This document shows positions 1 to 64,000 of a DNA stretch of 64,000 nucleotides, piece by piece (the first letter of the stretch is position 1; the number at the start of each line of letters is the position of its first letter). The notes beneath the pieces were generated by a model that did not search any database, was not told where the DNA came from, and saw only the letters and a program-made list of their open reading frames with translations. The DNA is from an uncultured Candidatus Saccharibacteria bacterium (lineage in GTDB: Bacteria; Patescibacteriota; Saccharimonadia; Saccharimonadales; 2-12-FULL-41-12), in assembly GCA_964444225.1 (NCBI GenBank), contig CAYUFM010000001.1, positions 26,216 to 90,215 on the forward strand. The letters run 5' to 3'. Made by a program: the position numbers and the translations under genes.

Positions 1-356
1 TGGTCCTGCTTGCCTTAAAAAACTTAATAACTTGAGTAGGGTACCTTAGATAATTCGGGTAATCCTCCGTTTTCATGCTTAACGCCTGGCACAGAGTGGC
101 TATAACTAAACCAAAGCAATCAAATGCGCCACCTTCTCCTACGGCATCGTACTCAAAATTTGAGCCTTCTAAACTTTTGGCAACTTTAATAAACTCTTCT
201 CTATTAATTTTCTTTCTCCTGTTTGAATTATTTTAGGCAAAACTAAAAAGCTTTTTTTGTATAAATTTACCGCACAAAACACACTTTTTGTATTTGCTTT
301 AGTCCGAACATTGTAACATGTTCGAGGCATCATAGATGTTGTGATAAAGTGTTAGG

Positions 357-830
357 ATGATTAGAAGAGTTACTACGCGAGCAGTTATTATAAAAAATGG
401 TATGATTTTCTGCGTAAAACAGCGCAATAGTGCCGGACAAACTGTAGACTATTGGTGTACGCCTGGTGGGGGTTTAGACATAAGAGAACCTCTAGTGACA
501 GGTCTGAAGCGTGAGATAATCGAAGAAACTGGCGTAAATCCAGAAATTGGAAATTTAGTTTTGATCCAACAGTTTGTAGACAGCAAGGGTCGTGAACAAA
601 TGGAATTTTTCTTTCATGTCACCAACGCTGACGATTTTGAAAACATAGATTTAAATAAAACAACTCACGGAAGTCACGAAATTGATGAATTTGGATTTGT
701 AGATCCAGCCACAACCTATATTTTACCGAAAATATTACGACAAATTGACCTGTCTAACATCGATAAAATTGAGCGTCCGATGATTATCAACCAAATCCCT
801 CTCAACGCAGAGAAAATTTCTACAGACTAA
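357..830 (+). CDS. NUDIX hydrolase
   Basis: Nudix box GGGLDIREPLVTGLKREIIEETGV (GX5EX7REUXEEXGU pattern) in the 157-aa ORF. Confidence 0.8.
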   Translation: MIRRVTTRAVIIKNGMIFCVKQRNSAGQTVDYWCTPGGGLDIREPLVTGLKREIIEETGVNPEIGNLVLIQQFVDSKGREQMEFFFHVTNADDFENIDLNKTTHGSHEIDEFGFVDPATTYILPKILRQIDLSNIDKIERPMIINQIPLNAEKISTD

Positions 831-892
831 GTTTTTTAATACACAGAAGAGATCTCTGGGGCACTTTTTATCTTTATCGAATACGAATTTAT

Positions 893-1132
893 TTATTTCA
901 ATTTTCTGAATTTATCGGCTTCGATTATACCAAATAATGCCAATCTATCCTCATATGCCTTGATAATCCCCAAGAGTTCATCTGGCGGAATAGGGGGGTC
1001 AATATCATCAAGAAACTGGCTACGAACATCTTGAACATAATGGTCTGGTGCTCGCATAAAAGTACTTAGCGGAAATGGAATATAACGAATTGTGCCAGTG
1101 CTAGATTTTCCAATCCTCTCAATTAAGCCCAT
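893..1132 (-). CDS. hypothetical protein (79 aa), distal gene of the hrcA-grpE operon
   Basis: ORF overlaps the grpE stop by 1 nt on the same strand. No recognisable motif. Confidence 0.35.
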   Translation of the reverse strand: MGLIERIGKSSTGTIRYIPFPLSTFMRAPDHYVQDVRSQFLDDIDPPIPPDELLGIIKAYEDRLALFGIIEADKFRKLK

Positions 1133-1605
1133 TATGTAGCCCTTTTGACTCTTACCATAGCGTGGCGAATTACTTCGTCGCCAAGGATATAGCCAGATTG
1201 TAATTCTTCACTAATAATTTCGTTATCCCCTTCGCCGTCTTCCATACTGACAGCCTCATGAAGTTGGGCGTCAAAAGGCTCACCTACCGTGTGGATTTTG
1301 ACTACGCCAAGATCTGCAAGAGCTTTCTCGAATTGTTTTACTACACCTGAAACGCCTTTAACATATTCATGGTTTTCTATATCTTTAGGCACGTGTTTTA
1401 AGGCTCGTTCCAAGTTATCTATACTAGGCAGTAGATCACGAACAACTCCAGCCTTCACCACATTACGCACAGATGCCATTTGCTCATCATGACGTCTGCG
1501 CACATTTATAACGTCGGCTCGCTCACGTTGCAAAGCTTCAGTTAATTCAGCGACTTCCTTTGCGAACTGTTCATTTATTTCTTTTTGGGTTAATTTCTTT
1601 GTCAT
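1132..1605 (-). CDS. grpE: nucleotide exchange factor GrpE
   Basis: GrpE-like coiled-coil N-terminus and C-terminal beta domain (DNLERALKH..., VGEPFDAQLHEAV). Sits immediately downstream of hrcA. Confidence 0.85.
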   Translation of the reverse strand: MTKKLTQKEINEQFAKEVAELTEALQRERADVINVRRRHDEQMASVRNVVKAGVVRDLLPSIDNLERALKHVPKDIENHEYVKGVSGVVKQFEKALADLGVVKIHTVGEPFDAQLHEAVSMEDGEGDNEIISEELQSGYILGDEVIRHAMVRVKRAT

Positions 1606-1608
1606 AGA

Positions 1609-1836
1609 TCAATCAATCTCATTTAATGCCCTGTAGAATCCTAGCTCTCCTAGCGCTCTATCTCTTACAAGCCTTGATTCTGCGTCGGTCATCCCTTCCT
1701 TAGTCTCAGCCAGAGTATCAAAGGTATCTGATAGAGCGCAAGTTACGTCTAGACTTCTGCTACTTAAAGCAAATAGAGCTGCCATGACGTGCTCTTTTTG
1801 TGCATCTATTGCAATTTGTTGTTGTTCACGATTCAT
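1609..1836 (-). CDS. hypothetical small protein (75 aa) between hrcA and grpE
   Basis: ORF in operon context, overlapping the hrcA end. No motif recognised. Confidence 0.3.
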   Translation of the reverse strand: MNREQQQIAIDAQKEHVMAALFALSSRSLDVTCALSDTFDTLAETKEGMTDAESRLVRDRALGELGFYRALNEID

Positions 1837-2533
1837 AAAGGGCTTTCTCCAAAGATTGGCCTGTGCGTTGCACCAGGTTCATGACCGGACCATAACTTTG
1901 ACGAGTTGGGCCAAGTACACCAACATAACTTTTGTCGCTATACGGGCTACGGAATTTACTGATGATTAGACTGCAACCACTATTGCGACCAATCGGATTC
2001 TCTGCGCCGATGTATACGCTGAGTGGCTCATTTGGCGCTGCTTCATTTAGCCAAGGCTCTAGGTTGTCTAGCAGTTTTGCTACTTCTTTAATATGTTCAC
2101 CACCTGCAAACTCTGGGTTTGCAAAAAGATTAGTAAGGCCAGACATATATAGCTGATTACCAATAGTTGCTAGGCCTAGGTTGTGAGTTAAATCTACTAG
2201 CGTATCCACGGCATTGCGGATAGTACGCTCCGGCATACCGCCTTCACTAACGCGGGCGGCAAGTGCGCGTTCTGACCTGCGGTCTATCTCTGGCTGAGCG
2301 ACTTCTGCAACTTGGTTAACATAAAATCTATAACCTTTGTCTGTAGGCATACGACCAGCACTGGTATGCGGTTGAGCAATAAAGCCTTGACGCTCTAGTT
2401 CGGCCATTTCTGCACGTATAGTAGCGCTAGAAACATTAAAAACTTTAGCCAAAAGCGAACTGCCGACCGGTACTGCTACCTCGGCGTATTGTTCTACGAT
2501 AGCTCTCAAAATAAGTGCTTGTCTCTGCGTCAT
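1826..2533 (-). CDS. hrcA: heat-inducible transcription repressor HrcA
   Basis: N-terminal wHTH (QRQALILRAIVEQY...SSATIRAEMAELERQGFI) and C-terminal GPTRQSYGPVMNLV. The likely true start is the internal Met (MTQRQ) at about 2533, which leaves the CIRCE element upstream in non-coding DNA. Confidence 0.85.
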   Translation of the reverse strand: MTQRQALILRAIVEQYAEVAVPVGSSLLAKVFNVSSATIRAEMAELERQGFIAQPHTSAGRMPTDKGYRFYVNQVAEVAQPEIDRRSERALAARVSEGGMPERTIRNAVDTLVDLTHNLGLATIGNQLYMSGLTNLFANPEFAGGEHIKEVAKLLDNLEPWLNEAAPNEPLSVYIGAENPIGRNSGCSLIISKFRSPYSDKSYVGVLGPTRQSYGPVMNLVQRTGQSLEKALYES

Positions 2534-2554
2534 ACTGACAGGCATTATATAATT

Positions 2555-2581
2555 TTGGCAGTCAAAGCACAAGACTGCTAA
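2555..2581 (-). promoter_or_regulatory. CIRCE-like HrcA operator (degenerate)
   Basis: Reads TTAGCAGTC-N9-GACTGCCAA on the coding strand, versus consensus TTAGCACTC-N9-GAGTGCTAA. It is a 9-N9-9 inverted repeat about 22 nt upstream of the hrcA start. Coordinates approximate. Confidence 0.6.
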
Positions 2582-2639
2582 AATACTGGACATTTTTGTT
2601 TTTTTAATGTATAATAGTATATAAATTAGGAGATAATAT

Positions 2640-2807
2640 ATGCCAAATAGCCCAGAAGGGTTACCTTATCCGAGAAATATAAGTTTGGAGCATCAACCAA
2701 CTATAGACCGTTCTGACGGTAATGAGTTTAGTAGATTTTCTTCAAATTTGATTAAAGGCGGTTTAATATTTACGGTTGCAGGCTATGTATTATATATAAA
2801 CTCGTGA
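2640..2807 (+). CDS. small hydrophobic protein (55 aa to the first stop). The frame stays open for a further 96 codons after an in-frame TGA.
   Basis: AGGAG sits 7 nt upstream of the ATG at 2640. TGA at 2805-2807 is followed in the same frame by a stop-free stretch to TAA at 3069-3071. See findings. Confidence 0.45.
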   Translation: MPNSPEGLPYPRNISLEHQPTIDRSDGNEFSRFSSNLIKGGLIFTVAGYVLYINS

Positions 2808-3067
2808 TTTACTACTGAATACTTTTTAGAAGCTACTCAGGAAATCTCTCAAAAAGAAAATTTAAATTCGGTTGACAACTTTAGAATAGCTGCAGGAAAC
2901 ACCATCACCACTATTTCTGGAATTATAGGTATTACGGGACACTTTGCAGCAACTATTGGAGCAGGTGTCTTAAGTACGGGAATGATAGCAAAAAGCATAT
3001 CTGCAGAAGCAAACTCTCCAGCACAAGAAATAATTGCTCGCCAAAATACCCCGTTTTCACCTATAAA

Positions 3068-3796
3068 TTAAGAGTTTTTAGCTAAGAAGGTTTCTAGGTC
3101 AGCTAACAGTTGTTTTGCAACACTTTTGGCATTTTCGTTTTTTTCTGCAGATTTACTACCGTGAGCAATCTCATCAACAATTTTTACAGTCAAATCTAAA
3201 TCTTTGTTAACTACGTATTCAAAATATGACTTGTTTAAGGCTTCCTTTAGCTCGTGACCTGCTGTTTCGAGGCGCTTTTGCAGTTCGGCAGGGTTCATAT
3301 GGTTATCCTCGTGACGCTTAGTTAGCCTCTCTTGCCAAGTATAAAAATCAGGTGGCAAAACAAAAATTGGAGTAACTCTTGCTGGGGCTACCTTTTCATA
3401 TTCTTCGACCCCTTGAACTTCAATGTCTGTAATCGCAATCTTGTCTTCGTCGTGCGCCATTTGTAGCTCTGCAACGCTAGTTCCATATATGTTTCCACTA
3501 AACATTTTTGCCTCAATGTATCCGCCGTTATCCAACATCTTACTAGCTGTAAGTTGGTCAATAAAATGATAATCTTGGCCGTCTATTTCCATTACTCCGT
3601 GATTTTCTCGGGGAAGTCTGGTGGTGTGAGAAACAATATGATGATAGTCGGTATTTTTTACTAGCTGTCTTAGTATTGTGTCTTTACCTGCAGCAGTAAC
3701 TCCTACTAAAAAAACAATGTAAGTATTTTGAACTAAACTTATTGCGTCTTTAGGGGCTTTGTATTTTTGAACTTTTTGCAGTAGATCTTCCGTCAT
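3068..3796 (-). CDS. guanylate kinase-like nucleoside monophosphate kinase (paralog 2)
   Basis: P-loop GVTAAGKDT, plus SHTTRLPRE...DGQDYHFID typical of the GMP-kinase fold. Confidence 0.7.
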   Translation of the reverse strand: MTEDLLQKVQKYKAPKDAISLVQNTYIVFLVGVTAAGKDTILRQLVKNTDYHHIVSHTTRLPRENHGVMEIDGQDYHFIDQLTASKMLDNGGYIEAKMFSGNIYGTSVAELQMAHDEDKIAITDIEVQGVEEYEKVAPARVTPIFVLPPDFYTWQERLTKRHEDNHMNPAELQKRLETAGHELKEALNKSYFEYVVNKDLDLTVKIVDEIAHGSKSAEKNENAKSVAKQLLADLETFLAKNS

Positions 3797-3813
3797 TAGA
3801 AAACTATAACACT

Positions 3814-4074
3814 TTAGTCTAACTTTTGATAAACCCTACCAGTTACTGCAAGCAAACTTAATCCTATGATTAACAGTATCCAGGGATGCTCAACAAACAA
3901 ATCTACGCGGTCAATTAGTTTCTCGAACCCATAAAATACAGAGACTAGTCCAAAGGTCGCGGACAGTGCAATCAGAATAGGAAACCGAGTTTGGACCCTT
4001 ACTCGCTCTTGAGCGATTTTTTCGATCATTTTTTCTTCTGCCTGAGTAAAAGGTATGAAATTTTTCTTTGCCAT
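3814..4074 (-). CDS. small membrane protein (86 aa)
   Basis: Two predicted transmembrane helices. Lies between the two kinase paralogs. Confidence 0.4.
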   Translation of the reverse strand: MAKKNFIPFTQAEEKMIEKIAQERVRVQTRFPILIALSATFGLVSVFYGFEKLIDRVDLFVEHPWILLIIGLSLLAVTGRVYQKLD

Positions 4075-4079
4075 AATGT

Positions 4080-4793
4080 TTATTCTAACTCTTTTAATAG
4101 TTGTTTTATAATTTCTCGTGCGTTGCTATCTTCTGAGGCATCCTTTACCCCGGATTCAAAATAGGCTAAAGCTAAGTTAGAAGCCCTAATTATGTCGTCA
4201 TTGATAACACAAAAATAACTTTCCTGAGCATCTGCGATTGATAGTTCTGTTTTAGCAGCCTGCATTCGCCTGTTCATTTCATCCTGATCCATTATCCGCT
4301 CATTTTGGATACGTTGTTTTAAAATATCTAAACTTGGCGGTACAACGAAAATAGTTTTCATATTTGAATTTAATTTACGCAGACCAATTTCTGTCTGGAC
4401 AACCAAGATTGCTAAGCCAATTTGCGCCTCATTTAGGCTTTGCACGTCAGCAAAATCTAGTGCAGACAACTGCTGGTTATGCACCAATGCCATCTGCAAA
4501 AATCTGCGATCTTCAAGACCTTGGTCAAAGAATTCTAAATCATGAAAATGATATTCAACTCCATCTTTTTCTCCATCGCGCATCGGGCGTGAAGTTGTAG
4601 ACAATATTTTTATAAATTTTTTATTTTCTACAAGTTTTTCTCGCAGGGTATCTTTACCAGCTCCAGTCGGACCTGCAATAACTCCAAAATTACTCCGTGC
4701 AAAATCATACACAACCTGACCATTGGGATGATAATTATCCGCTAGGATTTTATATTGCTCAGCTTCGCTACTAGTCAATAATCTCTGTTTCAC
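4080..4793 (-). CDS. guanylate kinase-like nucleoside monophosphate kinase (paralog 1)
   Basis: P-loop GPTGAGKDT; STTSRPMRDGE.DGVEYHFHD. Confidence 0.7.
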   Translation of the reverse strand: MKQRLLTSSEAEQYKILADNYHPNGQVVYDFARSNFGVIAGPTGAGKDTLREKLVENKKFIKILSTTSRPMRDGEKDGVEYHFHDLEFFDQGLEDRRFLQMALVHNQQLSALDFADVQSLNEAQIGLAILVVQTEIGLRKLNSNMKTIFVVPPSLDILKQRIQNERIMDQDEMNRRMQAAKTELSIADAQESYFCVINDDIIRASNLALAYFESGVKDASEDSNAREIIKQLLKELE

Positions 4794-4797
4794 AAAA

Positions 4798-6573
4798 TTA
4801 ATCCCTCTTTAAAAGTACCGTAAAGGCTTCGGCTGGGATATCGACATTTCCGAATCGCTTAGCCTTGGCTTTGCCCTTCTTTTGTTTTGCTAGAAGTTTT
4901 TTACGCCGACTCACGTCACCACCATACAGTTTAGCCGTCACGTCTTTGCGGTAGGCCTTTACGTCCTCACGGGCAATAAACCTTCCGCCAATCGCAGCCT
5001 GCAGTGCGACCTGAAAGTTTTGACGTGGGATTACCTCCTTTAACTTACCTACAATTTCCCTACCTAAACTCTCGGCTTCAGACTTATGCACCATAATACT
5101 TAACGCGTTAACTATTTCTCCAGCAACATAAAAATCCAAACGAACTAAGCTTTCTACTCGGTAATTATCTAATTCATAATTGAAACTTCCATAACCACTA
5201 GTTGCGCTCTTTAGTTGATCGTAGAAATCTGTTAGCAGGTTAGCTAGTGGAGCGTCAAAACTTATAAGCGCTAGTTGCTCATCAACAAAACTAATATTCT
5301 TTTGGACTCCGCGCTTAGATGAAATTAACTGAATTACGCCCCCCACATAATCTTTAGGAACTACAATCTCACCCTTAATCCACGGCTCGGCGATTTCTGC
5401 GACTTTACTCATTTCTGGCAAATCTGCTGCACTTTTGATGTCTATTTGTTCACCGTTTAGCATTTTTACCTGATAGTCAGTGCTAGGATTTGTAACGATA
5501 AGTTCTAGATCATACTCACGCTCTAGTCTCTCGCGAACAATATCCATATGCAACAGCCCCAAAAATCCGATCCGCACCCCAAAACCCAAAACTGGTGAAT
5601 TTTCTAGCTCATACTGCAAGGCTGAGTCACTAAGACTTAACTTTTCAATCGCATCTTTTAGCTCTTGATACTGCTCGTTACTTTCAGGGAAAAATCCAGC
5701 ATAGACAAATGGCTTCACATCTTTGTATCCAGGTAATGGTGACGTTGTAGAACCGTCCGATAAAGTTACCGTGTCACCTACCTTTGCTTCACGAGTAGTG
5801 CGTAAGTTGGTAACTATATATCCTATTTCGCCACTACTTAGAGTGGAGTCGGGCTTCATGCCTGGGCCTAAGTGTCCTACTTCTAAAGCTAGGCCTTGGG
5901 CTCCGGTGGCAAACATTTTTATGGTCTCGCCTTTTTTTATTTGTCCATCTACTATTCTGACGTACAAAATTACACCTCGATAATCGTCATAATAACTATC
6001 AAAAATTAAAGCTCGGGTTTGATCCTGATTTTGAGCTTTTGGTGGCGGGACCCTGTCTATGACTGCCTCTAGGACTTTTTTTACACCCTCTCCAGTTTTG
6101 GCACTAATGTGTAAAATTTCTGACTCATCGCATCCCAAAAGGCTAACAACTTCTTTAGAAACCTTCGGAACATCTGCTGCTGGCAGATCGATCTTGTTAA
6201 GCACCGGAATGATTTTTAAATCGGCTTCCATAGCTAAATAAACATTTGCTAATGTCTGAGCTTGAATTCCCTGAGAAGCATCCACCACCAAAATAGCACC
6301 TTCACAAGCCTCAAGACTGCGCGAAACCTCATAACTAAAGTCTACATGTCCCGGTGTATCAATAAGATTAAGTTGATAGCCTTTATAATTCATCCTAACC
6401 GGCGCAAGTTTAATAGTGATCCCTTTTTCGCGCTCTAGATCCATTTTGTCCAACAACTGCGCCTTCATATCACGCTTCTGCACAGTTCCAGTAATCTCAA
6501 GCAGGCGATCGGCTAGAGTGCTCTTGCCGTGATCAATATGAGCAATAATTGAGTAGTTACGAATTTTCTCCAT
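4798..6573 (-). CDS. lepA: elongation factor 4 (LepA)
   Basis: N-terminal GTPase NYSIIAHIDHGKSTLADRLL and DTPGHVDF. Length 591 aa. Confidence 0.95.
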   Translation of the reverse strand: MEKIRNYSIIAHIDHGKSTLADRLLEITGTVQKRDMKAQLLDKMDLEREKGITIKLAPVRMNYKGYQLNLIDTPGHVDFSYEVSRSLEACEGAILVVDASQGIQAQTLANVYLAMEADLKIIPVLNKIDLPAADVPKVSKEVVSLLGCDESEILHISAKTGEGVKKVLEAVIDRVPPPKAQNQDQTRALIFDSYYDDYRGVILYVRIVDGQIKKGETIKMFATGAQGLALEVGHLGPGMKPDSTLSSGEIGYIVTNLRTTREAKVGDTVTLSDGSTTSPLPGYKDVKPFVYAGFFPESNEQYQELKDAIEKLSLSDSALQYELENSPVLGFGVRIGFLGLLHMDIVRERLEREYDLELIVTNPSTDYQVKMLNGEQIDIKSAADLPEMSKVAEIAEPWIKGEIVVPKDYVGGVIQLISSKRGVQKNISFVDEQLALISFDAPLANLLTDFYDQLKSATSGYGSFNYELDNYRVESLVRLDFYVAGEIVNALSIMVHKSEAESLGREIVGKLKEVIPRQNFQVALQAAIGGRFIAREDVKAYRKDVTAKLYGGDVSRRKKLLAKQKKGKAKAKRFGNVDIPAEAFTVLLKRD

Positions 6574-6604
6574 TTAGCTACATTCTAACAGATGAGACGA
6601 GGTA

Positions 6605-8251
6605 TTAGAATTTTATTGGCTTTAATATAATATTTTTAATTTTATTAATAACGGGTTTTGCTTCTTCTAGCTCAAATACTACCGACATTGTTATGTAAAC
6701 TAGAAATGTAGGAATAACAATCGCTGCTAGCTTACCGCCCAAAACAAAGAAACCTTTGTCTGATACAGATAAAGGATAAATCGAGAGCATAATGTAGGCA
6801 GTTATAACTGCAAAGCCAGTAACCGACAATATTCTAAATATGCCACTCCAGAAATTGCGATTTATGAGTTTATTATCACGAATAACCATAACCATAAACA
6901 AAATCAGTACCTCGGCGGCAGCAACTATAGACTGCGCCATCGCAAGACCTGCAACATCATAAGCCTCGGGTCGAGACAAAAAGTAAGCCAAGATAATATT
7001 AAGTGCAATTGCAAAAATAGAAATGTATAGCGGTGTTCGACTATCCTTCTGCGCATAAAACCACCTAGAAACTAGAGCGTAAATTGTTCTAAATAAAATC
7101 GCCCCAGCAAAAAACCCAAAAATTAGAGCAATTTGTGGTGCGTCATTAGCAAAAATTAAACGAGCCAAATAACCACGCAAGAAATAACTAACAACCACAA
7201 TCGGCATAATTATCCAGATCATAGCTCGTAAAATCTGCAAGAATTCTTTTCTGAATAAATCTTGTCTACCTTGAGCCAACCTGTCAGTAAGTCTAGGAAA
7301 CGCTGCTGTTGATATAGTGGTGCCGATTAATAAGGTTGGTGCGCTCTGCAGTACGTAGGCGTTTTCATAATAACTTAGCTTTCCTTCACCGAGTCGTCGC
7401 GCCAGATTGGTTTCTACAACGGAGTTAATCGAGTCAATACCTTGATCAAGTGACCTAGTAGGAAGTTGTCTCATTATTTCTTTGAAGTCACGACTTCTCC
7501 AGTTGATTTTCGCCTGGTATTTGTACTTAAGTCCAACGAAGCCAAGGATCGAAATCAACAACTGTGCCAATGCACCAATCAACGCACCAACACCCAAACC
7601 AATTAGCCCAAGTTCGCCCGGACCGCCATCATTGCCAACCTCACTAAAGATAATCGCGCTGAAAAGAATGCTTCCGCTATACACAAGCGGAGCTATAGCA
7701 TAAAAGAAAAATCTACCGAACGTTTGCTGGACACTGGTAAAAATACCGGCCAATGTAAAAAGCAATGGATTAAATGCAATGAGTCGCATTATGGTTGTGG
7801 CGTTATGCATTTGTTCTGGACTAAGGTTAGGCGCAACAATATAGCGCAAAAGCGGGTCAGCAAAAACAAAGATCACAATACCAACCAGCAACATTACCAA
7901 CGCTAGCAAATTTAACAAACTGTTGGTTAGCTGGAAAACACCTTTTTTATCGCCACGATTTAAATGGTCTGCCAGGAAGGGCATAAAAGCCACACCTAAG
8001 GCACCGGCGGCCAATGTAAAGAAAAACAGATCGGGAATTTTAAATGCAGCAAAATATGCATCCGTACTATCTGGGCCGAGCGCCGAGAAGTTGGCGTTTA
8101 CCAACTTTGTGCGCAAAAACCCAATCAACTGGCCGAGTGCAGATGCGACTATTAAAAGGGTTGCTGCATTAGTTAGACTGATCCGTTTATTGGCGCGCGC
8201 AAAAACCCTCTTCGATTGCTTTTTTATACTAAAGTTCTGTTTTTTGGGCAT
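6605..8251 (-). CDS. murJ: lipid II flippase MurJ/MviN family
   Basis: 548-aa polytopic membrane protein with the MurJ-like pattern (FAAFKIPD..., multiple TM helices). Confidence 0.75.
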   Translation of the reverse strand: MPKKQNFSIKKQSKRVFARANKRISLTNAATLLIVASALGQLIGFLRTKLVNANFSALGPDSTDAYFAAFKIPDLFFFTLAAGALGVAFMPFLADHLNRGDKKGVFQLTNSLLNLLALVMLLVGIVIFVFADPLLRYIVAPNLSPEQMHNATTIMRLIAFNPLLFTLAGIFTSVQQTFGRFFFYAIAPLVYSGSILFSAIIFSEVGNDGGPGELGLIGLGVGALIGALAQLLISILGFVGLKYKYQAKINWRSRDFKEIMRQLPTRSLDQGIDSINSVVETNLARRLGEGKLSYYENAYVLQSAPTLLIGTTISTAAFPRLTDRLAQGRQDLFRKEFLQILRAMIWIIMPIVVVSYFLRGYLARLIFANDAPQIALIFGFFAGAILFRTIYALVSRWFYAQKDSRTPLYISIFAIALNIILAYFLSRPEAYDVAGLAMAQSIVAAAEVLILFMVMVIRDNKLINRNFWSGIFRILSVTGFAVITAYIMLSIYPLSVSDKGFFVLGGKLAAIVIPTFLVYITMSVVFELEEAKPVINKIKNIILKPIKF

Positions 8252-8308
8252 AATAACTGAACTCTATTATATGCCCCTAAGGTTATAAATGACAGATAAA
8301 ATTAGGTT

Positions 8309-10189
8309 TTATAAGCTTGCAGATTTTGGCAAATGCGTACCTTCTAAAAGTTTGATCACTTCTTCAGCTTCAACTGTCTCTTTTTCTAGTAGTTTATCCT
8401 TTAGTTTTTCTAGGTAGCTTAGGTTGGCTTTTATCACTTCTCGCGCTCTATTGGCAGCTTCCGTAACTAGAGCCTCAATTTCTTGGTCAATCACTTTCGC
8501 AGTGTCTTCAGAATATTGTTTTTCATGAGTCATACGTTCGAACATCATGCCAGACTCAACGTGAAACACCTGGTCGCGCAGCTTATCACCCATCCCCTGG
8601 CTGACTACCATGTCACGAGCAAGTTCCGCAGCTTTTTGCAGGTCAGAACCAGCGCCTGTTGTAACTTTATCTTTTCCGTAAATTACTTCCTCAGCAATAC
8701 GGCCACCCAACATCCGGCCAAGCACATCCTTATACTCTAAAATACTATGGTAGCTTTTATCCTCTGGCGGGATAAACCAAGTGACACCGCCAGTCCCGCC
8801 ACGTGGAATAATTGTAACTTTATGTACAAGGTCACTTTCTGGCAGTATATGTCCAACTAGTGCGTGGCCCGCTTCGTGGTAAGCGGTCAGTTCTTTCTCT
8901 TTATCGCTCATTATCGAGCTTTTGCGCTCTGGGCCAATCGCCACTTTTTCAAAGGCCGCCGTAACAATATCATTAGTGATGGTTTTTTGATTCTTGCGAG
9001 CTGCTAAAATAGCTGACTCGTTAGCAATGTTGGAAAGATCAGCTCCAGAACTACCGGCTGTCTTAGCAGCAAGAGCATCCAGGTCAACAGATTTCTCAAG
9101 TGGTTTCTTGGCAAAATGTACTTTCAAGATTGCCTTACGGTCTTCGCGGTCAGGCAAGCCAATGCTAACGCGACGGTCAAACCTACCGGGTCGTAGTAAA
9201 GCCGGATCTAGCACGTCAGCTCGGTTAGTTGCAGCTAGTACGATCACGTTCTCGCCTTGCTCGAAGCCGTCCATTTCAACCAAAATCTGGTTAAGAGTTT
9301 GCTCACGTTCATCGTGTCCACCACCCATACCACTACCACGCCTTCGTCCTACGGCGTCAATCTCGTCAATAAAGATTATGCACGGAGCATTCTTCTTGGC
9401 TTTTGCAAAAAGGTCACGCACCCGCGATGCACCAACACCAACAAACATTTCAACGAATTCTGATCCAGATATGCTAAAGAAAGGTGCGTTAGCCTCACCA
9501 GCCGTTGCACGGGCCAACATTGTTTTACCTGTTCCTGGAGGGCCAATAAGAAGCACACCTTTTGGAATGCGCGCACCAACATCCTCAAACTTTTTAGGAA
9601 ATTTCAAGAATTCAACAACTTCTTCAAGATCTTGTTTAGCTTCGTTACTTCCAGCAATATCTTTGAACGAAACTTTGTCTTTTTGATTACCATAAAGTCG
9701 CGCCCGACTCTTTCCGAAGCTCATAGCTTGATTCCCCTGCCCCTGCGCACTCTTCATCATATACAGCAAGACAGCAACGATAATAATTACCGGCAACACA
9801 GATACAAAAAGAATATTGATTAGGTTGCCATTATTACTTTCTTTAGCGTTAAGCACCTCTACTTTTGCGTCTTTATTAAGACCCTGTTCGTAGATACTAG
9901 CACTGGCTTCCTTACGAGTTTTTTCACTCGGCTTATCCTCGCCTTGCTTTGTAACTTTTATCTCCGCACCTTGAATCTCTAATTTTTTAATCTCACCACT
10001 GTTGGCACGTTTTACTACATCTGATAGTGCTACTGTCTTTAGGTTCTCGTTATTGCCAGTAGACGCAAAGATTACAAATCCGAAAAGCAGTAAAATTACT
10101 ACAAATCCAACATTCTTAATGCCTTTTTTACCAGGCTTACCCTTTTTAGCATCGGGTTTTTTATTCAATTTAAACTGTTTTTTATCCAT
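8309..10189 (-). CDS. ftsH: ATP-dependent zinc metalloprotease FtsH
   Basis: N-terminal TM, AAA Walker [12 protein letters not shown] region, zinc motif [10 protein letters not shown]. Confidence 0.95.
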
Positions 10190-10244
10190 AAAATACTACT
10201 ATTAACTCCCGAAATTATTAGGTCACTAAACCAATACTAAACCA

Positions 10245-11138
10245 TTATACAGACGATCTAGTCTGTATGCCAATCTGTTTAGTGGTAACCTCAAAATATC
10301 TATTTTTATCAATATCGGTTTTTGCTCCTGGCTTTAGAGTTTTGAGTTCATTTACTAATTTTTCGACTCGTTTTTTATCGTGCTTTGCGCCAAGTTCTTT
10401 GAGCCAAAAAACCATTAACTCGCAAGCAATTTTATGTGGTAAAGATACAAAAAAACTCCGGTCGAAGCATTGTTTTTGTTTATCATATCCATGACTAAAA
10501 ATACCTTCAATAAGCTGGTCCATCTCTAAGTTTCTAGCCGAGTTTGCAGACAACAAATCTTCTAGTTTTCCTTTTTGGCTGGGCGAAACTTCTTTTAAAA
10601 ATTTTCTGATTTTGTTACGAGTATATTTGGTTGATAAATTTGTCGGATCTTCACACCATACCAATTTTTTCTGTTTAGCGTATTTTAAAACTTCCGCCTT
10701 TCTATAGTCTAGTAGCGGACGAATGATTTTATCGGTAGTTCTGAGCGAAGTTAATCCAGATCTGGCTGTACCTCGTAACAAATTAAAAACCGCCGTTTCT
10801 AGTAGATCGTCTTTGTGATGAGCTGTAACTATCGCGTCAGCGCTATACTTTTTTACTGCTGATTCAAGAAATTTATAGCGCCGCGTCCGAGCCACTTCTT
10901 CGCTGGCGTCTGGACCTAAATTCTCTCTTTTATATTCAAATTGTAGCCCGTAATTTCTGGCTAGATCCTGTACGAACTTTCTGTCATTTACAGAATCTTC
11001 CCGAATACCATGGTCAAAGTGTGCCACTATGAATTCGCAATTACTCTGTTTATATAGCAAATCCAGCAGAACTACTGAGTCGACTCCGCCACTAACCGCC
11101 ACAACATATTTTCCTGGCTCAATATAAAACTTCATCAT
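10245..11138 (-). CDS. tilS: tRNA(Ile)-lysidine synthetase TilS
   Basis: PP-loop VAVSGGVDSVVLL (SGGxDS). Length 297 aa. Confidence 0.85.
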   Translation of the reverse strand: MMKFYIEPGKYVVAVSGGVDSVVLLDLLYKQSNCEFIVAHFDHGIREDSVNDRKFVQDLARNYGLQFEYKRENLGPDASEEVARTRRYKFLESAVKKYSADAIVTAHHKDDLLETAVFNLLRGTARSGLTSLRTTDKIIRPLLDYRKAEVLKYAKQKKLVWCEDPTNLSTKYTRNKIRKFLKEVSPSQKGKLEDLLSANSARNLEMDQLIEGIFSHGYDKQKQCFDRSFFVSLPHKIACELMVFWLKELGAKHDKKRVEKLVNELKTLKPGAKTDIDKNRYFEVTTKQIGIQTRSSV

Positions 11139-11152
11139 ATAATCTTAACAGT

Positions 11153-11710
11153 ATGAGTTTGGTTTTTTGCACCTCTAACGATATTAAGTTTGAATCTGCT
11201 CAATTTGCTTGTCAAGAATTTGGAGTAGAGCTCGAAAGAGCTTCTCATGAAGTTGATGAAGTTCAATCAGAAGATCCGCAATATATATTAAGCCAAAAGA
11301 TAATCGCAATGTACAAAAAAATCCAAAAACCTCTGGTTGTATCTGACGATTCCTGGAGTATTCCTGCACTAAACGGTTTCCCCGGCCCTTACATGAAATC
11401 TGTTAACCACTGGTTTTCTGGGCAAGATTGGGTGAATCTAATGTTGGGTCATAAAGATAAGCGAATTTTCTTGATTGCCAGATTGGCGTATATAGACAGT
11501 GACGAGGTGGTGACAACTTTTGAGGAGACGTATGAACGTAAATTTCTTGAAAAAGCATCGTCTCGACCAGGCGTACCTATTCTTCAGGCAACGAGTTTCC
11601 CTGATTCAGACATCCCTAATAATGAGAGGCAAGCAGATGACCCTAGAGGATACCATTCTCAGCGCAAAGTGTGGGCAGACTTCCTCAATTGGTATAAAAC
11701 TAACCAATGA
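11153..11710 (+). CDS. non-canonical purine NTP pyrophosphatase (Ham1/RdgB-like)
   Basis: LVFCTSNDIKF...VVSDDSWSIPALNGFPGPYMK matches the Ham1 family pattern (xxTxNxxK ... DDSGL.V.AL.G.PG.YS). Confidence 0.6.
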   Translation: MSLVFCTSNDIKFESAQFACQEFGVELERASHEVDEVQSEDPQYILSQKIIAMYKKIQKPLVVSDDSWSIPALNGFPGPYMKSVNHWFSGQDWVNLMLGHKDKRIFLIARLAYIDSDEVVTTFEETYERKFLEKASSRPGVPILQATSFPDSDIPNNERQADDPRGYHSQRKVWADFLNWYKTNQ

Positions 11711-12246
11711 AAAATTTATATTATATACGTCACGGTGAAACAGACTCCAATAAGTTTAGGATGTGGTCAGAGTTTGACACTCCACTCAATGCAACTGGTT
11801 ACGAGCAAGCAAAGTTGGCGGCAAAACAGCTAAAAGATTCTGGCATAAAATTTGACCTGATCGTCACTTCTACTCAGCCTCGAGCCTACGAAATGGCTGA
11901 TATTATTGCTGATACTGTCAATTACCCTAAAGAGTCTGTGCTGAGAGATCCAGATGCACACGAAAGACGATGTGGAGTACTGGAAGGTACAAAAAACCTA
12001 GAAGCCTCGGAAGAATACCGCAAAGACGAGAGAGCCATAGATAAATACGAAGGCGTGGAAAAATTAACAGACATGGAAGATCGGGTAAATAAATTTTATG
12101 AAAAACTAAAAAACTTACCCCAAGACACAATCTTGGTTGTAGGACACAGTGCATTCGGTCGTGCTTTGCGAAGAAAAATAAACAACGAGCCATACTCAGA
12201 CAATGAAGGAAGCCTTCAAAACGCCAAACTATACAAATTCATCTAG
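11707..12246 (+). CDS. histidine phosphatase family protein (phosphoglycerate-mutase-like)
   Basis: RHGET motif at the N-terminus (YYIRHGETDSN). Confidence 0.65.
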   Translation: MKNLYYIRHGETDSNKFRMWSEFDTPLNATGYEQAKLAAKQLKDSGIKFDLIVTSTQPRAYEMADIIADTVNYPKESVLRDPDAHERRCGVLEGTKNLEASEEYRKDERAIDKYEGVEKLTDMEDRVNKFYEKLKNLPQDTILVVGHSAFGRALRRKINNEPYSDNEGSLQNAKLYKFI

Positions 12247-12285
12247 CTAACAGATGTAAAATGTGATATATTTAGCACCTAGTAT

Positions 12286-12315
12286 GGCAGCGTAGCTCAG
12301 TTGGTTAGAGCGCAG
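12286..12315 (+). repeat. 30-nt orphan copy of the tRNA-Met 5' end (acceptor stem and D-arm)
   Basis: GGCAGCGTAGCTCAGTTGGTTAGAGCGCAG is identical to nt 1-30 of the intact tRNA 51 nt downstream, then diverges. No anticodon arm can be folded. Confidence 0.6.
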
Positions 12316-12336
12316 AAGATTAACATTTTGGTTGGG

Positions 12337-12413
12337 GGCAGCGTAGCTCAGTTGGTTAGAGCGCAGGACTCATAAGCCTGAGGTCACTGGTTCAAACCCA
12401 GTCGCTGCTACCA
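12337..12413 (+). tRNA. tRNA-Met (CAU), elongator type
   Basis: Cloverleaf GGCAGCG-TA-GCTC-AGTTGGTTA-GAGC-G-CAGGA-CTCATAA-GCCTG-AGGTC-ACTGG-TTCAAAC-CCAGT-CGCTGCT-A-CCA. Close to E. coli elongator tRNA-Met in the D-arm and T-arm. Confidence 0.85.
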
Positions 12414-12587
12414 ACCTAACTGTTAATCAGGACCCATAATCGAGGATGCGCACAGATGCTCGGCATCGAGCACACCGCAAGATTATATGCGCGAAGGCGC
12501 TATAAAGCCTGTGATTGAAGATTCGCTCGAGAAGTTTCTCTCGCTTAGACAAGCAAAGAAAACATAAATATCTAACAGATATTTATG

Positions 12588-12619
12588 GGTCACTGGTTCA
12601 AACCCAGTCGCTGCTACCA
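12588..12619 (+). repeat. 32-nt orphan copy of the tRNA-Met 3' end (variable loop, T-arm, acceptor 3' strand, CCA)
   Basis: GGTCACTGGTTCAAACCCAGTCGCTGCTACCA is identical to the 3' end of the intact tRNA 175 nt upstream. It is preceded by a perfect 10-bp hairpin (ATAAATATCT-AAC-AGATATTTAT). Confidence 0.6.
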
Positions 12620-12639
12620 AAAACGCATTAAATTAAAAT

Positions 12640-12671
12640 AACCCCAGGTCTAGAAACTGGGGTTATTTTTT
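12640..12671 (+). terminator. rho-independent terminator
   Basis: AACCCCAG-GTCTAGAAA-CTGGGGTT hairpin followed by ATTTTTT. Confidence 0.6.
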
Positions 12672-13148
12672 GCCAATTTTAAAGTTGGTTTAGTAAAGCA
12701 TCAATTTTCTTGATGTTTTGGTTCTCTGTTGAAGAGAACTCGTAAGCTAATGAAACCGCATTCATCGTTTGCTCACTTTCTGTTTTTTAAATGTTTTTGT
12801 TTTGCACGTATCTCATATCTAGCCGTTGTAAACAGGGTTTATTTAACTTAGATAGAAACTTTTATTACGATCGAGGCGTAACCGTAGTTACATCGAGCGA
12901 GCAATAACTGTTTATAGCCAGTTAAATATAACTTGGCACAATGGAAAGGTATGAGATACGTGCTATAGTCGACTAACATACTCTATTATACACGTTTTTT
13001 GTGTTTTGTCAATAAAATTGCCCTGGGGCAATCGGCTTTACACCGCTGACGATTTTAATAAATTGTATGTTTGTTTTAGTCTACGACTAACTTAAAGTAT
13101 AGGCATTTTGGTATTTTTTACAAGAACAAAATTATAAATTCACTTCTG

Positions 13149-13925
13149 CTAAAACGCAAAAAACAGCAAAGAAAATAATGGGACGATTACCTGCAACGCC
13201 AAGAATACAATCAAAACAATAAGTAGTGGGTGCATCCGCTTTTTTGGCGCTGACATGGCTACCTTTTCTTCAACTATATTGCCGTTAGCGTCTTTTTTTA
13301 CGATGTAGGTGGTAGCTGAAAATATTTGACTGTCAGTTTTTGGGTGTTTGTCCAAATATAGTTTATGTAAAATAACCACTAAAATTGTTAGAGTCGCGTC
13401 CACGATAGCCGCTGCAGATAGTCCTCTATAGTAAAAATCACTAAAGTCACCGTCAGTAAACCAAAGCGGTGGCAACAATAACACAACAACAAGAGCCATA
13501 AATAGGTAGTTTGCTAAAATTAGACCACTGGCAAGCTTACTGATGGACGCTGCTTTTGCTAAAACTTCTGCATGAAGAGTAGCAAAAATCGCTATAAAGT
13601 AGGTCCCGTAGAGTTTGGATACGACATCTCCTGGCATAATCTCCCATATACCAAAAACAGATGTGAAAAAACTCAAAACTAAGACTATAAAAACAATATT
13701 AGAGGAAAATTGAAGTTGGTCGGCCTCTCTTATTTTGTCTCTGCTCCCCAAAAACCCAAGAGTAGCTATAGCATGAGCTGCTACTACCAATAGAGTAAAT
13801 AAGGCTTTGGCTAACGTATCAGTAAAGCCTCCGGAAAGTACTGCAATAACAGCCATAGTCGCTGCTCCTACAAGTCCTACTATCATTACATTGATTGAAA
13901 GTTTCCTGATTTCGGCAAGTTTCAT
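13149..13925 (-). CDS. polytopic membrane protein, hypothetical
   Basis: 258 aa with at least 6 hydrophobic helices. Confidence 0.5.
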   Translation of the reverse strand: MKLAEIRKLSINVMIVGLVGAATMAVIAVLSGGFTDTLAKALFTLLVVAAHAIATLGFLGSRDKIREADQLQFSSNIVFIVLVLSFFTSVFGIWEIMPGDVVSKLYGTYFIAIFATLHAEVLAKAASISKLASGLILANYLFMALVVVLLLPPLWFTDGDFSDFYYRGLSAAAIVDATLTILVVILHKLYLDKHPKTDSQIFSATTYIVKKDANGNIVEEKVAMSAPKKRMHPLLIVLIVFLALQVIVPLFSLLFFAF

Positions 13926-14041
13926 ATTTTACCTTTCACTTAGTTTGTTTTCGGATCCGAATCTAGAGATTAAACAGTTAGTAAAAAGCCATCACTATCA
14001 TCTCTTGATCTAATTTTAAAACCTAGATGTTTTTTTGGAAA

Positions 14042-14620
14042 CTAAAAAGTATTGCATATCGGTATACGAGTTTTATTACTAATTTCATTAGCTGCACTAG
14101 AATCAATAATTTTATTAGATATACAAAGAGGTTCACCGGTACCTGCACCAAATGCGAACGATCGACTACCATCATCTTGAACTTTAAAAGCGGTAATTCT
14201 AGCGGGGATTGAAGGGTTGTTTGCGCAATTTATAATATAGGCCTGAAATCCGCTAATAGGCTGGGGAGTTATTGAAGAAATAATTAAACCGTCATTATTA
14301 GTGGTTTCACATTGTGGGCTAAAACTAGACTTATCTGGTAGCGTATACAGCTTTTCTTTTGCTATAAAATCATTAATTTTTTGATTAGCACTATCCAACG
14401 CTTGATTAGTAGTATTTAAAGAGTTCTTGGCAGTTTCTAATTGCCGATGTTGCCACGAATATATCAATGTGGAAATTATTAAAGTCAACAGAGCCATTAT
14501 TAGTGCAACGATCTTCCATAATGGGCTAGGTTTTAATTTGTTAACGCTATTTATTTGAGTATTATTTGACGAGAAATTATTTTGATATTCCATGGGTGCA
14601 TTATTGCACAATAAGGTCAA
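14042..14620 (-). CDS. membrane-anchored hypothetical protein with a Cys-containing extracytoplasmic domain
   Basis: Single N-terminal TM (IVALIMALLTLIISTLIY) and four Cys in the C-terminal half. Confidence 0.4.
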   Translation of the reverse strand: MTLLCNNAPMEYQNNFSSNNTQINSVNKLKPSPLWKIVALIMALLTLIISTLIYSWQHRQLETAKNSLNTTNQALDSANQKINDFIAKEKLYTLPDKSSFSPQCETTNNDGLIISSITPQPISGFQAYIINCANNPSIPARITAFKVQDDGSRSFAFGAGTGEPLCISNKIIDSSAANEISNKTRIPICNTF

Positions 14621-14723
14621 TGCATAAACATTTAGATTTACTAGTAATCATCGACCCAGATTACTAAAATAAAGACCCTGGACGGGTTGGGATTTTGTTT
14701 TTTAATGACCCATCCAGAGATGG

Positions 14724-15179
14724 ATGGTCTGTTCGGATTTATATTGCTATATTATCCATATGGACAATCTGGCAAAAAAATACCTTGCACTTTTTGTTAG
14801 TATCTTAAGCGGACTTCTTGCGGTTATTTTAATTTTTAGATTTTTAAAGCAACAACACGGCTTACTTCCACTACTAAACGATACTTGGTATGCTGGCGTT
14901 ATTCTTATTGGCTTAATTTTTATTTTTTCTTTTAGTCTTTATAAATTACTAAATAAGCCAACTAGTAAAAATAGCCACGATACCCATATGTTGATATTTA
15001 CGCTGGGTATTTTTCTTATAGTAACTTCTCTCCCAATTAGTATTTTGTTGCATTTTGTTGATTTTATTGGCCCCGGTGGATACCCAATTATATCTTTCGA
15101 TAGTTTAGGTCGGATACTAATGATTATTATGCCAGTTATAGGCATATTATTAGTCGTTAAGGTTAGGCCGGGTAGATAA
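14724..15179 (+). CDS. membrane protein, hypothetical
   Basis: 151 aa with four predicted TM helices. Confidence 0.45.
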   Translation: MVCSDLYCYIIHMDNLAKKYLALFVSILSGLLAVILIFRFLKQQHGLLPLLNDTWYAGVILIGLIFIFSFSLYKLLNKPTSKNSHDTHMLIFTLGIFLIVTSLPISILLHFVDFIGPGGYPIISFDSLGRILMIIMPVIGILLVVKVRPGR

Positions 15180-15387
15180 GGTTGTGCCATATTACCAAAA
15201 AGAAAACCCGTCACAAAGACGGAACCTCTTTTTGGTTGCGGGGGTAGGACTCGGTCACGTTCCGCAACCCCGTCACAACTTCTTTGCAAAGCCAGTCTGC
15301 AAGAGTTGACTCCCTTACAGACAGTCCCCAGCTGTCTTCACCTTCGACCTTTTTAGCGTCGTAGGCTATAAATCTTAGCTCAACACT

Positions 15388-15415
15388 AAAACAAAAGCCC
15401 GCCTTTTCGGCGGGC
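15388..15415 (-). terminator. rho-independent terminator downstream of tRNA-fMet
   Basis: On the minus strand: GCCCGCC-GAAAA-GGCGGGC followed by TTTTGTTTT. This makes the overlapping 68-aa ORF (15211..15417) unlikely to be real. Confidence 0.6.
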
Positions 15416-15421
15416 ACTTGT

Positions 15422-15496
15422 TTTGGTAGCGGGGGTAGGACTCGAACCTACGACCTTGTGGTTATGAGCCACACGAGCTGCCACTGCTCTACCCCG
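15422..15496 (-). tRNA. tRNA-Met (CAU), initiator (fMet)-like
   Basis: CGCGGGG-TA-GAGC-AGTGGCA-GCTC-G-TGTGG-CTCATAA-CCACA-AGGTC-GTAGG-TTCGAGT-CCTAC-CCCCGCT-A-CCA. Near-identical in layout to E. coli tRNA-fMet, including an unpaired 1:72 position (C1 opposite U72) and A73. Confidence 0.8.
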
Positions 15497-15514
15497 CGAT
15501 AAATTAACTTCACC

Positions 15515-15543
15515 AAATTGTATCAAACAGAGGTAGAAAAGTC
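15515..15543 (-). promoter_or_regulatory. sigma70-like promoter for tRNA-fMet
   Basis: Minus strand TTGACT-N17-TACAAT, ending about 18 nt before the mature tRNA 5' end. Confidence 0.5.
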
Positions 15544-15657
15544 AATATACCTTCAAAATTTGATTTAATCAATTAAGGTTAAGAAAACTTATTGCATAAT
15601 ATGAAATTAGGGCTTCGTCAATTTTTAGAGTATAATTATAGTTAAAGACGGAGTTAT

Positions 15658-15714
15658 ATGCCTAGAGATAAGGGTCGCAAAGAGACCAAAAAACCTAAGA
15701 AAGCGAAAGCCTAA
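15658..15714 (+). CDS. possible 18-aa lysine-rich peptide (MPRDKGRKETKKPKKAKA)
   Basis: Perfect TATAAT at 15631-15636 and GGAG 4 nt before the ATG. Too short to score; speculative. Confidence 0.2.
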   Translation: MPRDKGRKETKKPKKAKA

Positions 15715-15718
15715 TATC

Positions 15719-15967
15719 ATGGCTACAGTAAAAAAACGTATAAGCTTTTTTGATTCGGAAGAAGGTATAATGGTAAAAGAAGCCTTAGACACAATGGCTA
15801 ACGATAAAGCCTACAACACCTCAGACAGCTACAGCGCAAATATAGCTCAGAACCCTAATAATCTCATTACATTTACCGACAAGCACATGAACTACCTTAA
15901 TTCACACCCAAAAATAGACCCCAAGCAATACATTGCCAACCTCCGCTTGATGACTAAAATCAAATAA
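15719..15967 (+). CDS. hypothetical protein (82 aa)
   Basis: ORF only. Confidence 0.35.
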   Translation: MATVKKRISFFDSEEGIMVKEALDTMANDKAYNTSDSYSANIAQNPNNLITFTDKHMNYLNSHPKIDPKQYIANLRLMTKIK

Positions 15968-16039
15968 AACTTGATAAAAATCACAGTCAATGTGTGACTA
16001 GTCTCAACTTATGACGGCTTAAAATCTGCTTAAATATAG

Positions 16040-16576
16040 GTGGAGGTAAGGGTCATGTACAATCTGCCAACACCAAGATCCCGCCAGAGCAATCTGCGCA
16101 CAAGGACATTCGACTTCGGTTTTTCTGCACATATTACCCCTACCATGCATCAACAACGGATTATTAGTGAGCTGAAAAATTTAGGAGTCTCAAGAGCAGG
16201 ACTGTCTACAATGGAGAGTCATTATTTGCATAATATAATCCATGTCGACGAAACAGTAGGTGGGGTTGTGTATGGCGATCATGACGACGGTTTTGTCATG
16301 TTGGTCGCAACTAACCGACGGATTGTTTTTTTAGACGTAAAGCCTTTTTTTGTTAACGAAGACGAAATTAATTATGGCGTTGTCAGCGGGGTAAACTATA
16401 GCCACTTTGCACTCTGGACCAATGTTACACTTCATACTCGAATTAAGGATATTCATATTAGGACTTACAATAAAAAATGCTCTGAAGGGTTTGTTAAATA
16501 TATAGAAGAATATATAGAACTTAGGTCACTGGAACGTAACATAAGAAAAAATGAGACTATTCATAATTTTATTTAG
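16040..16576 (+). CDS. hypothetical protein, possible bacterial PH-like domain
   Basis: GFVMLVATNRRIVFLDVKPFF resembles bPH_2-type domains. Weak. Confidence 0.4.
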   Translation: MEVRVMYNLPTPRSRQSNLRTRTFDFGFSAHITPTMHQQRIISELKNLGVSRAGLSTMESHYLHNIIHVDETVGGVVYGDHDDGFVMLVATNRRIVFLDVKPFFVNEDEINYGVVSGVNYSHFALWTNVTLHTRIKDIHIRTYNKKCSEGFVKYIEEYIELRSLERNIRKNETIHNFI

Positions 16577-17335
16577 CTAGTTGGCGTCGCGACGATTCAG
16601 AAGATACAAAGTAAGTAGCCAAAATACAACGATATAGATACAGACTATTAAGGCTGACTTTCCGGGTGATAGAGGTTGTTGTATAAGTGTAGTTTGTCCT
16701 GTCTGAGCAAACATAACTTGGTTGAGCGCACTAAATGGTAGATATGCGGTGTTGTCCTTTAGCACCAAACCTAGCAGCCCTTCCATAGTGCCCGGGGCTA
16801 TAAAATATGTGGCTATAGTCCCTATTTGGTTGCGAATAATACCACCCATAATTAGCCCAAACATTGCAATTGCAGCCGATCCAAAGATAGCTCGCCAGAT
16901 GATTTGACCAAAATCTACTATTTGGTCAACCGGATTAGCGCCGGATAGCGACAACCCCCATTTAGAAAAAACAAGTGTGAAAAATACGATTAGAGCGCCC
17001 AAGACTACAGCAAAGACTGATACAACTATACTCTTAGTCATTAATACTCTAAAGCGGTTTTTTGCAGAAGTAAGAGTGTAGCTAATAGTGTTATAGCGAT
17101 ATTCATGGGTGAATAAAAGTAAGCTGACAATACCTGTGAAGAACAGTGTGTTATTCAGTATAAAAAATACTGAATCTTGCGTTCTGTATTGATTCCCGGC
17201 CTCGAAGGATCGAGTATTAATCCCAAAAACATAAAAACTCAAAAACACAGAAAGTAAGATAGCAATTATAGACAGAACATAAGTTGAGCGAACAGTTAAT
17301 AATTTCCTAAATTCAGCTCGCAAAGAATTTATCAT
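16577..17335 (-). CDS. ABC-2 type transporter permease
   Basis: 252 aa, six TM helices, translationally coupled to the upstream ATPase (4-nt overlap). Confidence 0.7.
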   Translation of the reverse strand: MINSLRAEFRKLLTVRSTYVLSIIAILLSVFLSFYVFGINTRSFEAGNQYRTQDSVFFILNNTLFFTGIVSLLLFTHEYRYNTISYTLTSAKNRFRVLMTKSIVVSVFAVVLGALIVFFTLVFSKWGLSLSGANPVDQIVDFGQIIWRAIFGSAAIAMFGLIMGGIIRNQIGTIATYFIAPGTMEGLLGLVLKDNTAYLPFSALNQVMFAQTGQTTLIQQPLSPGKSALIVCIYIVVFWLLTLYLLNRRDAN

Positions 17336-18249
17336 TTCTTGCCTTTCTTGGACGGTTTGGCCTGATATTCAACAGTACCTGAGGTAATCTCTAAGAAAAC
17401 ATCTTCTAGTGATGCTGTCCGATTTGTCAGCTCCAGCACAGGAACTTTTGCCTTAAACAAAATTTCACCCAAAGTGTCGCTATCAACACCATAAACTTCC
17501 ACGCCATTTTCGCTAGATTTTAACTCTAACTTAGCACTAGTAAGTGCGGTTTTTAAGAGTTTTTTTGCCGAGCTTCTCACATAAACAGACTGGTGGCCTT
17601 TGCCATCAATCAGACTCTTTACTGATGTGTCGGCTATCATCTTACCTTTACCGATGACAACTACATTATCCGCCATAAGTGAAAGTTCGCTTAATAAGTG
17701 ACTTGATATAAAAACGGCGTTACCCTTAGTGGCATAATCTTTAATAAATTCACGTAGCCATGCAATACCTTCTGGGTCTAGGCCATTAGCAGGCTCGTCC
17801 AAAAGCAAATATTTTGGCTTGCCCAAAATTGCCGCTGCAATACCAAGGCGCTGGCTCATTCCTAATGAGAATTTACCTGGTCTTTTCTTTGCAACATCTG
17901 TTAGGCCTACGATTTCTAAAACTTCATCAACTCTAGCGTCACTAATGCCACTTGCTGCGGCCAAAACTCGCAGATGATTGCGGGCTGTCCGCGTAGGATG
18001 AAAGGCCTTGGCTTCCAGCAAGATACCAACCGTCTTAGATGGAATATCATTTTCAAAAAGACCCCTATCTTCAAACGTTGTTTTGCCGGCACCTTGGTCT
18101 AGACCCAACATTAGGCGCATTGTGGTAGATTTACCGGACCCGTTTGGTCCCAAAAAGCCAGTAACCTTACCTGTCTCAACTTCAAAAGACAAATTATCAA
18201 CCGCAGTCTTTTTGCGGTATTTTTTGGTAAGATTTTTTGCCTGAATCAC
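17332..18249 (-). CDS. ABC transporter ATP-binding protein
   Basis: Walker A GPNGSGKST, signature LSGG-like (FSLGMSQRL), Walker B LLLDEP. Confidence 0.9.
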   Translation of the reverse strand: MIQAKNLTKKYRKKTAVDNLSFEVETGKVTGFLGPNGSGKSTTMRLMLGLDQGAGKTTFEDRGLFENDIPSKTVGILLEAKAFHPTRTARNHLRVLAAASGISDARVDEVLEIVGLTDVAKKRPGKFSLGMSQRLGIAAAILGKPKYLLLDEPANGLDPEGIAWLREFIKDYATKGNAVFISSHLLSELSLMADNVVVIGKGKMIADTSVKSLIDGKGHQSVYVRSSAKKLLKTALTSAKLELKSSENGVEVYGVDSDTLGEILFKAKVPVLELTNRTASLEDVFLEITSGTVEYQAKPSKKGKK

Positions 18250-18419
18250 TATAAATTATTATATACTAGAGTTACCTATTTAGGCATGAGTTTTCGTCGC
18301 GCGCGGACTCCATAGTCTATCAGGCTCTTAATACTCGGATAATCATACTACGGTCCCTGTGCATCCTTAATCATAAATTTCTCATCAAAAACTTAATTTA
18401 TTGTTAAGGATTTTCTCTT

Positions 18420-18701
18420 ATGGACCCAAATAAAATTGTAGACCAGCGCATTGAGGTAGTCGTTGGCTTTTGGCAAGGTCGACCGGCTAGCCAAATTTGC
18501 GCGCCACTAAAAATGCGCTGGAAAAATAAAGAAATAGTTTTCTCCGAGCTGGGGCTACGCCACCCCACCATGAAAGGCCAACGCATGGTGCATGTTTTTG
18601 ACATGAGCGACGGATATAATGACTACCGCCTAGAATTTGATGCCGAGGCGCTAACCTGGACTCTGGCCGCCATGATGAGCAAGGAGCAAACCTATGATTA
18701 A
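18420..18701 (+). CDS. hypothetical protein (93 aa), translationally coupled to the Y-family polymerase
   Basis: Stop TAA overlaps the ATG of the next gene by 8 nt. No S24 peptidase motifs, so it is not a canonical UmuD. Confidence 0.45.
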   Translation: MDPNKIVDQRIEVVVGFWQGRPASQICAPLKMRWKNKEIVFSELGLRHPTMKGQRMVHVFDMSDGYNDYRLEFDAEALTWTLAAMMSKEQTYD

Positions 18702-19938
18702 TACAGAGGAGCCACGTATTATGTTCATAGACCTCAACAGTGCCTTCGCTACGGCCGAGCAACAGGCTCATCCATCTCTGCGCGGTAGACCGATCGGCGT
18801 TACTAACCGTATTTCTAAATATTGTTGCGTGATTGCTTGTTCTTATGAGGCTAAGGCCTTTGGCATAAAAGTCGGCATGAACTTGCAAGAGGCACTAAAG
18901 ATTGCTCCGGATTTTGTGATGCTAGAAAGCGACCCGCCCAAATATCACTTCGTTTACCAAAAACTGGTCAAAATCATGAGTGATTATTCGCCAAATTTTC
19001 AGATGAAGTCAATAGACGAGGGTATCATCGACTTTCACGGTATGGATTATTTACTAAAAAACCGCACCATGTCAGACATCGGTTATGAGATTAAAAATCG
19101 CGTCAAAGAAGAAGTTGGCAACTACACAACCATCAATGTTGGCATTGCACCTAATCGGTTCCTCGCCAAACAGGCTGCAAACTGGCACAAGCCAAACGGT
19201 CTAGACGTCATAGATCATAACAATTTGCTTCAATACTACGAGGGTATAAAATTAACTGATCTAACCGGCATCGCCAAACGTTTTGAAGCTAGGCTCAAAG
19301 CTAGTAGTATTTTTACTCCTTCGCAGTTTTTTAATGCTTCGGCCGACACACTAAAACGTCACGTTTTTCATAGTGTCATTGGCGAAGATTGGTACAACCG
19401 CTTGCATGGCTGGGAGGTCGATCAACACCCGACTAATCGCGGCCAGGTCGGTCGGCAATTTGTGATGGATGTGCGCACCAGCGATGAAAAAATAATCCTG
19501 CCCCGCTTTCATTACCTGTGCGAAACTACCGGCAAAAAACTACGCCATATTGGCATGAATGCCCGCGGGATTATTGTTTGGGCTAACCTCCAAAACGGCG
19601 AACGCTGGCACGCTCGCACCACATTTACCTACTCTTTTTATACTGATAAACAAATCTACAGCCGGGCAAAAAAAATGTTCGACACTAGACCAAAGCACCT
19701 AATTATTGCGGCGACGGGCATTACTTGTTTTATGCTGGAGCCTTCTAACCGAGACCAACGTAGCTTGTTTGAAGAAATTAACAAAGAAGACCTACTAACC
19801 TTCGCCATAGATGAAATAAATGAACGATATGGTACTTTTATGATTTGTTCACTTAATTCTTTAGAGGGCAAAAAACGCGTCAAACAAAAAATCCCATTCG
19901 GTAGCGTCAATTATTTTGATATCCTCCTAAGGGGCTAG
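18694..19938 (+). CDS. Y-family DNA polymerase (DinB/UmuC-like)
   Basis: IMFIDLNSAFATAE (catalytic Asp), SIDEGIIDF (Asp-Glu pair), GIAPNRFLAKQAANWHKPNG, LTGIAKRFEARL. Aligns motif by motif with E. coli DinB. Confidence 0.8.
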   Translation: MINTEEPRIMFIDLNSAFATAEQQAHPSLRGRPIGVTNRISKYCCVIACSYEAKAFGIKVGMNLQEALKIAPDFVMLESDPPKYHFVYQKLVKIMSDYSPNFQMKSIDEGIIDFHGMDYLLKNRTMSDIGYEIKNRVKEEVGNYTTINVGIAPNRFLAKQAANWHKPNGLDVIDHNNLLQYYEGIKLTDLTGIAKRFEARLKASSIFTPSQFFNASADTLKRHVFHSVIGEDWYNRLHGWEVDQHPTNRGQVGRQFVMDVRTSDEKIILPRFHYLCETTGKKLRHIGMNARGIIVWANLQNGERWHARTTFTYSFYTDKQIYSRAKKMFDTRPKHLIIAATGITCFMLEPSNRDQRSLFEEINKEDLLTFAIDEINERYGTFMICSLNSLEGKKRVKQKIPFGSVNYFDILLRG

Positions 19939-20769
19939 AAAAAGAATCTTATTGCCCCATGGGTCATCAACTTCAATTTTTTGGTTTTTGTCTTGATATT
20001 TATACTCAAACTTTTGTAGCCTGTCAGATAAATTTGCAAGATCGCTACTCTCAGGCAAATGTATATCGAATTCTGCAAGTCCTAGAGCTGGGGTTCTTTT
20101 GCTGGCACCTTGGCTCATCCAGGTATTTGCTCCTATATGATGGTGATAGCCCCCAACAGACAGAAACAGTGCACTAGGCATATCAAACGTTATATCAAAC
20201 CCAAGTATGTCTACATAGAATTTACGTGCAGCAGGTATGTCGCCGACCCGCAAATGAACATGCCCTAGGTGTTTCTCGTCAACAACGCCATTTTTTAGGT
20301 ACTGAGTTATATAGTTCTCAGGGTCGATGTATAAAGTATCCATTGCGATGCGCCCATTGTGCCACTGCCAGTCTTTGCGTGGTCGGTCAAAGTATAGCTC
20401 CAGTCCGTTACCCTCCGGGTCATGAAAATAAAAAGCTTCACTAACCAAATGATCCCCTGTGCCTTCATACAGATGAGGTGCTCGCACAAGTATGTTTTTA
20501 ACTGCTTTTGCTAACTGCGACCGTGACCCATAAACAACCGCGTTGTGAAATAATCCTGCACTAGGCATATGTGCAAATTTTAGGTTAGGCTTCTTTGTTA
20601 ATTTAATTATGGGATTTTTATCAAAACCAAGGATTGTATGGTTGGTAGTTTTATCTAAAATTTCAAACCCCGCGGTATCAGCATAAAAATCTGTCATCTT
20701 AGTTAAATCATTAACAAACAGTTCGGAGGGCGCTAATTTTACATCCTTTGCAAGAATTGATTCTTTCAT
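19927..20769 (-). CDS. VOC family protein (glyoxalase / extradiol-dioxygenase-like, two-domain)
   Basis: HLGHVHLRVGDIPAARKFYVDILGFD and an N-terminal FYADTAGFEIL repeat of the VOC fold. The start is probably the internal Met at 20769 (MKESIL) or further downstream (MTDFYAD). Confidence 0.7.
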   Translation of the reverse strand: MKESILAKDVKLAPSELFVNDLTKMTDFYADTAGFEILDKTTNHTILGFDKNPIIKLTKKPNLKFAHMPSAGLFHNAVVYGSRSQLAKAVKNILVRAPHLYEGTGDHLVSEAFYFHDPEGNGLELYFDRPRKDWQWHNGRIAMDTLYIDPENYITQYLKNGVVDEKHLGHVHLRVGDIPAARKFYVDILGFDITFDMPSALFLSVGGYHHHIGANTWMSQGASKRTPALGLAEFDIHLPESSDLANLSDRLQKFEYKYQDKNQKIEVDDPWGNKILFLAP

Positions 20770-20770
20770 G

Positions 20771-20793
20771 GTCACTATACATTGTATAGTGAC
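20771..20793. promoter_or_regulatory. 23-bp perfect palindrome GTCACTATACA-T-TGTATAGTGAC (putative HxlR-type operator, copy 1)
   Basis: 11-1-11 inverted repeat abutting the VOC gene start. The same sequence recurs at 29310-29332. Confidence 0.5.
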
Positions 20794-20944
20794 TGTACAA
20801 AAAATCAAGTTTATATATAAAATCTTGCAACGAAAAGGCAGGCGAAACGTTTATGATAATTATCACAGTTTTTTGTTGATATGCTTCACAGCTATTTCTC
20901 ATGTTAATGGCTATAGTTAGAGTTGCACGAAGGGAGGTGCAGAT

Positions 20945-21115
20945 ATGAGAAAAAGTAATATAAAAGTGTTACTAAAACAAAGTATCATTAACACCGGTAA
21001 ATCTATCATGAGTTCAGAGACCTACGACCCGCTCTTCCAAAAATATGAGAAAAAGAACATATACAAAGCGCATAAAGTGCCCAAAATTAACATTCGCCAA
21101 CCCAAATATCACTAA
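20945..21115 (+). CDS. small basic protein (56 aa), hypothetical
   Basis: Strong SD AGGGAGGTG 5 nt before the ATG. Lys-rich (MRKSNIKVLLKQ...). Confidence 0.4.
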   Translation: MRKSNIKVLLKQSIINTGKSIMSSETYDPLFQKYEKKNIYKAHKVPKINIRQPKYH

Positions 21116-21127
21116 GGAGGATAGGCT

Positions 21128-21310
21128 ATGTTTTTAGAACTAAAAGTTTACCCTAACGGCAAACTAGTTCAAGACGATAAAATACATGAATCTCGCCAGA
21201 GTATTAAGGCCATACCAACAAAAACCAGGTTAGTCTTTAGCAAGCGCTCGTCACTAAAAAGACATGTGTTTAGCAATGCCCGCAACCATGGGTGGATTAA
21301 CGAGCCCTAA
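21128..21310 (+). CDS. small protein (60 aa), hypothetical
   Basis: Strong SD AAGGAGGA 6 nt before the ATG. Confidence 0.4.
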   Translation: MFLELKVYPNGKLVQDDKIHESRQSIKAIPTKTRLVFSKRSSLKRHVFSNARNHGWINEP

Positions 21311-22898
21311 GCCTAGATAGTAGTCTAGAAATCTCACTACGCCATTCATAGACAGCGTATATTAGTAGTGCTCCAACTATTAATCCAAAAACTACATAGT
21401 TGTTTTTGTTTTTAGTAGACGTGGGTACGTCTGTAACTTTTGCTGAAGCTACTTCACCAACAGCAGTAATTTTACGGCAACGGTTAGTTTCTGGGTTGCG
21501 CTCTTCCCCAGGATCACATGACGTTAATGCCGAAGCAGTATCTGCAAAGGCTCGACACCTGTTTGTTTCAGGATTTCGTTCTTGACCTGCTTTACATGGG
21601 ACCAAACTATCAGTCTGGGCAATTGACCTACACCTATTTGTTGTAGGGTTGCGCTCTTGTCCTGCCTCGCACGGTTTTAGTTCTGAATCTCCACCCGTAC
21701 TAGCAACTTCTTCCGTAAATAAAGAAATCATATTAGCTGAATCTGGAGTTGGCCTATTTGTAAATTGCCAAACATCATTTATTAGTGCCCAAGCCTCGTC
21801 GTCCTCGGGAGAATCGTAAACAGCCGTCTCACTTACAGCGTTGCCTGCTGGCGCAATTAAGCGAACTGAAGCCGAACTGTTAGGCAGGGTTAACTTACTC
21901 AACAAATCACTAAATGTCACATAACTAAACGGATCCAAAAGCCGATTTTCCAATACATAAATCTTTGAGTAGGCCGGTCCTAACTGCAATTTATACCCTT
22001 CTAGCTGTATAGCCTTAGGGTTAGGATTATAAATTTCAATATATTCTTTACCTGTGTCTGTGCTGGACACATTTGGCAAAAGTTCTGTGATGGTTAAAAT
22101 CGAACTTTCCAAAACCACGACCTTTTCTGTGCAGTTCTCACCGTCCAAACTTTCATAACCAGACGGAATTATTGCCTGCAAACCAGCTATGTTGTCACAG
22201 ACGTCTTGCGCGCATTCACCACCAACAAGAAAATAGTCGTCAGGAACAGTCGTCTGCACTCCATCAATATTGGCGCAGACATCAACCAACACTTCCTCTT
22301 CTACGATTCCACTGTTAGGAATTATAGACAAAATAACTGATGTAAAGTCCGTACTATTGTCATTGTTATCTTGCAAAAATTGCACATCGTTTATTTTCTT
22401 ACGCTCAAAGACAGAGCCAGAAGGATATGGTGCAACGGCCACGCCTTCAGGAGACGTCGCTGTGCCCCAACCTAATTTATCGATTTCTATTGCGTCTTTA
22501 TCGTGCAGTCTTATGTGTCCCCCACTAGCAGCCATACCAGAGGTAAAGATTGCATCAGGTATTAACCCAGGGGTTGCAGACACAAACTCCGAGCTCGCAA
22601 AAGTTGCATAGCTAAAGGCAGAGAGCATCAATCGTATATTGTCTGCCGGCGCCTCCAAGCACGCTAATTTTGTCTTGGTAGCATCAGATGCTGACGCGTA
22701 ATAAATACACCAGTCAGTAACATCGATTGGTTCTTCGCTATTGTTATAAATAGACACAAACTCTCTGCTAAGGGCACTACTTTCGCCGGTTTTTACGTGT
22801 CCTAGTACTGGTTTTTCACCAAGCGCAGAAGCAAGATTGCCGCAAATTATTACAGTCGCAACAAACAACGTAAGAAACCTTGTGACCCTCTGAAACAT
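21297..22898 (-). CDS. cell-surface protein with lamin-tail (LTD) domains, Cys-rich repeats and a C-terminal TM anchor
   Basis: Signal peptide; LTD signature TGKEYIEIYNPNPKAIQLEGYKL; three repeats of C.AGQERNP.TNRCR; C-terminal TM FGLIVGALLIYAVY. Confidence 0.6.
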   Translation of the reverse strand: MFQRVTRFLTLFVATVIICGNLASALGEKPVLGHVKTGESSALSREFVSIYNNSEEPIDVTDWCIYYASASDATKTKLACLEAPADNIRLMLSAFSYATFASSEFVSATPGLIPDAIFTSGMAASGGHIRLHDKDAIEIDKLGWGTATSPEGVAVAPYPSGSVFERKKINDVQFLQDNNDNSTDFTSVILSIIPNSGIVEEEVLVDVCANIDGVQTTVPDDYFLVGGECAQDVCDNIAGLQAIIPSGYESLDGENCTEKVVVLESSILTITELLPNVSSTDTGKEYIEIYNPNPKAIQLEGYKLQLGPAYSKIYVLENRLLDPFSYVTFSDLLSKLTLPNSSASVRLIAPAGNAVSETAVYDSPEDDEAWALINDVWQFTNRPTPDSANMISLFTEEVASTGGDSELKPCEAGQERNPTTNRCRSIAQTDSLVPCKAGQERNPETNRCRAFADTASALTSCDPGEERNPETNRCRKITAVGEVASAKVTDVPTSTKNKNNYVVFGLIVGALLIYAVYEWRSEISRLLSRLRAR

Positions 22899-22925
22899 AA
22901 AAAAAGTATAAAAATAAATTGTCTA

Positions 22926-24395
22926 CTAATCAATAATCATTTTGTCTTTTAGAAAATTATGTTTTGTTTTAAACTTTAGCATAATAAGCGTGGCCGTTAT
23001 GCCAATATAACTGATTACGAGAGTCGCAAAACTTATATCCATTTCGCCCGCAACACCAGGAAAAACCGAGATTTTATCGATGACAAAAGTACAATAATTT
23101 AGCAACCAAATTGCTGGGATAGATAAAACTCCAGCCAAAAACGGCAGAAACAAGCCAGCAAGTCCACTAAGAAAAACTGCACCCATAGCCATTGGAATAG
23201 CCGGCAAGACCAGTGCATTGGCAATCAAAGAATAAAATGAGAATGTACCAAAAGAATACAAAAGTATAGGTAGTGTCATTAGCTGAGCCGATAAAGTAGC
23301 TACCAATAATTCACGCAACCACGACGGCTTTTTATCTTTTCCCCAAAAATAATCATGAATTAACGGTGCGAGTATTAACACTCCCACAAAAGCCAGAAAC
23401 GATAAATACCAACCAAGGTCACCCCAAATATAGCTAGGTTTTATCATCAAAGTAATTCCGCCGGCTACAAGCAAAAGTACACCAGGATGAATTTTTCGTC
23501 CATAGTACCAAGCGAGCAGACTCAAGCCCGCAACCAATCCAGCACGTGACATAGACGGGCTAAATCCTGTGACCATAATAAATCCAGCTATCATTCCTCC
23601 AGCCACCAATGCACTAAGATATTTGGAGATCTTGGCAAAAATTTTACGCGCAAAGGCCACTAGAATCGTTAGGTTATAGCCACTAGCAACTACAATGTGT
23701 GATAAGCCTAAAAGTTTGATCTGATTCTGTAGATCTTCTGGTAAATCATTTTTTTGTCCCAGCAAGAAACCTAGACCAAGAGATCTTTGAGGCTCTTCAA
23801 TATTACCAACCGTAGCATTAGCAAAATTATCGCGCACCCGCAGTCCGAGGTCTTGCTGACTTTCTTTAGTGATTTCAACTACATCTGCATTAGACGCGCT
23901 AGCAAAAAAACTTCCAAAGCCTTTGTTGATACCGGTATTTATCTCCACTATGTCACTCCGCTGAATTTTTGCATCATCCCGTGTACTGACCCGAACCTCA
24001 CCGTTTAACAGCGTATTGCCGATAGATACTTTATCTAGCTTAAATCTAACCTCACCGCTTTTTCCATGCGAAATATCATCTACAACTTTTCCTTTTAGAG
24101 TTACGGTTTTACCAATATATGGACTAAAGCTATTTTTACTAAATTCATACGCGCTACTTCGCCAAATCCCGATACAAAAACCAGAGACTAAAATCACCAG
24201 CAAGAAAACTCGCCTGAATTTAAAAATACCCATAATCAACAAACCTAGCCCAATAGCCAGAAAAATATTGTCTTTAAAAATTGCTTCGATAGTATATAAA
24301 CTTGCAACTATTCCTAGGACCAGTCCTATAAAAAAGAAGATCACAAAATAGTAGATATGAACTTTTTCGCTTAGCCACTTTTTTGAGATTTTCAT
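22926..24395 (-). CDS. comEC: DNA internalization competence protein ComEC/Rec2 (no metallo-beta-lactamase domain)
   Basis: N-terminal OB/DUF4131-like region plus a polytopic competence domain (LGLSHIVVASGYNLTIL). The probable start is the internal Met (MKISKK) at about 24395, which is adjacent to the stop of the upstream nuclease gene. Confidence 0.75.
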   Translation of the reverse strand: MKISKKWLSEKVHIYYFVIFFFIGLVLGIVASLYTIEAIFKDNIFLAIGLGLLIMGIFKFRRVFLLVILVSGFCIGIWRSSAYEFSKNSFSPYIGKTVTLKGKVVDDISHGKSGEVRFKLDKVSIGNTLLNGEVRVSTRDDAKIQRSDIVEINTGINKGFGSFFASASNADVVEITKESQQDLGLRVRDNFANATVGNIEEPQRSLGLGFLLGQKNDLPEDLQNQIKLLGLSHIVVASGYNLTILVAFARKIFAKISKYLSALVAGGMIAGFIMVTGFSPSMSRAGLVAGLSLLAWYYGRKIHPGVLLLVAGGITLMIKPSYIWGDLGWYLSFLAFVGVLILAPLIHDYFWGKDKKPSWLRELLVATLSAQLMTLPILLYSFGTFSFYSLIANALVLPAIPMAMGAVFLSGLAGLFLPFLAGVLSIPAIWLLNYCTFVIDKISVFPGVAGEMDISFATLVISYIGITATLIMLKFKTKHNFLKDKMIID

Positions 24396-25120
24396 TCTGA
24401 TACTATTGGTAATTTTTGGTCTGGACAACTGCTTAGCACCCGCTTTATGGCGTCTTTTTCTGCACTCGTTACCCAAAGTTTATATTTAGCCTTAACAGCT
24501 ATTTGGCGCGCAACATATTGGCATCGGTAGCCTTTATTTGGCGGTAGCCAAGAGGCTGCATCGGAGTTGCTTTTGTCCTGGTTGGTCTGACCGTCAACAG
24601 CCAAGAGATTGAGTGCATCGTTAGCAAACAATTCTCTTTGAGCAGGAGTGAGTAGCTGAGCACCTTTTTGCCAAGCATCTGACAAAGCTACAATGTGGTC
24701 TATTTGCACGTCATCACTAGTACCATTGCCTCTTACAAAATTTATAACCTTGCTCGTGTATGGATCACTCAGTGTACCCGATAAAACCGTGCAGTCTGTA
24801 AATGAACGAGTTTTTACGTCCACCAAATCACGCTTTAAAATATAATTACGAGTATCACACCCCACTAATTCTGCCCAACCTTGCCCAAAATGCGAGCGCC
24901 TATAATCACTCTTTGGAGCCCTGCCCTTAACCTCCAGCCTACCCAAAACCTCGCTTGCAATCTCAGAACTAGCACCCAAAACATTACTATCGACAGAACT
25001 AGTACTACTAGTTTGACTTGGAGTAGGTGCGTTGTTTTTAGGGCCATCGATAAACGACATCAATAAGCCAATTAGGCTCAGTATAACTACTACAAAAAAC
25101 CTTCGGCCTCGCTCTGTCAT
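24392..25120 (-). CDS. membrane-anchored extracellular nuclease-like protein (DUF1524 / HNH-like)
   Basis: N-terminal TM, Ser/Thr linker, then IDHIVALSDAW...FANDALNLLAVDGQTNQDKSNSDAASWLPP, typical of DUF1524 excreted-nuclease domains. Confidence 0.55.
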   Translation of the reverse strand: MTERGRRFFVVVILSLIGLLMSFIDGPKNNAPTPSQTSSTSSVDSNVLGASSEIASEVLGRLEVKGRAPKSDYRRSHFGQGWAELVGCDTRNYILKRDLVDVKTRSFTDCTVLSGTLSDPYTSKVINFVRGNGTSDDVQIDHIVALSDAWQKGAQLLTPAQRELFANDALNLLAVDGQTNQDKSNSDAASWLPPNKGYRCQYVARQIAVKAKYKLWVTSAEKDAIKRVLSSCPDQKLPIVSE

Positions 25121-25199
25121 GATTTAATTCTATGTTATTTGACTAGCCATCTAAAATCTTTTCTCAGCTAAAATTAAGTTTCACAGATATAATAAGAAT

Positions 25200-25868
25200 G
25201 TGAGAATATTAATTATTGAAGATGACCACAAGATTGCTGCCGCGCTAAAACGTGGGTTACAGCAAGAAAATTTTGCCGTAGATATAGAGTACGACGGCAC
25301 TAGTGGCTATGGTGCTGCCTCTACTTTGGACTACGACCTTTTAGTGCTAGACAGAATGTTGCCAGAAATGTCAGGTGAGGAAATCTGCCAAAAACTACGT
25401 AAAGAAAATATTCATACCCCAATAATCATGCTTACAGCCAAAGGCGAAATCTCAGACAGAGTTAGCGGACTCAACGCGGGGGCAGATGATTACTTGGTAA
25501 AGCCATTTTCCTTTGAAGAATTGCTTGCTAGAATTCACGCCCTGCTACGACGTCCCAAAAACACAATTACAGATGAGTTGAAAGTCGGTAACCTAACACT
25601 TAACACGTTAAGCTTTTTTGTTAGCCGTGATGACTCCCCTATTCAATTAACTAGTAAGGAATTTGCACTGCTAGAATATCTAATGCGCAACCAAGGCCAA
25701 ATATTATCTAAAGAAAACATTATAGAACATGTCTGGAATTTTGATGCAGACATTTTGCCCAATAATGTTGAGGTCTACATGGGATATTTGCGTAACAAGA
25801 TTGACAAAGGCCACAAGCAAAAGTTGCTTCACACTATCCGCGGATTTGGCTACAAGGTACAGGCATGA
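25200..25868 (+). CDS. OmpR-family response regulator
   Basis: Receiver domain (ILIIEDD, phospho-acceptor Asp in LLVLD) plus winged-helix trans_reg_C. The start appears to be GTG. Confidence 0.9.
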   Translation: MRILIIEDDHKIAAALKRGLQQENFAVDIEYDGTSGYGAASTLDYDLLVLDRMLPEMSGEEICQKLRKENIHTPIIMLTAKGEISDRVSGLNAGADDYLVKPFSFEELLARIHALLRRPKNTITDELKVGNLTLNTLSFFVSRDDSPIQLTSKEFALLEYLMRNQGQILSKENIIEHVWNFDADILPNNVEVYMGYLRNKIDKGHKQKLLHTIRGFGYKVQA

Positions 25869-26866
25869 ATGCAAAACAATTATCACGCTTAAAAGTTAGT
25901 GGCACATACCTCAGCATAGTTATGTTGATGAGCATTATTTTTAGTTTTGCGATTTATCAAATCTCGGACCGAGAGTTATCTCAACAGCGCCGAGTTGAAA
26001 TTCCACACGGTATTCGTGGTTTTATCTCACTCAACGAATTCGATATTCTGCGCCAACAGCAACTAGAACAGTCTCGTGATAATTTAAGGCAAAAATTGAT
26101 TACTTTTAACCTGCTTACCTTGGCTGGTGGGGCGTTTTTAAGTTACTTTCTAGCACTCAGATCTCTAAAACCTATAGAAGACGCCTTGGAAAAACAAGAC
26201 CGCTTCACCAGTGATGCATCGCACGAGATACGAACACCACTAACAGTAATGCGAAGTGAAATTGAAGTTGCCTTACGTGATAAAAAATTCAATTTAACAG
26301 ATGCCAAGAACACCCTTAACAGCAACCTGGAAGAGATCACTAGGTTAGAGGCTCTGACTTCTGGACTATTACAGCTGGCTAAACAAGAAAATAACCCTAA
26401 TCTCAAGCAAACTTTAAAGGCTGGCCAGGTAATTAAGCAAGCGATAGAAAAAACTGGTGCTTTGGCCGACGCAAAGAATCTAAAAATAAAATTCGTAGAA
26501 GCGAAAGACACAGAAGTTTATGCGGAGCCCGGTAGCTTACTCCAACTTATGGTAATACTGCTAGATAACGCCATAAAATATAGCCCAAAAAAGGGCGAAG
26601 TTACGGTCACTACTAAAAATCTGAGAGCCTCTACAGAAATTCGTGTTAAGGACAATGGTCCAGGTATTAACCCTAAAGATCTGCCTCATATCTTTGATAG
26701 ATTCTATAGGTCTGATTCTGCACGCAGTAAATCGGCAGAACAAAACGGCTATGGGCTAGGTCTAGCAATCGCCAAGCAAATCGTTGCATCGCATAGTGGC
26801 GAAATAAATATAAAAAACCTACCAAAGTCTGGCACCCAGGCAACAATTGTATTACCTAAAAAATAA
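25865..26866 (+). CDS. sensor histidine kinase
   Basis: H-box SDASHEIRTPL, N/G boxes DNGPGI...GYGLGLAIAK. The 4-nt overlap with the response regulator gene indicates translational coupling. Confidence 0.85.
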   Translation: MNAKQLSRLKVSGTYLSIVMLMSIIFSFAIYQISDRELSQQRRVEIPHGIRGFISLNEFDILRQQQLEQSRDNLRQKLITFNLLTLAGGAFLSYFLALRSLKPIEDALEKQDRFTSDASHEIRTPLTVMRSEIEVALRDKKFNLTDAKNTLNSNLEEITRLEALTSGLLQLAKQENNPNLKQTLKAGQVIKQAIEKTGALADAKNLKIKFVEAKDTEVYAEPGSLLQLMVILLDNAIKYSPKKGEVTVTTKNLRASTEIRVKDNGPGINPKDLPHIFDRFYRSDSARSKSAEQNGYGLGLAIAKQIVASHSGEINIKNLPKSGTQATIVLPKK

Positions 26867-26895
26867 AACCCGCCTGGGTAAAAAGCGGGTTTTAT
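26866..26895. terminator. bidirectional rho-independent terminator
   Basis: AAACCCGC-loop-GCGGGTTT with A-run and T-run flanks, between convergent genes. Confidence 0.55.
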
Positions 26896-26940
26896 ATTCT
26901 TACGTATGCTGGAAGTTTTATAAATTAACTAAAGTTTATA

Positions 26941-27420
26941 CTAAAAGTTACCTCCATTCATCATGCCGTGTCCGCCCTTGTTATGTCCACCAAACATTAC
27001 AAACGTTTCATCGATACCATTGTCGCTGGCCCATTTTTTGACTTCTTCACGGTGAGCTTCCATTGCAGCACGTCTTTCTTCTGGAGTCTTGTCCTTTAGG
27101 CTATCACGAAAGCCTTCCTGACTTTTTACATATTCAAGAACCTTGGTTTTTTGCTCCTCAGTTAACTTGCCATCCGTAACAGCCTGGCTTAGGCGCTCTT
27201 CAAGCCTAGTTTGCATTTCGGCTTGGCGTTCTGTGTGACGAGCCTCATGCTCCTCGTCAATGACCTTCTGGACTTCGTCCTTATTAATATTGAACTTTGT
27301 AGCTAATTTATCGGCTAAATTAGCACTATCTGTTGCCGCAGAAGCGCTTAGTGCAAACACGCCTCCGCCTAACATAGTAGCCGTCAAAAGACCTGCTACA
27401 ATTAAGTTTTTTTGCTTCAT
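26941..27420 (-). CDS. secreted protein with LTxxQ-like motifs (possible Spy/CpxP-family periplasmic stress protein)
   Basis: Signal peptide, charged helical body with KLTEEQK and TPEERR repeats, Gly/Met-rich tail. Weak family call. Confidence 0.4.
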   Translation of the reverse strand: MKQKNLIVAGLLTATMLGGGVFALSASAATDSANLADKLATKFNINKDEVQKVIDEEHEARHTERQAEMQTRLEERLSQAVTDGKLTEEQKTKVLEYVKSQEGFRDSLKDKTPEERRAAMEAHREEVKKWASDNGIDETFVMFGGHNKGGHGMMNGGNF

Positions 27421-27502
27421 TCATTCCCTTTCTAGTTGCAATTATTGTCGCAACTACCCCTATACTAGACATTAAAACTAAGAATTTCCTGTGAATAGCT
27501 TA

Positions 27503-27934
27503 CTAGCGGGACAAAAAGTTAAGCCAACTATCCAGGTTTTTAGAAAACTGGGATCTTGGCTTTTCAGATTTTACTTTTGCAGTTGATTGATTTGGCATTT
27601 CTATAGTGCGGGCTAGCGCAACTTCTTTAGGCACAATATAAAGTTGCTCGCCTGGTAATGCACGGCCAAACTGCCGGCGAGCAGCTAGTTCCAAGAATTG
27701 GTTGGTTTCATAATATTTATTCTTGAGTTTGAGATTCTCATTCTCTAGACGTGCAATGTCGTTGCGCTGACGAGCCACAGAGATCTTCTTGGCAAGCTCA
27801 TAATTAGTTTGCGCAACCTTTACCCCACTCCAAGTAACCAACAGAACTACAACCCCAAAACCAATAAGCCCCAAGACGCGCACGTCTTGCAACATTTTCA
27901 ACTTTTCACTGTTTTTTTGTATTTTTGTTAGCAT
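27503..27934 (-). CDS. septum formation initiator (FtsB/DivIC-like)
   Basis: Single TM followed by a coiled coil (LENENLKLKNKYYE). Confidence 0.5.
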   Translation of the reverse strand: MLTKIQKNSEKLKMLQDVRVLGLIGFGVVVLLVTWSGVKVAQTNYELAKKISVARQRNDIARLENENLKLKNKYYETNQFLELAARRQFGRALPGEQLYIVPKEVALARTIEMPNQSTAKVKSEKPRSQFSKNLDSWLNFLSR

Positions 27935-28005
27935 AATCAGCTAAAAATATTATAACACTTTAAAATTTCAATGTTAATCTGTTATACTCTATCTGTTGAC
28001 TCCAC

Positions 28006-28081
28006 GGGGGTGTAGCTCAGTGGTTAGAGCAGTCGGCTCATAACCGATTGGTCCCTGGTTCAAGTCCAGGCACCCCCACCA
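28006..28081 (+). tRNA. tRNA (CAU), most similar to tRNA-Ile2 (lysidine-modified) and therefore the likely TilS substrate
   Basis: GGGGGTG-TA-GCTC-AGTGGTTA-GAGC-A-GTCGG-CTCATAA-CCGAT-TGGTC-CCTGG-TTCAAGT-CCAGG-CACCCCC-A-CCA. Near-identical to E. coli tRNA-Ile2 across the D-arm, variable loop and T-arm. Confidence 0.7.
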
Positions 28082-28148
28082 AAAATTAGTAAACAAATAT
28101 CCTTTTAAGCTATAGTTAGTATAAACATAAGCAAAAAAGGATTTTTTT

Positions 28149-28718
28149 ATGAAAAAAATTAATCAAAAAGGTTTTGGGGCAATTGAAGGCTTGCTAGCAG
28201 TTATTGCCGTATCGTTAGTTTTTGGTATTGGGTTTTATGTTGTGAACTCCAACAAAGATAATAAAAAGACTGAAACAACCAATTCAGTCCCTCAAAAATC
28301 TGATGAAAAACTAACCGAGCAACCAAAGATTGAATATATTGAACTTAAGGACCTAGGTGTAAAAATTGAAAAGAACAAAGTAACTGATAAATTTACATTT
28401 ACCCTAATTGCAACAGGCGTTAGTGTAACTTCAAATGAATTAAAAATGCTTGAAGATAAAAACTGCTCTGTTGAGGCAGGTGGAGTAGGCGCTGTTAATT
28501 CGTTAGTAAAAGTTACGGGGACATTTAACCAAGAGGCCAACCCCTTCTCCAGCCTTGTCAAACAATTCTCTAATTTTTTTATTATTAGCAATGGTACCGC
28601 CAATGGCTTTGCCTGCACAGCAGAGTCTGAAGCTTTAGTTAAAGAAGTAAGCGATAAAAGAACAAGTCTTGCATCTGAGCTACAACAAGAATTAAAGAAA
28701 ACTTCGATTATTGAGTAG
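28149..28718 (+). CDS. type IV pilin-like protein
   Basis: Class III signal peptide: KG|FGAIEGLLAVIAVSLVF, with Glu at +5 of the predicted mature N-terminus and a hydrophobic helix. Confidence 0.6.
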   Translation: MKKINQKGFGAIEGLLAVIAVSLVFGIGFYVVNSNKDNKKTETTNSVPQKSDEKLTEQPKIEYIELKDLGVKIEKNKVTDKFTFTLIATGVSVTSNELKMLEDKNCSVEAGGVGAVNSLVKVTGTFNQEANPFSSLVKQFSNFFIISNGTANGFACTAESEALVKEVSDKRTSLASELQQELKKTSIIE

Positions 28719-28719
28719 A

Positions 28720-29277
28720 TTATCTGGAGGTCTTGAGAGTTTGGGCCCACCAGAGTAGGGATTCTGATAGTTTTTCAGCGTTACCACGGACGTTTTCGGG
28801 CTTAACATTACCAGAATCGTCTAACGCGGCCCAGACATCAATCACATTGATAGCCACAGAAGGTAATGGCACCATATTTAGCTGAGCCGTTACCTGAACT
28901 AATTGTTCTATAGCCCTTGCACCGCCCAATGCGCCATAGCCTACAAAGGCAACTGGCTTTTTAGCCCACTCTGCATAGATGGTATCGATCGCATTTTTAA
29001 GCGCCGCGGTATAGCCATGGTTGTACTCGGCGGTTACAAAAATATAACCGTCGAATTCTGAAATCTTCGCAGACCATTTCTTGGTAATTTCGTTTTTATA
29101 ATCTCCCATAGCTGGAAGATTAGGTTCATTGAGTAGTGGCAAGTTCCACTCTTTAAGATCGATAATTTCATACTCTACATCTGTAGATTTAGGCATCTGA
29201 CCTACTGCCCATTTAGCAATACTATTGCCAACACGAACATCACGTACACTCCCAATAATTACTCCAATTTTAACCAT
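28720..29277 (-). CDS. NAD(P)H-dependent FMN reductase / quinone reductase family
   Basis: Flavodoxin-like fold: KIGVIIGSVR...YIFVTAEYNHGYTAALKNAID. Good SD (AGGAG). Confidence 0.8.
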   Translation of the reverse strand: MVKIGVIIGSVRDVRVGNSIAKWAVGQMPKSTDVEYEIIDLKEWNLPLLNEPNLPAMGDYKNEITKKWSAKISEFDGYIFVTAEYNHGYTAALKNAIDTIYAEWAKKPVAFVGYGALGGARAIEQLVQVTAQLNMVPLPSVAINVIDVWAALDDSGNVKPENVRGNAEKLSESLLWWAQTLKTSR

Positions 29278-29309
29278 TTTTATCTCCTTATGATTTAGTT
29301 ATTTTTGAT

Positions 29310-29332
29310 GTCACTATACAATGTATAGTGAC
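29310..29332. promoter_or_regulatory. 23-bp perfect palindrome GTCACTATACA-A-TGTATAGTGAC (putative HxlR-type operator, copy 2)
   Basis: Lies in the divergent intergenic region between the FMN reductase gene and the HxlR-family regulator gene, about 33 nt upstream of the reductase start. Confidence 0.55.
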
Positions 29333-29400
29333 TCTGAATATTAGTATACTAGCAGTCAGTATATAAAGTAAAGTGACTTTGTGATAAAATTGAAATAATT

Positions 29401-29739
29401 ATGAAAAGTACTACTGTAAATCCAATCGTAAACAAAGTAGAGGAAAAGCCTGGTTGCATCCAGGCGGCCCTAGCAATTTTAGGTGACAAATGGTCCCCCC
29501 TTTTACTAGGTAACCTCGTAGAAGAGAGCAAAACCTTCGGTGACTTAAGTGGCGCACTACCAGGCATCAGTCCACGAACACTTAGTGCTCGGCTAGACGG
29601 TCTAGAGGCTTGCGGTATTATTGCCAAAAAAATGTATTGCCAGCATCCCCCACGCTATAAATATGAACTTACAAAAAAAGGCAAAGACTTAAGAGACATC
29701 CTTACCCAGATGGCCACCTGGGGCCAAAAATACAGCTAA
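29401..29739 (+). CDS. HxlR-family (MarR/DUF24-type) transcriptional regulator with N-terminal Cys
   Basis: C..AL.ILGDKWSPLLLGNL...FGDL...ISPRTLSARLDGLEACGII...YELTKKG matches the HxlR winged-helix pattern. Cys at position 19 is analogous to the redox-sensing Cys of YodB-type regulators. Confidence 0.8.
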   Translation: MKSTTVNPIVNKVEEKPGCIQAALAILGDKWSPLLLGNLVEESKTFGDLSGALPGISPRTLSARLDGLEACGIIAKKMYCQHPPRYKYELTKKGKDLRDILTQMATWGQKYS

Positions 29740-30272
29740 TCCGCTTTTCTTCGTCGAGACTTTATGCGATCAAGTGATTCTAGGCATTGTTGACCTGGAT
29801 CTTGTCTCAATATTATCTCAAACTTTTTTCGCTCTTTGGAGTCTGCAAGATTATCAGGACCCACAAATTTTCCAAACCGCCCTCGCAAGGCGCACTCACC
29901 CGCAAAAGGACACACCCTGCAGGCTTTCTCAAAATTGGTTCGTGATATATCTAAGTTAAGTATGTGTCGCTCCTGCACACCAGCGACTCCTTTTACATAC
30001 CCATTCTCTACCGCATCTAATGCAGCATGAGATGCCTGTGCCCTAGCTATGCCTGCCCCTTTTTGACTCCTGTTAAAGAAGTGGAGAGACTCACTTAGGT
30101 GCCTATTCCTGTCTCTTAAAGACGCTTCTTGATCAATAGGAGGAAGATGATCGACAGGATCTTCCGTAGCAGTGTGTGGCCTGATTGGATTGCAATCACC
30201 GAATCCACCTACGATTAAAAGCATTTGGCCTTCTATGCCTGGGTTAGAGGCTGATCGTCGACTTGTTGTCAT
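29736..30272 (-). CDS. hypothetical Cys-containing protein (178 aa), co-transcribed with dus
   Basis: ORF 18 nt downstream of dus; C-terminal CRVCPFAGEC cluster. No confident family assignment. Confidence 0.4.
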   Translation of the reverse strand: MTTSRRSASNPGIEGQMLLIVGGFGDCNPIRPHTATEDPVDHLPPIDQEASLRDRNRHLSESLHFFNRSQKGAGIARAQASHAALDAVENGYVKGVAGVQERHILNLDISRTNFEKACRVCPFAGECALRGRFGKFVGPDNLADSKERKKFEIILRQDPGQQCLESLDRIKSRRRKAD

Positions 30273-30289
30273 GGATATATTATAGCATA

Positions 30290-31249
30290 CTAATTATGGT
30301 TTTGCAAGATATTCAGTGATTCTTCGACTGACTTGGCTTCCATTAGTTTGACTCGCAACTCCCCCGCCCCAGCGAAATTGTTAATGTATATTTTGCAAAA
30401 TTTTTTGATTGTATCAAAACTTCTCTCACGCCCTGGATAAGTTTGCTGAAAAAGCCGTAAATGCCTGATGTATAGCTGGATCTTTTCATCTGGAGAAAGT
30501 TCAGCCCATGGGCTTTTTGGTGCAAACACGTAAGGATCATGAAAGACACCACGCGCAATCATTATGCCGTCATAACAATATTTTTTTGCTAGCTCCTCCG
30601 CCTGGATTCGACTCAGAACATCACCGTTGCCAACTAGCAGAGTCTTGGGCGAAATTTCGTCTCTAAGAATCCTGATTTTTTCAGCAAATTCGCTCCAGCG
30701 AGCCGGAACTTTAGACATTTCCTTAACAGTACGGAAGTGTACAGTCAGCATATCCAAGTTTTGACTTAGTAAAAATTTAATCCACTCTTCATCGAACTCT
30801 TTAAGCCCTATCCGCGTTTTGACACTGATCGGCATTTTACCATCCAGACCTTCTTTTGTGGCCTGGATAATTTCACGGGCACCATCAGGGTATTTGATCA
30901 TTCCACCACCGGCGCCATTACGTACGACCTTCTTGTCTGGACAGCCAAAGTTAAGATCCACCCCAGCGAAGCCCATTTCTGCAAGCTCAGACGCCACTTT
31001 TTGAAAGTTATCAGGATTTTTGCCCCAAATTTGGGCAATAATCGGCCTTTCTGTATCTGCAAAAACAAACCTCCGCATTGCAGATTCGCGACCAGGCGAA
31101 CAAAGTGCTTCTACGTTAACAAACTCTGTAAAAAACAGGTCCGGAGGTACGCAACTAGCAACAATCTGCCGAAAAACAGTTTCGGTCACATCATCCATTG
31201 GTGCCAGCACCATAAATGGCTTAGGTAGATCTAGTAAAATATTTTTCAT
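30290..31249 (-). CDS. dus: tRNA-dihydrouridine synthase
   Basis: TIM-barrel Dus motifs: VLAPMDDVTE, DLNFGCP, catalytic region VKTRIG. Confidence 0.85.
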   Translation of the reverse strand: MKNILLDLPKPFMVLAPMDDVTETVFRQIVASCVPPDLFFTEFVNVEALCSPGRESAMRRFVFADTERPIIAQIWGKNPDNFQKVASELAEMGFAGVDLNFGCPDKKVVRNGAGGGMIKYPDGAREIIQATKEGLDGKMPISVKTRIGLKEFDEEWIKFLLSQNLDMLTVHFRTVKEMSKVPARWSEFAEKIRILRDEISPKTLLVGNGDVLSRIQAEELAKKYCYDGIMIARGVFHDPYVFAPKSPWAELSPDEKIQLYIRHLRLFQQTYPGRERSFDTIKKFCKIYINNFAGAGELRVKLMEAKSVEESLNILQNHN

Positions 31250-31394
31250 AATTTAATTGTGATTATAACTGAAAGTTTGTTTTTCTAGATCGTAAGAGTA
31301 CTGCGAGCGCAGGCCAATAATAGGTACTTGGCAAAGCGCTCTGTAGAGATAGAAAAACGAAGTTTCGGTTATAATCTTCCTTTCATAAATAAAA

Positions 31395-31431
31395 AGTGCC
31401 TGGAGCTCTATTGAAACCCCAGGCACTTTTT
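31395..31431. terminator. bidirectional rho-independent terminator
   Basis: AGTGCCTGG-loop-CCAGGCACT with A-run upstream and T-run downstream. Confidence 0.55.
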
Positions 31432-31446
31432 GAATTTCTGTTTGAA

Positions 31447-31647
31447 TTATTTGTCGCGCTTGACTGTCAAGAAACCATTGCGTGGGTTCTCGTTAACACT
31501 CATGCCTTTTGGTAGGTCAGTAGCTGTGTCTTTGCGATCGTCCTTACTAAAGTAATAAATTGTCTGCTCTTTGCCACCGCGCAAAACAACTGCCTTTGAG
31601 TTTAGGTAGTATTTTACACCCTTACTGTTTGTGTGATTGTATCCCAT
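31447..31647 (-). CDS. hypothetical protein (66 aa)
   Basis: ORF immediately followed by the terminator above. Confidence 0.35.
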   Translation of the reverse strand: MGYNHTNSKGVKYYLNSKAVVLRGGKEQTIYYFSKDDRKDTATDLPKGMSVNENPRNGFLTVKRDK

Positions 31648-31834
31648 AGCTCTTCGTCTCCCTCTGTTAGATTACTGATGGTATTCCTACGATACACCTC
31701 CGCGTTTTCTCTTGTCAACCCTTTAGTAAAGAAAACTGTAGTTTTTTGAGTAACCCAGAACCCCTTGCGCCATATTACGGTTATGTATTACACTTATGGC
31801 TAGTAGATATTTAATAAAAGGTGGAAACTCTATT

Positions 31835-32533
31835 ATGGATTTTATGAACCGCGGCTTTAGAAACGGCCAAAATACAACAAATAATATGGACCAACCAGCT
31901 CCTGTGCAGACTGTACACGCCAATAATAGCGACAAAAAATTTGGCCGTCGCAAGAACTCAAGTAACTCTAAGTTTAGCCTAAAGCAAGCTGGCGGGTTAA
32001 CCTTCCTTTTGGCTCTAGTCGTAATTGTTGCTGGTGTTGTCTTTGCAATGATCAACTTCAAAGGATCTAATCCAGAATCAAAATTAGTAGACACCTCTAA
32101 GTATCAGGCTGTTTTCCTAAATGGCGGACAAGTCTACTTCGGCAACATTAAAGATTTGAACTCAAAATACCTAAGACTAAACAACATTTATTACCTAAGA
32201 GTAAACCAGCAAGTTCAACCTGACGGTAATGCAGCACAAAATCCTAACGATGTTTCGTTAGTAAAATTGGGTTGCGAGCTTCATGGTCCAGAAGACGCAA
32301 TGGTTATAAATCGTGAACAAGTCGTATTTTGGGAAAACCTAAAGAATGATGGTCAAGTACTCAAGGCTATGGATGAATACAGAAAACAATTCCCTAACGG
32401 AGAAGATTGCACCAAGCAAAGTAGCACTAATTCTAGCTCAAACTCAGAATCTAGTTCAAACAACACTTCAACCAACTCGACTACACCTACTACAAACTCA
32501 ACCACTCCAACAACAACCAACACAACACGTTAG
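31835..32533 (+). CDS. membrane-anchored protein with Ser/Thr-rich C-terminal tail, hypothetical
   Basis: SD AAAGGTGGA before the internal ATG at about 31835. One TM (LTFLLALVVIVAGVVFAMI). Tail of STNSS/TTPTT repeats. Confidence 0.45.
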   Translation: MDFMNRGFRNGQNTTNNMDQPAPVQTVHANNSDKKFGRRKNSSNSKFSLKQAGGLTFLLALVVIVAGVVFAMINFKGSNPESKLVDTSKYQAVFLNGGQVYFGNIKDLNSKYLRLNNIYYLRVNQQVQPDGNAAQNPNDVSLVKLGCELHGPEDAMVINREQVVFWENLKNDGQVLKAMDEYRKQFPNGEDCTKQSSTNSSSNSESSSNNTSTNSTTPTTNSTTPTTTNTTR

Positions 32534-32550
32534 TCAGAAAGTAATAAAAA

Positions 32551-32575
32551 AGCGCTTATAAATAGCGCTTTTTTA
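32551..32575. terminator. bidirectional terminator hairpin
   Basis: AGCGCT-TATAAAT-AGCGCT followed by TTTTTT, between convergent genes. Confidence 0.45.
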
Positions 32576-33146
32576 TTTGGTTAATCGCAACTCCAACTAA
32601 TGAAACTGCGAGAAACCCAATTGATATTACTAGACTTATACCTGCTAGGTCTGGCGTCCAAGAGGGAGAAACAAAGTCAAACTTATACAAGTCATCAGCT
32701 ACTGCGCTCTCCTTGATAGCGTTTTGGGCAACGTAATTTTGAATACAGGCGACCCTCTCAGGATTAAATCCGCCATTAGGAAATTGAGCACCACAAATGC
32801 GTTCGCCCTCAGCACCAACACCCACATTAAATGATTTAACTCTTTCTGCTTCGGTTGCTTGCAGACGCTCATAGCGGTACTTGAGCTGTATAGGAGGTTT
32901 TATAGCAGAATTGCCACTACTGAGGTTGGTGTTCATGTGTGCATGAACATGACTGCGTAGTTTTTGGAGTGCCACCTCTACGTCGCCATTTTGCTCATCG
33001 GCTATACTGACTTCCGTGCGAAGTTTTGTCATGGTCGAATAATTACTACGGAGTGCTCCAACTGCAATAAATCCAAAAAGAACAGCCAAAAGAAAGGTCA
33101 TAAAGAGTTTATTTTTTACTAAATGTCCAGGGTTTATCTTTTCCAT
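32556..33146 (-). CDS. membrane protein, hypothetical
   Basis: N- and C-terminal TM helices. 196 aa. Confidence 0.45.
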   Translation of the reverse strand: MEKINPGHLVKNKLFMTFLLAVLFGFIAVGALRSNYSTMTKLRTEVSIADEQNGDVEVALQKLRSHVHAHMNTNLSSGNSAIKPPIQLKYRYERLQATEAERVKSFNVGVGAEGERICGAQFPNGGFNPERVACIQNYVAQNAIKESAVADDLYKFDFVSPSWTPDLAGISLVISIGFLAVSLVGVAINQIKKRYL

Positions 33147-34411
33147 AATCTAAACTTCTTTGAATCTAAAGCTGAATATCGTTCCAGCATCATGAGTAAT
33201 GAGCAGATTGCTCCTATGATAAATAATACTGCAAAAAAAGCTTTACCGCTTTGTAGAAAGTAGGCAATCAATGTAGAACACCCAAAAAAGATCATCCTCG
33301 ACATACTACTAAACACTTCCATTATGCTGATGTAGACAATCCTGTGCCCAGGGTAGCTGTCGGCAGCATCATACATGCCTTTAAAGGTAGACATGCGATA
33401 GCCCGGAGTTATAACTTCATTCGCCAAATTGATCCCGAGTGCAGGTACAAAACCGTTGGTGAAAACCCGGAATAGATGTAAAAATGCATTTGAAACTGCA
33501 GAAAATCGCAATAAATTACGTCCCTGCCTGCTGTCAATTAGTTTACCGTAGACTCTAGCTACTATTAATGAAATCACTATGGATATTGACATTATTCCAC
33601 CAAGTTTTAAGTAAGCATTATCCATAAATACAAAAACTCCGAGGAATAACGGCCAGATTATCATAGACACCGCAACTTCCACAGTAAAGAAGCTGTATGA
33701 GGTGATGTCTCTTTTAATCTTTCTCAGGCTAAAGTCGTGATAGCTAAGTTTTTGGTTAAGTCTAGTTGGCTCTTTGGTTAAGAATAGTGGTATAACGGCT
33801 AGTAACAATGCAATAATCGCCGCCACAAAAATATACTTTGGGTCTAGAATAAATGCCAATAACCCACCAATAATCGGACCTAGCACCGCGCCTAGGCGCT
33901 CACCCAAATATGCTAAACCCAGCTCACTCCCACCAGATTTTCGATGTTTTACCTTAGAAAAATCTATATGAAAAGCTGTAAAAAAACTTATATTAGCTAT
34001 GCCCAGTAACCCTGCAATAAACAAAAACAAAATAGAGTTAGCACTTAATATAACTAAGCCCCCCATGACTACTATCTGCAAAATATAACTGATCAAAATA
34101 GTATGTTTTGGGCCAATTTTTGCGACCATTTTGGCAGCCGGAATAGCATATAAATACTGCACACCAAAGGTAACAAAATAAAATAATAAAATCTGCCATA
34201 TCTTGTAGTCTAGATGGTACAGAAATATTGGAATAAAAATCCCAGACATACTCATAGCCAGACTGCGTAACATCATGCTGACATACAGCTCGCTAAGTTC
34301 ATTAAAAGTCATCCTCTTGAAAGGATGAGATTTTAGGCCAAAAGTATTTAAAATTGAGTCAAGATTCATTTTTGTTTTTATAAAAAGTATTATTAACTTA
34401 TTATACCCCAA
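33134..34411 (-). CDS. MFS-like polytopic transporter
   Basis: 425 aa with about 12 TM helices. Confidence 0.5.
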   Translation of the reverse strand: MGYNKLIILFIKTKMNLDSILNTFGLKSHPFKRMTFNELSELYVSMMLRSLAMSMSGIFIPIFLYHLDYKIWQILLFYFVTFGVQYLYAIPAAKMVAKIGPKHTILISYILQIVVMGGLVILSANSILFLFIAGLLGIANISFFTAFHIDFSKVKHRKSGGSELGLAYLGERLGAVLGPIIGGLLAFILDPKYIFVAAIIALLLAVIPLFLTKEPTRLNQKLSYHDFSLRKIKRDITSYSFFTVEVAVSMIIWPLFLGVFVFMDNAYLKLGGIMSISIVISLIVARVYGKLIDSRQGRNLLRFSAVSNAFLHLFRVFTNGFVPALGINLANEVITPGYRMSTFKGMYDAADSYPGHRIVYISIMEVFSSMSRMIFFGCSTLIAYFLQSGKAFFAVLFIIGAICSLLMMLERYSALDSKKFRLWKR

Positions 34412-34539
34412 TTGGTTTTGATTTTTTTGAATAACCCAGTTTAAATATCTGGCGCAAATATGTAAGCAGTCAAATCACGTCAATTGTTAAGCATTGTGAT
34501 TAATTAAAGCAGATTTAGAAGAAAACCTAATAATGCAGC

Positions 34540-35451
34540 CTACGAAACTGCAGTATGAACACCAAGATAGTTGCTCCGATAACTAACATCCATCATATTT
34601 ATACCCACTTTACCATTTTTATGGGCCCAGAGACCAATAGCAGCATTCCTAAGCTCATCATTGTATGTTCCGTCTAACCAAGACCAGGTTCGTTGGTCGA
34701 TTGGAGGTTGGTAGTCTTGCAGTAGGCTAGCTTGGAGACTTAGGTACTCTGGGATGGTGGTGTACTTCTCTCCTGCCCGTATGTATTGATCATGACTAAC
34801 GCCTAGGTTCTGAGGTGTATCCGTAGCTGAGATAAGCCTTAGAGTCCATAGATTTGTTGGGTGGCTAGCGTTTGAGATTGGGGCTTCAATGGTTGGGGTA
34901 GCGTCAGGTATCTGCATGCCTAGCTCTATCCAGTTGTTAGTTATTTCTGGTTTTATATATAGACCACCATCCCTAATCCTCTTGTCTTCTTCTTTGCCAC
35001 TGGCTGGAATTGGATTAACAATTGGGTCGTCTTCAAGCTTCTTGTAGAGTTCTTTCCAGTGATCTACGGTTAAACCATAGGGTGCTAGGACTAGTCTTGG
35101 CTCTAGACCTTCTGTCTTCATGTGTTGGTATTCATGACCTAGGTATACAAAGTCTATACCTGAGTTAACTATTGTATCAACATCAGGGGGAGTTATACCT
35201 ATCCGAGCGAATAATCGTTCTGTACTAGACAGGAAGTGCTCAAAGCTTTGTCTAGTTTCTGAGCCTGGGATCATGTCTAGAGATACAGACCCTGGAACTG
35301 GAGCTGGAGCTAGGGCATTGGCATCACTGCCCAGACTTTCGGCCTGGGCTAGTTTATCGGCAGATGATAATCCTAAGTTACCTAGTGTAGCTTTAACCAT
35401 ACCTGGAGTTAGCAGATCTGGGTTGGTTTTGCGGAGGGCTTCGAGGGACAT
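34540..35451 (-). CDS. hypothetical protein, paralog A (303 aa), distal gene of the vWA operon
   Basis: Start is 2 nt after the stop of the vWA gene. The first 164 codons are identical to the gene at 38718..39626. C-terminal 35 aa are unique. Confidence 0.6.
   Translation of the reverse strand: MSLEALRKTNPDLLTPGMVKATLGNLGLSSADKLAQAESLGSDANALAPAPVPGSVSLDMIPGSETRQSFEHFLSSTERLFARIGITPPDVDTIVNSGIDFVYLGHEYQHMKTEGLEPRLVLAPYGLTVDHWKELYKKLEDDPIVNPIPASGKEEDKRIRDGGLYIKPEITNNWIELGMQIPDATPTIEAPISNASHPTNLWTLRLISATDTPQNLGVSHDQYIRAGEKYTTIPEYLSLQASLLQDYQPPIDQRTWSWLDGTYNDELRNAAIGLWAHKNGKVGINMMDVSYRSNYLGVHTAVS
34960..35451 (-). repeat. inverted repeat arm A (492 bp, 1 mismatch to arm B)
   Basis: Reverse complement equals 38718..39209 except one synonymous C/T. 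Checked block by block across the whole arm. Confidence 0.9.
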
Positions 35452-35453
35452 GC

Positions 35454-37223
35454 CTATATGTACCTTCCAGTATAATTAGCTAAAACTTCTAACAGTGCCA
35501 CAGGCAGAACAGAGGGGTCAGACATTGTCCTCATATTTGGGGTAACTGACCTATAACCACCAATATTAAATTGGCCAACATAAGTATTTTTTGGGAATGA
35601 ATTAACAGTTGCTTGCGCCTGATAGTGATCATGAAAATCGCCGTCAGTAATTATCAAAATTATATTGTCTCGTCCAGAGTCGGCGGGACCGCCGCAACTT
35701 AAAAGGGCATCATTTACAAATGTTGCACTACTGGTAGGGTTCGATAAATTTGTAAATGTAGCCCCTTTCTCAGCAGGCGTAGGTTGATAACTAACAGCAG
35801 AAAGTTCTAAGGCATCAGAGCCAAAGGCTACAATATGCGTCCTAACATCTGGATTAGACACGCCAGTGTCTTTGGCGACTTGGGCTCGGGCCAGCTGGAG
35901 GCCTTCTAGCAGGCACAACGCTGTCGTTGCAGCTGACTGTGCTTTATTGCCGCTTCCCATCGACCCACTAACATCGACTAATAGATGAATATCTAGTCCA
36001 CTAAATGTCAGTTTTTCAGTTTTGTCAGACCTGGTAATCGATCGCCAAACTGCTTGTTGATCACCAGTTAATTTTTGCGTCACCAAACCCGTAACCGCAG
36101 TACTGTGTAAGATTGGTCCGTCATTAGTAGGTTTACGGCCATAAGTTAGTCGATGGTTTAAGAATGCTGGCTTTGTTAAAGTTTTTAACACTTCAGCAAT
36201 ACTTTTTATTATATGAGCGTGTTGCAAACTTGCTCTAGTGTAGGCCTCTGCATCGCCAGGTAGTAACCCCATTTCTTTGGCTATTTTTTCCGCCAGTTCG
36301 TTGAATTGTTCGCGCGACAAGCCATCTTCGGTTTTTTTGGTGTCTACCGTGTCAACCGGTTCTGTATCTTCAGTTTTTTCCGATGTATCTTTTTCGTCTT
36401 CTTTGCCATCAAAGATCTTCAATATTCTTTTACCTAATCCCTCTAATCTACCGGCTTCTGTTTTTGGCCCACCAGGTAGCTTATCTACTTGCCTAACTTC
36501 AATTTGTTCTTCGGTATACTCTTCAATTATTTCTTCAAGGCGCTCACCTTGCCCGGATTCTTTATCTTGTTCGACCAATTTATCGTACGCTGGTTTTATA
36601 TAACGATTAGCAATATTTCTACGATTGATTAGATCGGTTCTAGGATCAGTTAGAGTTTCTATAATATCAAATTTATCACCCGTTTTTGTAGTGTAGTTTT
36701 TGAGGTTGTCGATTATACCGTTAACTTCGGGGTGTAGCTCCAAGCTTTCACCTGTTACCTCACCGATTCTTATGCCCCACATTAACTGAGCAGATAAAGG
36801 CATCTCCGCAATTTTTTTAGCTTCTGGCATAACATCACCATATAGATCCATGACATCCTGCTTGATCCCAGGTAACCTGCATAATCGACTATCTATAACT
36901 ACATCATCAGCTAAGCAATAAAAAAAATGATCGGTTGGTGATCTTTTGGCCAACACATCTTCAGGACTTGCAATCATATCTATCGCATGACCAACTTCGT
37001 GTAATGACACCACAAGTGCTCTTTCCTCTGATACATCGCCTGTTGTTTTATCGGCAATTTGTTGGGGATCAATATTAATTCTTATTCCAGTCGGCTCGGC
37101 AATACAATATGAACCATTGTCACTAGATTCGGTTGTTGCTGTCATGCCACGCATCCCATAAACAGCCGATGCTAAAGTAGCTAGATCAGCTATTTCTTGA
37201 TGGGGCTGAGTATGTTCACTCAT
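35454..37223 (-). CDS. vWA-domain protein with N-terminal HExxH zincin-like metallopeptidase motif
   Basis: HEVGHAIDM in the N-terminal third. MIDAS DVSGSMGSGNK (DxSxS) in the C-terminal vWA. The likely start is MSEHTQ at 37223, not the ORF start at 37295. Confidence 0.75.
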   Translation of the reverse strand: MSEHTQPHQEIADLATLASAVYGMRGMTATTESSDNGSYCIAEPTGIRINIDPQQIADKTTGDVSEERALVVSLHEVGHAIDMIASPEDVLAKRSPTDHFFYCLADDVVIDSRLCRLPGIKQDVMDLYGDVMPEAKKIAEMPLSAQLMWGIRIGEVTGESLELHPEVNGIIDNLKNYTTKTGDKFDIIETLTDPRTDLINRRNIANRYIKPAYDKLVEQDKESGQGERLEEIIEEYTEEQIEVRQVDKLPGGPKTEAGRLEGLGKRILKIFDGKEDEKDTSEKTEDTEPVDTVDTKKTEDGLSREQFNELAEKIAKEMGLLPGDAEAYTRASLQHAHIIKSIAEVLKTLTKPAFLNHRLTYGRKPTNDGPILHSTAVTGLVTQKLTGDQQAVWRSITRSDKTEKLTFSGLDIHLLVDVSGSMGSGNKAQSAATTALCLLEGLQLARAQVAKDTGVSNPDVRTHIVAFGSDALELSAVSYQPTPAEKGATFTNLSNPTSSATFVNDALLSCGGPADSGRDNIILIITDGDFHDHYQAQATVNSFPKNTYVGQFNIGGYRSVTPNMRTMSDPSVLPVALLEVLANYTGRYI

Positions 37224-37227
37224 AATA

Positions 37228-37256
37228 TTGACAATATTAACATAAAATGCTACAAT
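37228..37256 (+). promoter_or_regulatory. sigma70 consensus promoter TTGACA-N17-TACAAT driving the AAA gene. The -35 is embedded in the palindrome AATATTGACAATATT.
   Basis: Perfect -35 and -10 with 17-nt spacing. The ATG at 37265 lies about 8 nt past the -10, so the mRNA could be leaderless. The 15-bp palindrome spans 37224-37238. Confidence 0.45.
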
Positions 37257-37264
37257 TGTAAAGT

Positions 37265-38716
37265 ATGAATAATCATAAAACCCCAGAACGGGCAACTTTT
37301 ATGTGTCCGGGCACAGATGAATGTCGAGCTTTATGTCAAGCCTTAGGCAGACAAGGTCTAGATGCCACTGATCTAGGAGTTGCCGGTAGTTGTGGTGTGC
37401 CGGAATTATTAGTATCCGACGGGCAAACAACACATGTCAATGGCTTAGAAGGTCAGCTTGCTGACAAACTTGCTTCTGGGCTAGCAAATCATCTAGCTCG
37501 TTATCATGAAGATCAGACAGAACGCGAAGCAATAGCCACAGTAAAGGTTGACTATAGGGCCGTTTTTGAAGCTAGAAACAATATGTTCAGCGCAATGTTG
37601 AGTGCCACCAAGGCAGGTCAGAGGTTTACGGCTGAAGAATTAGAATTTTATGAAAATCAAACCAAACAAGCAGAAGCACAATTAGCAAAAACTGCGGAAG
37701 GCCGAGATTCATTAGAAGTAGTATTAGGCCAGGCGTCATTTGATGCAGAAGTATTGGCAGAAACTGGCTTAGTTTTTGACCCACAAATGGTTAATAATAT
37801 TCAAAGAATTGTCACTAATACCGTAAACGGAAAACCAACTCTAGTAACCGGCAATAAAGGCATAGCCAAAACAGCCGCCTTTAAGTATGTCAGCCGACTA
37901 ATCGCCCCAGATAAAGCACCCTTGATAATTAGTGGGCACGGTGACATGATGACTCACGAGTTGATTGGCAGGACTGACCAAGACCCCGATAGTGATGAGC
38001 TAAAGTTAAAATTCAAAGATGGCAAGATAATTAAGGCCATGCGCGAAGGTAGGCCGGTTCTTTTAGACGAAGTAAACGTGGCCGATCAATCAGTTATGAT
38101 GCGTCTAAACGATATTATGCTTATGCGACCAGGCGATAAAATTGTCTTGCAAGAAAATGGAGATGAAGAAATCGAAATTCAGCCCGGTTTCTGTATATAT
38201 ATGACAGCAAATATCGGGCAAAGATACTCGGCACGTCAAGAGCTGGATACAGCTTTTAAAGACAGGGCAGATATAATTAAGTGTGATTACCCCGACACGT
38301 CCAGACAACCTTTAGGAGATAATATGCCAATAACTCTCAGACATGCATTTGCCATGGCTACAGATACAGACGGACGTCTTAGCCCGCACATTAATCCGGA
38401 TGAGCTGGTCAAGCTAGCTCGTTATGCACATGTATCCCAGCAGTTATACTCTCAACCATCCAAGAATGTAGCCGATGCACTCACCGGAATAAACTTTGCA
38501 GATAGAAGTGCCTTAACTTCCTATGTTGATGATGAGCCTGTTATGTCTGATTGTATAACTCCACGGTCAATGTTTGAGGCTATAGCCAATGCTAAACATG
38601 GCAACCGGCCAGGTGTAAGTTTAGTAAGCGAAATTGAACGCTTAGTTAGTGCACTCGACAATGAAGGCAGTTATAACGCAGATGTGCTGAATAAGGTGCT
38701 GATCAAGGTGCTTTAA
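37265..38716 (+). CDS. MoxR/CbbQ/NorQ-type AAA+ ATPase with a Cys-rich N-terminal extension
   Basis: Walker A GNKGIAKT, Walker B VLLDEVN, then SVMMRLNDIML, FCIYMTANIG, LDTAFKDRADIIKCDYP (AAA_5 pattern). About 190-aa N-terminal region with CPGTDEC...C...C. The start may be Met-13 (37301). Confidence 0.75.
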   Translation: MNNHKTPERATFMCPGTDECRALCQALGRQGLDATDLGVAGSCGVPELLVSDGQTTHVNGLEGQLADKLASGLANHLARYHEDQTEREAIATVKVDYRAVFEARNNMFSAMLSATKAGQRFTAEELEFYENQTKQAEAQLAKTAEGRDSLEVVLGQASFDAEVLAETGLVFDPQMVNNIQRIVTNTVNGKPTLVTGNKGIAKTAAFKYVSRLIAPDKAPLIISGHGDMMTHELIGRTDQDPDSDELKLKFKDGKIIKAMREGRPVLLDEVNVADQSVMMRLNDIMLMRPGDKIVLQENGDEEIEIQPGFCIYMTANIGQRYSARQELDTAFKDRADIIKCDYPDTSRQPLGDNMPITLRHAFAMATDTDGRLSPHINPDELVKLARYAHVSQQLYSQPSKNVADALTGINFADRSALTSYVDDEPVMSDCITPRSMFEAIANAKHGNRPGVSLVSEIERLVSALDNEGSYNADVLNKVLIKVL

Positions 38717-38717
38717 C

Positions 38718-39209
38718 ATGTCCCTCGAAGCCCTCCGCAAAACTAACCCAGATCTGCTAACTCCAGGTATGGTTAAAGCTACACTAGGTAACTTAGGATT
38801 ATCATCTGCCGATAAACTAGCCCAGGCCGAAAGTCTGGGCAGTGATGCCAATGCCCTAGCTCCAGCTCCAGTTCCAGGGTCTGTATCTCTAGACATGATC
38901 CCAGGCTCAGAAACTAGACAAAGCTTTGAGCACTTCCTGTCTAGTACAGAACGATTATTCGCTCGGATAGGTATAACTCCCCCTGATGTTGATACAATAG
39001 TTAACTCAGGTATAGACTTTGTATACCTAGGTCATGAATACCAACACATGAAGACAGAAGGTCTAGAGCCAAGACTAGTCCTAGCACCCTATGGTTTAAC
39101 CGTAGATCACTGGAAAGAACTCTACAAGAAGCTTGAAGACGACCCAATTGTTAATCCAATTCCAGCCAGTGGCAAAGAAGAAGACAAGAGGATTAGGGAT
39201 GGTGGTCTA
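38718..39209 (+). repeat. inverted repeat arm B (492 bp)
   Basis: See arm A. A further 300 bp or so continues at roughly 90% identity before the sequences diverge completely. Confidence 0.9.
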
Positions 39210-39626
39210 CACATTGACAATAGAGTGGCTATCAACTGGACAGAGCTAGCCATGCAGATACCTAAAGCCACCCTAGCCATTAAAAGCCCAATCTCAAACG
39301 CTAGCCACCCAACAAATCTATGGACTCTAAGGCTTATCCCAGCTACGGATAGGCCTCAGATCCTAGGCACTAGTCATAATCAATACGCACCAGTAATAGT
39401 ACAACACACCACCATCCCAGAGTACCTAAGTCTCCAAGCTAGCCTACTGCAAGACTGCCAAGCACTAGTAGACCCACATACCTGGTCCTGGCTAGACGGA
39501 ACATACAATGGAGGTACGACTGCCCCAGGTGGTGGCTGGAGCTCTGCTGGAGGGTGGGTGAATGTAGGCTGGTGTAAGACCGATGATAAGCACGATGAGC
39601 TTGGTACTCGTCCTCCGAGATGGTGA
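38718..39626 (+). CDS. hypothetical protein, paralog B (302 aa), distal gene of the AAA operon
   Basis: ATG lies 1 nt after the AAA gene stop. N-terminal 164 aa identical to paralog A. Gly/Trp-rich unique C-terminus. Confidence 0.6.
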   Translation: MSLEALRKTNPDLLTPGMVKATLGNLGLSSADKLAQAESLGSDANALAPAPVPGSVSLDMIPGSETRQSFEHFLSSTERLFARIGITPPDVDTIVNSGIDFVYLGHEYQHMKTEGLEPRLVLAPYGLTVDHWKELYKKLEDDPIVNPIPASGKEEDKRIRDGGLHIDNRVAINWTELAMQIPKATLAIKSPISNASHPTNLWTLRLIPATDRPQILGTSHNQYAPVIVQHTTIPEYLSLQASLLQDCQALVDPHTWSWLDGTYNGGTTAPGGGWSSAGGWVNVGWCKTDDKHDELGTRPPRW

Positions 39627-39692
39627 GTTGATATTTAAACTTTTACTTATTTTGAGCTTTTAACTTTACTCTTTTAATTTTAAACTGGACGT

Positions 39693-40976
39693 ATGCATGT
39701 TTATTTTATTGGTATTGGCGGAACCGCTATTGGACCTTTAGCACTAATCGCCCACCAAATGGGTTATCGGACGTCCGGGTCTGACAAGCAAGATTCTAAT
39801 TATATTCATTATCTTGCAAAGCAAGGCATAACATCTGTGAGCATCAGTAATGATGATAAAAATATCCAAAAAGCCCACGACGAAAATCCAATAGACTGGG
39901 TTGTTTATTCTTCTGCTGTACCAATAGAAAATCCAGACCACCCAGAAATTGTTTTTGCCAAGAAAAACAACATCAGACACAGCAAACGTGACGAACTTTT
40001 AAACAAAATATTGGAAGATTCCGGAAAAAAGTTAATTGCTATAGCCGGCACCCATGGCAAGACTACTACAACAGCAATGACTATATGGCTTATGAAAGAG
40101 CTTGGACTGCCGGTTAGCTACTCGGTTGGCGCCAAGATTCCTTTTGGCGACATGGGTCACTATGATGAACAGTCAGAGTATTTTGTTTACGAGTGTGACG
40201 AATTTGACTATAACTTCTTGGCCTTCCATCCTCACATAAGCCTAATCACTGGAATAGATTATGATCACCACGATATTTTCCCGACACGCGAACACTACGT
40301 TGATGCATTTAAAAAATTTATGAGTCAGTCTGCTCGTAATGTTATATGGGGATCTGACATAACTAAAAATGACCTAAAGATAGATGATAATGACATAATA
40401 CTAGACGATAAAGATATTTTACTTAACGAGTTAAGTATTGTGGGAGAGGTTAATCGGCGTAATGCACTCCAGGTAATGCACGGACTTTCTTCGCTAATTG
40501 GCCGACCTGTGAGCGATTTTATCGATATTTTAGAGCACTTCCCTGGGCTGAGTAGACGGTTCGAAAAACTAACTGGAAATTTATACACCGACTACGCTCA
40601 CACTCCACCGAAAATTGCCGGATGTCTTCAGTTGGCGCAAGAAGTTTCTAGCAATGTTGTGGTGGTGTACGAGCCTCTTACAAACAGGCGTCAGCACTTT
40701 ATTAAAGAAGAATATAAGGATTTATTTAAAGGGATCAAGAGACTTTACTGGGTACCAAGCTACCTCGCCCGTGAGGATCCTAAGCAAGCCTTGTTAAGTC
40801 CAGAGCAATTGATACAAGAACTAGCTAACAAAGAAATTGCCGAACCGGCCGAACTAGATGACAGTCTAAAAAAATCTATAGAAAAACACTTGAAAGATGG
40901 TGATTTGGTGGTTTGCATGTCCGGTGGCGGTGGAAATTCACTGGACGAATGGCTCCGCAAAAACTTTAATAATTAA
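39693..40976 (+). CDS. murC: UDP-N-acetylmuramate--L-alanine ligase
   Basis: YFIGIGGTAIGPLA (N-terminal Rossmann), ATP site IAIAGTHGKTTTTAM, Mur ligase middle and C-terminal domains. Confidence 0.8.
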   Translation: MHVYFIGIGGTAIGPLALIAHQMGYRTSGSDKQDSNYIHYLAKQGITSVSISNDDKNIQKAHDENPIDWVVYSSAVPIENPDHPEIVFAKKNNIRHSKRDELLNKILEDSGKKLIAIAGTHGKTTTTAMTIWLMKELGLPVSYSVGAKIPFGDMGHYDEQSEYFVYECDEFDYNFLAFHPHISLITGIDYDHHDIFPTREHYVDAFKKFMSQSARNVIWGSDITKNDLKIDDNDIILDDKDILLNELSIVGEVNRRNALQVMHGLSSLIGRPVSDFIDILEHFPGLSRRFEKLTGNLYTDYAHTPPKIAGCLQLAQEVSSNVVVVYEPLTNRRQHFIKEEYKDLFKGIKRLYWVPSYLAREDPKQALLSPEQLIQELANKEIAEPAELDDSLKKSIEKHLKDGDLVVCMSGGGGNSLDEWLRKNFNN

Positions 40977-41323
40977 CGGTTATCGCCTTCAGATTTGATG
41001 ACATCTCTTTTTTCTCGGTCGGCTAGTTTATCTAAATTATTTTGTGCAACAGATTCCAGATCAGACCCGAGGTAACTACTGAGGCTAGCAATATACCACA
41101 GGACATCACCAAGTTCCTTAAGAATTTCTACACGTTCATTCTCGCTCATTATTCCATCATTGTTGCGGATTATTTTTTTAATTTTCTCAGCAAATTCACC
41201 AGACTCACCAACTAGACCTAATACTTTGGCTAAAAATGCCATTTCTGTAACGGGGACCACTGCTTCTTGGCGCAGAAAGCTATCTGTAGCTAAAGCTTGT
41301 TTTTGATAATCGTTCAATTCCAC
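40973..41323 (-). CDS. MazG-like nucleotide pyrophosphohydrolase (small all-alpha NTP-PPase)
   Basis: GESGEFAE...ELGDVLWYIASLSSYLGSDLE matches the MazG EExxE/D motifs. Confidence 0.6.
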   Translation of the reverse strand: MELNDYQKQALATDSFLRQEAVVPVTEMAFLAKVLGLVGESGEFAEKIKKIIRNNDGIMSENERVEILKELGDVLWYIASLSSYLGSDLESVAQNNLDKLADREKRDVIKSEGDNR

Positions 41324-41372
41324 AGATTTCTCCTTTACTGCTAATACTTAAACACCCTATACTACTATTGTA

Positions 41373-42278
41373 ATGGATGAAGTAATCTTTTTTTCACTAA
41401 ACGAAAAACTCAATGATTTTTGGGATAAATTTGCATCCTGGATGAATGATCATGGATACCAAATAATCTTGGTTTTACTCCTTGCATATATTGTTAAAAA
41501 ATTTAGCACTCAAATAATCATGAAAGTTCTGGAGAAAAGTGTCAGACTTGACCTATACCCTACTAAGTCTGACCGCTCTAAGCGACTTAAAACACTAGGA
41601 AGCATGATAGGTGCAATTGCTAGAGTAGCAGTAACCGTAATCGCAGGCATTATGATAATCTCAGAACTTGGACTTAACACAACACCAGTCATAGCCAGTG
41701 CCGGAGTGCTGGGACTTGCCCTTGGGTTTGGCGCCCAAAGCTTAATCAAAGACCTTACTAGTGGACTATTTATCATCACAGAGAATCAATATAGAGTCGG
41801 TGACTACGTTGAAATTAACAACCAAATCAGAGGTATTGTTACGGCTATAACTATCCGGACAACTGTGTTAAGAAATCTGGATGGAACCTTGTATCACATT
41901 CCGAATGGCACTATCATATTTACCGCAAACAAAACCATGAGCTATGGTGGAATTGCCGATGAGCTAGTTCTGCCTACCGATGTCGATATCCAGAAATTAT
42001 CAGTAATTATCGACCGAGTCAGCAACGATCTTATGAACAATCCAGAAATAGCCAAAAAGATAAAAGAACCACCAAAATTAAATCAAGTATTAGGCCTGGA
42101 TAAGGATGGGGTTCGGGTTAATATTGTCGGACGTACTGGTAGCGATAACGCATTTGAGATTAAGGACTTGTTTTACAGAGGCTTAATAAAGGAACTAAGC
42201 AAAGCCAAAATTAAAATTTCTGGCGTTCCGCCAGTCCAGCCATCACCGGCAGTAGCAAAAGACCAGAAAAAAATTTGA
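41373..42278 (+). CDS. mechanosensitive ion channel MscS family
   Basis: TM3-like GFGAQSLIKDLTSGLFII followed by a beta domain (YRVGDYVEINNQIRGIVTAITIRTTVLRNLDGTLYHIPNG). Confidence 0.8.
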   Translation: MDEVIFFSLNEKLNDFWDKFASWMNDHGYQIILVLLLAYIVKKFSTQIIMKVLEKSVRLDLYPTKSDRSKRLKTLGSMIGAIARVAVTVIAGIMIISELGLNTTPVIASAGVLGLALGFGAQSLIKDLTSGLFIITENQYRVGDYVEINNQIRGIVTAITIRTTVLRNLDGTLYHIPNGTIIFTANKTMSYGGIADELVLPTDVDIQKLSVIIDRVSNDLMNNPEIAKKIKEPPKLNQVLGLDKDGVRVNIVGRTGSDNAFEIKDLFYRGLIKELSKAKIKISGVPPVQPSPAVAKDQKKI

Positions 42279-42282
42279 ATAC

Positions 42283-42633
42283 TTAAGAAATCTGAGCGTA
42301 GACCACGAGCCCAACAAGAACTAAACAGACAAATATAGCTGTTCCGATAGCCACTCCTGGACCAGCGGGTGCTTTGGGTTGATCTTTCTGGACGATTTTG
42401 TCATCTTTTTTCTGTTTCTTTTTTGGTTTATCATCTGGCTTGATGCCATCGCTAACAGGTGTTGATTGATCATTGGGAACTTCTTGAGCTTTTATAACGT
42501 CTACTACGGCTGGAGTGGTCGACTCTGGCAAAGGTGCCTGTGAAACAATTTCTGATTTCGGAGCCTCAGTAGGTTTCTCTACAACTCTAGCCTCAGGCTC
42601 AGGGGGCGGCCGTTTAATAATATCGTTTTGCAT
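42283..42633 (-). CDS. Pro/Lys-rich protein with a C-terminal TM anchor, hypothetical
   Basis: Low-complexity N-terminal region and C-terminal helix AIGTAIFVCLVLVGLVVY. Confidence 0.4.
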   Translation of the reverse strand: MQNDIIKRPPPEPEARVVEKPTEAPKSEIVSQAPLPESTTPAVVDVIKAQEVPNDQSTPVSDGIKPDDKPKKKQKKDDKIVQKDQPKAPAGPGVAIGTAIFVCLVLVGLVVYAQIS

Positions 42634-42639
42634 CTTATC

Positions 42640-42900
42640 CCAATTTTACCATAAGCACATTAAGTACCGACACCAAATCTACTTTAAATATTAATATGAA
42701 AAGAAAGCGAATTTATTTTAACCTGCCACAGGTTTCACGGACTCCTCGCTTGAATTGGTTTCAGTGCGACCAGGAAGCACGAAGCAAGTCGTACATCAGG
42801 TACGGCGAAGCGAGTACTGGACAGGGCAAGCTGAAAATAATCAATAAGCTAGCGGTGTTTCATGCTCCGCATGAAAGCAGGCTAGCTGGCGAGGGGTGCG
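42640..42900. ncRNA. candidate structured RNA (unassigned) in a GC-rich intergenic island
   Basis: About 265 nt, visibly GC-richer than the flanks. Nested hairpins, for example GCTAGC-GGTG-TTTCATGC-TCC-GCATGAAA-GCAGG-CTAGC and CGTAC-ATCAG-GTACG. The overlapping 81-aa ORF shows no protein-like features. Confidence 0.3.
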
Positions 42901-42903
42901 TGA

Positions 42904-45138
42904 CTAAAAGTAGTACCAGCGGTCAATCCCTACCGTATTAGTAACATCTCGTATCTTCTTTGGTGAGCCACTACCAAGGCTTACGACGTAATCTGCTACT
43001 TCTGTACCGTCGGCTATTCTGTATACCAAGTGAGTGTCATCAAGCCAATAGATTGGGTTTTTAATACCGTTTTCTGTAATCAACACATCGTCTGTCTTCT
43101 TCTCAATATTATAGCCAAGCAGTACAGACTTGCCGTCTCTTTCATCAACCCATAGGCTTTGCTGAGCATTAGGACTATTTACATAGATCCTGGACTTCAG
43201 AACAGATGGCGCGCCACCAACTTTTTTAACTTCATCATTAACTAGATTTACTTCGTACCAATCTTGTCCAACCGACACACTAAATTTATCATATGCAGTT
43301 CTAAACATATTCCAGACTTCTTTGTCGTAAACAGTTTTCTTATTGCTACCATCTGCATTAATCTTATATAGTCCAACTTTTCCGTTAACTCTGTAGACGG
43401 CTGGACTGTAATAAATTACACCTTTGACAGAGACTACATCATTGAAGTAATTAGTACTAGCAAGTTCTTTTTCGGTGCCTTTTTCGACGTCATAACTCAT
43501 AATTTTGTGGCGATTTACATTGGCTTCACTGGCGCCTTCAGTTATTTTGACGTATACAAGGTGGTCGCCAGACCAGTCAACGAGCTGAATTCTTTCAGAA
43601 GTAGCGACCTTCACAACTTCATTGGTATCCATGTAAATTAAATTAAGCGTTGTCAGCAAAAATCCATCTTTGTTACGAGCATTCTCTCTAGTAGAAGCAA
43701 AGGCTACAACCGGCTTGTTTGGATGGGCTGCTAAACTTAAAGACTCTTCCTTCTCTATGCCGGTTGCGGATAATATCACCTTTTCGTTTTTGCCATCTAT
43801 ATCCGCCTTATATAGATCAAATTTACCGTTTTGCTTAGACACAAAAACATGAGGCTTAGCCGGCACTAACGCTATGTTAACCTTTTCTTTTGTATCAACA
43901 TTTACCTTAATTTTTTCTTCACGATAATTTTTTGCATTTACTGTTACCTCAATTTCGTCTTCTTGAACCGCAGGAACAGTTAACACCGCCTCACCGCTTG
44001 CGTTAAAGTTTGCACTAGAGTCACCAAAGTTAACCTCAGCCTCAGTGATTGGTTTTTCGGACACATAGTCTTTTGCTACAAAAGTTATCTGAGTGCCGGT
44101 AGGGACTAGACGCTGTTCTCCTAGAGGATTGCTACCCCAGCCCAGTGTTATAGTTTTCTTAATCTCTGCAAAGGCTGTTTTTTTAATAACAATTTCTTGC
44201 TTACCTAGTTTTACTTTTTCTAATACAGCCACACCATTAGAATCGGTCTTGGACGTCTTGCCGTTTACTATAAGTTCAACATTCTTTAAGGGTAGGTTTG
44301 TTTTGTCGTCTATGGCTTTTATTGAAGCAGAGACTCTGACTCCAGCTGTGTTAAGTACAAAATATCTAGAGCTTGGTAAGACGGCAGCGGCAGCAATAAT
44401 CAAAAGTAGCCCAAAAATGGTCAACATCCTGTATAGAGGATTAGAAAACCAAGCCTTAAAGAAACTACCACGAGGTTTTTTAGGGCTTTTTGCTTTAACG
44501 ACCTTTGCAACAACTGGCTCTGATTTTTCTATCTTGCTGTCTTCTACTTCAAGGAGTTTATCTGCATCCTCTGCGACAATCTCCTCAATTGCCTGACCTA
44601 GGCGAGCATCATCCATCGGAGTATTTTCTGCTAATTCTCCGATTGATTTTGTTTTATCAAGTTCTGCATCTTCAAAGTCAGGGGCTGCGATCACATCTGG
44701 ATCCGTCGTAAGATCTATTAGTTCTGAGTCAAGTGGGCTCTCTCCGCCCGATTCTTCTTCAGGGGTTTTTATTTCTTCTTCTGAGCCTTCGGCGACTTCC
44801 TCGACTTCTTCGGGCTCATTCTCTTCACTAACATTCAATTCTTCAACTTCCTCTACGGCTTCTTCCTCTGGATCATCGAAATGTCTTATATCAATTTTTT
44901 TACTATCAGACGTCCCAGACTTTACTACATCAGCCGGCAACTCTTCTGTTGGTAAGAGAGGCGCTGTTGATACAGGGCCATCTTTTATGATGTCTGGGTG
45001 AGAATCTTCTGTCTCTCCTACTATCTCCGATTCATCCACCTCCATGTATTCAGCGACTTTTTTCTGAACTTCAGGATCAACAACTTGACCTAAAAAGGTA
45101 AGCTCTTCACTATTATCAGATTTTTTTGATTTTGCCAT
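42904..45138 (-). CDS. membrane-anchored protein with acidic cytoplasmic N-terminus and extracytoplasmic TolB-like beta-propeller repeats
   Basis: About 200-aa Asp/Glu-rich N-terminus, one TM (LTIFGLLLIIAAAAVL), Ig-like/carboxypeptidase-regulatory-like segment, then PD40-like repeats (KQNGKFDLYKADIDGKNEKVI, LYKINADGSNKKTVY). Confidence 0.5.
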   Translation of the reverse strand: MAKSKKSDNSEELTFLGQVVDPEVQKKVAEYMEVDESEIVGETEDSHPDIIKDGPVSTAPLLPTEELPADVVKSGTSDSKKIDIRHFDDPEEEAVEEVEELNVSEENEPEEVEEVAEGSEEEIKTPEEESGGESPLDSELIDLTTDPDVIAAPDFEDAELDKTKSIGELAENTPMDDARLGQAIEEIVAEDADKLLEVEDSKIEKSEPVVAKVVKAKSPKKPRGSFFKAWFSNPLYRMLTIFGLLLIIAAAAVLPSSRYFVLNTAGVRVSASIKAIDDKTNLPLKNVELIVNGKTSKTDSNGVAVLEKVKLGKQEIVIKKTAFAEIKKTITLGWGSNPLGEQRLVPTGTQITFVAKDYVSEKPITEAEVNFGDSSANFNASGEAVLTVPAVQEDEIEVTVNAKNYREEKIKVNVDTKEKVNIALVPAKPHVFVSKQNGKFDLYKADIDGKNEKVILSATGIEKEESLSLAAHPNKPVVAFASTRENARNKDGFLLTTLNLIYMDTNEVVKVATSERIQLVDWSGDHLVYVKITEGASEANVNRHKIMSYDVEKGTEKELASTNYFNDVVSVKGVIYYSPAVYRVNGKVGLYKINADGSNKKTVYDKEVWNMFRTAYDKFSVSVGQDWYEVNLVNDEVKKVGGAPSVLKSRIYVNSPNAQQSLWVDERDGKSVLLGYNIEKKTDDVLITENGIKNPIYWLDDTHLVYRIADGTEVADYVVSLGSGSPKKIRDVTNTVGIDRWYYF

Positions 45139-45357
45139 TGTTTTTATTATAAATGCTTCTAGGTAAAGAATACCAGAAAATGCTAGTGTTTTCTAGAGAG
45201 AAAGGCGGTTTATGTCTTGAGAACGTAGGATTGCTTCTTTTACGCTAGTTTTTGTGGAACCAGCCTTTCGTGCAGATTGCTTTGCTAGTGTATTTATTGA
45301 GCTCAGAACTAAAGTCAATTCTTCTTAAAAAGTCGGTTTATCGGATATAATTATGAT

Positions 45358-47085
45358 ATGAGGAAGGCAAGCAAGTTTGGGTTGATAATTATTCTGGTTT
45401 TACTAAGCTTTTTTTACCTTAGAAGTCCCAGTACACCGCCCACTCCCCCAACTACTTATAAGCCTCTGGCCCTACAAAGCATCACAACCTCAAAAATCGA
45501 GACAAATAAAGACCAGGCTTTATTAAAATCTTCAGAAAAAATTACAGAAACCAATCAATTAAGTTCAATTTCAGGCAAACAACCAAAAACCGAAATTGTT
45601 ACTAATGGCACAACTTACCCAAATCGCATATATAGCCCTATGCTAGCGCCAAACGATCCTTCCTACAACCAGTGGTGGGTTGCCCCTAATGATATGACCA
45701 GCGTTTGGGATGTACCTGCCGGGACTTACCAAACTAAAATTGCAGTTATCGACACAGGTTTTGCGCTAAATCATCAGGAGTTTGCTGGTCGCTGGGCTAC
45801 TAACAGTGGCGAGACAGGATTGGCTGTTGGTGAAGAACCAAGTGATCTTAACTGTACTGACCAAGGTCTGCCTCTGGACAGATCTTGCAATAATATTGAT
45901 GATAACTTTGACCAAATTCTAGATAATGAAACTGGCCCAACAACAGAACAAAATCCTTCTGATCGCAACTGTACTGACCAAGGTCTGCCTCTGGACAGAT
46001 CTTGCAATAATATTGATGACGATGGCAATAACTACAAGGATGACGTTACTGGTTGGGATTTTGCTAATTTCGACTCTAGTGTACAAGCCGGGCAAATAAA
46101 CCCCACAGGTAGCGGCACAACACACGGCACAATGGTTGCAGGGATTTTGGGCGCTACAGGCAATAATGGCGTAGGTATTGCAGGCGTTAATTGGCATACA
46201 AAAATCTTGCCAATCCAAGCGCTAGACGACGACAGTTATGGTGACAGTTTTACTGTTGGACAAGCAGTTTACTACGCAGTAGACCAAGGCGCAGATATTA
46301 TTAGCATTAGCCTGGGAACAAGCACAAATGACCCATACATGCGAGCTGCCATACTCTACGCCCTAGACCACGGAACGATCGTCGTTGCATCTACGGGCAA
46401 TAGTGGCTGTGACTGCATATCGTACCCGGCAAACTACCCAGAAGTTGTAGCTGTAGGTGCAGTAAATTCTACTGGTAGCCCTGCGAGTTTTAGCAATTTT
46501 GGGTCACAACTAGATGTCTTGGCCCCTGGTCAGACTATGGCTTCGCCTACCTATACATCAGGCAACCAGGTAAGTGCTTACGCGAGCAATATTGCAGGCA
46601 CTTCATTTTCTACGCCCTTCTTTAGCGGAGTCTTAGGACTAGCTAAAATGTCACAACCAACCGCATCTTGGGAAGAATTAATTGGCGCAATGATGGAGAA
46701 TTCTGACCGTCAGACACTAACATTAACTTCACCACGAACAAACACTCTAGGTTTTGGAGTGACTAGAGTCAATACAATGCTAGACCGCTTGCGTCTTACA
46801 AATTCCGCAATTCAAAGAACCCAATTTAGCGGAACAATACTTGGTTCTAAACTGACCTATCAGTGTGAGGGCGTCACTATACCGGCCACCAGATTATATG
46901 AATTAACAAAATATGGACTTTATAACTACACGACAAACCCACGCGAACTTTCAAAAGCCATACAAAATGGCTGGACTTCAAAAGAAATTGCCTATACCTG
47001 CATTGGACTAGCAAGCGATAATGTTTCTGTTATTAGAAATCTAAGTCTAACTTCAGAGCTTCATAACTTGACCCAAAAGAACTAA
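45358..47085 (+). CDS. subtilisin-like serine protease (peptidase S8)
   Basis: Catalytic triad motifs AVIDTGF (Asp), HGTMVAGILGA (His), GTSFSTPFFSGVLGLA (Ser). Signal/anchor at the N-terminus. Confidence 0.8.
   Translation: MRKASKFGLIIILVLLSFFYLRSPSTPPTPPTTYKPLALQSITTSKIETNKDQALLKSSEKITETNQLSSISGKQPKTEIVTNGTTYPNRIYSPMLAPNDPSYNQWWVAPNDMTSVWDVPAGTYQTKIAVIDTGFALNHQEFAGRWATNSGETGLAVGEEPSDLNCTDQGLPLDRSCNNIDDNFDQILDNETGPTTEQNPSDRNCTDQGLPLDRSCNNIDDDGNNYKDDVTGWDFANFDSSVQAGQINPTGSGTTHGTMVAGILGATGNNGVGIAGVNWHTKILPIQALDDDSYGDSFTVGQAVYYAVDQGADIISISLGTSTNDPYMRAAILYALDHGTIVVASTGNSGCDCISYPANYPEVVAVGAVNSTGSPASFSNFGSQLDVLAPGQTMASPTYTSGNQVSAYASNIAGTSFSTPFFSGVLGLAKMSQPTASWEELIGAMMENSDRQTLTLTSPRTNTLGFGVTRVNTMLDRLRLTNSAIQRTQFSGTILGSKLTYQCEGVTIPATRLYELTKYGLYNYTTNPRELSKAIQNGWTSKEIAYTCIGLASDNVSVIRNLSLTSELHNLTQKN
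45850..46019 (+). repeat. tandem direct repeat inside the S8 protease gene (two exact 53-bp copies, 117-bp period)
   Basis: AACTGTACTGACCAAGGTCTGCCTCTGGACAGATCTTGCAATAATATTGATGA occurs at 45850 and 45967. It encodes NCTDQGLPLDRSCNNIDD twice, between the Asp and His catalytic motifs. Confidence 0.85.
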
Positions 47086-47094
47086 TATATGCAC

Positions 47095-48009
47095 CTAGCC
47101 TAAAAGCTCTGACAAAACCTTACTTATGCCGATTACCCCAACCATCTTTTGATCATCACCTCGCACAATATATAGTTGCTGTTTTGATTTTATAAATAAC
47201 TCTAGAGCTACTTGTAGTGAATCGACTTCGGTGAGTTCATGGACTTCTTGACTTATAGCCCATGCAACTTTCCCGCTGGTACGTTTTTCTATGAGTTCAT
47301 CCAGGTCTAGAATGCCAATGATATTAGATTTCTTGTCTTTATAGACTGGGAAGTGGCGTTGACCAGTTTTATGTAGTTCATCGATCAAAATTGTGCCGAT
47401 TGTTTCTTCGCTACTAACCAATCTGACATCTTTTTTAGCAAGCATATAGTCGGCAACTTTTTTATCGCTAAATCCTAAAGCCCGGACTGCCAGCTGGAGC
47501 TTCTCATTAGAGATACGGTTAAATTTCATACCTTTTTGATCATTAATAAGCTGAATTAAGTCATCTAATTCATATAGTTTGTGGTCTTGTTTGTCGGTAA
47601 AATACTTAGAAATAAACCTGGAAACGGACCTTAAATAAGGCTTAGTTTTGGTTATAAGTTTGAAAAAAGGCTTAGATAAGGTTTTAGCCAACCGATTTTT
47701 AAACGGCAAATATTTAGTACCAAGAAGATATAGAATTACTAAAACTGCGCTTATTAAAGTAGCTAGCCAGGGGCTAAAATTAGCATTTGCTATATATACA
47801 GCTCCAAAAAACGCAGTAAAGCCAAAAATCTTTAAATAAAACTGTGCTACTGGCAGATCTTTTGAAATGGCCCAGTTGAGGCTATCTTGCGGTTTACTTG
47901 TTTTTGAACGACGTTTCAGCTCTATCTCAGGTACAGCACCATAATACCTAGATAGTATGGCAAAAATAAGTCCTACTAAAAAAAGCAGAAGAAGAATACC
48001 AATATCCAT
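47095..48009 (-). CDS. membrane protein with C-terminal CBS domain pair
   Basis: N-terminal TM helices. C-terminal IIGILDLDE...VGVIGISKVL CBS-like repeats. Confidence 0.5.
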   Translation of the reverse strand: MDIGILLLLFLVGLIFAILSRYYGAVPEIELKRRSKTSKPQDSLNWAISKDLPVAQFYLKIFGFTAFFGAVYIANANFSPWLATLISAVLVILYLLGTKYLPFKNRLAKTLSKPFFKLITKTKPYLRSVSRFISKYFTDKQDHKLYELDDLIQLINDQKGMKFNRISNEKLQLAVRALGFSDKKVADYMLAKKDVRLVSSEETIGTILIDELHKTGQRHFPVYKDKKSNIIGILDLDELIEKRTSGKVAWAISQEVHELTEVDSLQVALELFIKSKQQLYIVRGDDQKMVGVIGISKVLSELLG

Positions 48010-48068
48010 AACTACATTATAGTGCTTTTTTGTTATTATAGATGTAGTTAATACTTGGAAGGAAAATA

Positions 48069-48710
48069 GTGAGCAAACAATTTATAGCAATTTTGATAGT
48101 TATTATAGGTGGATTATTCGCAATATTAGCATTTACAGGCAAAGATAAGTCAAATAACCAATCTAGTAGTACCTCAAGTTCTCAGCCTACCTCTCACAAA
48201 GCTGGCAAAGCTGATAGTAAAGTTGTATTGCAAGAGTTTGGCGATTTCCAATGTCCAGCTTGCAAAGCCTACTCCACTATTATTCAACAACTGAAAAACG
48301 AGTATGGTGACAGAGTTGCTTTTCAATTTAGCCACTTTCCACTCACTCAAATACATACCAATGCTTTTATAAGTAGTCGTGCCGCAGAAGCTGCTGGAAA
48401 ACAAGGTAAATTTTTTGAAATGCATGATTTGTTATATGAGCAACAAGACTCATGGTCCCAGGTCGCTGATCCAACTTCTATCTTTGTAAGTTTTGCGACT
48501 CAGCTCGGTTTAAACGCCGAACAATTCAAAACCGATATGGTAGCTAGCGCCACAACCGAGGCAATCAATGCCGACCGTAAAGTGGCTCAAGATTTAGGGT
48601 CGTCAGGCACACCAACTTTTGTACTAAACGGTAAGAAAATGGATAAAAGTCCAACAAGCATAGAAGAATTCAAGAAGATATTAGATGAAGCTTTAGCTGC
48701 AAATCAATAA
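48069..48710 (+). CDS. DsbA-like thiol:disulfide oxidoreductase (membrane-anchored)
   Basis: Thioredoxin fold with CPAC active site (FGDFQCPACKAY). N-terminal TM. Confidence 0.75.
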   Translation: MSKQFIAILIVIIGGLFAILAFTGKDKSNNQSSSTSSSQPTSHKAGKADSKVVLQEFGDFQCPACKAYSTIIQQLKNEYGDRVAFQFSHFPLTQIHTNAFISSRAAEAAGKQGKFFEMHDLLYEQQDSWSQVADPTSIFVSFATQLGLNAEQFKTDMVASATTEAINADRKVAQDLGSSGTPTFVLNGKKMDKSPTSIEEFKKILDEALAANQ

Positions 48711-49084
48711 TATAAATACTCTTGCCACTTTGGCTTTTTTACGTGAACCTTAACTACTGCCCGGGCGCTGGACATGTACTTTACTTTTACTGACATGGAT
48801 TCTCACTCTCCCAAAAACACAAATATGCCCTTTTTGTGAGGACTCTACTGTATTCAATTTTTAATATTTTTATGTTTTGTTAACTCAAGGTTTGCAGTCT
48901 CTGGTTGCGCGCCTTATTAGTACTAAAGATAATACACCTACAAGCATAAGCATGTCAACACGGCATCCGCACCGGATTGAAGCTTTTGGGTTTCTCAATC
49001 GCAAGAATACTGCGAATGCCTGCTTGATATATTTTTTCGGCAAAGTGCCCGGAGAGGGAGAAACTCAAAAGTTTCAAAGTAAGG

Positions 49085-49543
49085 TCAGATTTTTTTATGA
49101 AGGAAATTATTGATACTGCTAATTCCAGATTTACGACGTTCGTGCTCTTGCTTAATGCGTTTGTGTAGTTTTTGCATTACATCACTGTGCTCTTGTTTAG
49201 CATGGATTGCTTGGAATTCTTTGTCCAGTTCGGCTAGTTCTTCGTCGCTCAATACTTCGAGGTCTATAAAAGCATTTCTGGCTTGGGTCGAACGGATTAA
49301 CTCATCCAGCTTTAATTGCATAGCTTTGCCATCACGATTTTGCGTATTTTGGATCAAGAAAACCATTAAAAAAGTAATAATAGTTGTGCTGGTGTTAATA
49401 ACTAATTGCCACGTATCAGAAAAATCAAAGTAAGGCCCAGTTGATAGCCAAAGCACAACTATTAAAAGCGCCAGTAAAAAAGCGTTTGCCGAGCCTGCAA
49501 CAACCGAAACTTTGGCAGCAAATTTTCTAAAAATTTCTTTCAT
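49085..49543 (-). CDS. small membrane protein, low-affinity iron permease-like family
   Basis: WQLVINTSTTIITFLMVFLIQNTQNRDGKAMQLKLDELI matches the conserved core of the PF04120-type proteins. From memory only. Confidence 0.45.
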   Translation of the reverse strand: MKEIFRKFAAKVSVVAGSANAFLLALLIVVLWLSTGPYFDFSDTWQLVINTSTTIITFLMVFLIQNTQNRDGKAMQLKLDELIRSTQARNAFIDLEVLSDEELAELDKEFQAIHAKQEHSDVMQKLHKRIKQEHERRKSGISSINNFLHKKI

Positions 49544-49578
49544 TATGTTGAGAGTATAACAAAAAACCTTTTATCTTT

Positions 49579-51288
49579 ATGCTTTTATCATTATGCTATC
49601 TATATATGGAATCGGTATTTACTGAACTGAGCCTGGTGATAATTATTACTGTGGCTGTTTCTATCATCATGAAGATCATCAAACAACCTTTGATATTGGG
49701 TTATATTCTAGCCGGGCTTTTGGTTGGACCACCCGGGCTAGACTTGATACATTCGACCGAACTATTTGACTCTTTCTCTGAGATTGGTATAGCCCTACTG
49801 CTCTTTATTATCGGAATGGGCATGCATATCGGCGAGTATAAAAAACTAGGCAAGATAGTATTGCTGGCAGCAATAAACTCACTGCTGTTTATTACTATGC
49901 TCGGGTTCTCTACGGCAACACTCTTTGGCTACACCAAGACAGAGGCATTTATTATTGGTTTGGCCTTATTCTTTAGTAGCACAATTATTATTGTTAAAAT
50001 TTTATCCGATAAGAAAGAGCAAAATCGCCTCCACGGCCAAATAGCTATAGGTATAATTCTAGTTGAAGACTTGATCGCAACGCTTGCTCTTTTGTTTGTG
50101 GTGGCTGGCAAGGGCGGTGGACTCGATGGAGCCGAGTTAGTTTTCTTAGGTGCCAAGGCAATCTTCTTATTACTGTTCTTGATGCTATGTAGCAAACTAT
50201 TCTTGCCAAAAGTTGTTAAATACATGGCCAGCAATCAAGAACTTTTGTTTCTGTCGGCCATTGCGTGGGGATTTGGCATCGCAACATTGTTCGAAAAAGC
50301 TGGTTTCTCAATAGAAATCGGCGCTCTTTTTGCTGGCGTTGCCCTAGCCAACTCACCATTTGTCCAGGAAATATCAGCTCGGTTGCGTCCTCTTAGAGAT
50401 TTCTTTATAGTAATTTTCTTTATCGCTCTGGGTGAGCAATTAGACGTATCAAGTCTGAGTGATGCAATTGCTCCGGCTCTTGCATTGTCTGCAATCGTAA
50501 TTATTGGCAAGCCGTTCATCATAACTTTTACTTCAGGACTAATGGGCTACACTAAGCGCATTAGCTTTAAGGCCGGCATTAACCTCTCGCAAATTAGTGA
50601 GTTTTCTATAATTTTAGTGGTGCTTGCAGCCACAGAAGGCATTATTCGCCCAGAGATCAGTTCGGTCATTACTATAGTCGCTATCATAACCATCGCTGCA
50701 TCAACATACCTAATGCAGTATGACGACAAATTATTCATGTACTTTGACCGCATAAAACTCAGAATGTTTGAAAAAGATGTTATCTACAAAGAAAAACGTT
50801 CTCCAAATTCTTACCAGAATATATTACTTGGCTATCACCATGGTGGTCATGAGTTTATTAAAACATTTAAAGAAATGGGCAAAAAATTCTTGGTGGTAGA
50901 TTATGACCCAGAAGTTATAGAAATTTTACAAAACCAAAAAATAGATTACCTTTATGGTGATGCCACCGACATCGAGCTATTACAAGAAGCCGGAATAGAA
51001 AAAAGTAAGATGGTTGTCTCTACGATCAATGACCATAATGCCAATGTTTTTATCGCAAATCTTATTAATCAGATAAATCCCGATGCATTGCTGATAGCTC
51101 ATGCCAACAACATTAATGAAGCCACGGAGCTTTATGACCTTGGAGCAGCTTACGTGATGATACCGCACCACGTTGGTACCGAGCGCATGAGTGCTCTAAT
51201 TAAGCGTACTGGCGCCAATAAGGAAGAGTTTGCTAAGCACCGTGCTAAACATATAGCATCTTTAGAATCTCACCTCAGAGATAGTTAA
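49579..51288 (+). CDS. monovalent cation:proton antiporter (CPA2, KefB-like) with C-terminal RCK/TrkA-N domain
   Basis: About 12 TM helices followed by a Rossmann-type RCK domain (ILLGYHHGGHEFIKTF...VVDYDPEVIEIL...YGDATDIELLQEAG). Confidence 0.8.
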   Translation: MLLSLCYLYMESVFTELSLVIIITVAVSIIMKIIKQPLILGYILAGLLVGPPGLDLIHSTELFDSFSEIGIALLLFIIGMGMHIGEYKKLGKIVLLAAINSLLFITMLGFSTATLFGYTKTEAFIIGLALFFSSTIIIVKILSDKKEQNRLHGQIAIGIILVEDLIATLALLFVVAGKGGGLDGAELVFLGAKAIFLLLFLMLCSKLFLPKVVKYMASNQELLFLSAIAWGFGIATLFEKAGFSIEIGALFAGVALANSPFVQEISARLRPLRDFFIVIFFIALGEQLDVSSLSDAIAPALALSAIVIIGKPFIITFTSGLMGYTKRISFKAGINLSQISEFSIILVVLAATEGIIRPEISSVITIVAIITIAASTYLMQYDDKLFMYFDRIKLRMFEKDVIYKEKRSPNSYQNILLGYHHGGHEFIKTFKEMGKKFLVVDYDPEVIEILQNQKIDYLYGDATDIELLQEAGIEKSKMVVSTINDHNANVFIANLINQINPDALLIAHANNINEATELYDLGAAYVMIPHHVGTERMSALIKRTGANKEEFAKHRAKHIASLESHLRDS

Positions 51289-51389
51289 TGACCATTTGTT
51301 AATAACGAAAAACAGATCAATAAGTCATAAACCTTTAATTTTTTAGTGAACAAATGGACTCTAGCTATTTCTCAAGACGCACAGATAAA

Positions 51390-52511
51390 TTAACAGCGTT
51401 TTTTAGAGCAACCGCAACTACCGGAAATAGTGGTTTTTGTTACCTTGGTCTTTACATTCTTTGTTCCGCACTCCGGACATGATTTTGAAATAAATTCACA
51501 ATCTTCACTGTCTGTTTTTTTGTCAAAATCACCATAGCCAAGTGCTCTCATCTCTTCTTCGCTGCTTGTTATAGTTACCCCGCAACCACTGTAGGTTCTG
51601 CCCCGTTCTTTGGCTAATCTGCCATAAAATTCCATTTCGGCAGCCGGTGAGATAAATACTAGTTTATTTTCTATAGCAACGATTGCTTGTTGTGGGTATT
51701 TAGATTTTTCTTCAAACCTTGCCTCAATCGTAGCCGCCAAATTTCTTTTGGCACCAGCATCTTTGGATGTTTCTAAGTATTCATTGATTAAGTCAGTTTG
51801 CTTACACGCAAAATCATAGGTATTACGATAGTCTGTTGGATTACGTCCAGCGTACCACTCACCACCAAATTTTTGCATTAATTTATTATCATAAACAGTT
51901 GTTAAAGTATCGGTAAGTTTTGCGTGAAATTTTTCATCAATATCCACACTAATTCTCTGACCTAATAACTCACCGCGCATAGGTGAAACTCCAAAGAATT
52001 CATAAATCGACTCTAGGCCATCTCGGTCGCTTCGATCAAGACTTTGCGAGATCATACTGATGGTACCGTTCAAAGACCGAGTTATTACCCTGAGCATAGT
52101 TTGTTGACGGGTGGTGTTGTACCCGCCAATATCGCTTTTGCCCTGCTTTAGTTCTTCAGGAAAATCAGAGACAACCACCATAGTGTTAGGAGCCTCTGGA
52201 TCTTTGACCATTTCTATCATTTCGAGATACTCGTCCATCTCAATACGTCGCCTACGCAATTCAAAATTAAGTTCTGGTTGATCTAGGACTGTTTGCTCGG
52301 CACTTCTGACTGCTTTTCTAAAAATATCGCCAAGAGGTCGACCGTCCCTTCGAGAAACCAGGTCTTCACCATCATAAATATACTCAAATGGTGTGCGCAT
52401 ATTACCGTCCAAGACTTCTGCAAGCCATGTTGTAGTATCATCAAACTCTGCAGTTTCGTGATTTATGCCTCTTGGATAAAATTCTTTTTTTTCAGCGAGT
52501 GCTAGGCTCAT
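51390..52511 (-). CDS. hypothetical protein with C-terminal Cys4-plus zinc-ribbon-like tail
   Basis: C-terminus CPECGTKNVKTKVTKTTISGSCGCSKKRC. No family recognised. Confidence 0.45.
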   Translation of the reverse strand: MSLALAEKKEFYPRGINHETAEFDDTTTWLAEVLDGNMRTPFEYIYDGEDLVSRRDGRPLGDIFRKAVRSAEQTVLDQPELNFELRRRRIEMDEYLEMIEMVKDPEAPNTMVVVSDFPEELKQGKSDIGGYNTTRQQTMLRVITRSLNGTISMISQSLDRSDRDGLESIYEFFGVSPMRGELLGQRISVDIDEKFHAKLTDTLTTVYDNKLMQKFGGEWYAGRNPTDYRNTYDFACKQTDLINEYLETSKDAGAKRNLAATIEARFEEKSKYPQQAIVAIENKLVFISPAAEMEFYGRLAKERGRTYSGCGVTITSSEEEMRALGYGDFDKKTDSEDCEFISKSCPECGTKNVKTKVTKTTISGSCGCSKKRC

Positions 52512-52603
52512 AAAAATACCCTTCTCATCTCGAGCAAGGGCATATGCTTCTTTGCTCGGAAGACTTTATAGCTGTATCGGACTTTAACCGTTGCGGCACA
52601 GTT

Positions 52604-52618
52604 CCTGAGTTACTCAGG
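52604..52618. promoter_or_regulatory. 15-bp palindrome CCTGAGT-T-ACTCAGG upstream of the 373-aa gene
   Basis: Perfect 7-1-7 inverted repeat, about 95 nt upstream of the start at 52511. There is a second hairpin (CGAGCAA...TTGCTCG) nearby. Confidence 0.3.
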
Positions 52619-52725
52619 ATTCCAGCGTTTTTATTTATTAATGTAGATCAAGTTTAGCACACCACCCATAGTGTGTAAGCCGTAAAAAATACACCACATA
52701 TCGCCTATGAGGCAAAATGTAGTGC

Positions 52726-53529
52726 CTAAACAACAGCAACTAGAACTATTATTCCTAAGATGATTCGATAGTATGCAAAGTTTTTAAAATCATGACCAGC
52801 CACATATTTAAGAAGCCATTTTATAGCAAAAAGCGCAGTAATAAAGGCCACAATCGTACCAATCAATAATGCTACGCCACCCCCCGCAACGGTATCAAAA
52901 TCATTACGACCATTAATCAGCTGATAACTTCCCGCCAAAATAATAACAGGGATGCTGAGGTAAAAAGAAAAGGCCGTTGCAGTCACTCTATCTATGCCTG
53001 ATAGTAATCCGCCCATTATTGTGGCTCCAGACCTGGACACGCCGGGAATTAGTGCGAATATTTGATAAAAACCTACCAAAATTGCTTGTTTTTTAGTAAT
53101 TTTCTCTAGCCTAGCCTCAGCACTAGACTTAACAGCTTTATGAAAAGTTTCTATTAACCAAATAGCAATTCCGCCTAAAATCAAAGTTATGGCAACTGTC
53201 ATCGCTACTGCATAATCCGTAAGGTAATCTTTTAGCAAAAATCCTATGAGAAGTGCTGGCATGGTTGCCAAAACCCAGATCATTATAAACTTCACAGAAT
53301 CCGAATCTCGCCTAAAAAACCCAGCAATTTTAGCAATCAAATCTTGGCGATAATACCAAATCACCGCTGCAATCGCTCCCATTTGCACAACCACAGTAAA
53401 TATCTCAGCAGTATCTTTATAATTCATCACATCAGCTGAAACTATCAAGTGCCCCGTGCTAGAGATTGGAAGAAATTCGGTCAAACCCTCTATTACACCT
53501 AAAATAATTGCTTGTAGTATTTCCATCAT
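52726..53529 (-). CDS. uppP: undecaprenyl-diphosphatase
   Basis: BacA/UppP motifs ILGVIEGLTEFLPISSTGHLIV and PGVSRSGATI. Confidence 0.9.
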   Translation of the reverse strand: MMEILQAIILGVIEGLTEFLPISSTGHLIVSADVMNYKDTAEIFTVVVQMGAIAAVIWYYRQDLIAKIAGFFRRDSDSVKFIMIWVLATMPALLIGFLLKDYLTDYAVAMTVAITLILGGIAIWLIETFHKAVKSSAEARLEKITKKQAILVGFYQIFALIPGVSRSGATIMGGLLSGIDRVTATAFSFYLSIPVIILAGSYQLINGRNDFDTVAGGGVALLIGTIVAFITALFAIKWLLKYVAGHDFKNFAYYRIILGIIVLVAVV

Positions 53530-53544
53530 TAACTAGTATAGATG

Positions 53545-54021
53545 CTAAATCCGCTTTTTAATATCACCGAGCCTAACATTAAAGGCCGAAGAGGCACTAG
53601 AAAGTCCTAAAATGTTCAAAGACTCGATTAAAGTTTTTAGATTATTTAATTGAATTTGGGATACTTCTGTTGATTGCTCAATCTGTTTAAACTGATAGTC
53701 AATTTTATCGGTCAGCCACTTCTCTTCGACTGGTTTAATCTCATTTGTCTGAAGTTTTGGAGCAACTGGGGTTACGTCGCCAACTATCTCAAGCGACCTT
53801 GCCGACCTACCATTTTTGCGTAAATGTCCACGAATAATAAGATTATTGATGTGCACGGCAACAGTAGCAACAGATGTATAGTTGCAGCCCACCATTATTT
53901 CACGGTAGCTCGGGCCATAGCCATGCTCGACGATAAAAGTCTGTAAATACTCCAGCAACATCTGCTGTTTTTTTGTCGGTCTTAGGGACTTATTTTCGGC
54001 TTCGCTTTTCGTATCTTCCAT
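53545..54021 (-). CDS. LexA-N-terminal-domain-like winged-helix DNA-binding protein lacking an S24 peptidase domain
   Basis: KQQMLLEYLQTFIVEHGYGPSYREIMVGCNYTSVATVAVHINNLIIRGHL aligns with the LexA DNA-binding domain. The C-terminal 70 aa have no Ser/Lys peptidase motifs. Confidence 0.5.
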   Translation of the reverse strand: MEDTKSEAENKSLRPTKKQQMLLEYLQTFIVEHGYGPSYREIMVGCNYTSVATVAVHINNLIIRGHLRKNGRSARSLEIVGDVTPVAPKLQTNEIKPVEEKWLTDKIDYQFKQIEQSTEVSQIQLNNLKTLIESLNILGLSSASSAFNVRLGDIKKRI

Positions 54022-54056
54022 TTTCTACCTACAATGTACTAAATACTATTTGCGTT

Positions 54057-54503
54057 TTATGCATGATGTCGAGTTTTGCGCCTTTTTCGATGTTGCTCCA
54101 TACCCTTAAATACATATTGCTTGTACCAGAAATAATTCCATACCGTAAAGAAGCCCGATGCAATGAACTGCCCAAATTCTACCCTAATACCATTTTTTTC
54201 CAAGGCGTAGAGAATGAGGTAATTGAGCAAGAATGCATTAAGCGCTGTATAAATTACATAGCGCTTAGCGGCAATTCCGAGCTTCGCAGGTTGCTTGGTT
54301 TTGAACACCCAATAACGTTCTAATATGAAGTTCAGGCTAATACCTGCAGCGTTTCCAATAAAGTTAGCCCAAAAAAGCCCAATATGATTGTCTAGAAGAA
54401 TGATCAGTATATAACCGCTCCAAAACCAAACTCCACCAGCTACAAAATATTCGATGATTCGTTTTGCTTCTAATTTCTTCCGTTTATTTTTGCGCGAAGC
54501 CAT
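54057..54503 (-). CDS. GtrA-family membrane protein
   Basis: 148 aa from the internal Met. Four TM helices with the GtrA-like pattern (YFVAGGVWFWSGYIL...NFILERYWVF). Confidence 0.6.
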   Translation of the reverse strand: MASRKNKRKKLEAKRIIEYFVAGGVWFWSGYILIILLDNHIGLFWANFIGNAAGISLNFILERYWVFKTKQPAKLGIAAKRYVIYTALNAFLLNYLILYALEKNGIRVEFGQFIASGFFTVWNYFWYKQYVFKGMEQHRKRRKTRHHA

Positions 54504-54764
54504 ACAATTAATTCTTTCTTTTGTGAAAATTATATTTATGAGTAAAATTTGGATTTCTTTGTGGGGAAGCATATCTGAAGATATGTTGACGAGCAAAAAA
54601 TGCAAAGCTTGCCATAAATATAGTTTGTAACAAGAAAGTTATTATTTGAATAGTTTCTATTTTCATTATTTTTTTGATTTTTTGAACGTTATGCGAACAT
54701 TATAGCATTAACATTGTATAAATAACACAAAAACACTTTAAAAATGGTATAATTAGCACCAATA

Positions 54765-56186
54765 ATGAAACGTAACTTTACTGTTTTTTATTCGTTAGTC
54801 TTGGTTTTGGGCGACTTTTTAGCGCTAGTTGTCGCGTTTACTACTGCTTATATTCTCCGTGTTAAGTACGACACTCGTCCACTTATTGAGCAAATCCCAG
54901 CCGAAACTTACCTATACGCTTTTATTACAGTTTTGCCACTATGGGTGTTGGTACACGGCTTTATTGGTTTGTATAGAAAAGAAATTTACGAAAACCGCTT
55001 TCGCGAGCTTGGCCGATTAATACTTGGCTCTGCTTTAGGTATGTTAGTAATAGTTGGCTACGACTTCGTAATTGACGACAACCTATTCCCGGCGCGCTTA
55101 GTTGCAGTTTATGGACTGGTGCTTAGTTTTATATTCTTGGTTTTATTCCGTGGTATTGCTAGGTTATTTAGAGCAATGGCTTTTTCTATTGGTTACGGCA
55201 TAGACAGAGTTTTAATTGTTGGTAGTGGCGAGGCTAGCGAGAGTATTATTGCAGAGATCAAAGACACTAAAAAAAGTGGCTACCAGATTGTAGGCTTGGT
55301 TACCAAAAAAGATTCAAAAGTTTATAAAACTTATCCAGACTTTAGCTCAGCTATAAAAGGCGTTGGGCGGCTTGATACTATAATCCAAACAGTCTTATAT
55401 AAAGCCCCTGAAAAAAACGAAAAGATTATGCATTATGCACAAACACATCATATTTCATACAACTTCACGCCGGGAAATAACGAACTTTTTGTTGGTAACC
55501 TAGAAGTTCAACTTTTCCGTGGCACACCAGTTGTTACAGTGCACCAGACGCCTTTAGTTGGCGAGGGCAAGGTAGTTAAGCGAACTTTTGACATAATCGT
55601 CAGCCTAGCTCTTATTGTTCTTCTTAGTCCAGTAATTTTGTTAGTCTCTATACTTCAAAAAATATTTTCACCCAGCTCTAGTGCAATGTTTAAGCAAACT
55701 AGACTTACCCAGTTTGACCGTGAATTTACAGCCTATAAATTCCGTACTATGAACCCAAAGCTCAGCGGAAAAAGTGCCGAGGAAGACTTTAAAAAAATGG
55801 GCCGAGAAGACCTAATCAAGACTTTCCGCGATGGCAACGACCACCTTGTTAATGATCCGCGTATTACAACTTTTGGCAGGTTTCTTAGACTTACTAGTAT
55901 CGATGAATTGCCCCAACTTTTTAATGTGCTAAAAGGCGATATCAGCCTAGTTGGTCCACGAGCATTAATTCCATCAGAGCTAAAAAACTACAGTCAAAAA
56001 CATAACATTCTTAGCATCAAATCCGGTCTGACCGGCCTAGCGCAAGTTTCTGGGCGCAAAAACATTAGCTTCGAGGAGCGACGAGCGCTAGACCTATACT
56101 ACGTACAAAACTGGAGTTTCTGGTTAGATATTACGATTTTACTTAAGACCCTGCGAGCAGTTATCAATGGCATCGGTGCAAAATAA
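54765..56186 (+). CDS. polyprenyl-phosphate sugar-1-phosphate transferase (WbaP/bacterial sugar transferase family)
   Basis: N-terminal TM block plus the C-terminal Bac_transf domain (KRTFDIIVSLALIVLLSPV...LPQLFNVLKGDISLVGPRA). Confidence 0.85.
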   Translation: MKRNFTVFYSLVLVLGDFLALVVAFTTAYILRVKYDTRPLIEQIPAETYLYAFITVLPLWVLVHGFIGLYRKEIYENRFRELGRLILGSALGMLVIVGYDFVIDDNLFPARLVAVYGLVLSFIFLVLFRGIARLFRAMAFSIGYGIDRVLIVGSGEASESIIAEIKDTKKSGYQIVGLVTKKDSKVYKTYPDFSSAIKGVGRLDTIIQTVLYKAPEKNEKIMHYAQTHHISYNFTPGNNELFVGNLEVQLFRGTPVVTVHQTPLVGEGKVVKRTFDIIVSLALIVLLSPVILLVSILQKIFSPSSSAMFKQTRLTQFDREFTAYKFRTMNPKLSGKSAEEDFKKMGREDLIKTFRDGNDHLVNDPRITTFGRFLRLTSIDELPQLFNVLKGDISLVGPRALIPSELKNYSQKHNILSIKSGLTGLAQVSGRKNISFEERRALDLYYVQNWSFWLDITILLKTLRAVINGIGAK

Positions 56187-57297
56187 GAACAAGCCAAAGG
56201 TTGCATTAGTACACGACTGGATTTATGGTGGTGGAGCTGAAAAAGTTGTAGAACAACTCCACAAAATTTACCCAGAAGCACCGATTTATACTTCGTACTG
56301 CACAGATGAATGGCGTCACCGATTAGATAATGTAGTGGTCACTGGCTACCTACAGCATTGGCCATTTAGTAAACTTCGCAAATTCCTACCCCTGCTTCGT
56401 CAATGGTGGTTTGCACGACTAGATCTTAGTGGTTATGACCTAATTATAAGCACTACAGGTAATGGCGAAGCCAAGTTTGTGCAGACACCAAAAGGCGCTA
56501 CTCATATCTGTTATTGCCATACTCCTCCCCATTTTTATTGGCGTAAGTATAAAGACTATTTGGCAAATCCAGGATTTGGAAAATTAAATTTTTTGGCTCG
56601 TGCTGGCTTGGTGGTCTTAGTTAAGCCACTACGCGAGCGCGACTACAGGGCTGCTCAAAAAGTCGACTATTTTATCGGCAATTCCAGCCATATTGTAAAT
56701 GATATTAAAACTTTTTATGGTCGTGATGCAGTAGCAATCTTCCCACCAATAGCTACCAGTAGATTTAACAAAATTGAACACTCTCCCGCTAAAGAACTTC
56801 GATTCATCGCCTGGGCTCGACATGTGCCCGACAAGAAGTTAGACCTAGCGGTGCAAGCCTGCAATAATCTGGGCTTAAATTTAGTCATAGTGGGCCAAGG
56901 CCCAGAAACCTCACGATTAAAAAGCCTTGCAGGACCGGCAACCACATTTGACAGTAACATCACAGATGCCCAGCTGGACCAATACATCGCCGAGTCAGAC
57001 GCATTAATATTTCCTAGCTTAGAAGATTTTGGAATTGTTCCAGTAGAAGCTATGGCGTCTGGCTTACCTGTTATCGCATACAAGGCTGGTGGAGCGCTAG
57101 ACTATGTAGTAGAGGGCAAGACCGGGATGTTTTTTGACAAACAAACTGTAAACAGCCTAGAGCAAGTACTTAAAAAGTTTGACCCTAAAAAATATGACCC
57201 TAAAACTATCAAAAAACACGCGGCTAAATTTTCTAACGAACAATTCTCTAGGAACTTTGTTTCTTTCGTTTCTTCGTTGCCAAAAGCAAAAAAGTAA
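56167..57297 (+). CDS. glycosyltransferase family 4
   Basis: GT-B fold with the EX7E region (EDFGIVPVEAMASGLPVIAYKAGGALDYV). Confidence 0.85.
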   Translation: MASVQNKNKPKVALVHDWIYGGGAEKVVEQLHKIYPEAPIYTSYCTDEWRHRLDNVVVTGYLQHWPFSKLRKFLPLLRQWWFARLDLSGYDLIISTTGNGEAKFVQTPKGATHICYCHTPPHFYWRKYKDYLANPGFGKLNFLARAGLVVLVKPLRERDYRAAQKVDYFIGNSSHIVNDIKTFYGRDAVAIFPPIATSRFNKIEHSPAKELRFIAWARHVPDKKLDLAVQACNNLGLNLVIVGQGPETSRLKSLAGPATTFDSNITDAQLDQYIAESDALIFPSLEDFGIVPVEAMASGLPVIAYKAGGALDYVVEGKTGMFFDKQTVNSLEQVLKKFDPKKYDPKTIKKHAAKFSNEQFSRNFVSFVSSLPKAKK

Positions 57298-60097
57298 CCA
57301 GCAGAGTAAAAGCTAAAATGCCAACTAGTAGATAGTATTTATAAACATTTGAATTGCTCGTAACTGGTTCTGTAGGCTTATCATTTATGTTGTCTTGTGG
57401 GACTGTTACCTGTCGAGCATCGTTATTAACAGCCACTGTTTCACTCAAGACTTGAGGGGTTGTTTCTGGGTCTGGTTCATTTATCTGAATATTACGAACA
57501 GTATTTACCGCCACAACAGCTGGCACTTGGCTACTGTTAGCTGACTGCAAAGGCTGTGGCCCTGGCGCAACCATTTCTTCGTTCCCCGCCACAGTCTCAC
57601 CATTCCCATCAATATCTTTCGGCGGCTCAGTAGGGCTGATCACCGGAACATCAATAATAACTTCTTCTTCAGGCTCTGGTAACGGATCTACGACACCGTC
57701 ACAAGCATCATCGATACCGTCTTGGTCTGTATCGGTTCCAATTGGCGTTACATAAACGCAGCCCTCGTCTTTGTCTAGTACTCCATCCCCATCAAAATCT
57801 GTCTCGCTCACACCAACAAAAAAATAATCGTAGACATCTACGCTCTGCCCAGTTTGAGACGTCCCATAAAAATGAATACTATGGTACCCCGGCTCGACAG
57901 TAGTTGGGATAGTCAACTCCAGACTAAGGTTACCGCTTCCATCTGTTGTAAAACTTCCTAAAGAGACAGGTGTTGAGTGTAGCTCTACTTTAACTAAACT
58001 GTTTGGCGTAAAATTGGATTCGTTCAAATTTACTAAAATCTTTTCGTTTCTCTTCTCTATTTCATCTAAGATAGCCGTCCAATAGATGGGATTAGCTAGT
58101 GATCTATTGGTTTTCTCTACCTGCCAAAACGGCTGGTCAAAACTAGGAAATGGAAATCCAGCCTCTGGCTGTTCGATTGGCATTGGCTTTCCTAAACTAT
58201 CTGTTTGAGAAATTATTTGGTTAGCAAAGATTATATGCGCGGATTGTTTGGGGTGGAGTGACTCTTTAGAAACTAGTCTAAAACCATCCCCATCAAAAAA
58301 ATCAGATAGTCCTTCTCCTACACCATGGACAAAAACTTCATCAGACGGTTTTTCACAAAGCCTGTACCCGCTCAAGCTTTCTTCGATATCTACATAAACC
58401 ACACCCGCTCTTTTAGCTGCTGTCTCTATGCCATCATTCAGAAGCTCTGTTAATTTATTAGCAAAATCTGCTTCAGAATTATTAAACTGTACATTTACAG
58501 CACAGTTGCCATTGTCTCCAATAATTTTTGGATAGCCAATCACATATATGCGATTATTATTGACCTTCAACTTCCGGTACGTATCCGCTAGTTTAGGTAT
58601 CAAATTATTGATTTCTATCAGTAGCTCTGCCCTATCCTCAAAAGTGTTAAAACAAGTACCATCACTAATATCTAGTAATATGCAGGACTTTATTTTGTCA
58701 GAAAATCCGATATCATTTCCGCCAATGGATATGGTGATTACTTCTGGGGCTTTTTCATTTATGAAAGTTTGCTGTGTTATTAGACCAGGATAAAAATTAT
58801 CAACTATTTCAATTACTCCAGCTAATGATCTATCCCTGTAGGCTGTACCATCGCCATACTGACCCTCATATTGTTCTAGCTTTTTACCCGCTAATAAAAC
58901 ATCTTCAGTTGTTGCTCCCGAACAAGCTACAGAATCGTAACTTTCTGAATTTACAGACGGTCCAACCAAATACTGATAAGCAGACCTTGATACGTGACAC
59001 ATATTTTCTGGCATATCTGTATATGGTTTGTAGTTATAAGCTCCTTCGCCAGATGCAAAAGAATCTCCCATGCCAAGATAATGCATCTCGTATAGCGGAG
59101 CATCGCCTATGGTAATTCGATACTGCCTATTAACAACACTGCTCCCGACAAGCTTATCTGCAAAATATGTCAAAGCTTTATCTGACGTAAATCTAATTCG
59201 TAACATTGCCCCGCCGAAGTCATCTGTTTTTGCCAGCCGTTCATCATTTAATTGTCTGGATTTACAATTTTTTAGATGACTATTTGCGCCTACACCATCA
59301 ATACAATCTTCTAAATCATAGATGATTTGTGAGTTTAGTCTTGAGAATATAGCATATCGTCCATCGCTAGAGATCGCAGTTTTGTATCCCGGGTCAGTGC
59401 CGTTGCCATAAAAAAACTTTATGCCGAAAGGCTTAATTGTTCCGTCTTTCAAATTCAATCTTACGTGTCCATAATTTTGAGCATCGAAAACCGCCCAGTC
59501 ACCATCAGCCGAGAACGCAAGGGTGCTACTCATCATTATTAATTTTTGTCCAAGAGCATTATTTATTGGCACCGCATTACCAGAATTAGTAACAGTGTGA
59601 GTAATAGTGAGGTCAAGATTCTTTTTGCTATCAATTAATAACGAGCTCATCATTTTTAGGTAAACTCCTCCACTTGTAGGCGAGGTACTGTCAGCTATCA
59701 AAAAATTCTTAGAATTATTACTGGCTATAAGCGCATCTTTTGGAGACGTAAATTTTAGTAGACCCGCCTGATTACTACCATTAAGTTGTAAATACCCACC
59801 TCCATAAACGCCAATATTTGTATCATTGGCGCAAACAGTAGTTTTCTGGGCAGGAATCAATGAAAAGAATAACGATTCTTTAATAATCATTTCTCTCATA
59901 AAACAATCCATATTAAGACCTTGGTGTGTGGTAGGTAATTGTGCTGCGCTTATATTATCTTTGAGTTTCTCGAATCTTAAATCAGCCGAAGTAACCCAGT
60001 TATTGTCTTCTGCAAGTACGTTAGGCGTTAAGTTGTTTCCAATAGTAAATAAACCAACTATCATCACAACAATAATTGCATTTATACTTTTGAACAA
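57248..60097 (-). CDS. large surface-anchored protein with SGNH/GDSL hydrolase domain, Ca-binding Asp-rich repeats and C-terminal TM
   Basis: Signal peptide; GDSx motif YLGMGDSFASGEG; thrombospondin-type-3-like DFDGDGVLDKDE...DTDQDGIDDACDG; C-terminal TM anchor plus KKRKK. Confidence 0.6.
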   Translation of the reverse strand: MFKSINAIIVVMIVGLFTIGNNLTPNVLAEDNNWVTSADLRFEKLKDNISAAQLPTTHQGLNMDCFMREMIIKESLFFSLIPAQKTTVCANDTNIGVYGGGYLQLNGSNQAGLLKFTSPKDALIASNNSKNFLIADSTSPTSGGVYLKMMSSLLIDSKKNLDLTITHTVTNSGNAVPINNALGQKLIMMSSTLAFSADGDWAVFDAQNYGHVRLNLKDGTIKPFGIKFFYGNGTDPGYKTAISSDGRYAIFSRLNSQIIYDLEDCIDGVGANSHLKNCKSRQLNDERLAKTDDFGGAMLRIRFTSDKALTYFADKLVGSSVVNRQYRITIGDAPLYEMHYLGMGDSFASGEGAYNYKPYTDMPENMCHVSRSAYQYLVGPSVNSESYDSVACSGATTEDVLLAGKKLEQYEGQYGDGTAYRDRSLAGVIEIVDNFYPGLITQQTFINEKAPEVITISIGGNDIGFSDKIKSCILLDISDGTCFNTFEDRAELLIEINNLIPKLADTYRKLKVNNNRIYVIGYPKIIGDNGNCAVNVQFNNSEADFANKLTELLNDGIETAAKRAGVVYVDIEESLSGYRLCEKPSDEVFVHGVGEGLSDFFDGDGFRLVSKESLHPKQSAHIIFANQIISQTDSLGKPMPIEQPEAGFPFPSFDQPFWQVEKTNRSLANPIYWTAILDEIEKRNEKILVNLNESNFTPNSLVKVELHSTPVSLGSFTTDGSGNLSLELTIPTTVEPGYHSIHFYGTSQTGQSVDVYDYFFVGVSETDFDGDGVLDKDEGCVYVTPIGTDTDQDGIDDACDGVVDPLPEPEEEVIIDVPVISPTEPPKDIDGNGETVAGNEEMVAPGPQPLQSANSSQVPAVVAVNTVRNIQINEPDPETTPQVLSETVAVNNDARQVTVPQDNINDKPTEPVTSNSNVYKYYLLVGILAFTLLVTFLLLATKKRKKQSS

Positions 60098-60149
60098 AAC
60101 CTATTAACTCCTGTAATTTCAGGGGTAATTATACCATTTAGCAATAACT

Positions 60150-60767
60150 TTATCTAACCGGAAAATGCTCAGCTTTTGCTTTTCCTATCAAATAGCAATC
60201 AAAATTGATGCTTAAACTTTTTGATAAAGACTTATACCCTATTGATGACGAGCATCTTAAGTCTTTTTCTTCTGTTGTTTCAAGAATATAGGTTCTGATA
60301 TAATCTTCGTCATTGTATGCTTCATTTTCTTCGAAAATCGTATCATTTCTTTTTGAAGAATTACCATTTTCGAATTTCACATTTTGATTTTTTTCAACCA
60401 GTTCTTTGAGTCGGTTTGCATCACTGACGCTCTGGTTTGCGATATTTATTGTCTCAGACACATAACAAGACCTGTCGCCTTTTTCAAATTTTTGATTTGA
60501 GTACTTACAATATTCTTCACTTTGTCTATCAGATGGCGGAAATTCTGCAGCAACCCTATCTCCTAGTTCTTTAATCTGTTTTTGTTTGGTGGTGAACTGA
60601 CGTTTTTCTAGATAAATCGTGGTATATTTGTAGCCAAAAAACAGCAAAATAGCCACAATTACCATTAAAAACAACGGGTGTAGTCCAAGATACCTTTTTA
60701 CCGTAAAAGTCTTCCCGAAAAGATATAACTTCTCAGACTTTATTTTTTTATTCCCAGGTTTAACCAT
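60150..60767 (-). CDS. membrane-anchored hypothetical protein
   Basis: One N-terminal TM. 205 aa. Confidence 0.4.
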   Translation of the reverse strand: MVKPGNKKIKSEKLYLFGKTFTVKRYLGLHPLFLMVIVAILLFFGYKYTTIYLEKRQFTTKQKQIKELGDRVAAEFPPSDRQSEEYCKYSNQKFEKGDRSCYVSETINIANQSVSDANRLKELVEKNQNVKFENGNSSKRNDTIFEENEAYNDEDYIRTYILETTEEKDLRCSSSIGYKSLSKSLSINFDCYLIGKAKAEHFPVR

Positions 60768-60787
60768 AACTAATATTGTATCGCAAC

Positions 60788-61258
60788 TTAGAGGAATTTT
60801 GTGTAATCAAAATCTGATGCGTCTGGATCTACGATTTTATTCATCAAGCCATCTCTTTCCGGAACCATATGTAGGTGCAGATGGGTAGGTTTTTTAATAT
60901 TAGAATGCGGATCAAACCCATCTTCTCTTTCTCTCCAAAAATAAAAGAACATATATATTAGATCCTCAAGTAGTGGGTTTATCTTTTCTTTGTAGGTTTT
61001 CTCTGCATAATTTTTCAGTTCGCTTAGTTCTTCAAATTCCTCCAATTTAAGCTCTTCTATCTTCTCGATGTGGCTCTTAGGAATAAACATTGTGTGCCAC
61101 TTCCAATAAGGAGCTAAGTTTGCAATCCAGACCCAACTTTTTGTTTCTTTTAAGACTATCTGCCTACTATTGTAGTCACAAAATTGACAAGTAGTATCAG
61201 GATTTTCCTTAAGATAATCTAAGTACTGCTTCCTGTTCATTATTTTGAGATTACTCAT
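60788..61258 (-). CDS. HIT-family protein (nucleotidyl transferase/hydrolase)
   Basis: Histidine triad HLHLHMVP near the C-terminus. CQFC near the N-terminus. Confidence 0.55.
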   Translation of the reverse strand: MSNLKIMNRKQYLDYLKENPDTTCQFCDYNSRQIVLKETKSWVWIANLAPYWKWHTMFIPKSHIEKIEELKLEEFEELSELKNYAEKTYKEKINPLLEDLIYMFFYFWREREDGFDPHSNIKKPTHLHLHMVPERDGLMNKIVDPDASDFDYTKFL

Positions 61259-61337
61259 AATATTTATTACTTACTGTTAGTAATTTTATGACTAGTGTTA
61301 TTTCTTTACAAGACTCTATGTCTTTTAAGAAAATTGC

Positions 61338-62678
61338 TTAAGTTCTGATTAAATCTAGAAGTTCTTGAGTTTTTGCGTCTACTAACTCCCTGGAGGTCGC
61401 CTCAACAGTCAGGCGCACTAGTGGCTCGTTGTCAGATGGACGCACTACAAAGTGCCAGTCTGGATAACGGATTGCCACCCCAGAAATTTCATTTAGCTCA
61501 CCATCACTATATTTTGCCCTTACTGCATCGAGTGTCTTTTGAGAATCAGTCACTTGTGAATTTATCTCACCAGAAAGGAAATATTTACCCTCTAGCTCAG
61601 ATATTTTGTCAGACAGTTTACCACCCAAACTGGACACATAAGAAAGTAAGGTTAATCCTGATAAGACACCGGAATCGGCAAACCAAAAATCTTTAAAGTA
61701 ATAGTGTCCAGACACTTCACCGCCAAAAGGAATATTACGAGCTTGCATTTCGCGCTTTATATACACGTGACCTGGTTTCCAAATAAACGGAACTCCACCG
61801 CTTTCTGTAACCATATCTGGCACAGCATCAGACGCACGCACATCATACAAAATAGTGGCACCTGGACTTCTTTTGAGCTCCTCTACACCTAAAAGCGCAG
61901 TGATCCAGTCACCGGGCACAGAAACCCCTCTGTCATCCACCAATAAGCACCTATCGCCGTCTGGGTCAAAGATAAGCCCCATATCAGCGCTTGCTTCTTT
62001 AACTTTTGCGCGCAACATTTCCTGGTTTTCTGGCTGGACAATGTCGTTACCGTGGTTGGGAAAGTTACCATCAGGCTCAAAACAAAGCTCGATCATTTCT
62101 ATCGGTAATTTCTGCGCTAATTTTTTCCAGACAGGCCCCATGGCGCCGTTGCTGGTATCTATTACAACTTTGAGTGGTTTGATTTTACTGGCCGGAACTA
62201 GGGTTAGCATGTGGTCAATAAAATTATCCGTTACAGACTCTCTTGTAACTGCGCCTACCCTTTCACTGTCTTCATAAGTTTTATCAATTATTTGTGGCAT
62301 AAATTCTTTGGCCATAACAAAATATGGCATTTCTTTTACCATTTTGAAGCCATTATATTCTTTGGGATTATGAGAGGCCGTTACCATGATCCCGGGCAAA
62401 CTTTTGCTACCACACGCATAGTAAAATTCATCTGTACTCACCTGACCAATATCTATAACATTGACACCCGATTTGGTAAGACCTTCAATCACAGCAGATG
62501 CAAACTCCAGGCCAGTCAACCGAACGTCTCGCCCAACTACAGCTGTTTCGCACTTAAGTTCGTGAGCAAATGCCCTGGCTACTTGCTGAGCAGCCCCTAC
62601 ATCTATTTGATCCGGCACAACCCCCCGAATGTCATAAGCCTTAAAAACTCCTGGGTCAATATGAAACTCTAAGCTCAT
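61338..62678 (-). CDS. phosphomannomutase/phosphoglucomutase
   Basis: Active-site loop TASHNPKEYNG, metal site FDPDGDRC, sugar site GGEVSGHYYF. Confidence 0.85.
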   Translation of the reverse strand: MSLEFHIDPGVFKAYDIRGVVPDQIDVGAAQQVARAFAHELKCETAVVGRDVRLTGLEFASAVIEGLTKSGVNVIDIGQVSTDEFYYACGSKSLPGIMVTASHNPKEYNGFKMVKEMPYFVMAKEFMPQIIDKTYEDSERVGAVTRESVTDNFIDHMLTLVPASKIKPLKVVIDTSNGAMGPVWKKLAQKLPIEMIELCFEPDGNFPNHGNDIVQPENQEMLRAKVKEASADMGLIFDPDGDRCLLVDDRGVSVPGDWITALLGVEELKRSPGATILYDVRASDAVPDMVTESGGVPFIWKPGHVYIKREMQARNIPFGGEVSGHYYFKDFWFADSGVLSGLTLLSYVSSLGGKLSDKISELEGKYFLSGEINSQVTDSQKTLDAVRAKYSDGELNEISGVAIRYPDWHFVVRPSDNEPLVRLTVEATSRELVDAKTQELLDLIRT

Positions 62679-62680
62679 TA

Positions 62681-63133
62681 CTACTCCTCGTGACCGTTGG
62701 CCTGATTAATTCTAGTGGATGAATCTCGCTTTTCTACCTCGTGACTACCAACTCCAAAAACTATCTCTATATTATGCTTTTTGCATACTTCTAGTTCCGG
62801 CTCGGGCATCGCAACGGTACTAGACCTATCCCCGCCTTTTGCAAAAATTAGTTCATCATTAGGATATTTTTTGCCAAGCATATCTAAGGTTTCTGTCTGA
62901 TAAGTATTTTTTGTATCCAGGGCTAAGATAGCTTCATCCACACCCTTAAGGGCTTTTATTAGACGAAGTCTATTCTGCTCATCAAGGATAATTTTACCCT
63001 TCTTCATTATCTGTTGCTTGTCATTATTAACTGAGATAATCAATTTATCTCCTAACTCGGCTGCGGCCTCAATTAAATCTAAATGACCGCCGTGTAATGG
63101 ATTGAAATAGCCACTAGTAATAACAATCTTCAT
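62681..63133 (-). CDS. cytidylyltransferase-like nucleotidyltransferase (TagD/HldE-C-like)
   Basis: HxGH motif TSGYFNPLHGGHLDLI. 150-aa Rossmann-like fold. Confidence 0.65.
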   Translation of the reverse strand: MKIVITSGYFNPLHGGHLDLIEAAAELGDKLIISVNNDKQQIMKKGKIILDEQNRLRLIKALKGVDEAILALDTKNTYQTETLDMLGKKYPNDELIFAKGGDRSSTVAMPEPELEVCKKHNIEIVFGVGSHEVEKRDSSTRINQANGHEE

Positions 63134-63230
63134 AAGCTCTTAATATTATACCAATACCGGTTGTTGTAAATTTATAATTGTGCCAAACTGCTTTAGTTTA
63201 TTGAAAAAAATAGAGTTATAATTTTTATCT

Positions 63231-64000
63231 ATGCAAGCTCTTGAAACAAAAAATAGCGCGCCGCACATTGCGCTAATTGGCGGAGGATCGGGTAGCTTTA
63301 CTATCCTGCAAGAGCTTAGACACTTCACGCCCAACATTTCTGCAATCGTTAACATGTCTGACGACGGCGGGTCAACTGGCAGGTTAAGGGACGAACACGG
63401 TGTTTTGCCTCCTGGCGACATCAGGCAATGCCTTGTAGCCTTGAGCAAATCAGATATAGCTAGGGATATTTTTGATGTAAGATTTAGCGAAGGCGAACTT
63501 GCGGGCCACTCGCTGGGCAATATGATTTTAGCCGGCCTAGAGATGAAGTATGGCGATTTTGAGCAAGCTGTTCGTACAGCCAGCACAATGTTAGATGTTG
63601 TAGGCGAAGTAATCCCTGTGACTACCACAAAACATGACCTGTTAATGCACGATGGCAGCGAAGTTATCCGGGGCGAATCAGAAATAGGCCATCGAAAAAT
63701 TAATTCTACTAGTGCCAAAGTTTCGCATGACCCACCCGCTAATCTAAACCCAAGGGCAAAAAACGCCATACAATCAGCCGATATCGTTGCTATTGCCCCA
63801 GGTAATCTTTATGGATCACTTTTACCCGCTTTGGCTGTAAGTGGGTTGTCTCAGGCTTTACAAGAATCTAAATCCAGAAAAGTTATGATAGCCAACCTAG
63901 TAACTAAACCCGGACAGACCGACGGCTGGCATGTTGTTGATTACCTCAAAAAAATTGAAGAATACGTAGGAGCTAATACCGTCGATACAGTTTTGTACAA
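63231..64000 (+). CDS. yvcK: gluconeogenesis factor YvcK/CofD-like (UPF0052), 3'-truncated by the window edge
   Basis: IALIGGGSGSFTILQEL...AIVNMSDDGGSTGRLRDEHGVLPPGDIRQCLVAL matches the UPF0052 N-terminus. It is preferred over the antisense 207-aa ORF (63146..63769), which has no features. Confidence 0.7.
   Translation, partial: MQALETKNSAPHIALIGGGSGSFTILQELRHFTPNISAIVNMSDDGGSTGRLRDEHGVLPPGDIRQCLVALSKSDIARDIFDVRFSEGELAGHSLGNMILAGLEMKYGDFEQAVRTASTMLDVVGEVIPVTTTKHDLLMHDGSEVIRGESEIGHRKINSTSAKVSHDPPANLNPRAKNAIQSADIVAIAPGNLYGSLLPALAVSGLSQALQESKSRKVMIANLVTKPGQTDGWHVVDYLKKIEEYVGANTVDTVLY

Follow-up and report, generated by a model that had tools for sequence, protein, structure and literature searches.

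A compact Saccharibacteria cassette that pairs genes for a MoxR-type ATPase and a zincin-like vWA protein with twin variable-protein genes, with relatives targeted by diversity-generating retroelements

Introduction

What role would be served by two head-to-head operons in which a MoxR-type AAA+ ATPase gene and a vWA/MIDAS gene are each followed by a copy of one variable gene? The question is raised by positions 34540-39626 of a 64-kb stretch of DNA from an uncultured Candidatus Saccharibacteria bacterium; the whole of that stretch is referred to below as the window. A first-pass annotation, made from the letters alone, had proposed a candidate conflict or defence module. The following sections consider the layout of the locus, its protein families, the origin of their variation and the functions that may be assigned to them.

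Layout and composition of the locus

In the list of ORFs from the 64-kb window, the four genes form two head-to-head operons. The minus-strand operon consists of the vWA gene (35454..37223) and, 2 nt further on, par1 (34540..35451), an ORF that encodes a 303-aa variable protein (VP). The plus-strand operon consists of the ATPase gene (37265..38716), separated by 1 nt from par2 (38718..39626), an ORF that encodes a 302-aa VP (family profile E 3.5e-85). All four ORFs were located where the first-pass annotation had placed them, and both spacers were recovered. The vWA ORF spans 35454-37295(-), and its likely start codon is the ATG at 37223, giving a protein of 589 aa. With this start the operons are separated by 41 nt (37224..37264), as had been claimed. 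By consensus matching only, this divergent promoter region carries TTGACA-17-TACAAT on the plus strand (37228-37256) and TTTACA-17-TAATAT on the minus strand (37262-37234). Messenger RNAs from both predicted promoters would be leaderless or nearly so.

The 5′ parts of the two VP genes form the arms of an inverted repeat, at 34955..35452 (par1, left) and 38717..39214 (par2, right). These arms match over 498 nt at 99%, and the match continues over 282 nt at 85%, to 34659 and 39510, respectively. This similarity is well past chance and bears out the claimed paralogy.

The block is a compositional outlier. Its GC content is 43.8% compared with 40.0% elsewhere in the window, which agrees with the earlier description of the block as GC-richer, and is unmatched by any other 5.1-kb segment of the 64 kb. 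The tetranucleotide distance of the block is 0.249, against 0.136 ± 0.015 in other segments. Neighbouring genes in the window encode Dus, an MFS transporter, a Mur ligase, MazG and MscS.

The AAA+ ATPase and the vWA protein

The 483-aa MoxR-type ATPase is an AAA_5 protein (E 1.6e-14) of CbbQ/NorQ/midasin-like type, and its closest solved structures in the PDB are midasin AAA modules (4e-45) and NorQ (4e-6). Walker A (GNKGIAKT, 37850-37873, plus strand) and Walker B (DE, 38066-38071, plus strand) are invariant among its homologs. The Cys-rich N-terminus noted at first pass corresponds to a Cys4 cluster (37304-37393, plus strand), in which all four cysteines are invariant in nine homologs. Identification of a MoxR-type AAA+/vWA pair is likewise upheld, together with the absence of the usual CbbQ/NorQ/GvpN/CobS substrates nearby: no RuBisCO, NO reductase, cobalamin or gas-vesicle genes were found in the neighbourhood of the block.

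The vWA protein comprises a zincin-like N-terminal domain (residues 1-238; 36510..37223, minus strand), a disordered acidic linker and a C-terminal vWA domain (35457..36002, minus strand) with an intact MIDAS motif (DVSGS, 35961-35975) that is invariant among homologs. The protein terminates with the vWA domain at residue 589; its additional domain is N-terminal, and no C-terminal effector follows the vWA domain. Within the N-terminal domain, the HEVGH sequence (HExGH; 36987-37001) is invariant across 12 homologs, and residues D107, I110 and D111 of the DDxVI[DN] motif (DDVVID, 36891-36908) are also invariant among homologs. The predicted structure of this domain places a β-sheet before the HExxH helix. 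Family matches were all sub-threshold: the ACE match reached 0.036, and Peptidase_M91, matched in 4 of 11 members, had a best value of 0.0027, under the curated cut-off; a fold search with the vWA protein gave matches dominated by the vWA domain. The HExxH peptidase motif noted at first pass is conserved; no peptidase family was matched significantly. The conserved motif and the predicted topology point to a zincin-like domain, an assignment made at the motif level.

Twin variable proteins

The products of par1 and par2 belong to a family of standalone ~300-aa proteins that comprises 349 clusters, corresponds to no Pfam family and ends in a conserved G-W...LG-R-P-W motif. Structural modelling suggests that the VP core probably resembles the C-type-lectin/FGE fold, which is used as a ligand-binding scaffold by targets of diversity-generating retroelements (DGRs). 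When the VP model was searched against the PDB with Foldseek, no match rose above noise. The first-pass annotation had recognised neither the probable lectin fold of the 300-aa proteins nor their kinship with DGR targets.

Over their first 492 nt, par1 and par2 differ at a single position (491 identical), which accounts for the 164 identical N-terminal residues reported earlier. We infer that gene conversion caused this 5′ identity. The remainder is a mosaic, with 120 mismatches past nt 492 distributed over codon positions as 45/43/32. The ratio dN/dS is 1.0 over nt 493-792 and ~1.95 over nt 793-909, although values of at least 1 could also arise if one copy were decaying under relaxed constraint, and par1 has lost the terminal R-P-W. 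The end motif of par1 is degenerate, with R changed to H and W to S.

The C-terminal tails had been described as unrelated. This description does not hold, as both tails align full length to one family, including the G-W and LG-R-P-W end; by alignment, they are homologous and are where the protein varies most. The earlier picture of a paralogous third gene behind each core gene is retained, with the C-terminal part as its variable part. The last 34 codons of par1 (AAIGLW...LGVHTAVS; 34543..34644, minus strand) align with the variable region (VR) of DGR-targeted homologs and are the stretch of greatest par1/par2 divergence, with the dN/dS of ~1.95 given above. The equivalent region of par2 (APGGGW...LGTRPPRW) lies at 39522..39623 on the plus strand.

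Variation in the 3′ part is also seen between strains. Among oral-type strains, nucleotide diversity (π) is 0.15-0.24 in the VP 3′ half versus 0.03-0.07 in the vWA gene. Apart from the final 260 nt of a single VP gene, the loci L025 and L026 are identical. Related strains are thereby shown to exchange the VP 3′ part by recombination.

Relatives of the cassette and their retroelements

The arrangement paralog-AAA|vWA-paralog was found in the window and in ~15 further loci, and all named loci with this layout come from Saccharibacteria MAGs. Relatives of the vWA gene in species-representative genomes gave 11 matches, all of which were retrieved. Ten of the 11 titles name the Saccharibacteria lineage (Candidatus Saccharibacteria, Saccharimonas, Saccharimonadales or Saccharimonadia), and the remaining locus, L016, is titled 'uncultured bacterium'. 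A scan of metagenomes with the vWA profile yielded 14 loci. Only three protein families are conserved across the window and its relatives. In one clade with co-directional genes (L018-L021), homology between the middle gene and the VP family was not detectable.

Three lineages have a template repeat (TR) of a DGR next to the module, and its sequence corresponds to the 3′ end of the outer genes; when these lineages are pooled, 79 of 81 TR/VR mismatches fall at template adenines. The TR of L016 (10098-10207) matches both outer-gene 3′ ends, and every mismatch coincides with a TR adenine (15/15 for each gene); the L016 reverse transcriptase gene (RVT_1, 3.6e-13) is interrupted by an IS3-like insertion. 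In L028 the corresponding counts are 16/16 and 16/16, and the reverse transcriptase is intact (RVT_1, 3.6e-14). The third lineage (L017/L029/L030) has 17/19 mismatches at TR adenines. Its target lies clearly in the VP family of the window (profile E 1.6e-87), and par2 is 34% identical to the DGR-targeted L017 homolog (E 2e-40), aligned through the C-terminus. The fully DGR-equipped loci L016 and L028 represent a divergent VP subfamily, which matches the window family over the C-terminal 74 columns only (hhalign 63%, E 6.8e-5). As read from these template comparisons, a DGR is shown to hypermutate the last ~35 codons of VP-family genes in sister genomes.

A DGR acting in the window was considered and rejected for the 64 kb. 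Within the 64 kb there is no TR, the 3′ ends of par1 and par2 have no further copy, and no ORF resembles the L016 reverse transcriptase by phmmer. A crude YxDD screen of window ORFs of at least 200 aa matched solely the AAA ATPase ORF itself. Furthermore, the par1/par2 mismatches lack adenine bias (44/120 on A versus 32% A content). Because the window has neither reverse transcriptase nor TR, and because these mismatches are not adenine-specific, DGR involvement is shown for homologs only. In the window, two paralogs carry variation in place of a DGR.

Likeness to known systems

The vWA-MoxR systems of Kaur et al. 2020 (PMC7159879) carry DGR-diversified C-type-lectin (FGS) domains. The link drawn to them at first pass is apt, as DGRs here target relatives of the outer genes. 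Common features are adjacent MoxR-type AAA+ and vWA/MIDAS genes, a lectin-type domain (here predicted) with a C-terminal region diversified by a DGR (here in relatives), a peptidase as possible output, and paralogous systems that differ in their variable parts. The differences are several. Their third component (VMAP, iSTAND, FtsH or β-propeller) is absent here, as judged by gene content and fold, and their lectin domain is fused C-terminally to vWA, whereas here it would be a separate ~300-aa gene, present twice and inverted. Their variable effector lies C-terminal to vWA, whereas here vWA is itself C-terminal, behind the zincin-like domain. Their hosts are a multicellular cyanobacterium or actinobacterium rather than an ultrasmall epibiont lineage, and, unlike those systems, the window copy has no DGR.

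In the clade 5A DGR loci of Doré et al. 2023 (bioRxiv 10.1101/2023.09.22.558884), a MoxR-like ATPase gene lies directly upstream of the CLec target. The present cassette resembles them in gene order, with AAA preceding a CLec protein (here predicted) whose N-terminal extension is uncharacterised. Also in common are the two target-type genes at each locus, the frequent proximity of a peptidase, and a proposed logic of 'variable CLec as sensor, MoxR as relay'. In contrast, the clade 5A loci are proteobacterial, their vWA partner is lacking or fused, and they have neither divergent twin operons nor a zincin-vWA protein. According to the summary of Paul et al. 2017 given by Doré et al. 2023 (10.1101/2023.09.22.558884), a CLec-AAA ATPase fusion is the commonest architecture among CPR/DPANN DGR targets. 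As summarised there, those fusions resemble the cassette in that the host belongs to the candidate phyla radiation and a CLec variable domain (here predicted) is functionally linked to an AAA ATPase; here, the predicted CLec protein and the ATPase have separate genes and the vWA-zincin protein is an obligatory third partner.

Midasin/Rea1 and NorQ-NorD likewise employ an AAA_5 ring that works with a MIDAS/vWA domain, but their substrates (ribosome assembly factors and NO reductase) are unrelated, and they lack both variable partner proteins and a zincin-like domain. Among DGR targets, Mtd of Bordetella phage BPP-1 is a phage tail-fibre tip and TvpA of Treponema denticola is a surface lipoprotein, whereas the VPs carry no signals for export and are associated with an ATPase/vWA machine. 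No similarity in sequence between the VPs and Mtd or TvpA could be detected.

Two further identities were rejected. A catalogued defence system received no PADLOC-DB 2.0 match for any of the four proteins at E up to 0.1. For a phage origin, viral contigs scanned with the VP profile gave nothing, and PHROG matches of the block were limited to generic ATPase families.

Proposed function and alternatives

The cassette is most likely a DGR-less form, with a zincin-like domain as output, of the 'diversified sensor plus ATPase switch' systems described in the literature. The AAA+ and vWA/zincin-like genes, each followed by one VP gene, diverge from the common 41-nt region that holds their predicted promoters. 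The constant N-terminal half of a VP would dock on the vWA/AAA machine, and its variable C-terminal face would bind a ligand of invader or host origin. Binding would then be converted into an ATP-driven conformational change by the MIDAS site of the vWA protein together with the hexameric ATPase, with the zincin-like domain as proteolytic output. Physical contact of a VP with either core protein is a conjectural element of this scheme, as is the direction in which the signal would pass. The logic would be that of the DGR-linked MoxR-vWA 'antigen sensor' proposals (Kaur 2020, Doré 2023), cut down to three protein families. This reading as a whole, mechanism included, is given somewhat better than an even chance; by analogy, the role may be one of defence or conflict.

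A host-attachment apparatus is the strongest alternative, though an unlikely one. The VPs would be exported, diversified adhesins for binding of the epibiont to its host, with the AAA/vWA pair as assembly or export chaperone and the zincin-like domain maturing the VPs. The four proteins, however, have no signal peptide and no TM-like segment, both of which are also absent in 141 of 147 VP family members, and the VPs are apparently cytoplasmic. AAA+ activity depends on cytoplasmic ATP, which also argues against export, as does the lack of any secretion gene conserved beside the module across loci.

An improbable alternative makes the VPs cargo, namely polymorphic effector or toxin precursors with a constant leader recognised by vWA/AAA, from which a zincin cut would free the variable C-terminal module. 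It would suit the predicted disorder of the N-terminal ~53 VP residues, the identity of the N-terminal part between paralogs in several lineages, and the tandem arrays of at least five paralogs in L001 and L003. Against it, the variable part has the predicted fold of a ligand-binding scaffold, the VPs have no Pfam match and no recognisable toxin domain, and DGR targets described to date are binding proteins, not toxins (PMC7159879; 10.1101/2023.09.22.558884).

Less probable still is a housekeeping maturation chaperone of CobS/CobT, NorQ/NorD or CbbQ/CbbO type, acting in metal insertion or enzyme remodelling with the 300-aa proteins as substrate or adaptor. A substrate operon is absent nearby. 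The module was found in only 11 species-representative genomes, with flanking genes that vary from locus to locus and no flank synteny between the window and its relatives. The block is also compositionally deviant, and DGR hypermutation of partner genes and their recombination between strains would be unexpected for a housekeeping substrate.

Two further possibilities are an inverted duplication created during assembly and a composite transposon with 0.8-kb inverted-repeat ends. In their favour are the long and nearly perfect repeats, the foreign composition and the fact that short-read assemblies break precisely at these repeats. Both are very improbable given that the layout recurs in ~15 independent assemblies, that paralogs in some lineages share no DNA-level repeat (L005 type), that par1 and par2 differ in their 3′ 420 nt, that ORFs and domain searches revealed no transposase or integrase in the block, and that no viral contig matches.

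The sensor/switch/effector reading is preferred. A bolder and distinctly tentative version of it sees a minimal intracellular 'constant-plus-variable' receptor in a reduced-genome bacterium, able to run without a retroelement and combining recombination-driven anticipatory recognition with proteolytic output. Gene conversion of the inverted 5′ halves would keep both sensors fitted to one ATPase/vWA-protease machine, and the 3′ ligand-binding cassettes would diversify via paralogy, inter-strain recombination and, where present, the DGR. A crossover in the 0.5-kb inverted repeat could also invert the 3.3-kb core, which would bring the other sensor behind the stronger promoter.

Significance

'Antigen sensors' that join a DGR-diversified lectin fold to a MoxR/vWA or STAND ATPase have been proposed from genome analysis only, and we know of no member with a known ligand, output or phenotype. 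The cassette would be the smallest version in this analysis, with three protein families in ~5 kb and no accessory adaptor genes. It is present in human-oral Saccharibacteria, for which co-cultures and genetic tools now exist. As its natural forms include DGR-plus, DGR-decayed and DGR-less loci, the sensor/switch/effector model becomes directly testable, and the same three forms allow one to ask what becomes of a hypervariable receptor after loss of its mutator. The analysis also defines an unannotated family of standalone variable proteins, in which a constant, proposed docking half appears to evolve in concert beside a fast-evolving, proposed binding half.

Organisation and conservation of the cassette

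The cassette (window positions 34540–39626) consists of two head-to-head operons in which the start codons of the vWA and AAA+ genes lie 41 nt apart. On the minus strand, the vWA gene (35454–37223; 589 aa from the ATG at 37223) is followed 2 nt downstream by par1 (34540–35451; 303 aa); on the plus strand, the AAA+ gene (37265–38716) is followed 1 nt downstream by par2 (38718–39626; 302 aa). The vWA reading frame extends to a TTG at 37295, and the version starting at 37223 is the database form. By consensus match only, the region's best promoter-like site is a plus-strand TTGACA-17-TACAAT with an upstream TG in the 41-nt gap, and the minus strand of the gap carries a weaker site, also a consensus match only. 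From the position of these predicted sites, the mRNAs of both operons would be leaderless or nearly so.

The neighbouring genes are ordinary chromosomal ones (Dus, MFS transporter, Mur ligase, MazG and MscS), with LepA, MurJ, FtsH, ComEC and DinB further away. The first-pass annotation had read the block as richer in GC than its surroundings, and the composition bears this out (43.8% versus 40.0% for the remainder of the window). The tetranucleotide comparison against the flanks that it proposed identified the block as the window's strongest outlier (distance 0.249 versus 0.136 ± 0.015). Another of its proposals, a gene-neighbourhood search in related genomes, showed that wherever a locus with a vWA homolog (35–40% identical) is complete on both sides, it has this four-gene arrangement. 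The layout was seen in loci L005/6, L011–13, L016, L017, L022–26, L028, L029, L031 and L032. The genes flanking the cassette vary from locus to locus, and none of the relatives' loci compared shows synteny with the window outside it.

Among 185,579 species-representative genomes, 11 hits were obtained, which is a lower bound because the scan used two peptide patterns. Ten are titled Candidatus Saccharibacteria, Saccharimonas, Saccharimonadales or Saccharimonadia MAGs; the remaining hit, L016, is titled only 'uncultured bacterium'. These titles suggest that the window, too, is saccharibacterial. It is established that the MoxR-type AAA+/vWA-MIDAS pair is conserved and that, among the named genomes found here, it occurs only in Saccharibacteria. 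A distant clade (L018–L021; 27–29% identity) carries AAA, a ~290-aa gene and vWA, all co-directional, and its middle gene has no detectable similarity to the variable protein (VP) family of par1 and par2. In L031 (8821–10911) and L034 (3390–5283) the vWA gene is broken into two ORFs, which could reflect a frameshift, a pseudogene or a sequencing error.

The variable protein family

A word-indexed search found only seven VP family members, and 349 clusters emerged when HMMER was run in full over 1.84 billion cluster representatives. Of the 150 listed, almost all are standalone proteins of ~300 aa (lengths 123–352, median 303), and the C-terminal consensus is AP-G-W..G-G-V...LGVRLPVW. The family has no match among Pfam, NCBIfam, PHROG or PADLOC models. 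An AlphaFold model built from seven sequences (pLDDT 79, pTM 0.78; residues 1–53 disordered) accompanies the assignment of a probable lectin-type fold.

The distal genes had been described as paralogs with 164 identical residues followed by a less similar stretch, and par1 and par2 indeed differ over nt 1–492 by a single, synonymous substitution. As an inverted repeat, they match over 498 nt at 99% and then over 282 nt at 85%. From nt 493 identical blocks alternate with divergent patches in a mosaic, with the greatest divergence in the final ~120 nt. Their C-terminal tails had been called unrelated; this did not hold, as each protein can be aligned over its full length with a single family. 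Of the 120 mismatches, 45, 43 and 32 fall at codon positions 1, 2 and 3, and dN/dS is 1.0 for nt 493–792 and about 1.95 for nt 793–909. The sharp boundary at nt 492, together with an upstream dS of 0.008, indicates that the 5′ part was homogenised by recent gene conversion.

Diversity-generating retroelements in related loci

In several relatives the outer genes are targets of a diversity-generating retroelement (DGR). In L016, the 3′ ends of the two outer genes recur in a 110-nt intergenic copy (10098–10207), and the differences fall at adenines of this copy in 15/15 and 15/15 cases. A reverse transcriptase (RT; RVT_1, 3.6e-13) lies downstream of the template copy, and an IS3-like insertion cuts it short just behind its YGDD box (interrupted region, 10544–12591). 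By eye, the interrupting element comprises a short orfA and an rve-like orfB, and an Avd-like ORF lies between the template repeat (TR) and the RT on the opposite strand. L028 is organised in the same way: its adenine-specific differences number 16 + 16, and its RT of 319 aa is intact. The L016 and L028 targets form a divergent subfamily that matches the window family over the C-terminal 74 columns only (hhalign 63%, E 6.8e-5).

In L017, L029 and L030 the target clearly belongs to the window family (profile E 1.6e-87) and shares 34% identity with par2 over 249 aa, C-terminus included. Here one outer gene is followed, 320 nt downstream, by the template copy, 17/19 differences are adenine-specific and no RT was found within 6 kb. 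Directly beyond the orphan TR of L017, where an RT would be expected, lie ORFs that by eye are serine-recombinase-like and ParB-like (1554–3776), and a mobile element may have displaced the RT. It is established that the core pair is flanked by two paralogs of a DGR-target family.

The counterparts of the DGR variable regions in the window are 34543–34644 (minus strand) in par1 and 39522–39623 (plus strand) in par2. A crude screen for RT-like ORFs in the window picked up nothing but the AAA ATPase ORF, neither 3′ end has another copy in the 64 kb, and the par1/par2 mismatch spectrum lacks adenine specificity. With downstream gaps of only 128 and 66 nt, neither outer gene has space beside it for a TR or RT. 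The window thus appears DGR-less within its 64 kb, and the genome may carry a DGR at some distance from it.

Diversification without an adjacent retroelement

Across nine strains of the human-oral clade (L005 type), vWA genes differ by 3–7%, the 5′ halves of VP genes by 0.4–6% and their 3′ halves by 15–24%. Loci L025 and L026 are identical in AAA, vWA and one VP gene; the other VP gene (10851–11717 in both) agrees over its first 608 nt and differs at about 60 positions in the last ~260 nt. Because the difference is confined to the 3′ stretch, which partially matches the L024 allele, it looks like 3′ cassette exchange between strains by recombination. That VP genes combine a constant 5′ half with a fast-evolving 3′ half is established.

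Several lineages again have nearly identical inverted 5′ ends, namely L028 (158 nt, 100%), L016 (157 nt, 99%) and L007 (123 nt, 99%). In L013 the paralogs are 88% identical across the whole gene, and in the L005 type the inverted near-identity is absent at the DNA level. Three independent short-read assemblies (Logan contigs L036–L038) carry an identical vWA gene; the accessions with an identical vWA gene are SRR12762304, SRR12762291 and ERR8482638. L036 spans the whole AAA–vWA core and ends some 58 nt inside each arm of the inverted repeat, while L037 and L038 end about 58 nt into the repeat downstream of the vWA gene and, at the other end, inside the AAA gene. Given these stops, the 3.3-kb core may exist in both orientations, or the repeat may simply break the assembly graph. 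Repertoire expansion takes another mode than twin inverted copies in L001 (1–4412) and L003 (278–4700), both from sample ERZ1407739, where at least five ~300-aa VP-family paralogs form head-to-tail tandem arrays in a GC-richer organism.

The AAA+ ATPase and the vWA protein

The ATPase had been described as MoxR-type with a Cys-rich N-terminal extension, and profile searches agree: it matches AAA_5 in Pfam (1.6e-14), a CobS-like PHROG family (1e-19) and, among solved structures, midasin AAA modules (4e-45) and NorQ (4e-6). Nine homologs share four invariant cysteines in the extension and a Walker B DE. Their Walker A, G[DN]KGIAKT (37850–37873 in the window), has Ala in place of the Gly preceding Lys in the canonical GxxxxGK[ST]; as this unusual form is invariant in 9/9 homologs, it is presumably functional.

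The metallopeptidase motif reported for the vWA gene stands. Within residues 1 to ~238, an invariant HExGH is followed by a downstream DDxVI[DN], and an AlphaFold model (pLDDT 70) places a small β-sheet ahead of the HExxH helix. Because the profile matches are all sub-threshold and centred on the motif (ACE 0.036; Peptidase_M91 in 4/11 members), a zincin-like N-terminal domain is plausible and probable, not established.

Other features of the window

An AdoCbl-II (cobalamin) riboswitch above the Rfam gathering score (52565–52641, minus strand) lies upstream of a 373-aa ORF (51390–52511) without a Pfam match. Three tRNA-Met genes occur in the window. One of these (12337–12413) is flanked by exact partial self-copies of 30 nt (12286–12315) and 33 nt (12588–12620), which look like integration-site scars. 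A subtilase (Peptidase_S8) gene (45358–47085) contains a 60-nt direct repeat (45843–46019) with copies 97% identical and 117 nt apart. A 40-nt inverted pair (83%; 20765–20804 and 29299–29338), with the palindrome GTCACTATACA(A/T)TGTATAGTGAC in each arm, could be an operator common to two intergenic sites.

Predicted function and relation to known systems

The pairing of MoxR/vWA with a DGR-diversified lectin domain is an already published theme (Kaur 2020, PMC7159879; Doré 2023, bioRxiv 10.1101/2023.09.22.558884). By analogy with the models proposed there and with midasin and NorQ–NorD mechanics, the variable face of a VP would sense a ligand, the ATPase would transduce the signal together with the MIDAS site of the vWA protein, and the zincin-like domain would execute the response.

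A rival reading takes the VPs to be exported adhesins; none of the cassette's four proteins has a TM-like segment, so that a cytoplasmic location is probable. Less probably, the VPs may be cargo processed by the core pair, or the cassette may act as a housekeeping chaperone. An artefact or transposon is the least likely rival. The cassette is a real, conserved feature, with a function that is predicted as ligand sensing and response.

A literature search, with Paul et al. 2017 outside its reach, found no paper describing the cassette. In contrast with the Kaur 2020 systems, it is new in lacking VMAP or iSTAND. Also new are the standalone VP family, the twin inverted targets surrounding a divergent core, the predicted zincin-like domain at the N-terminus of the vWA protein, the saccharibacterial host, and the fact that DGR-plus, DGR-decayed and DGR-less forms exist side by side.
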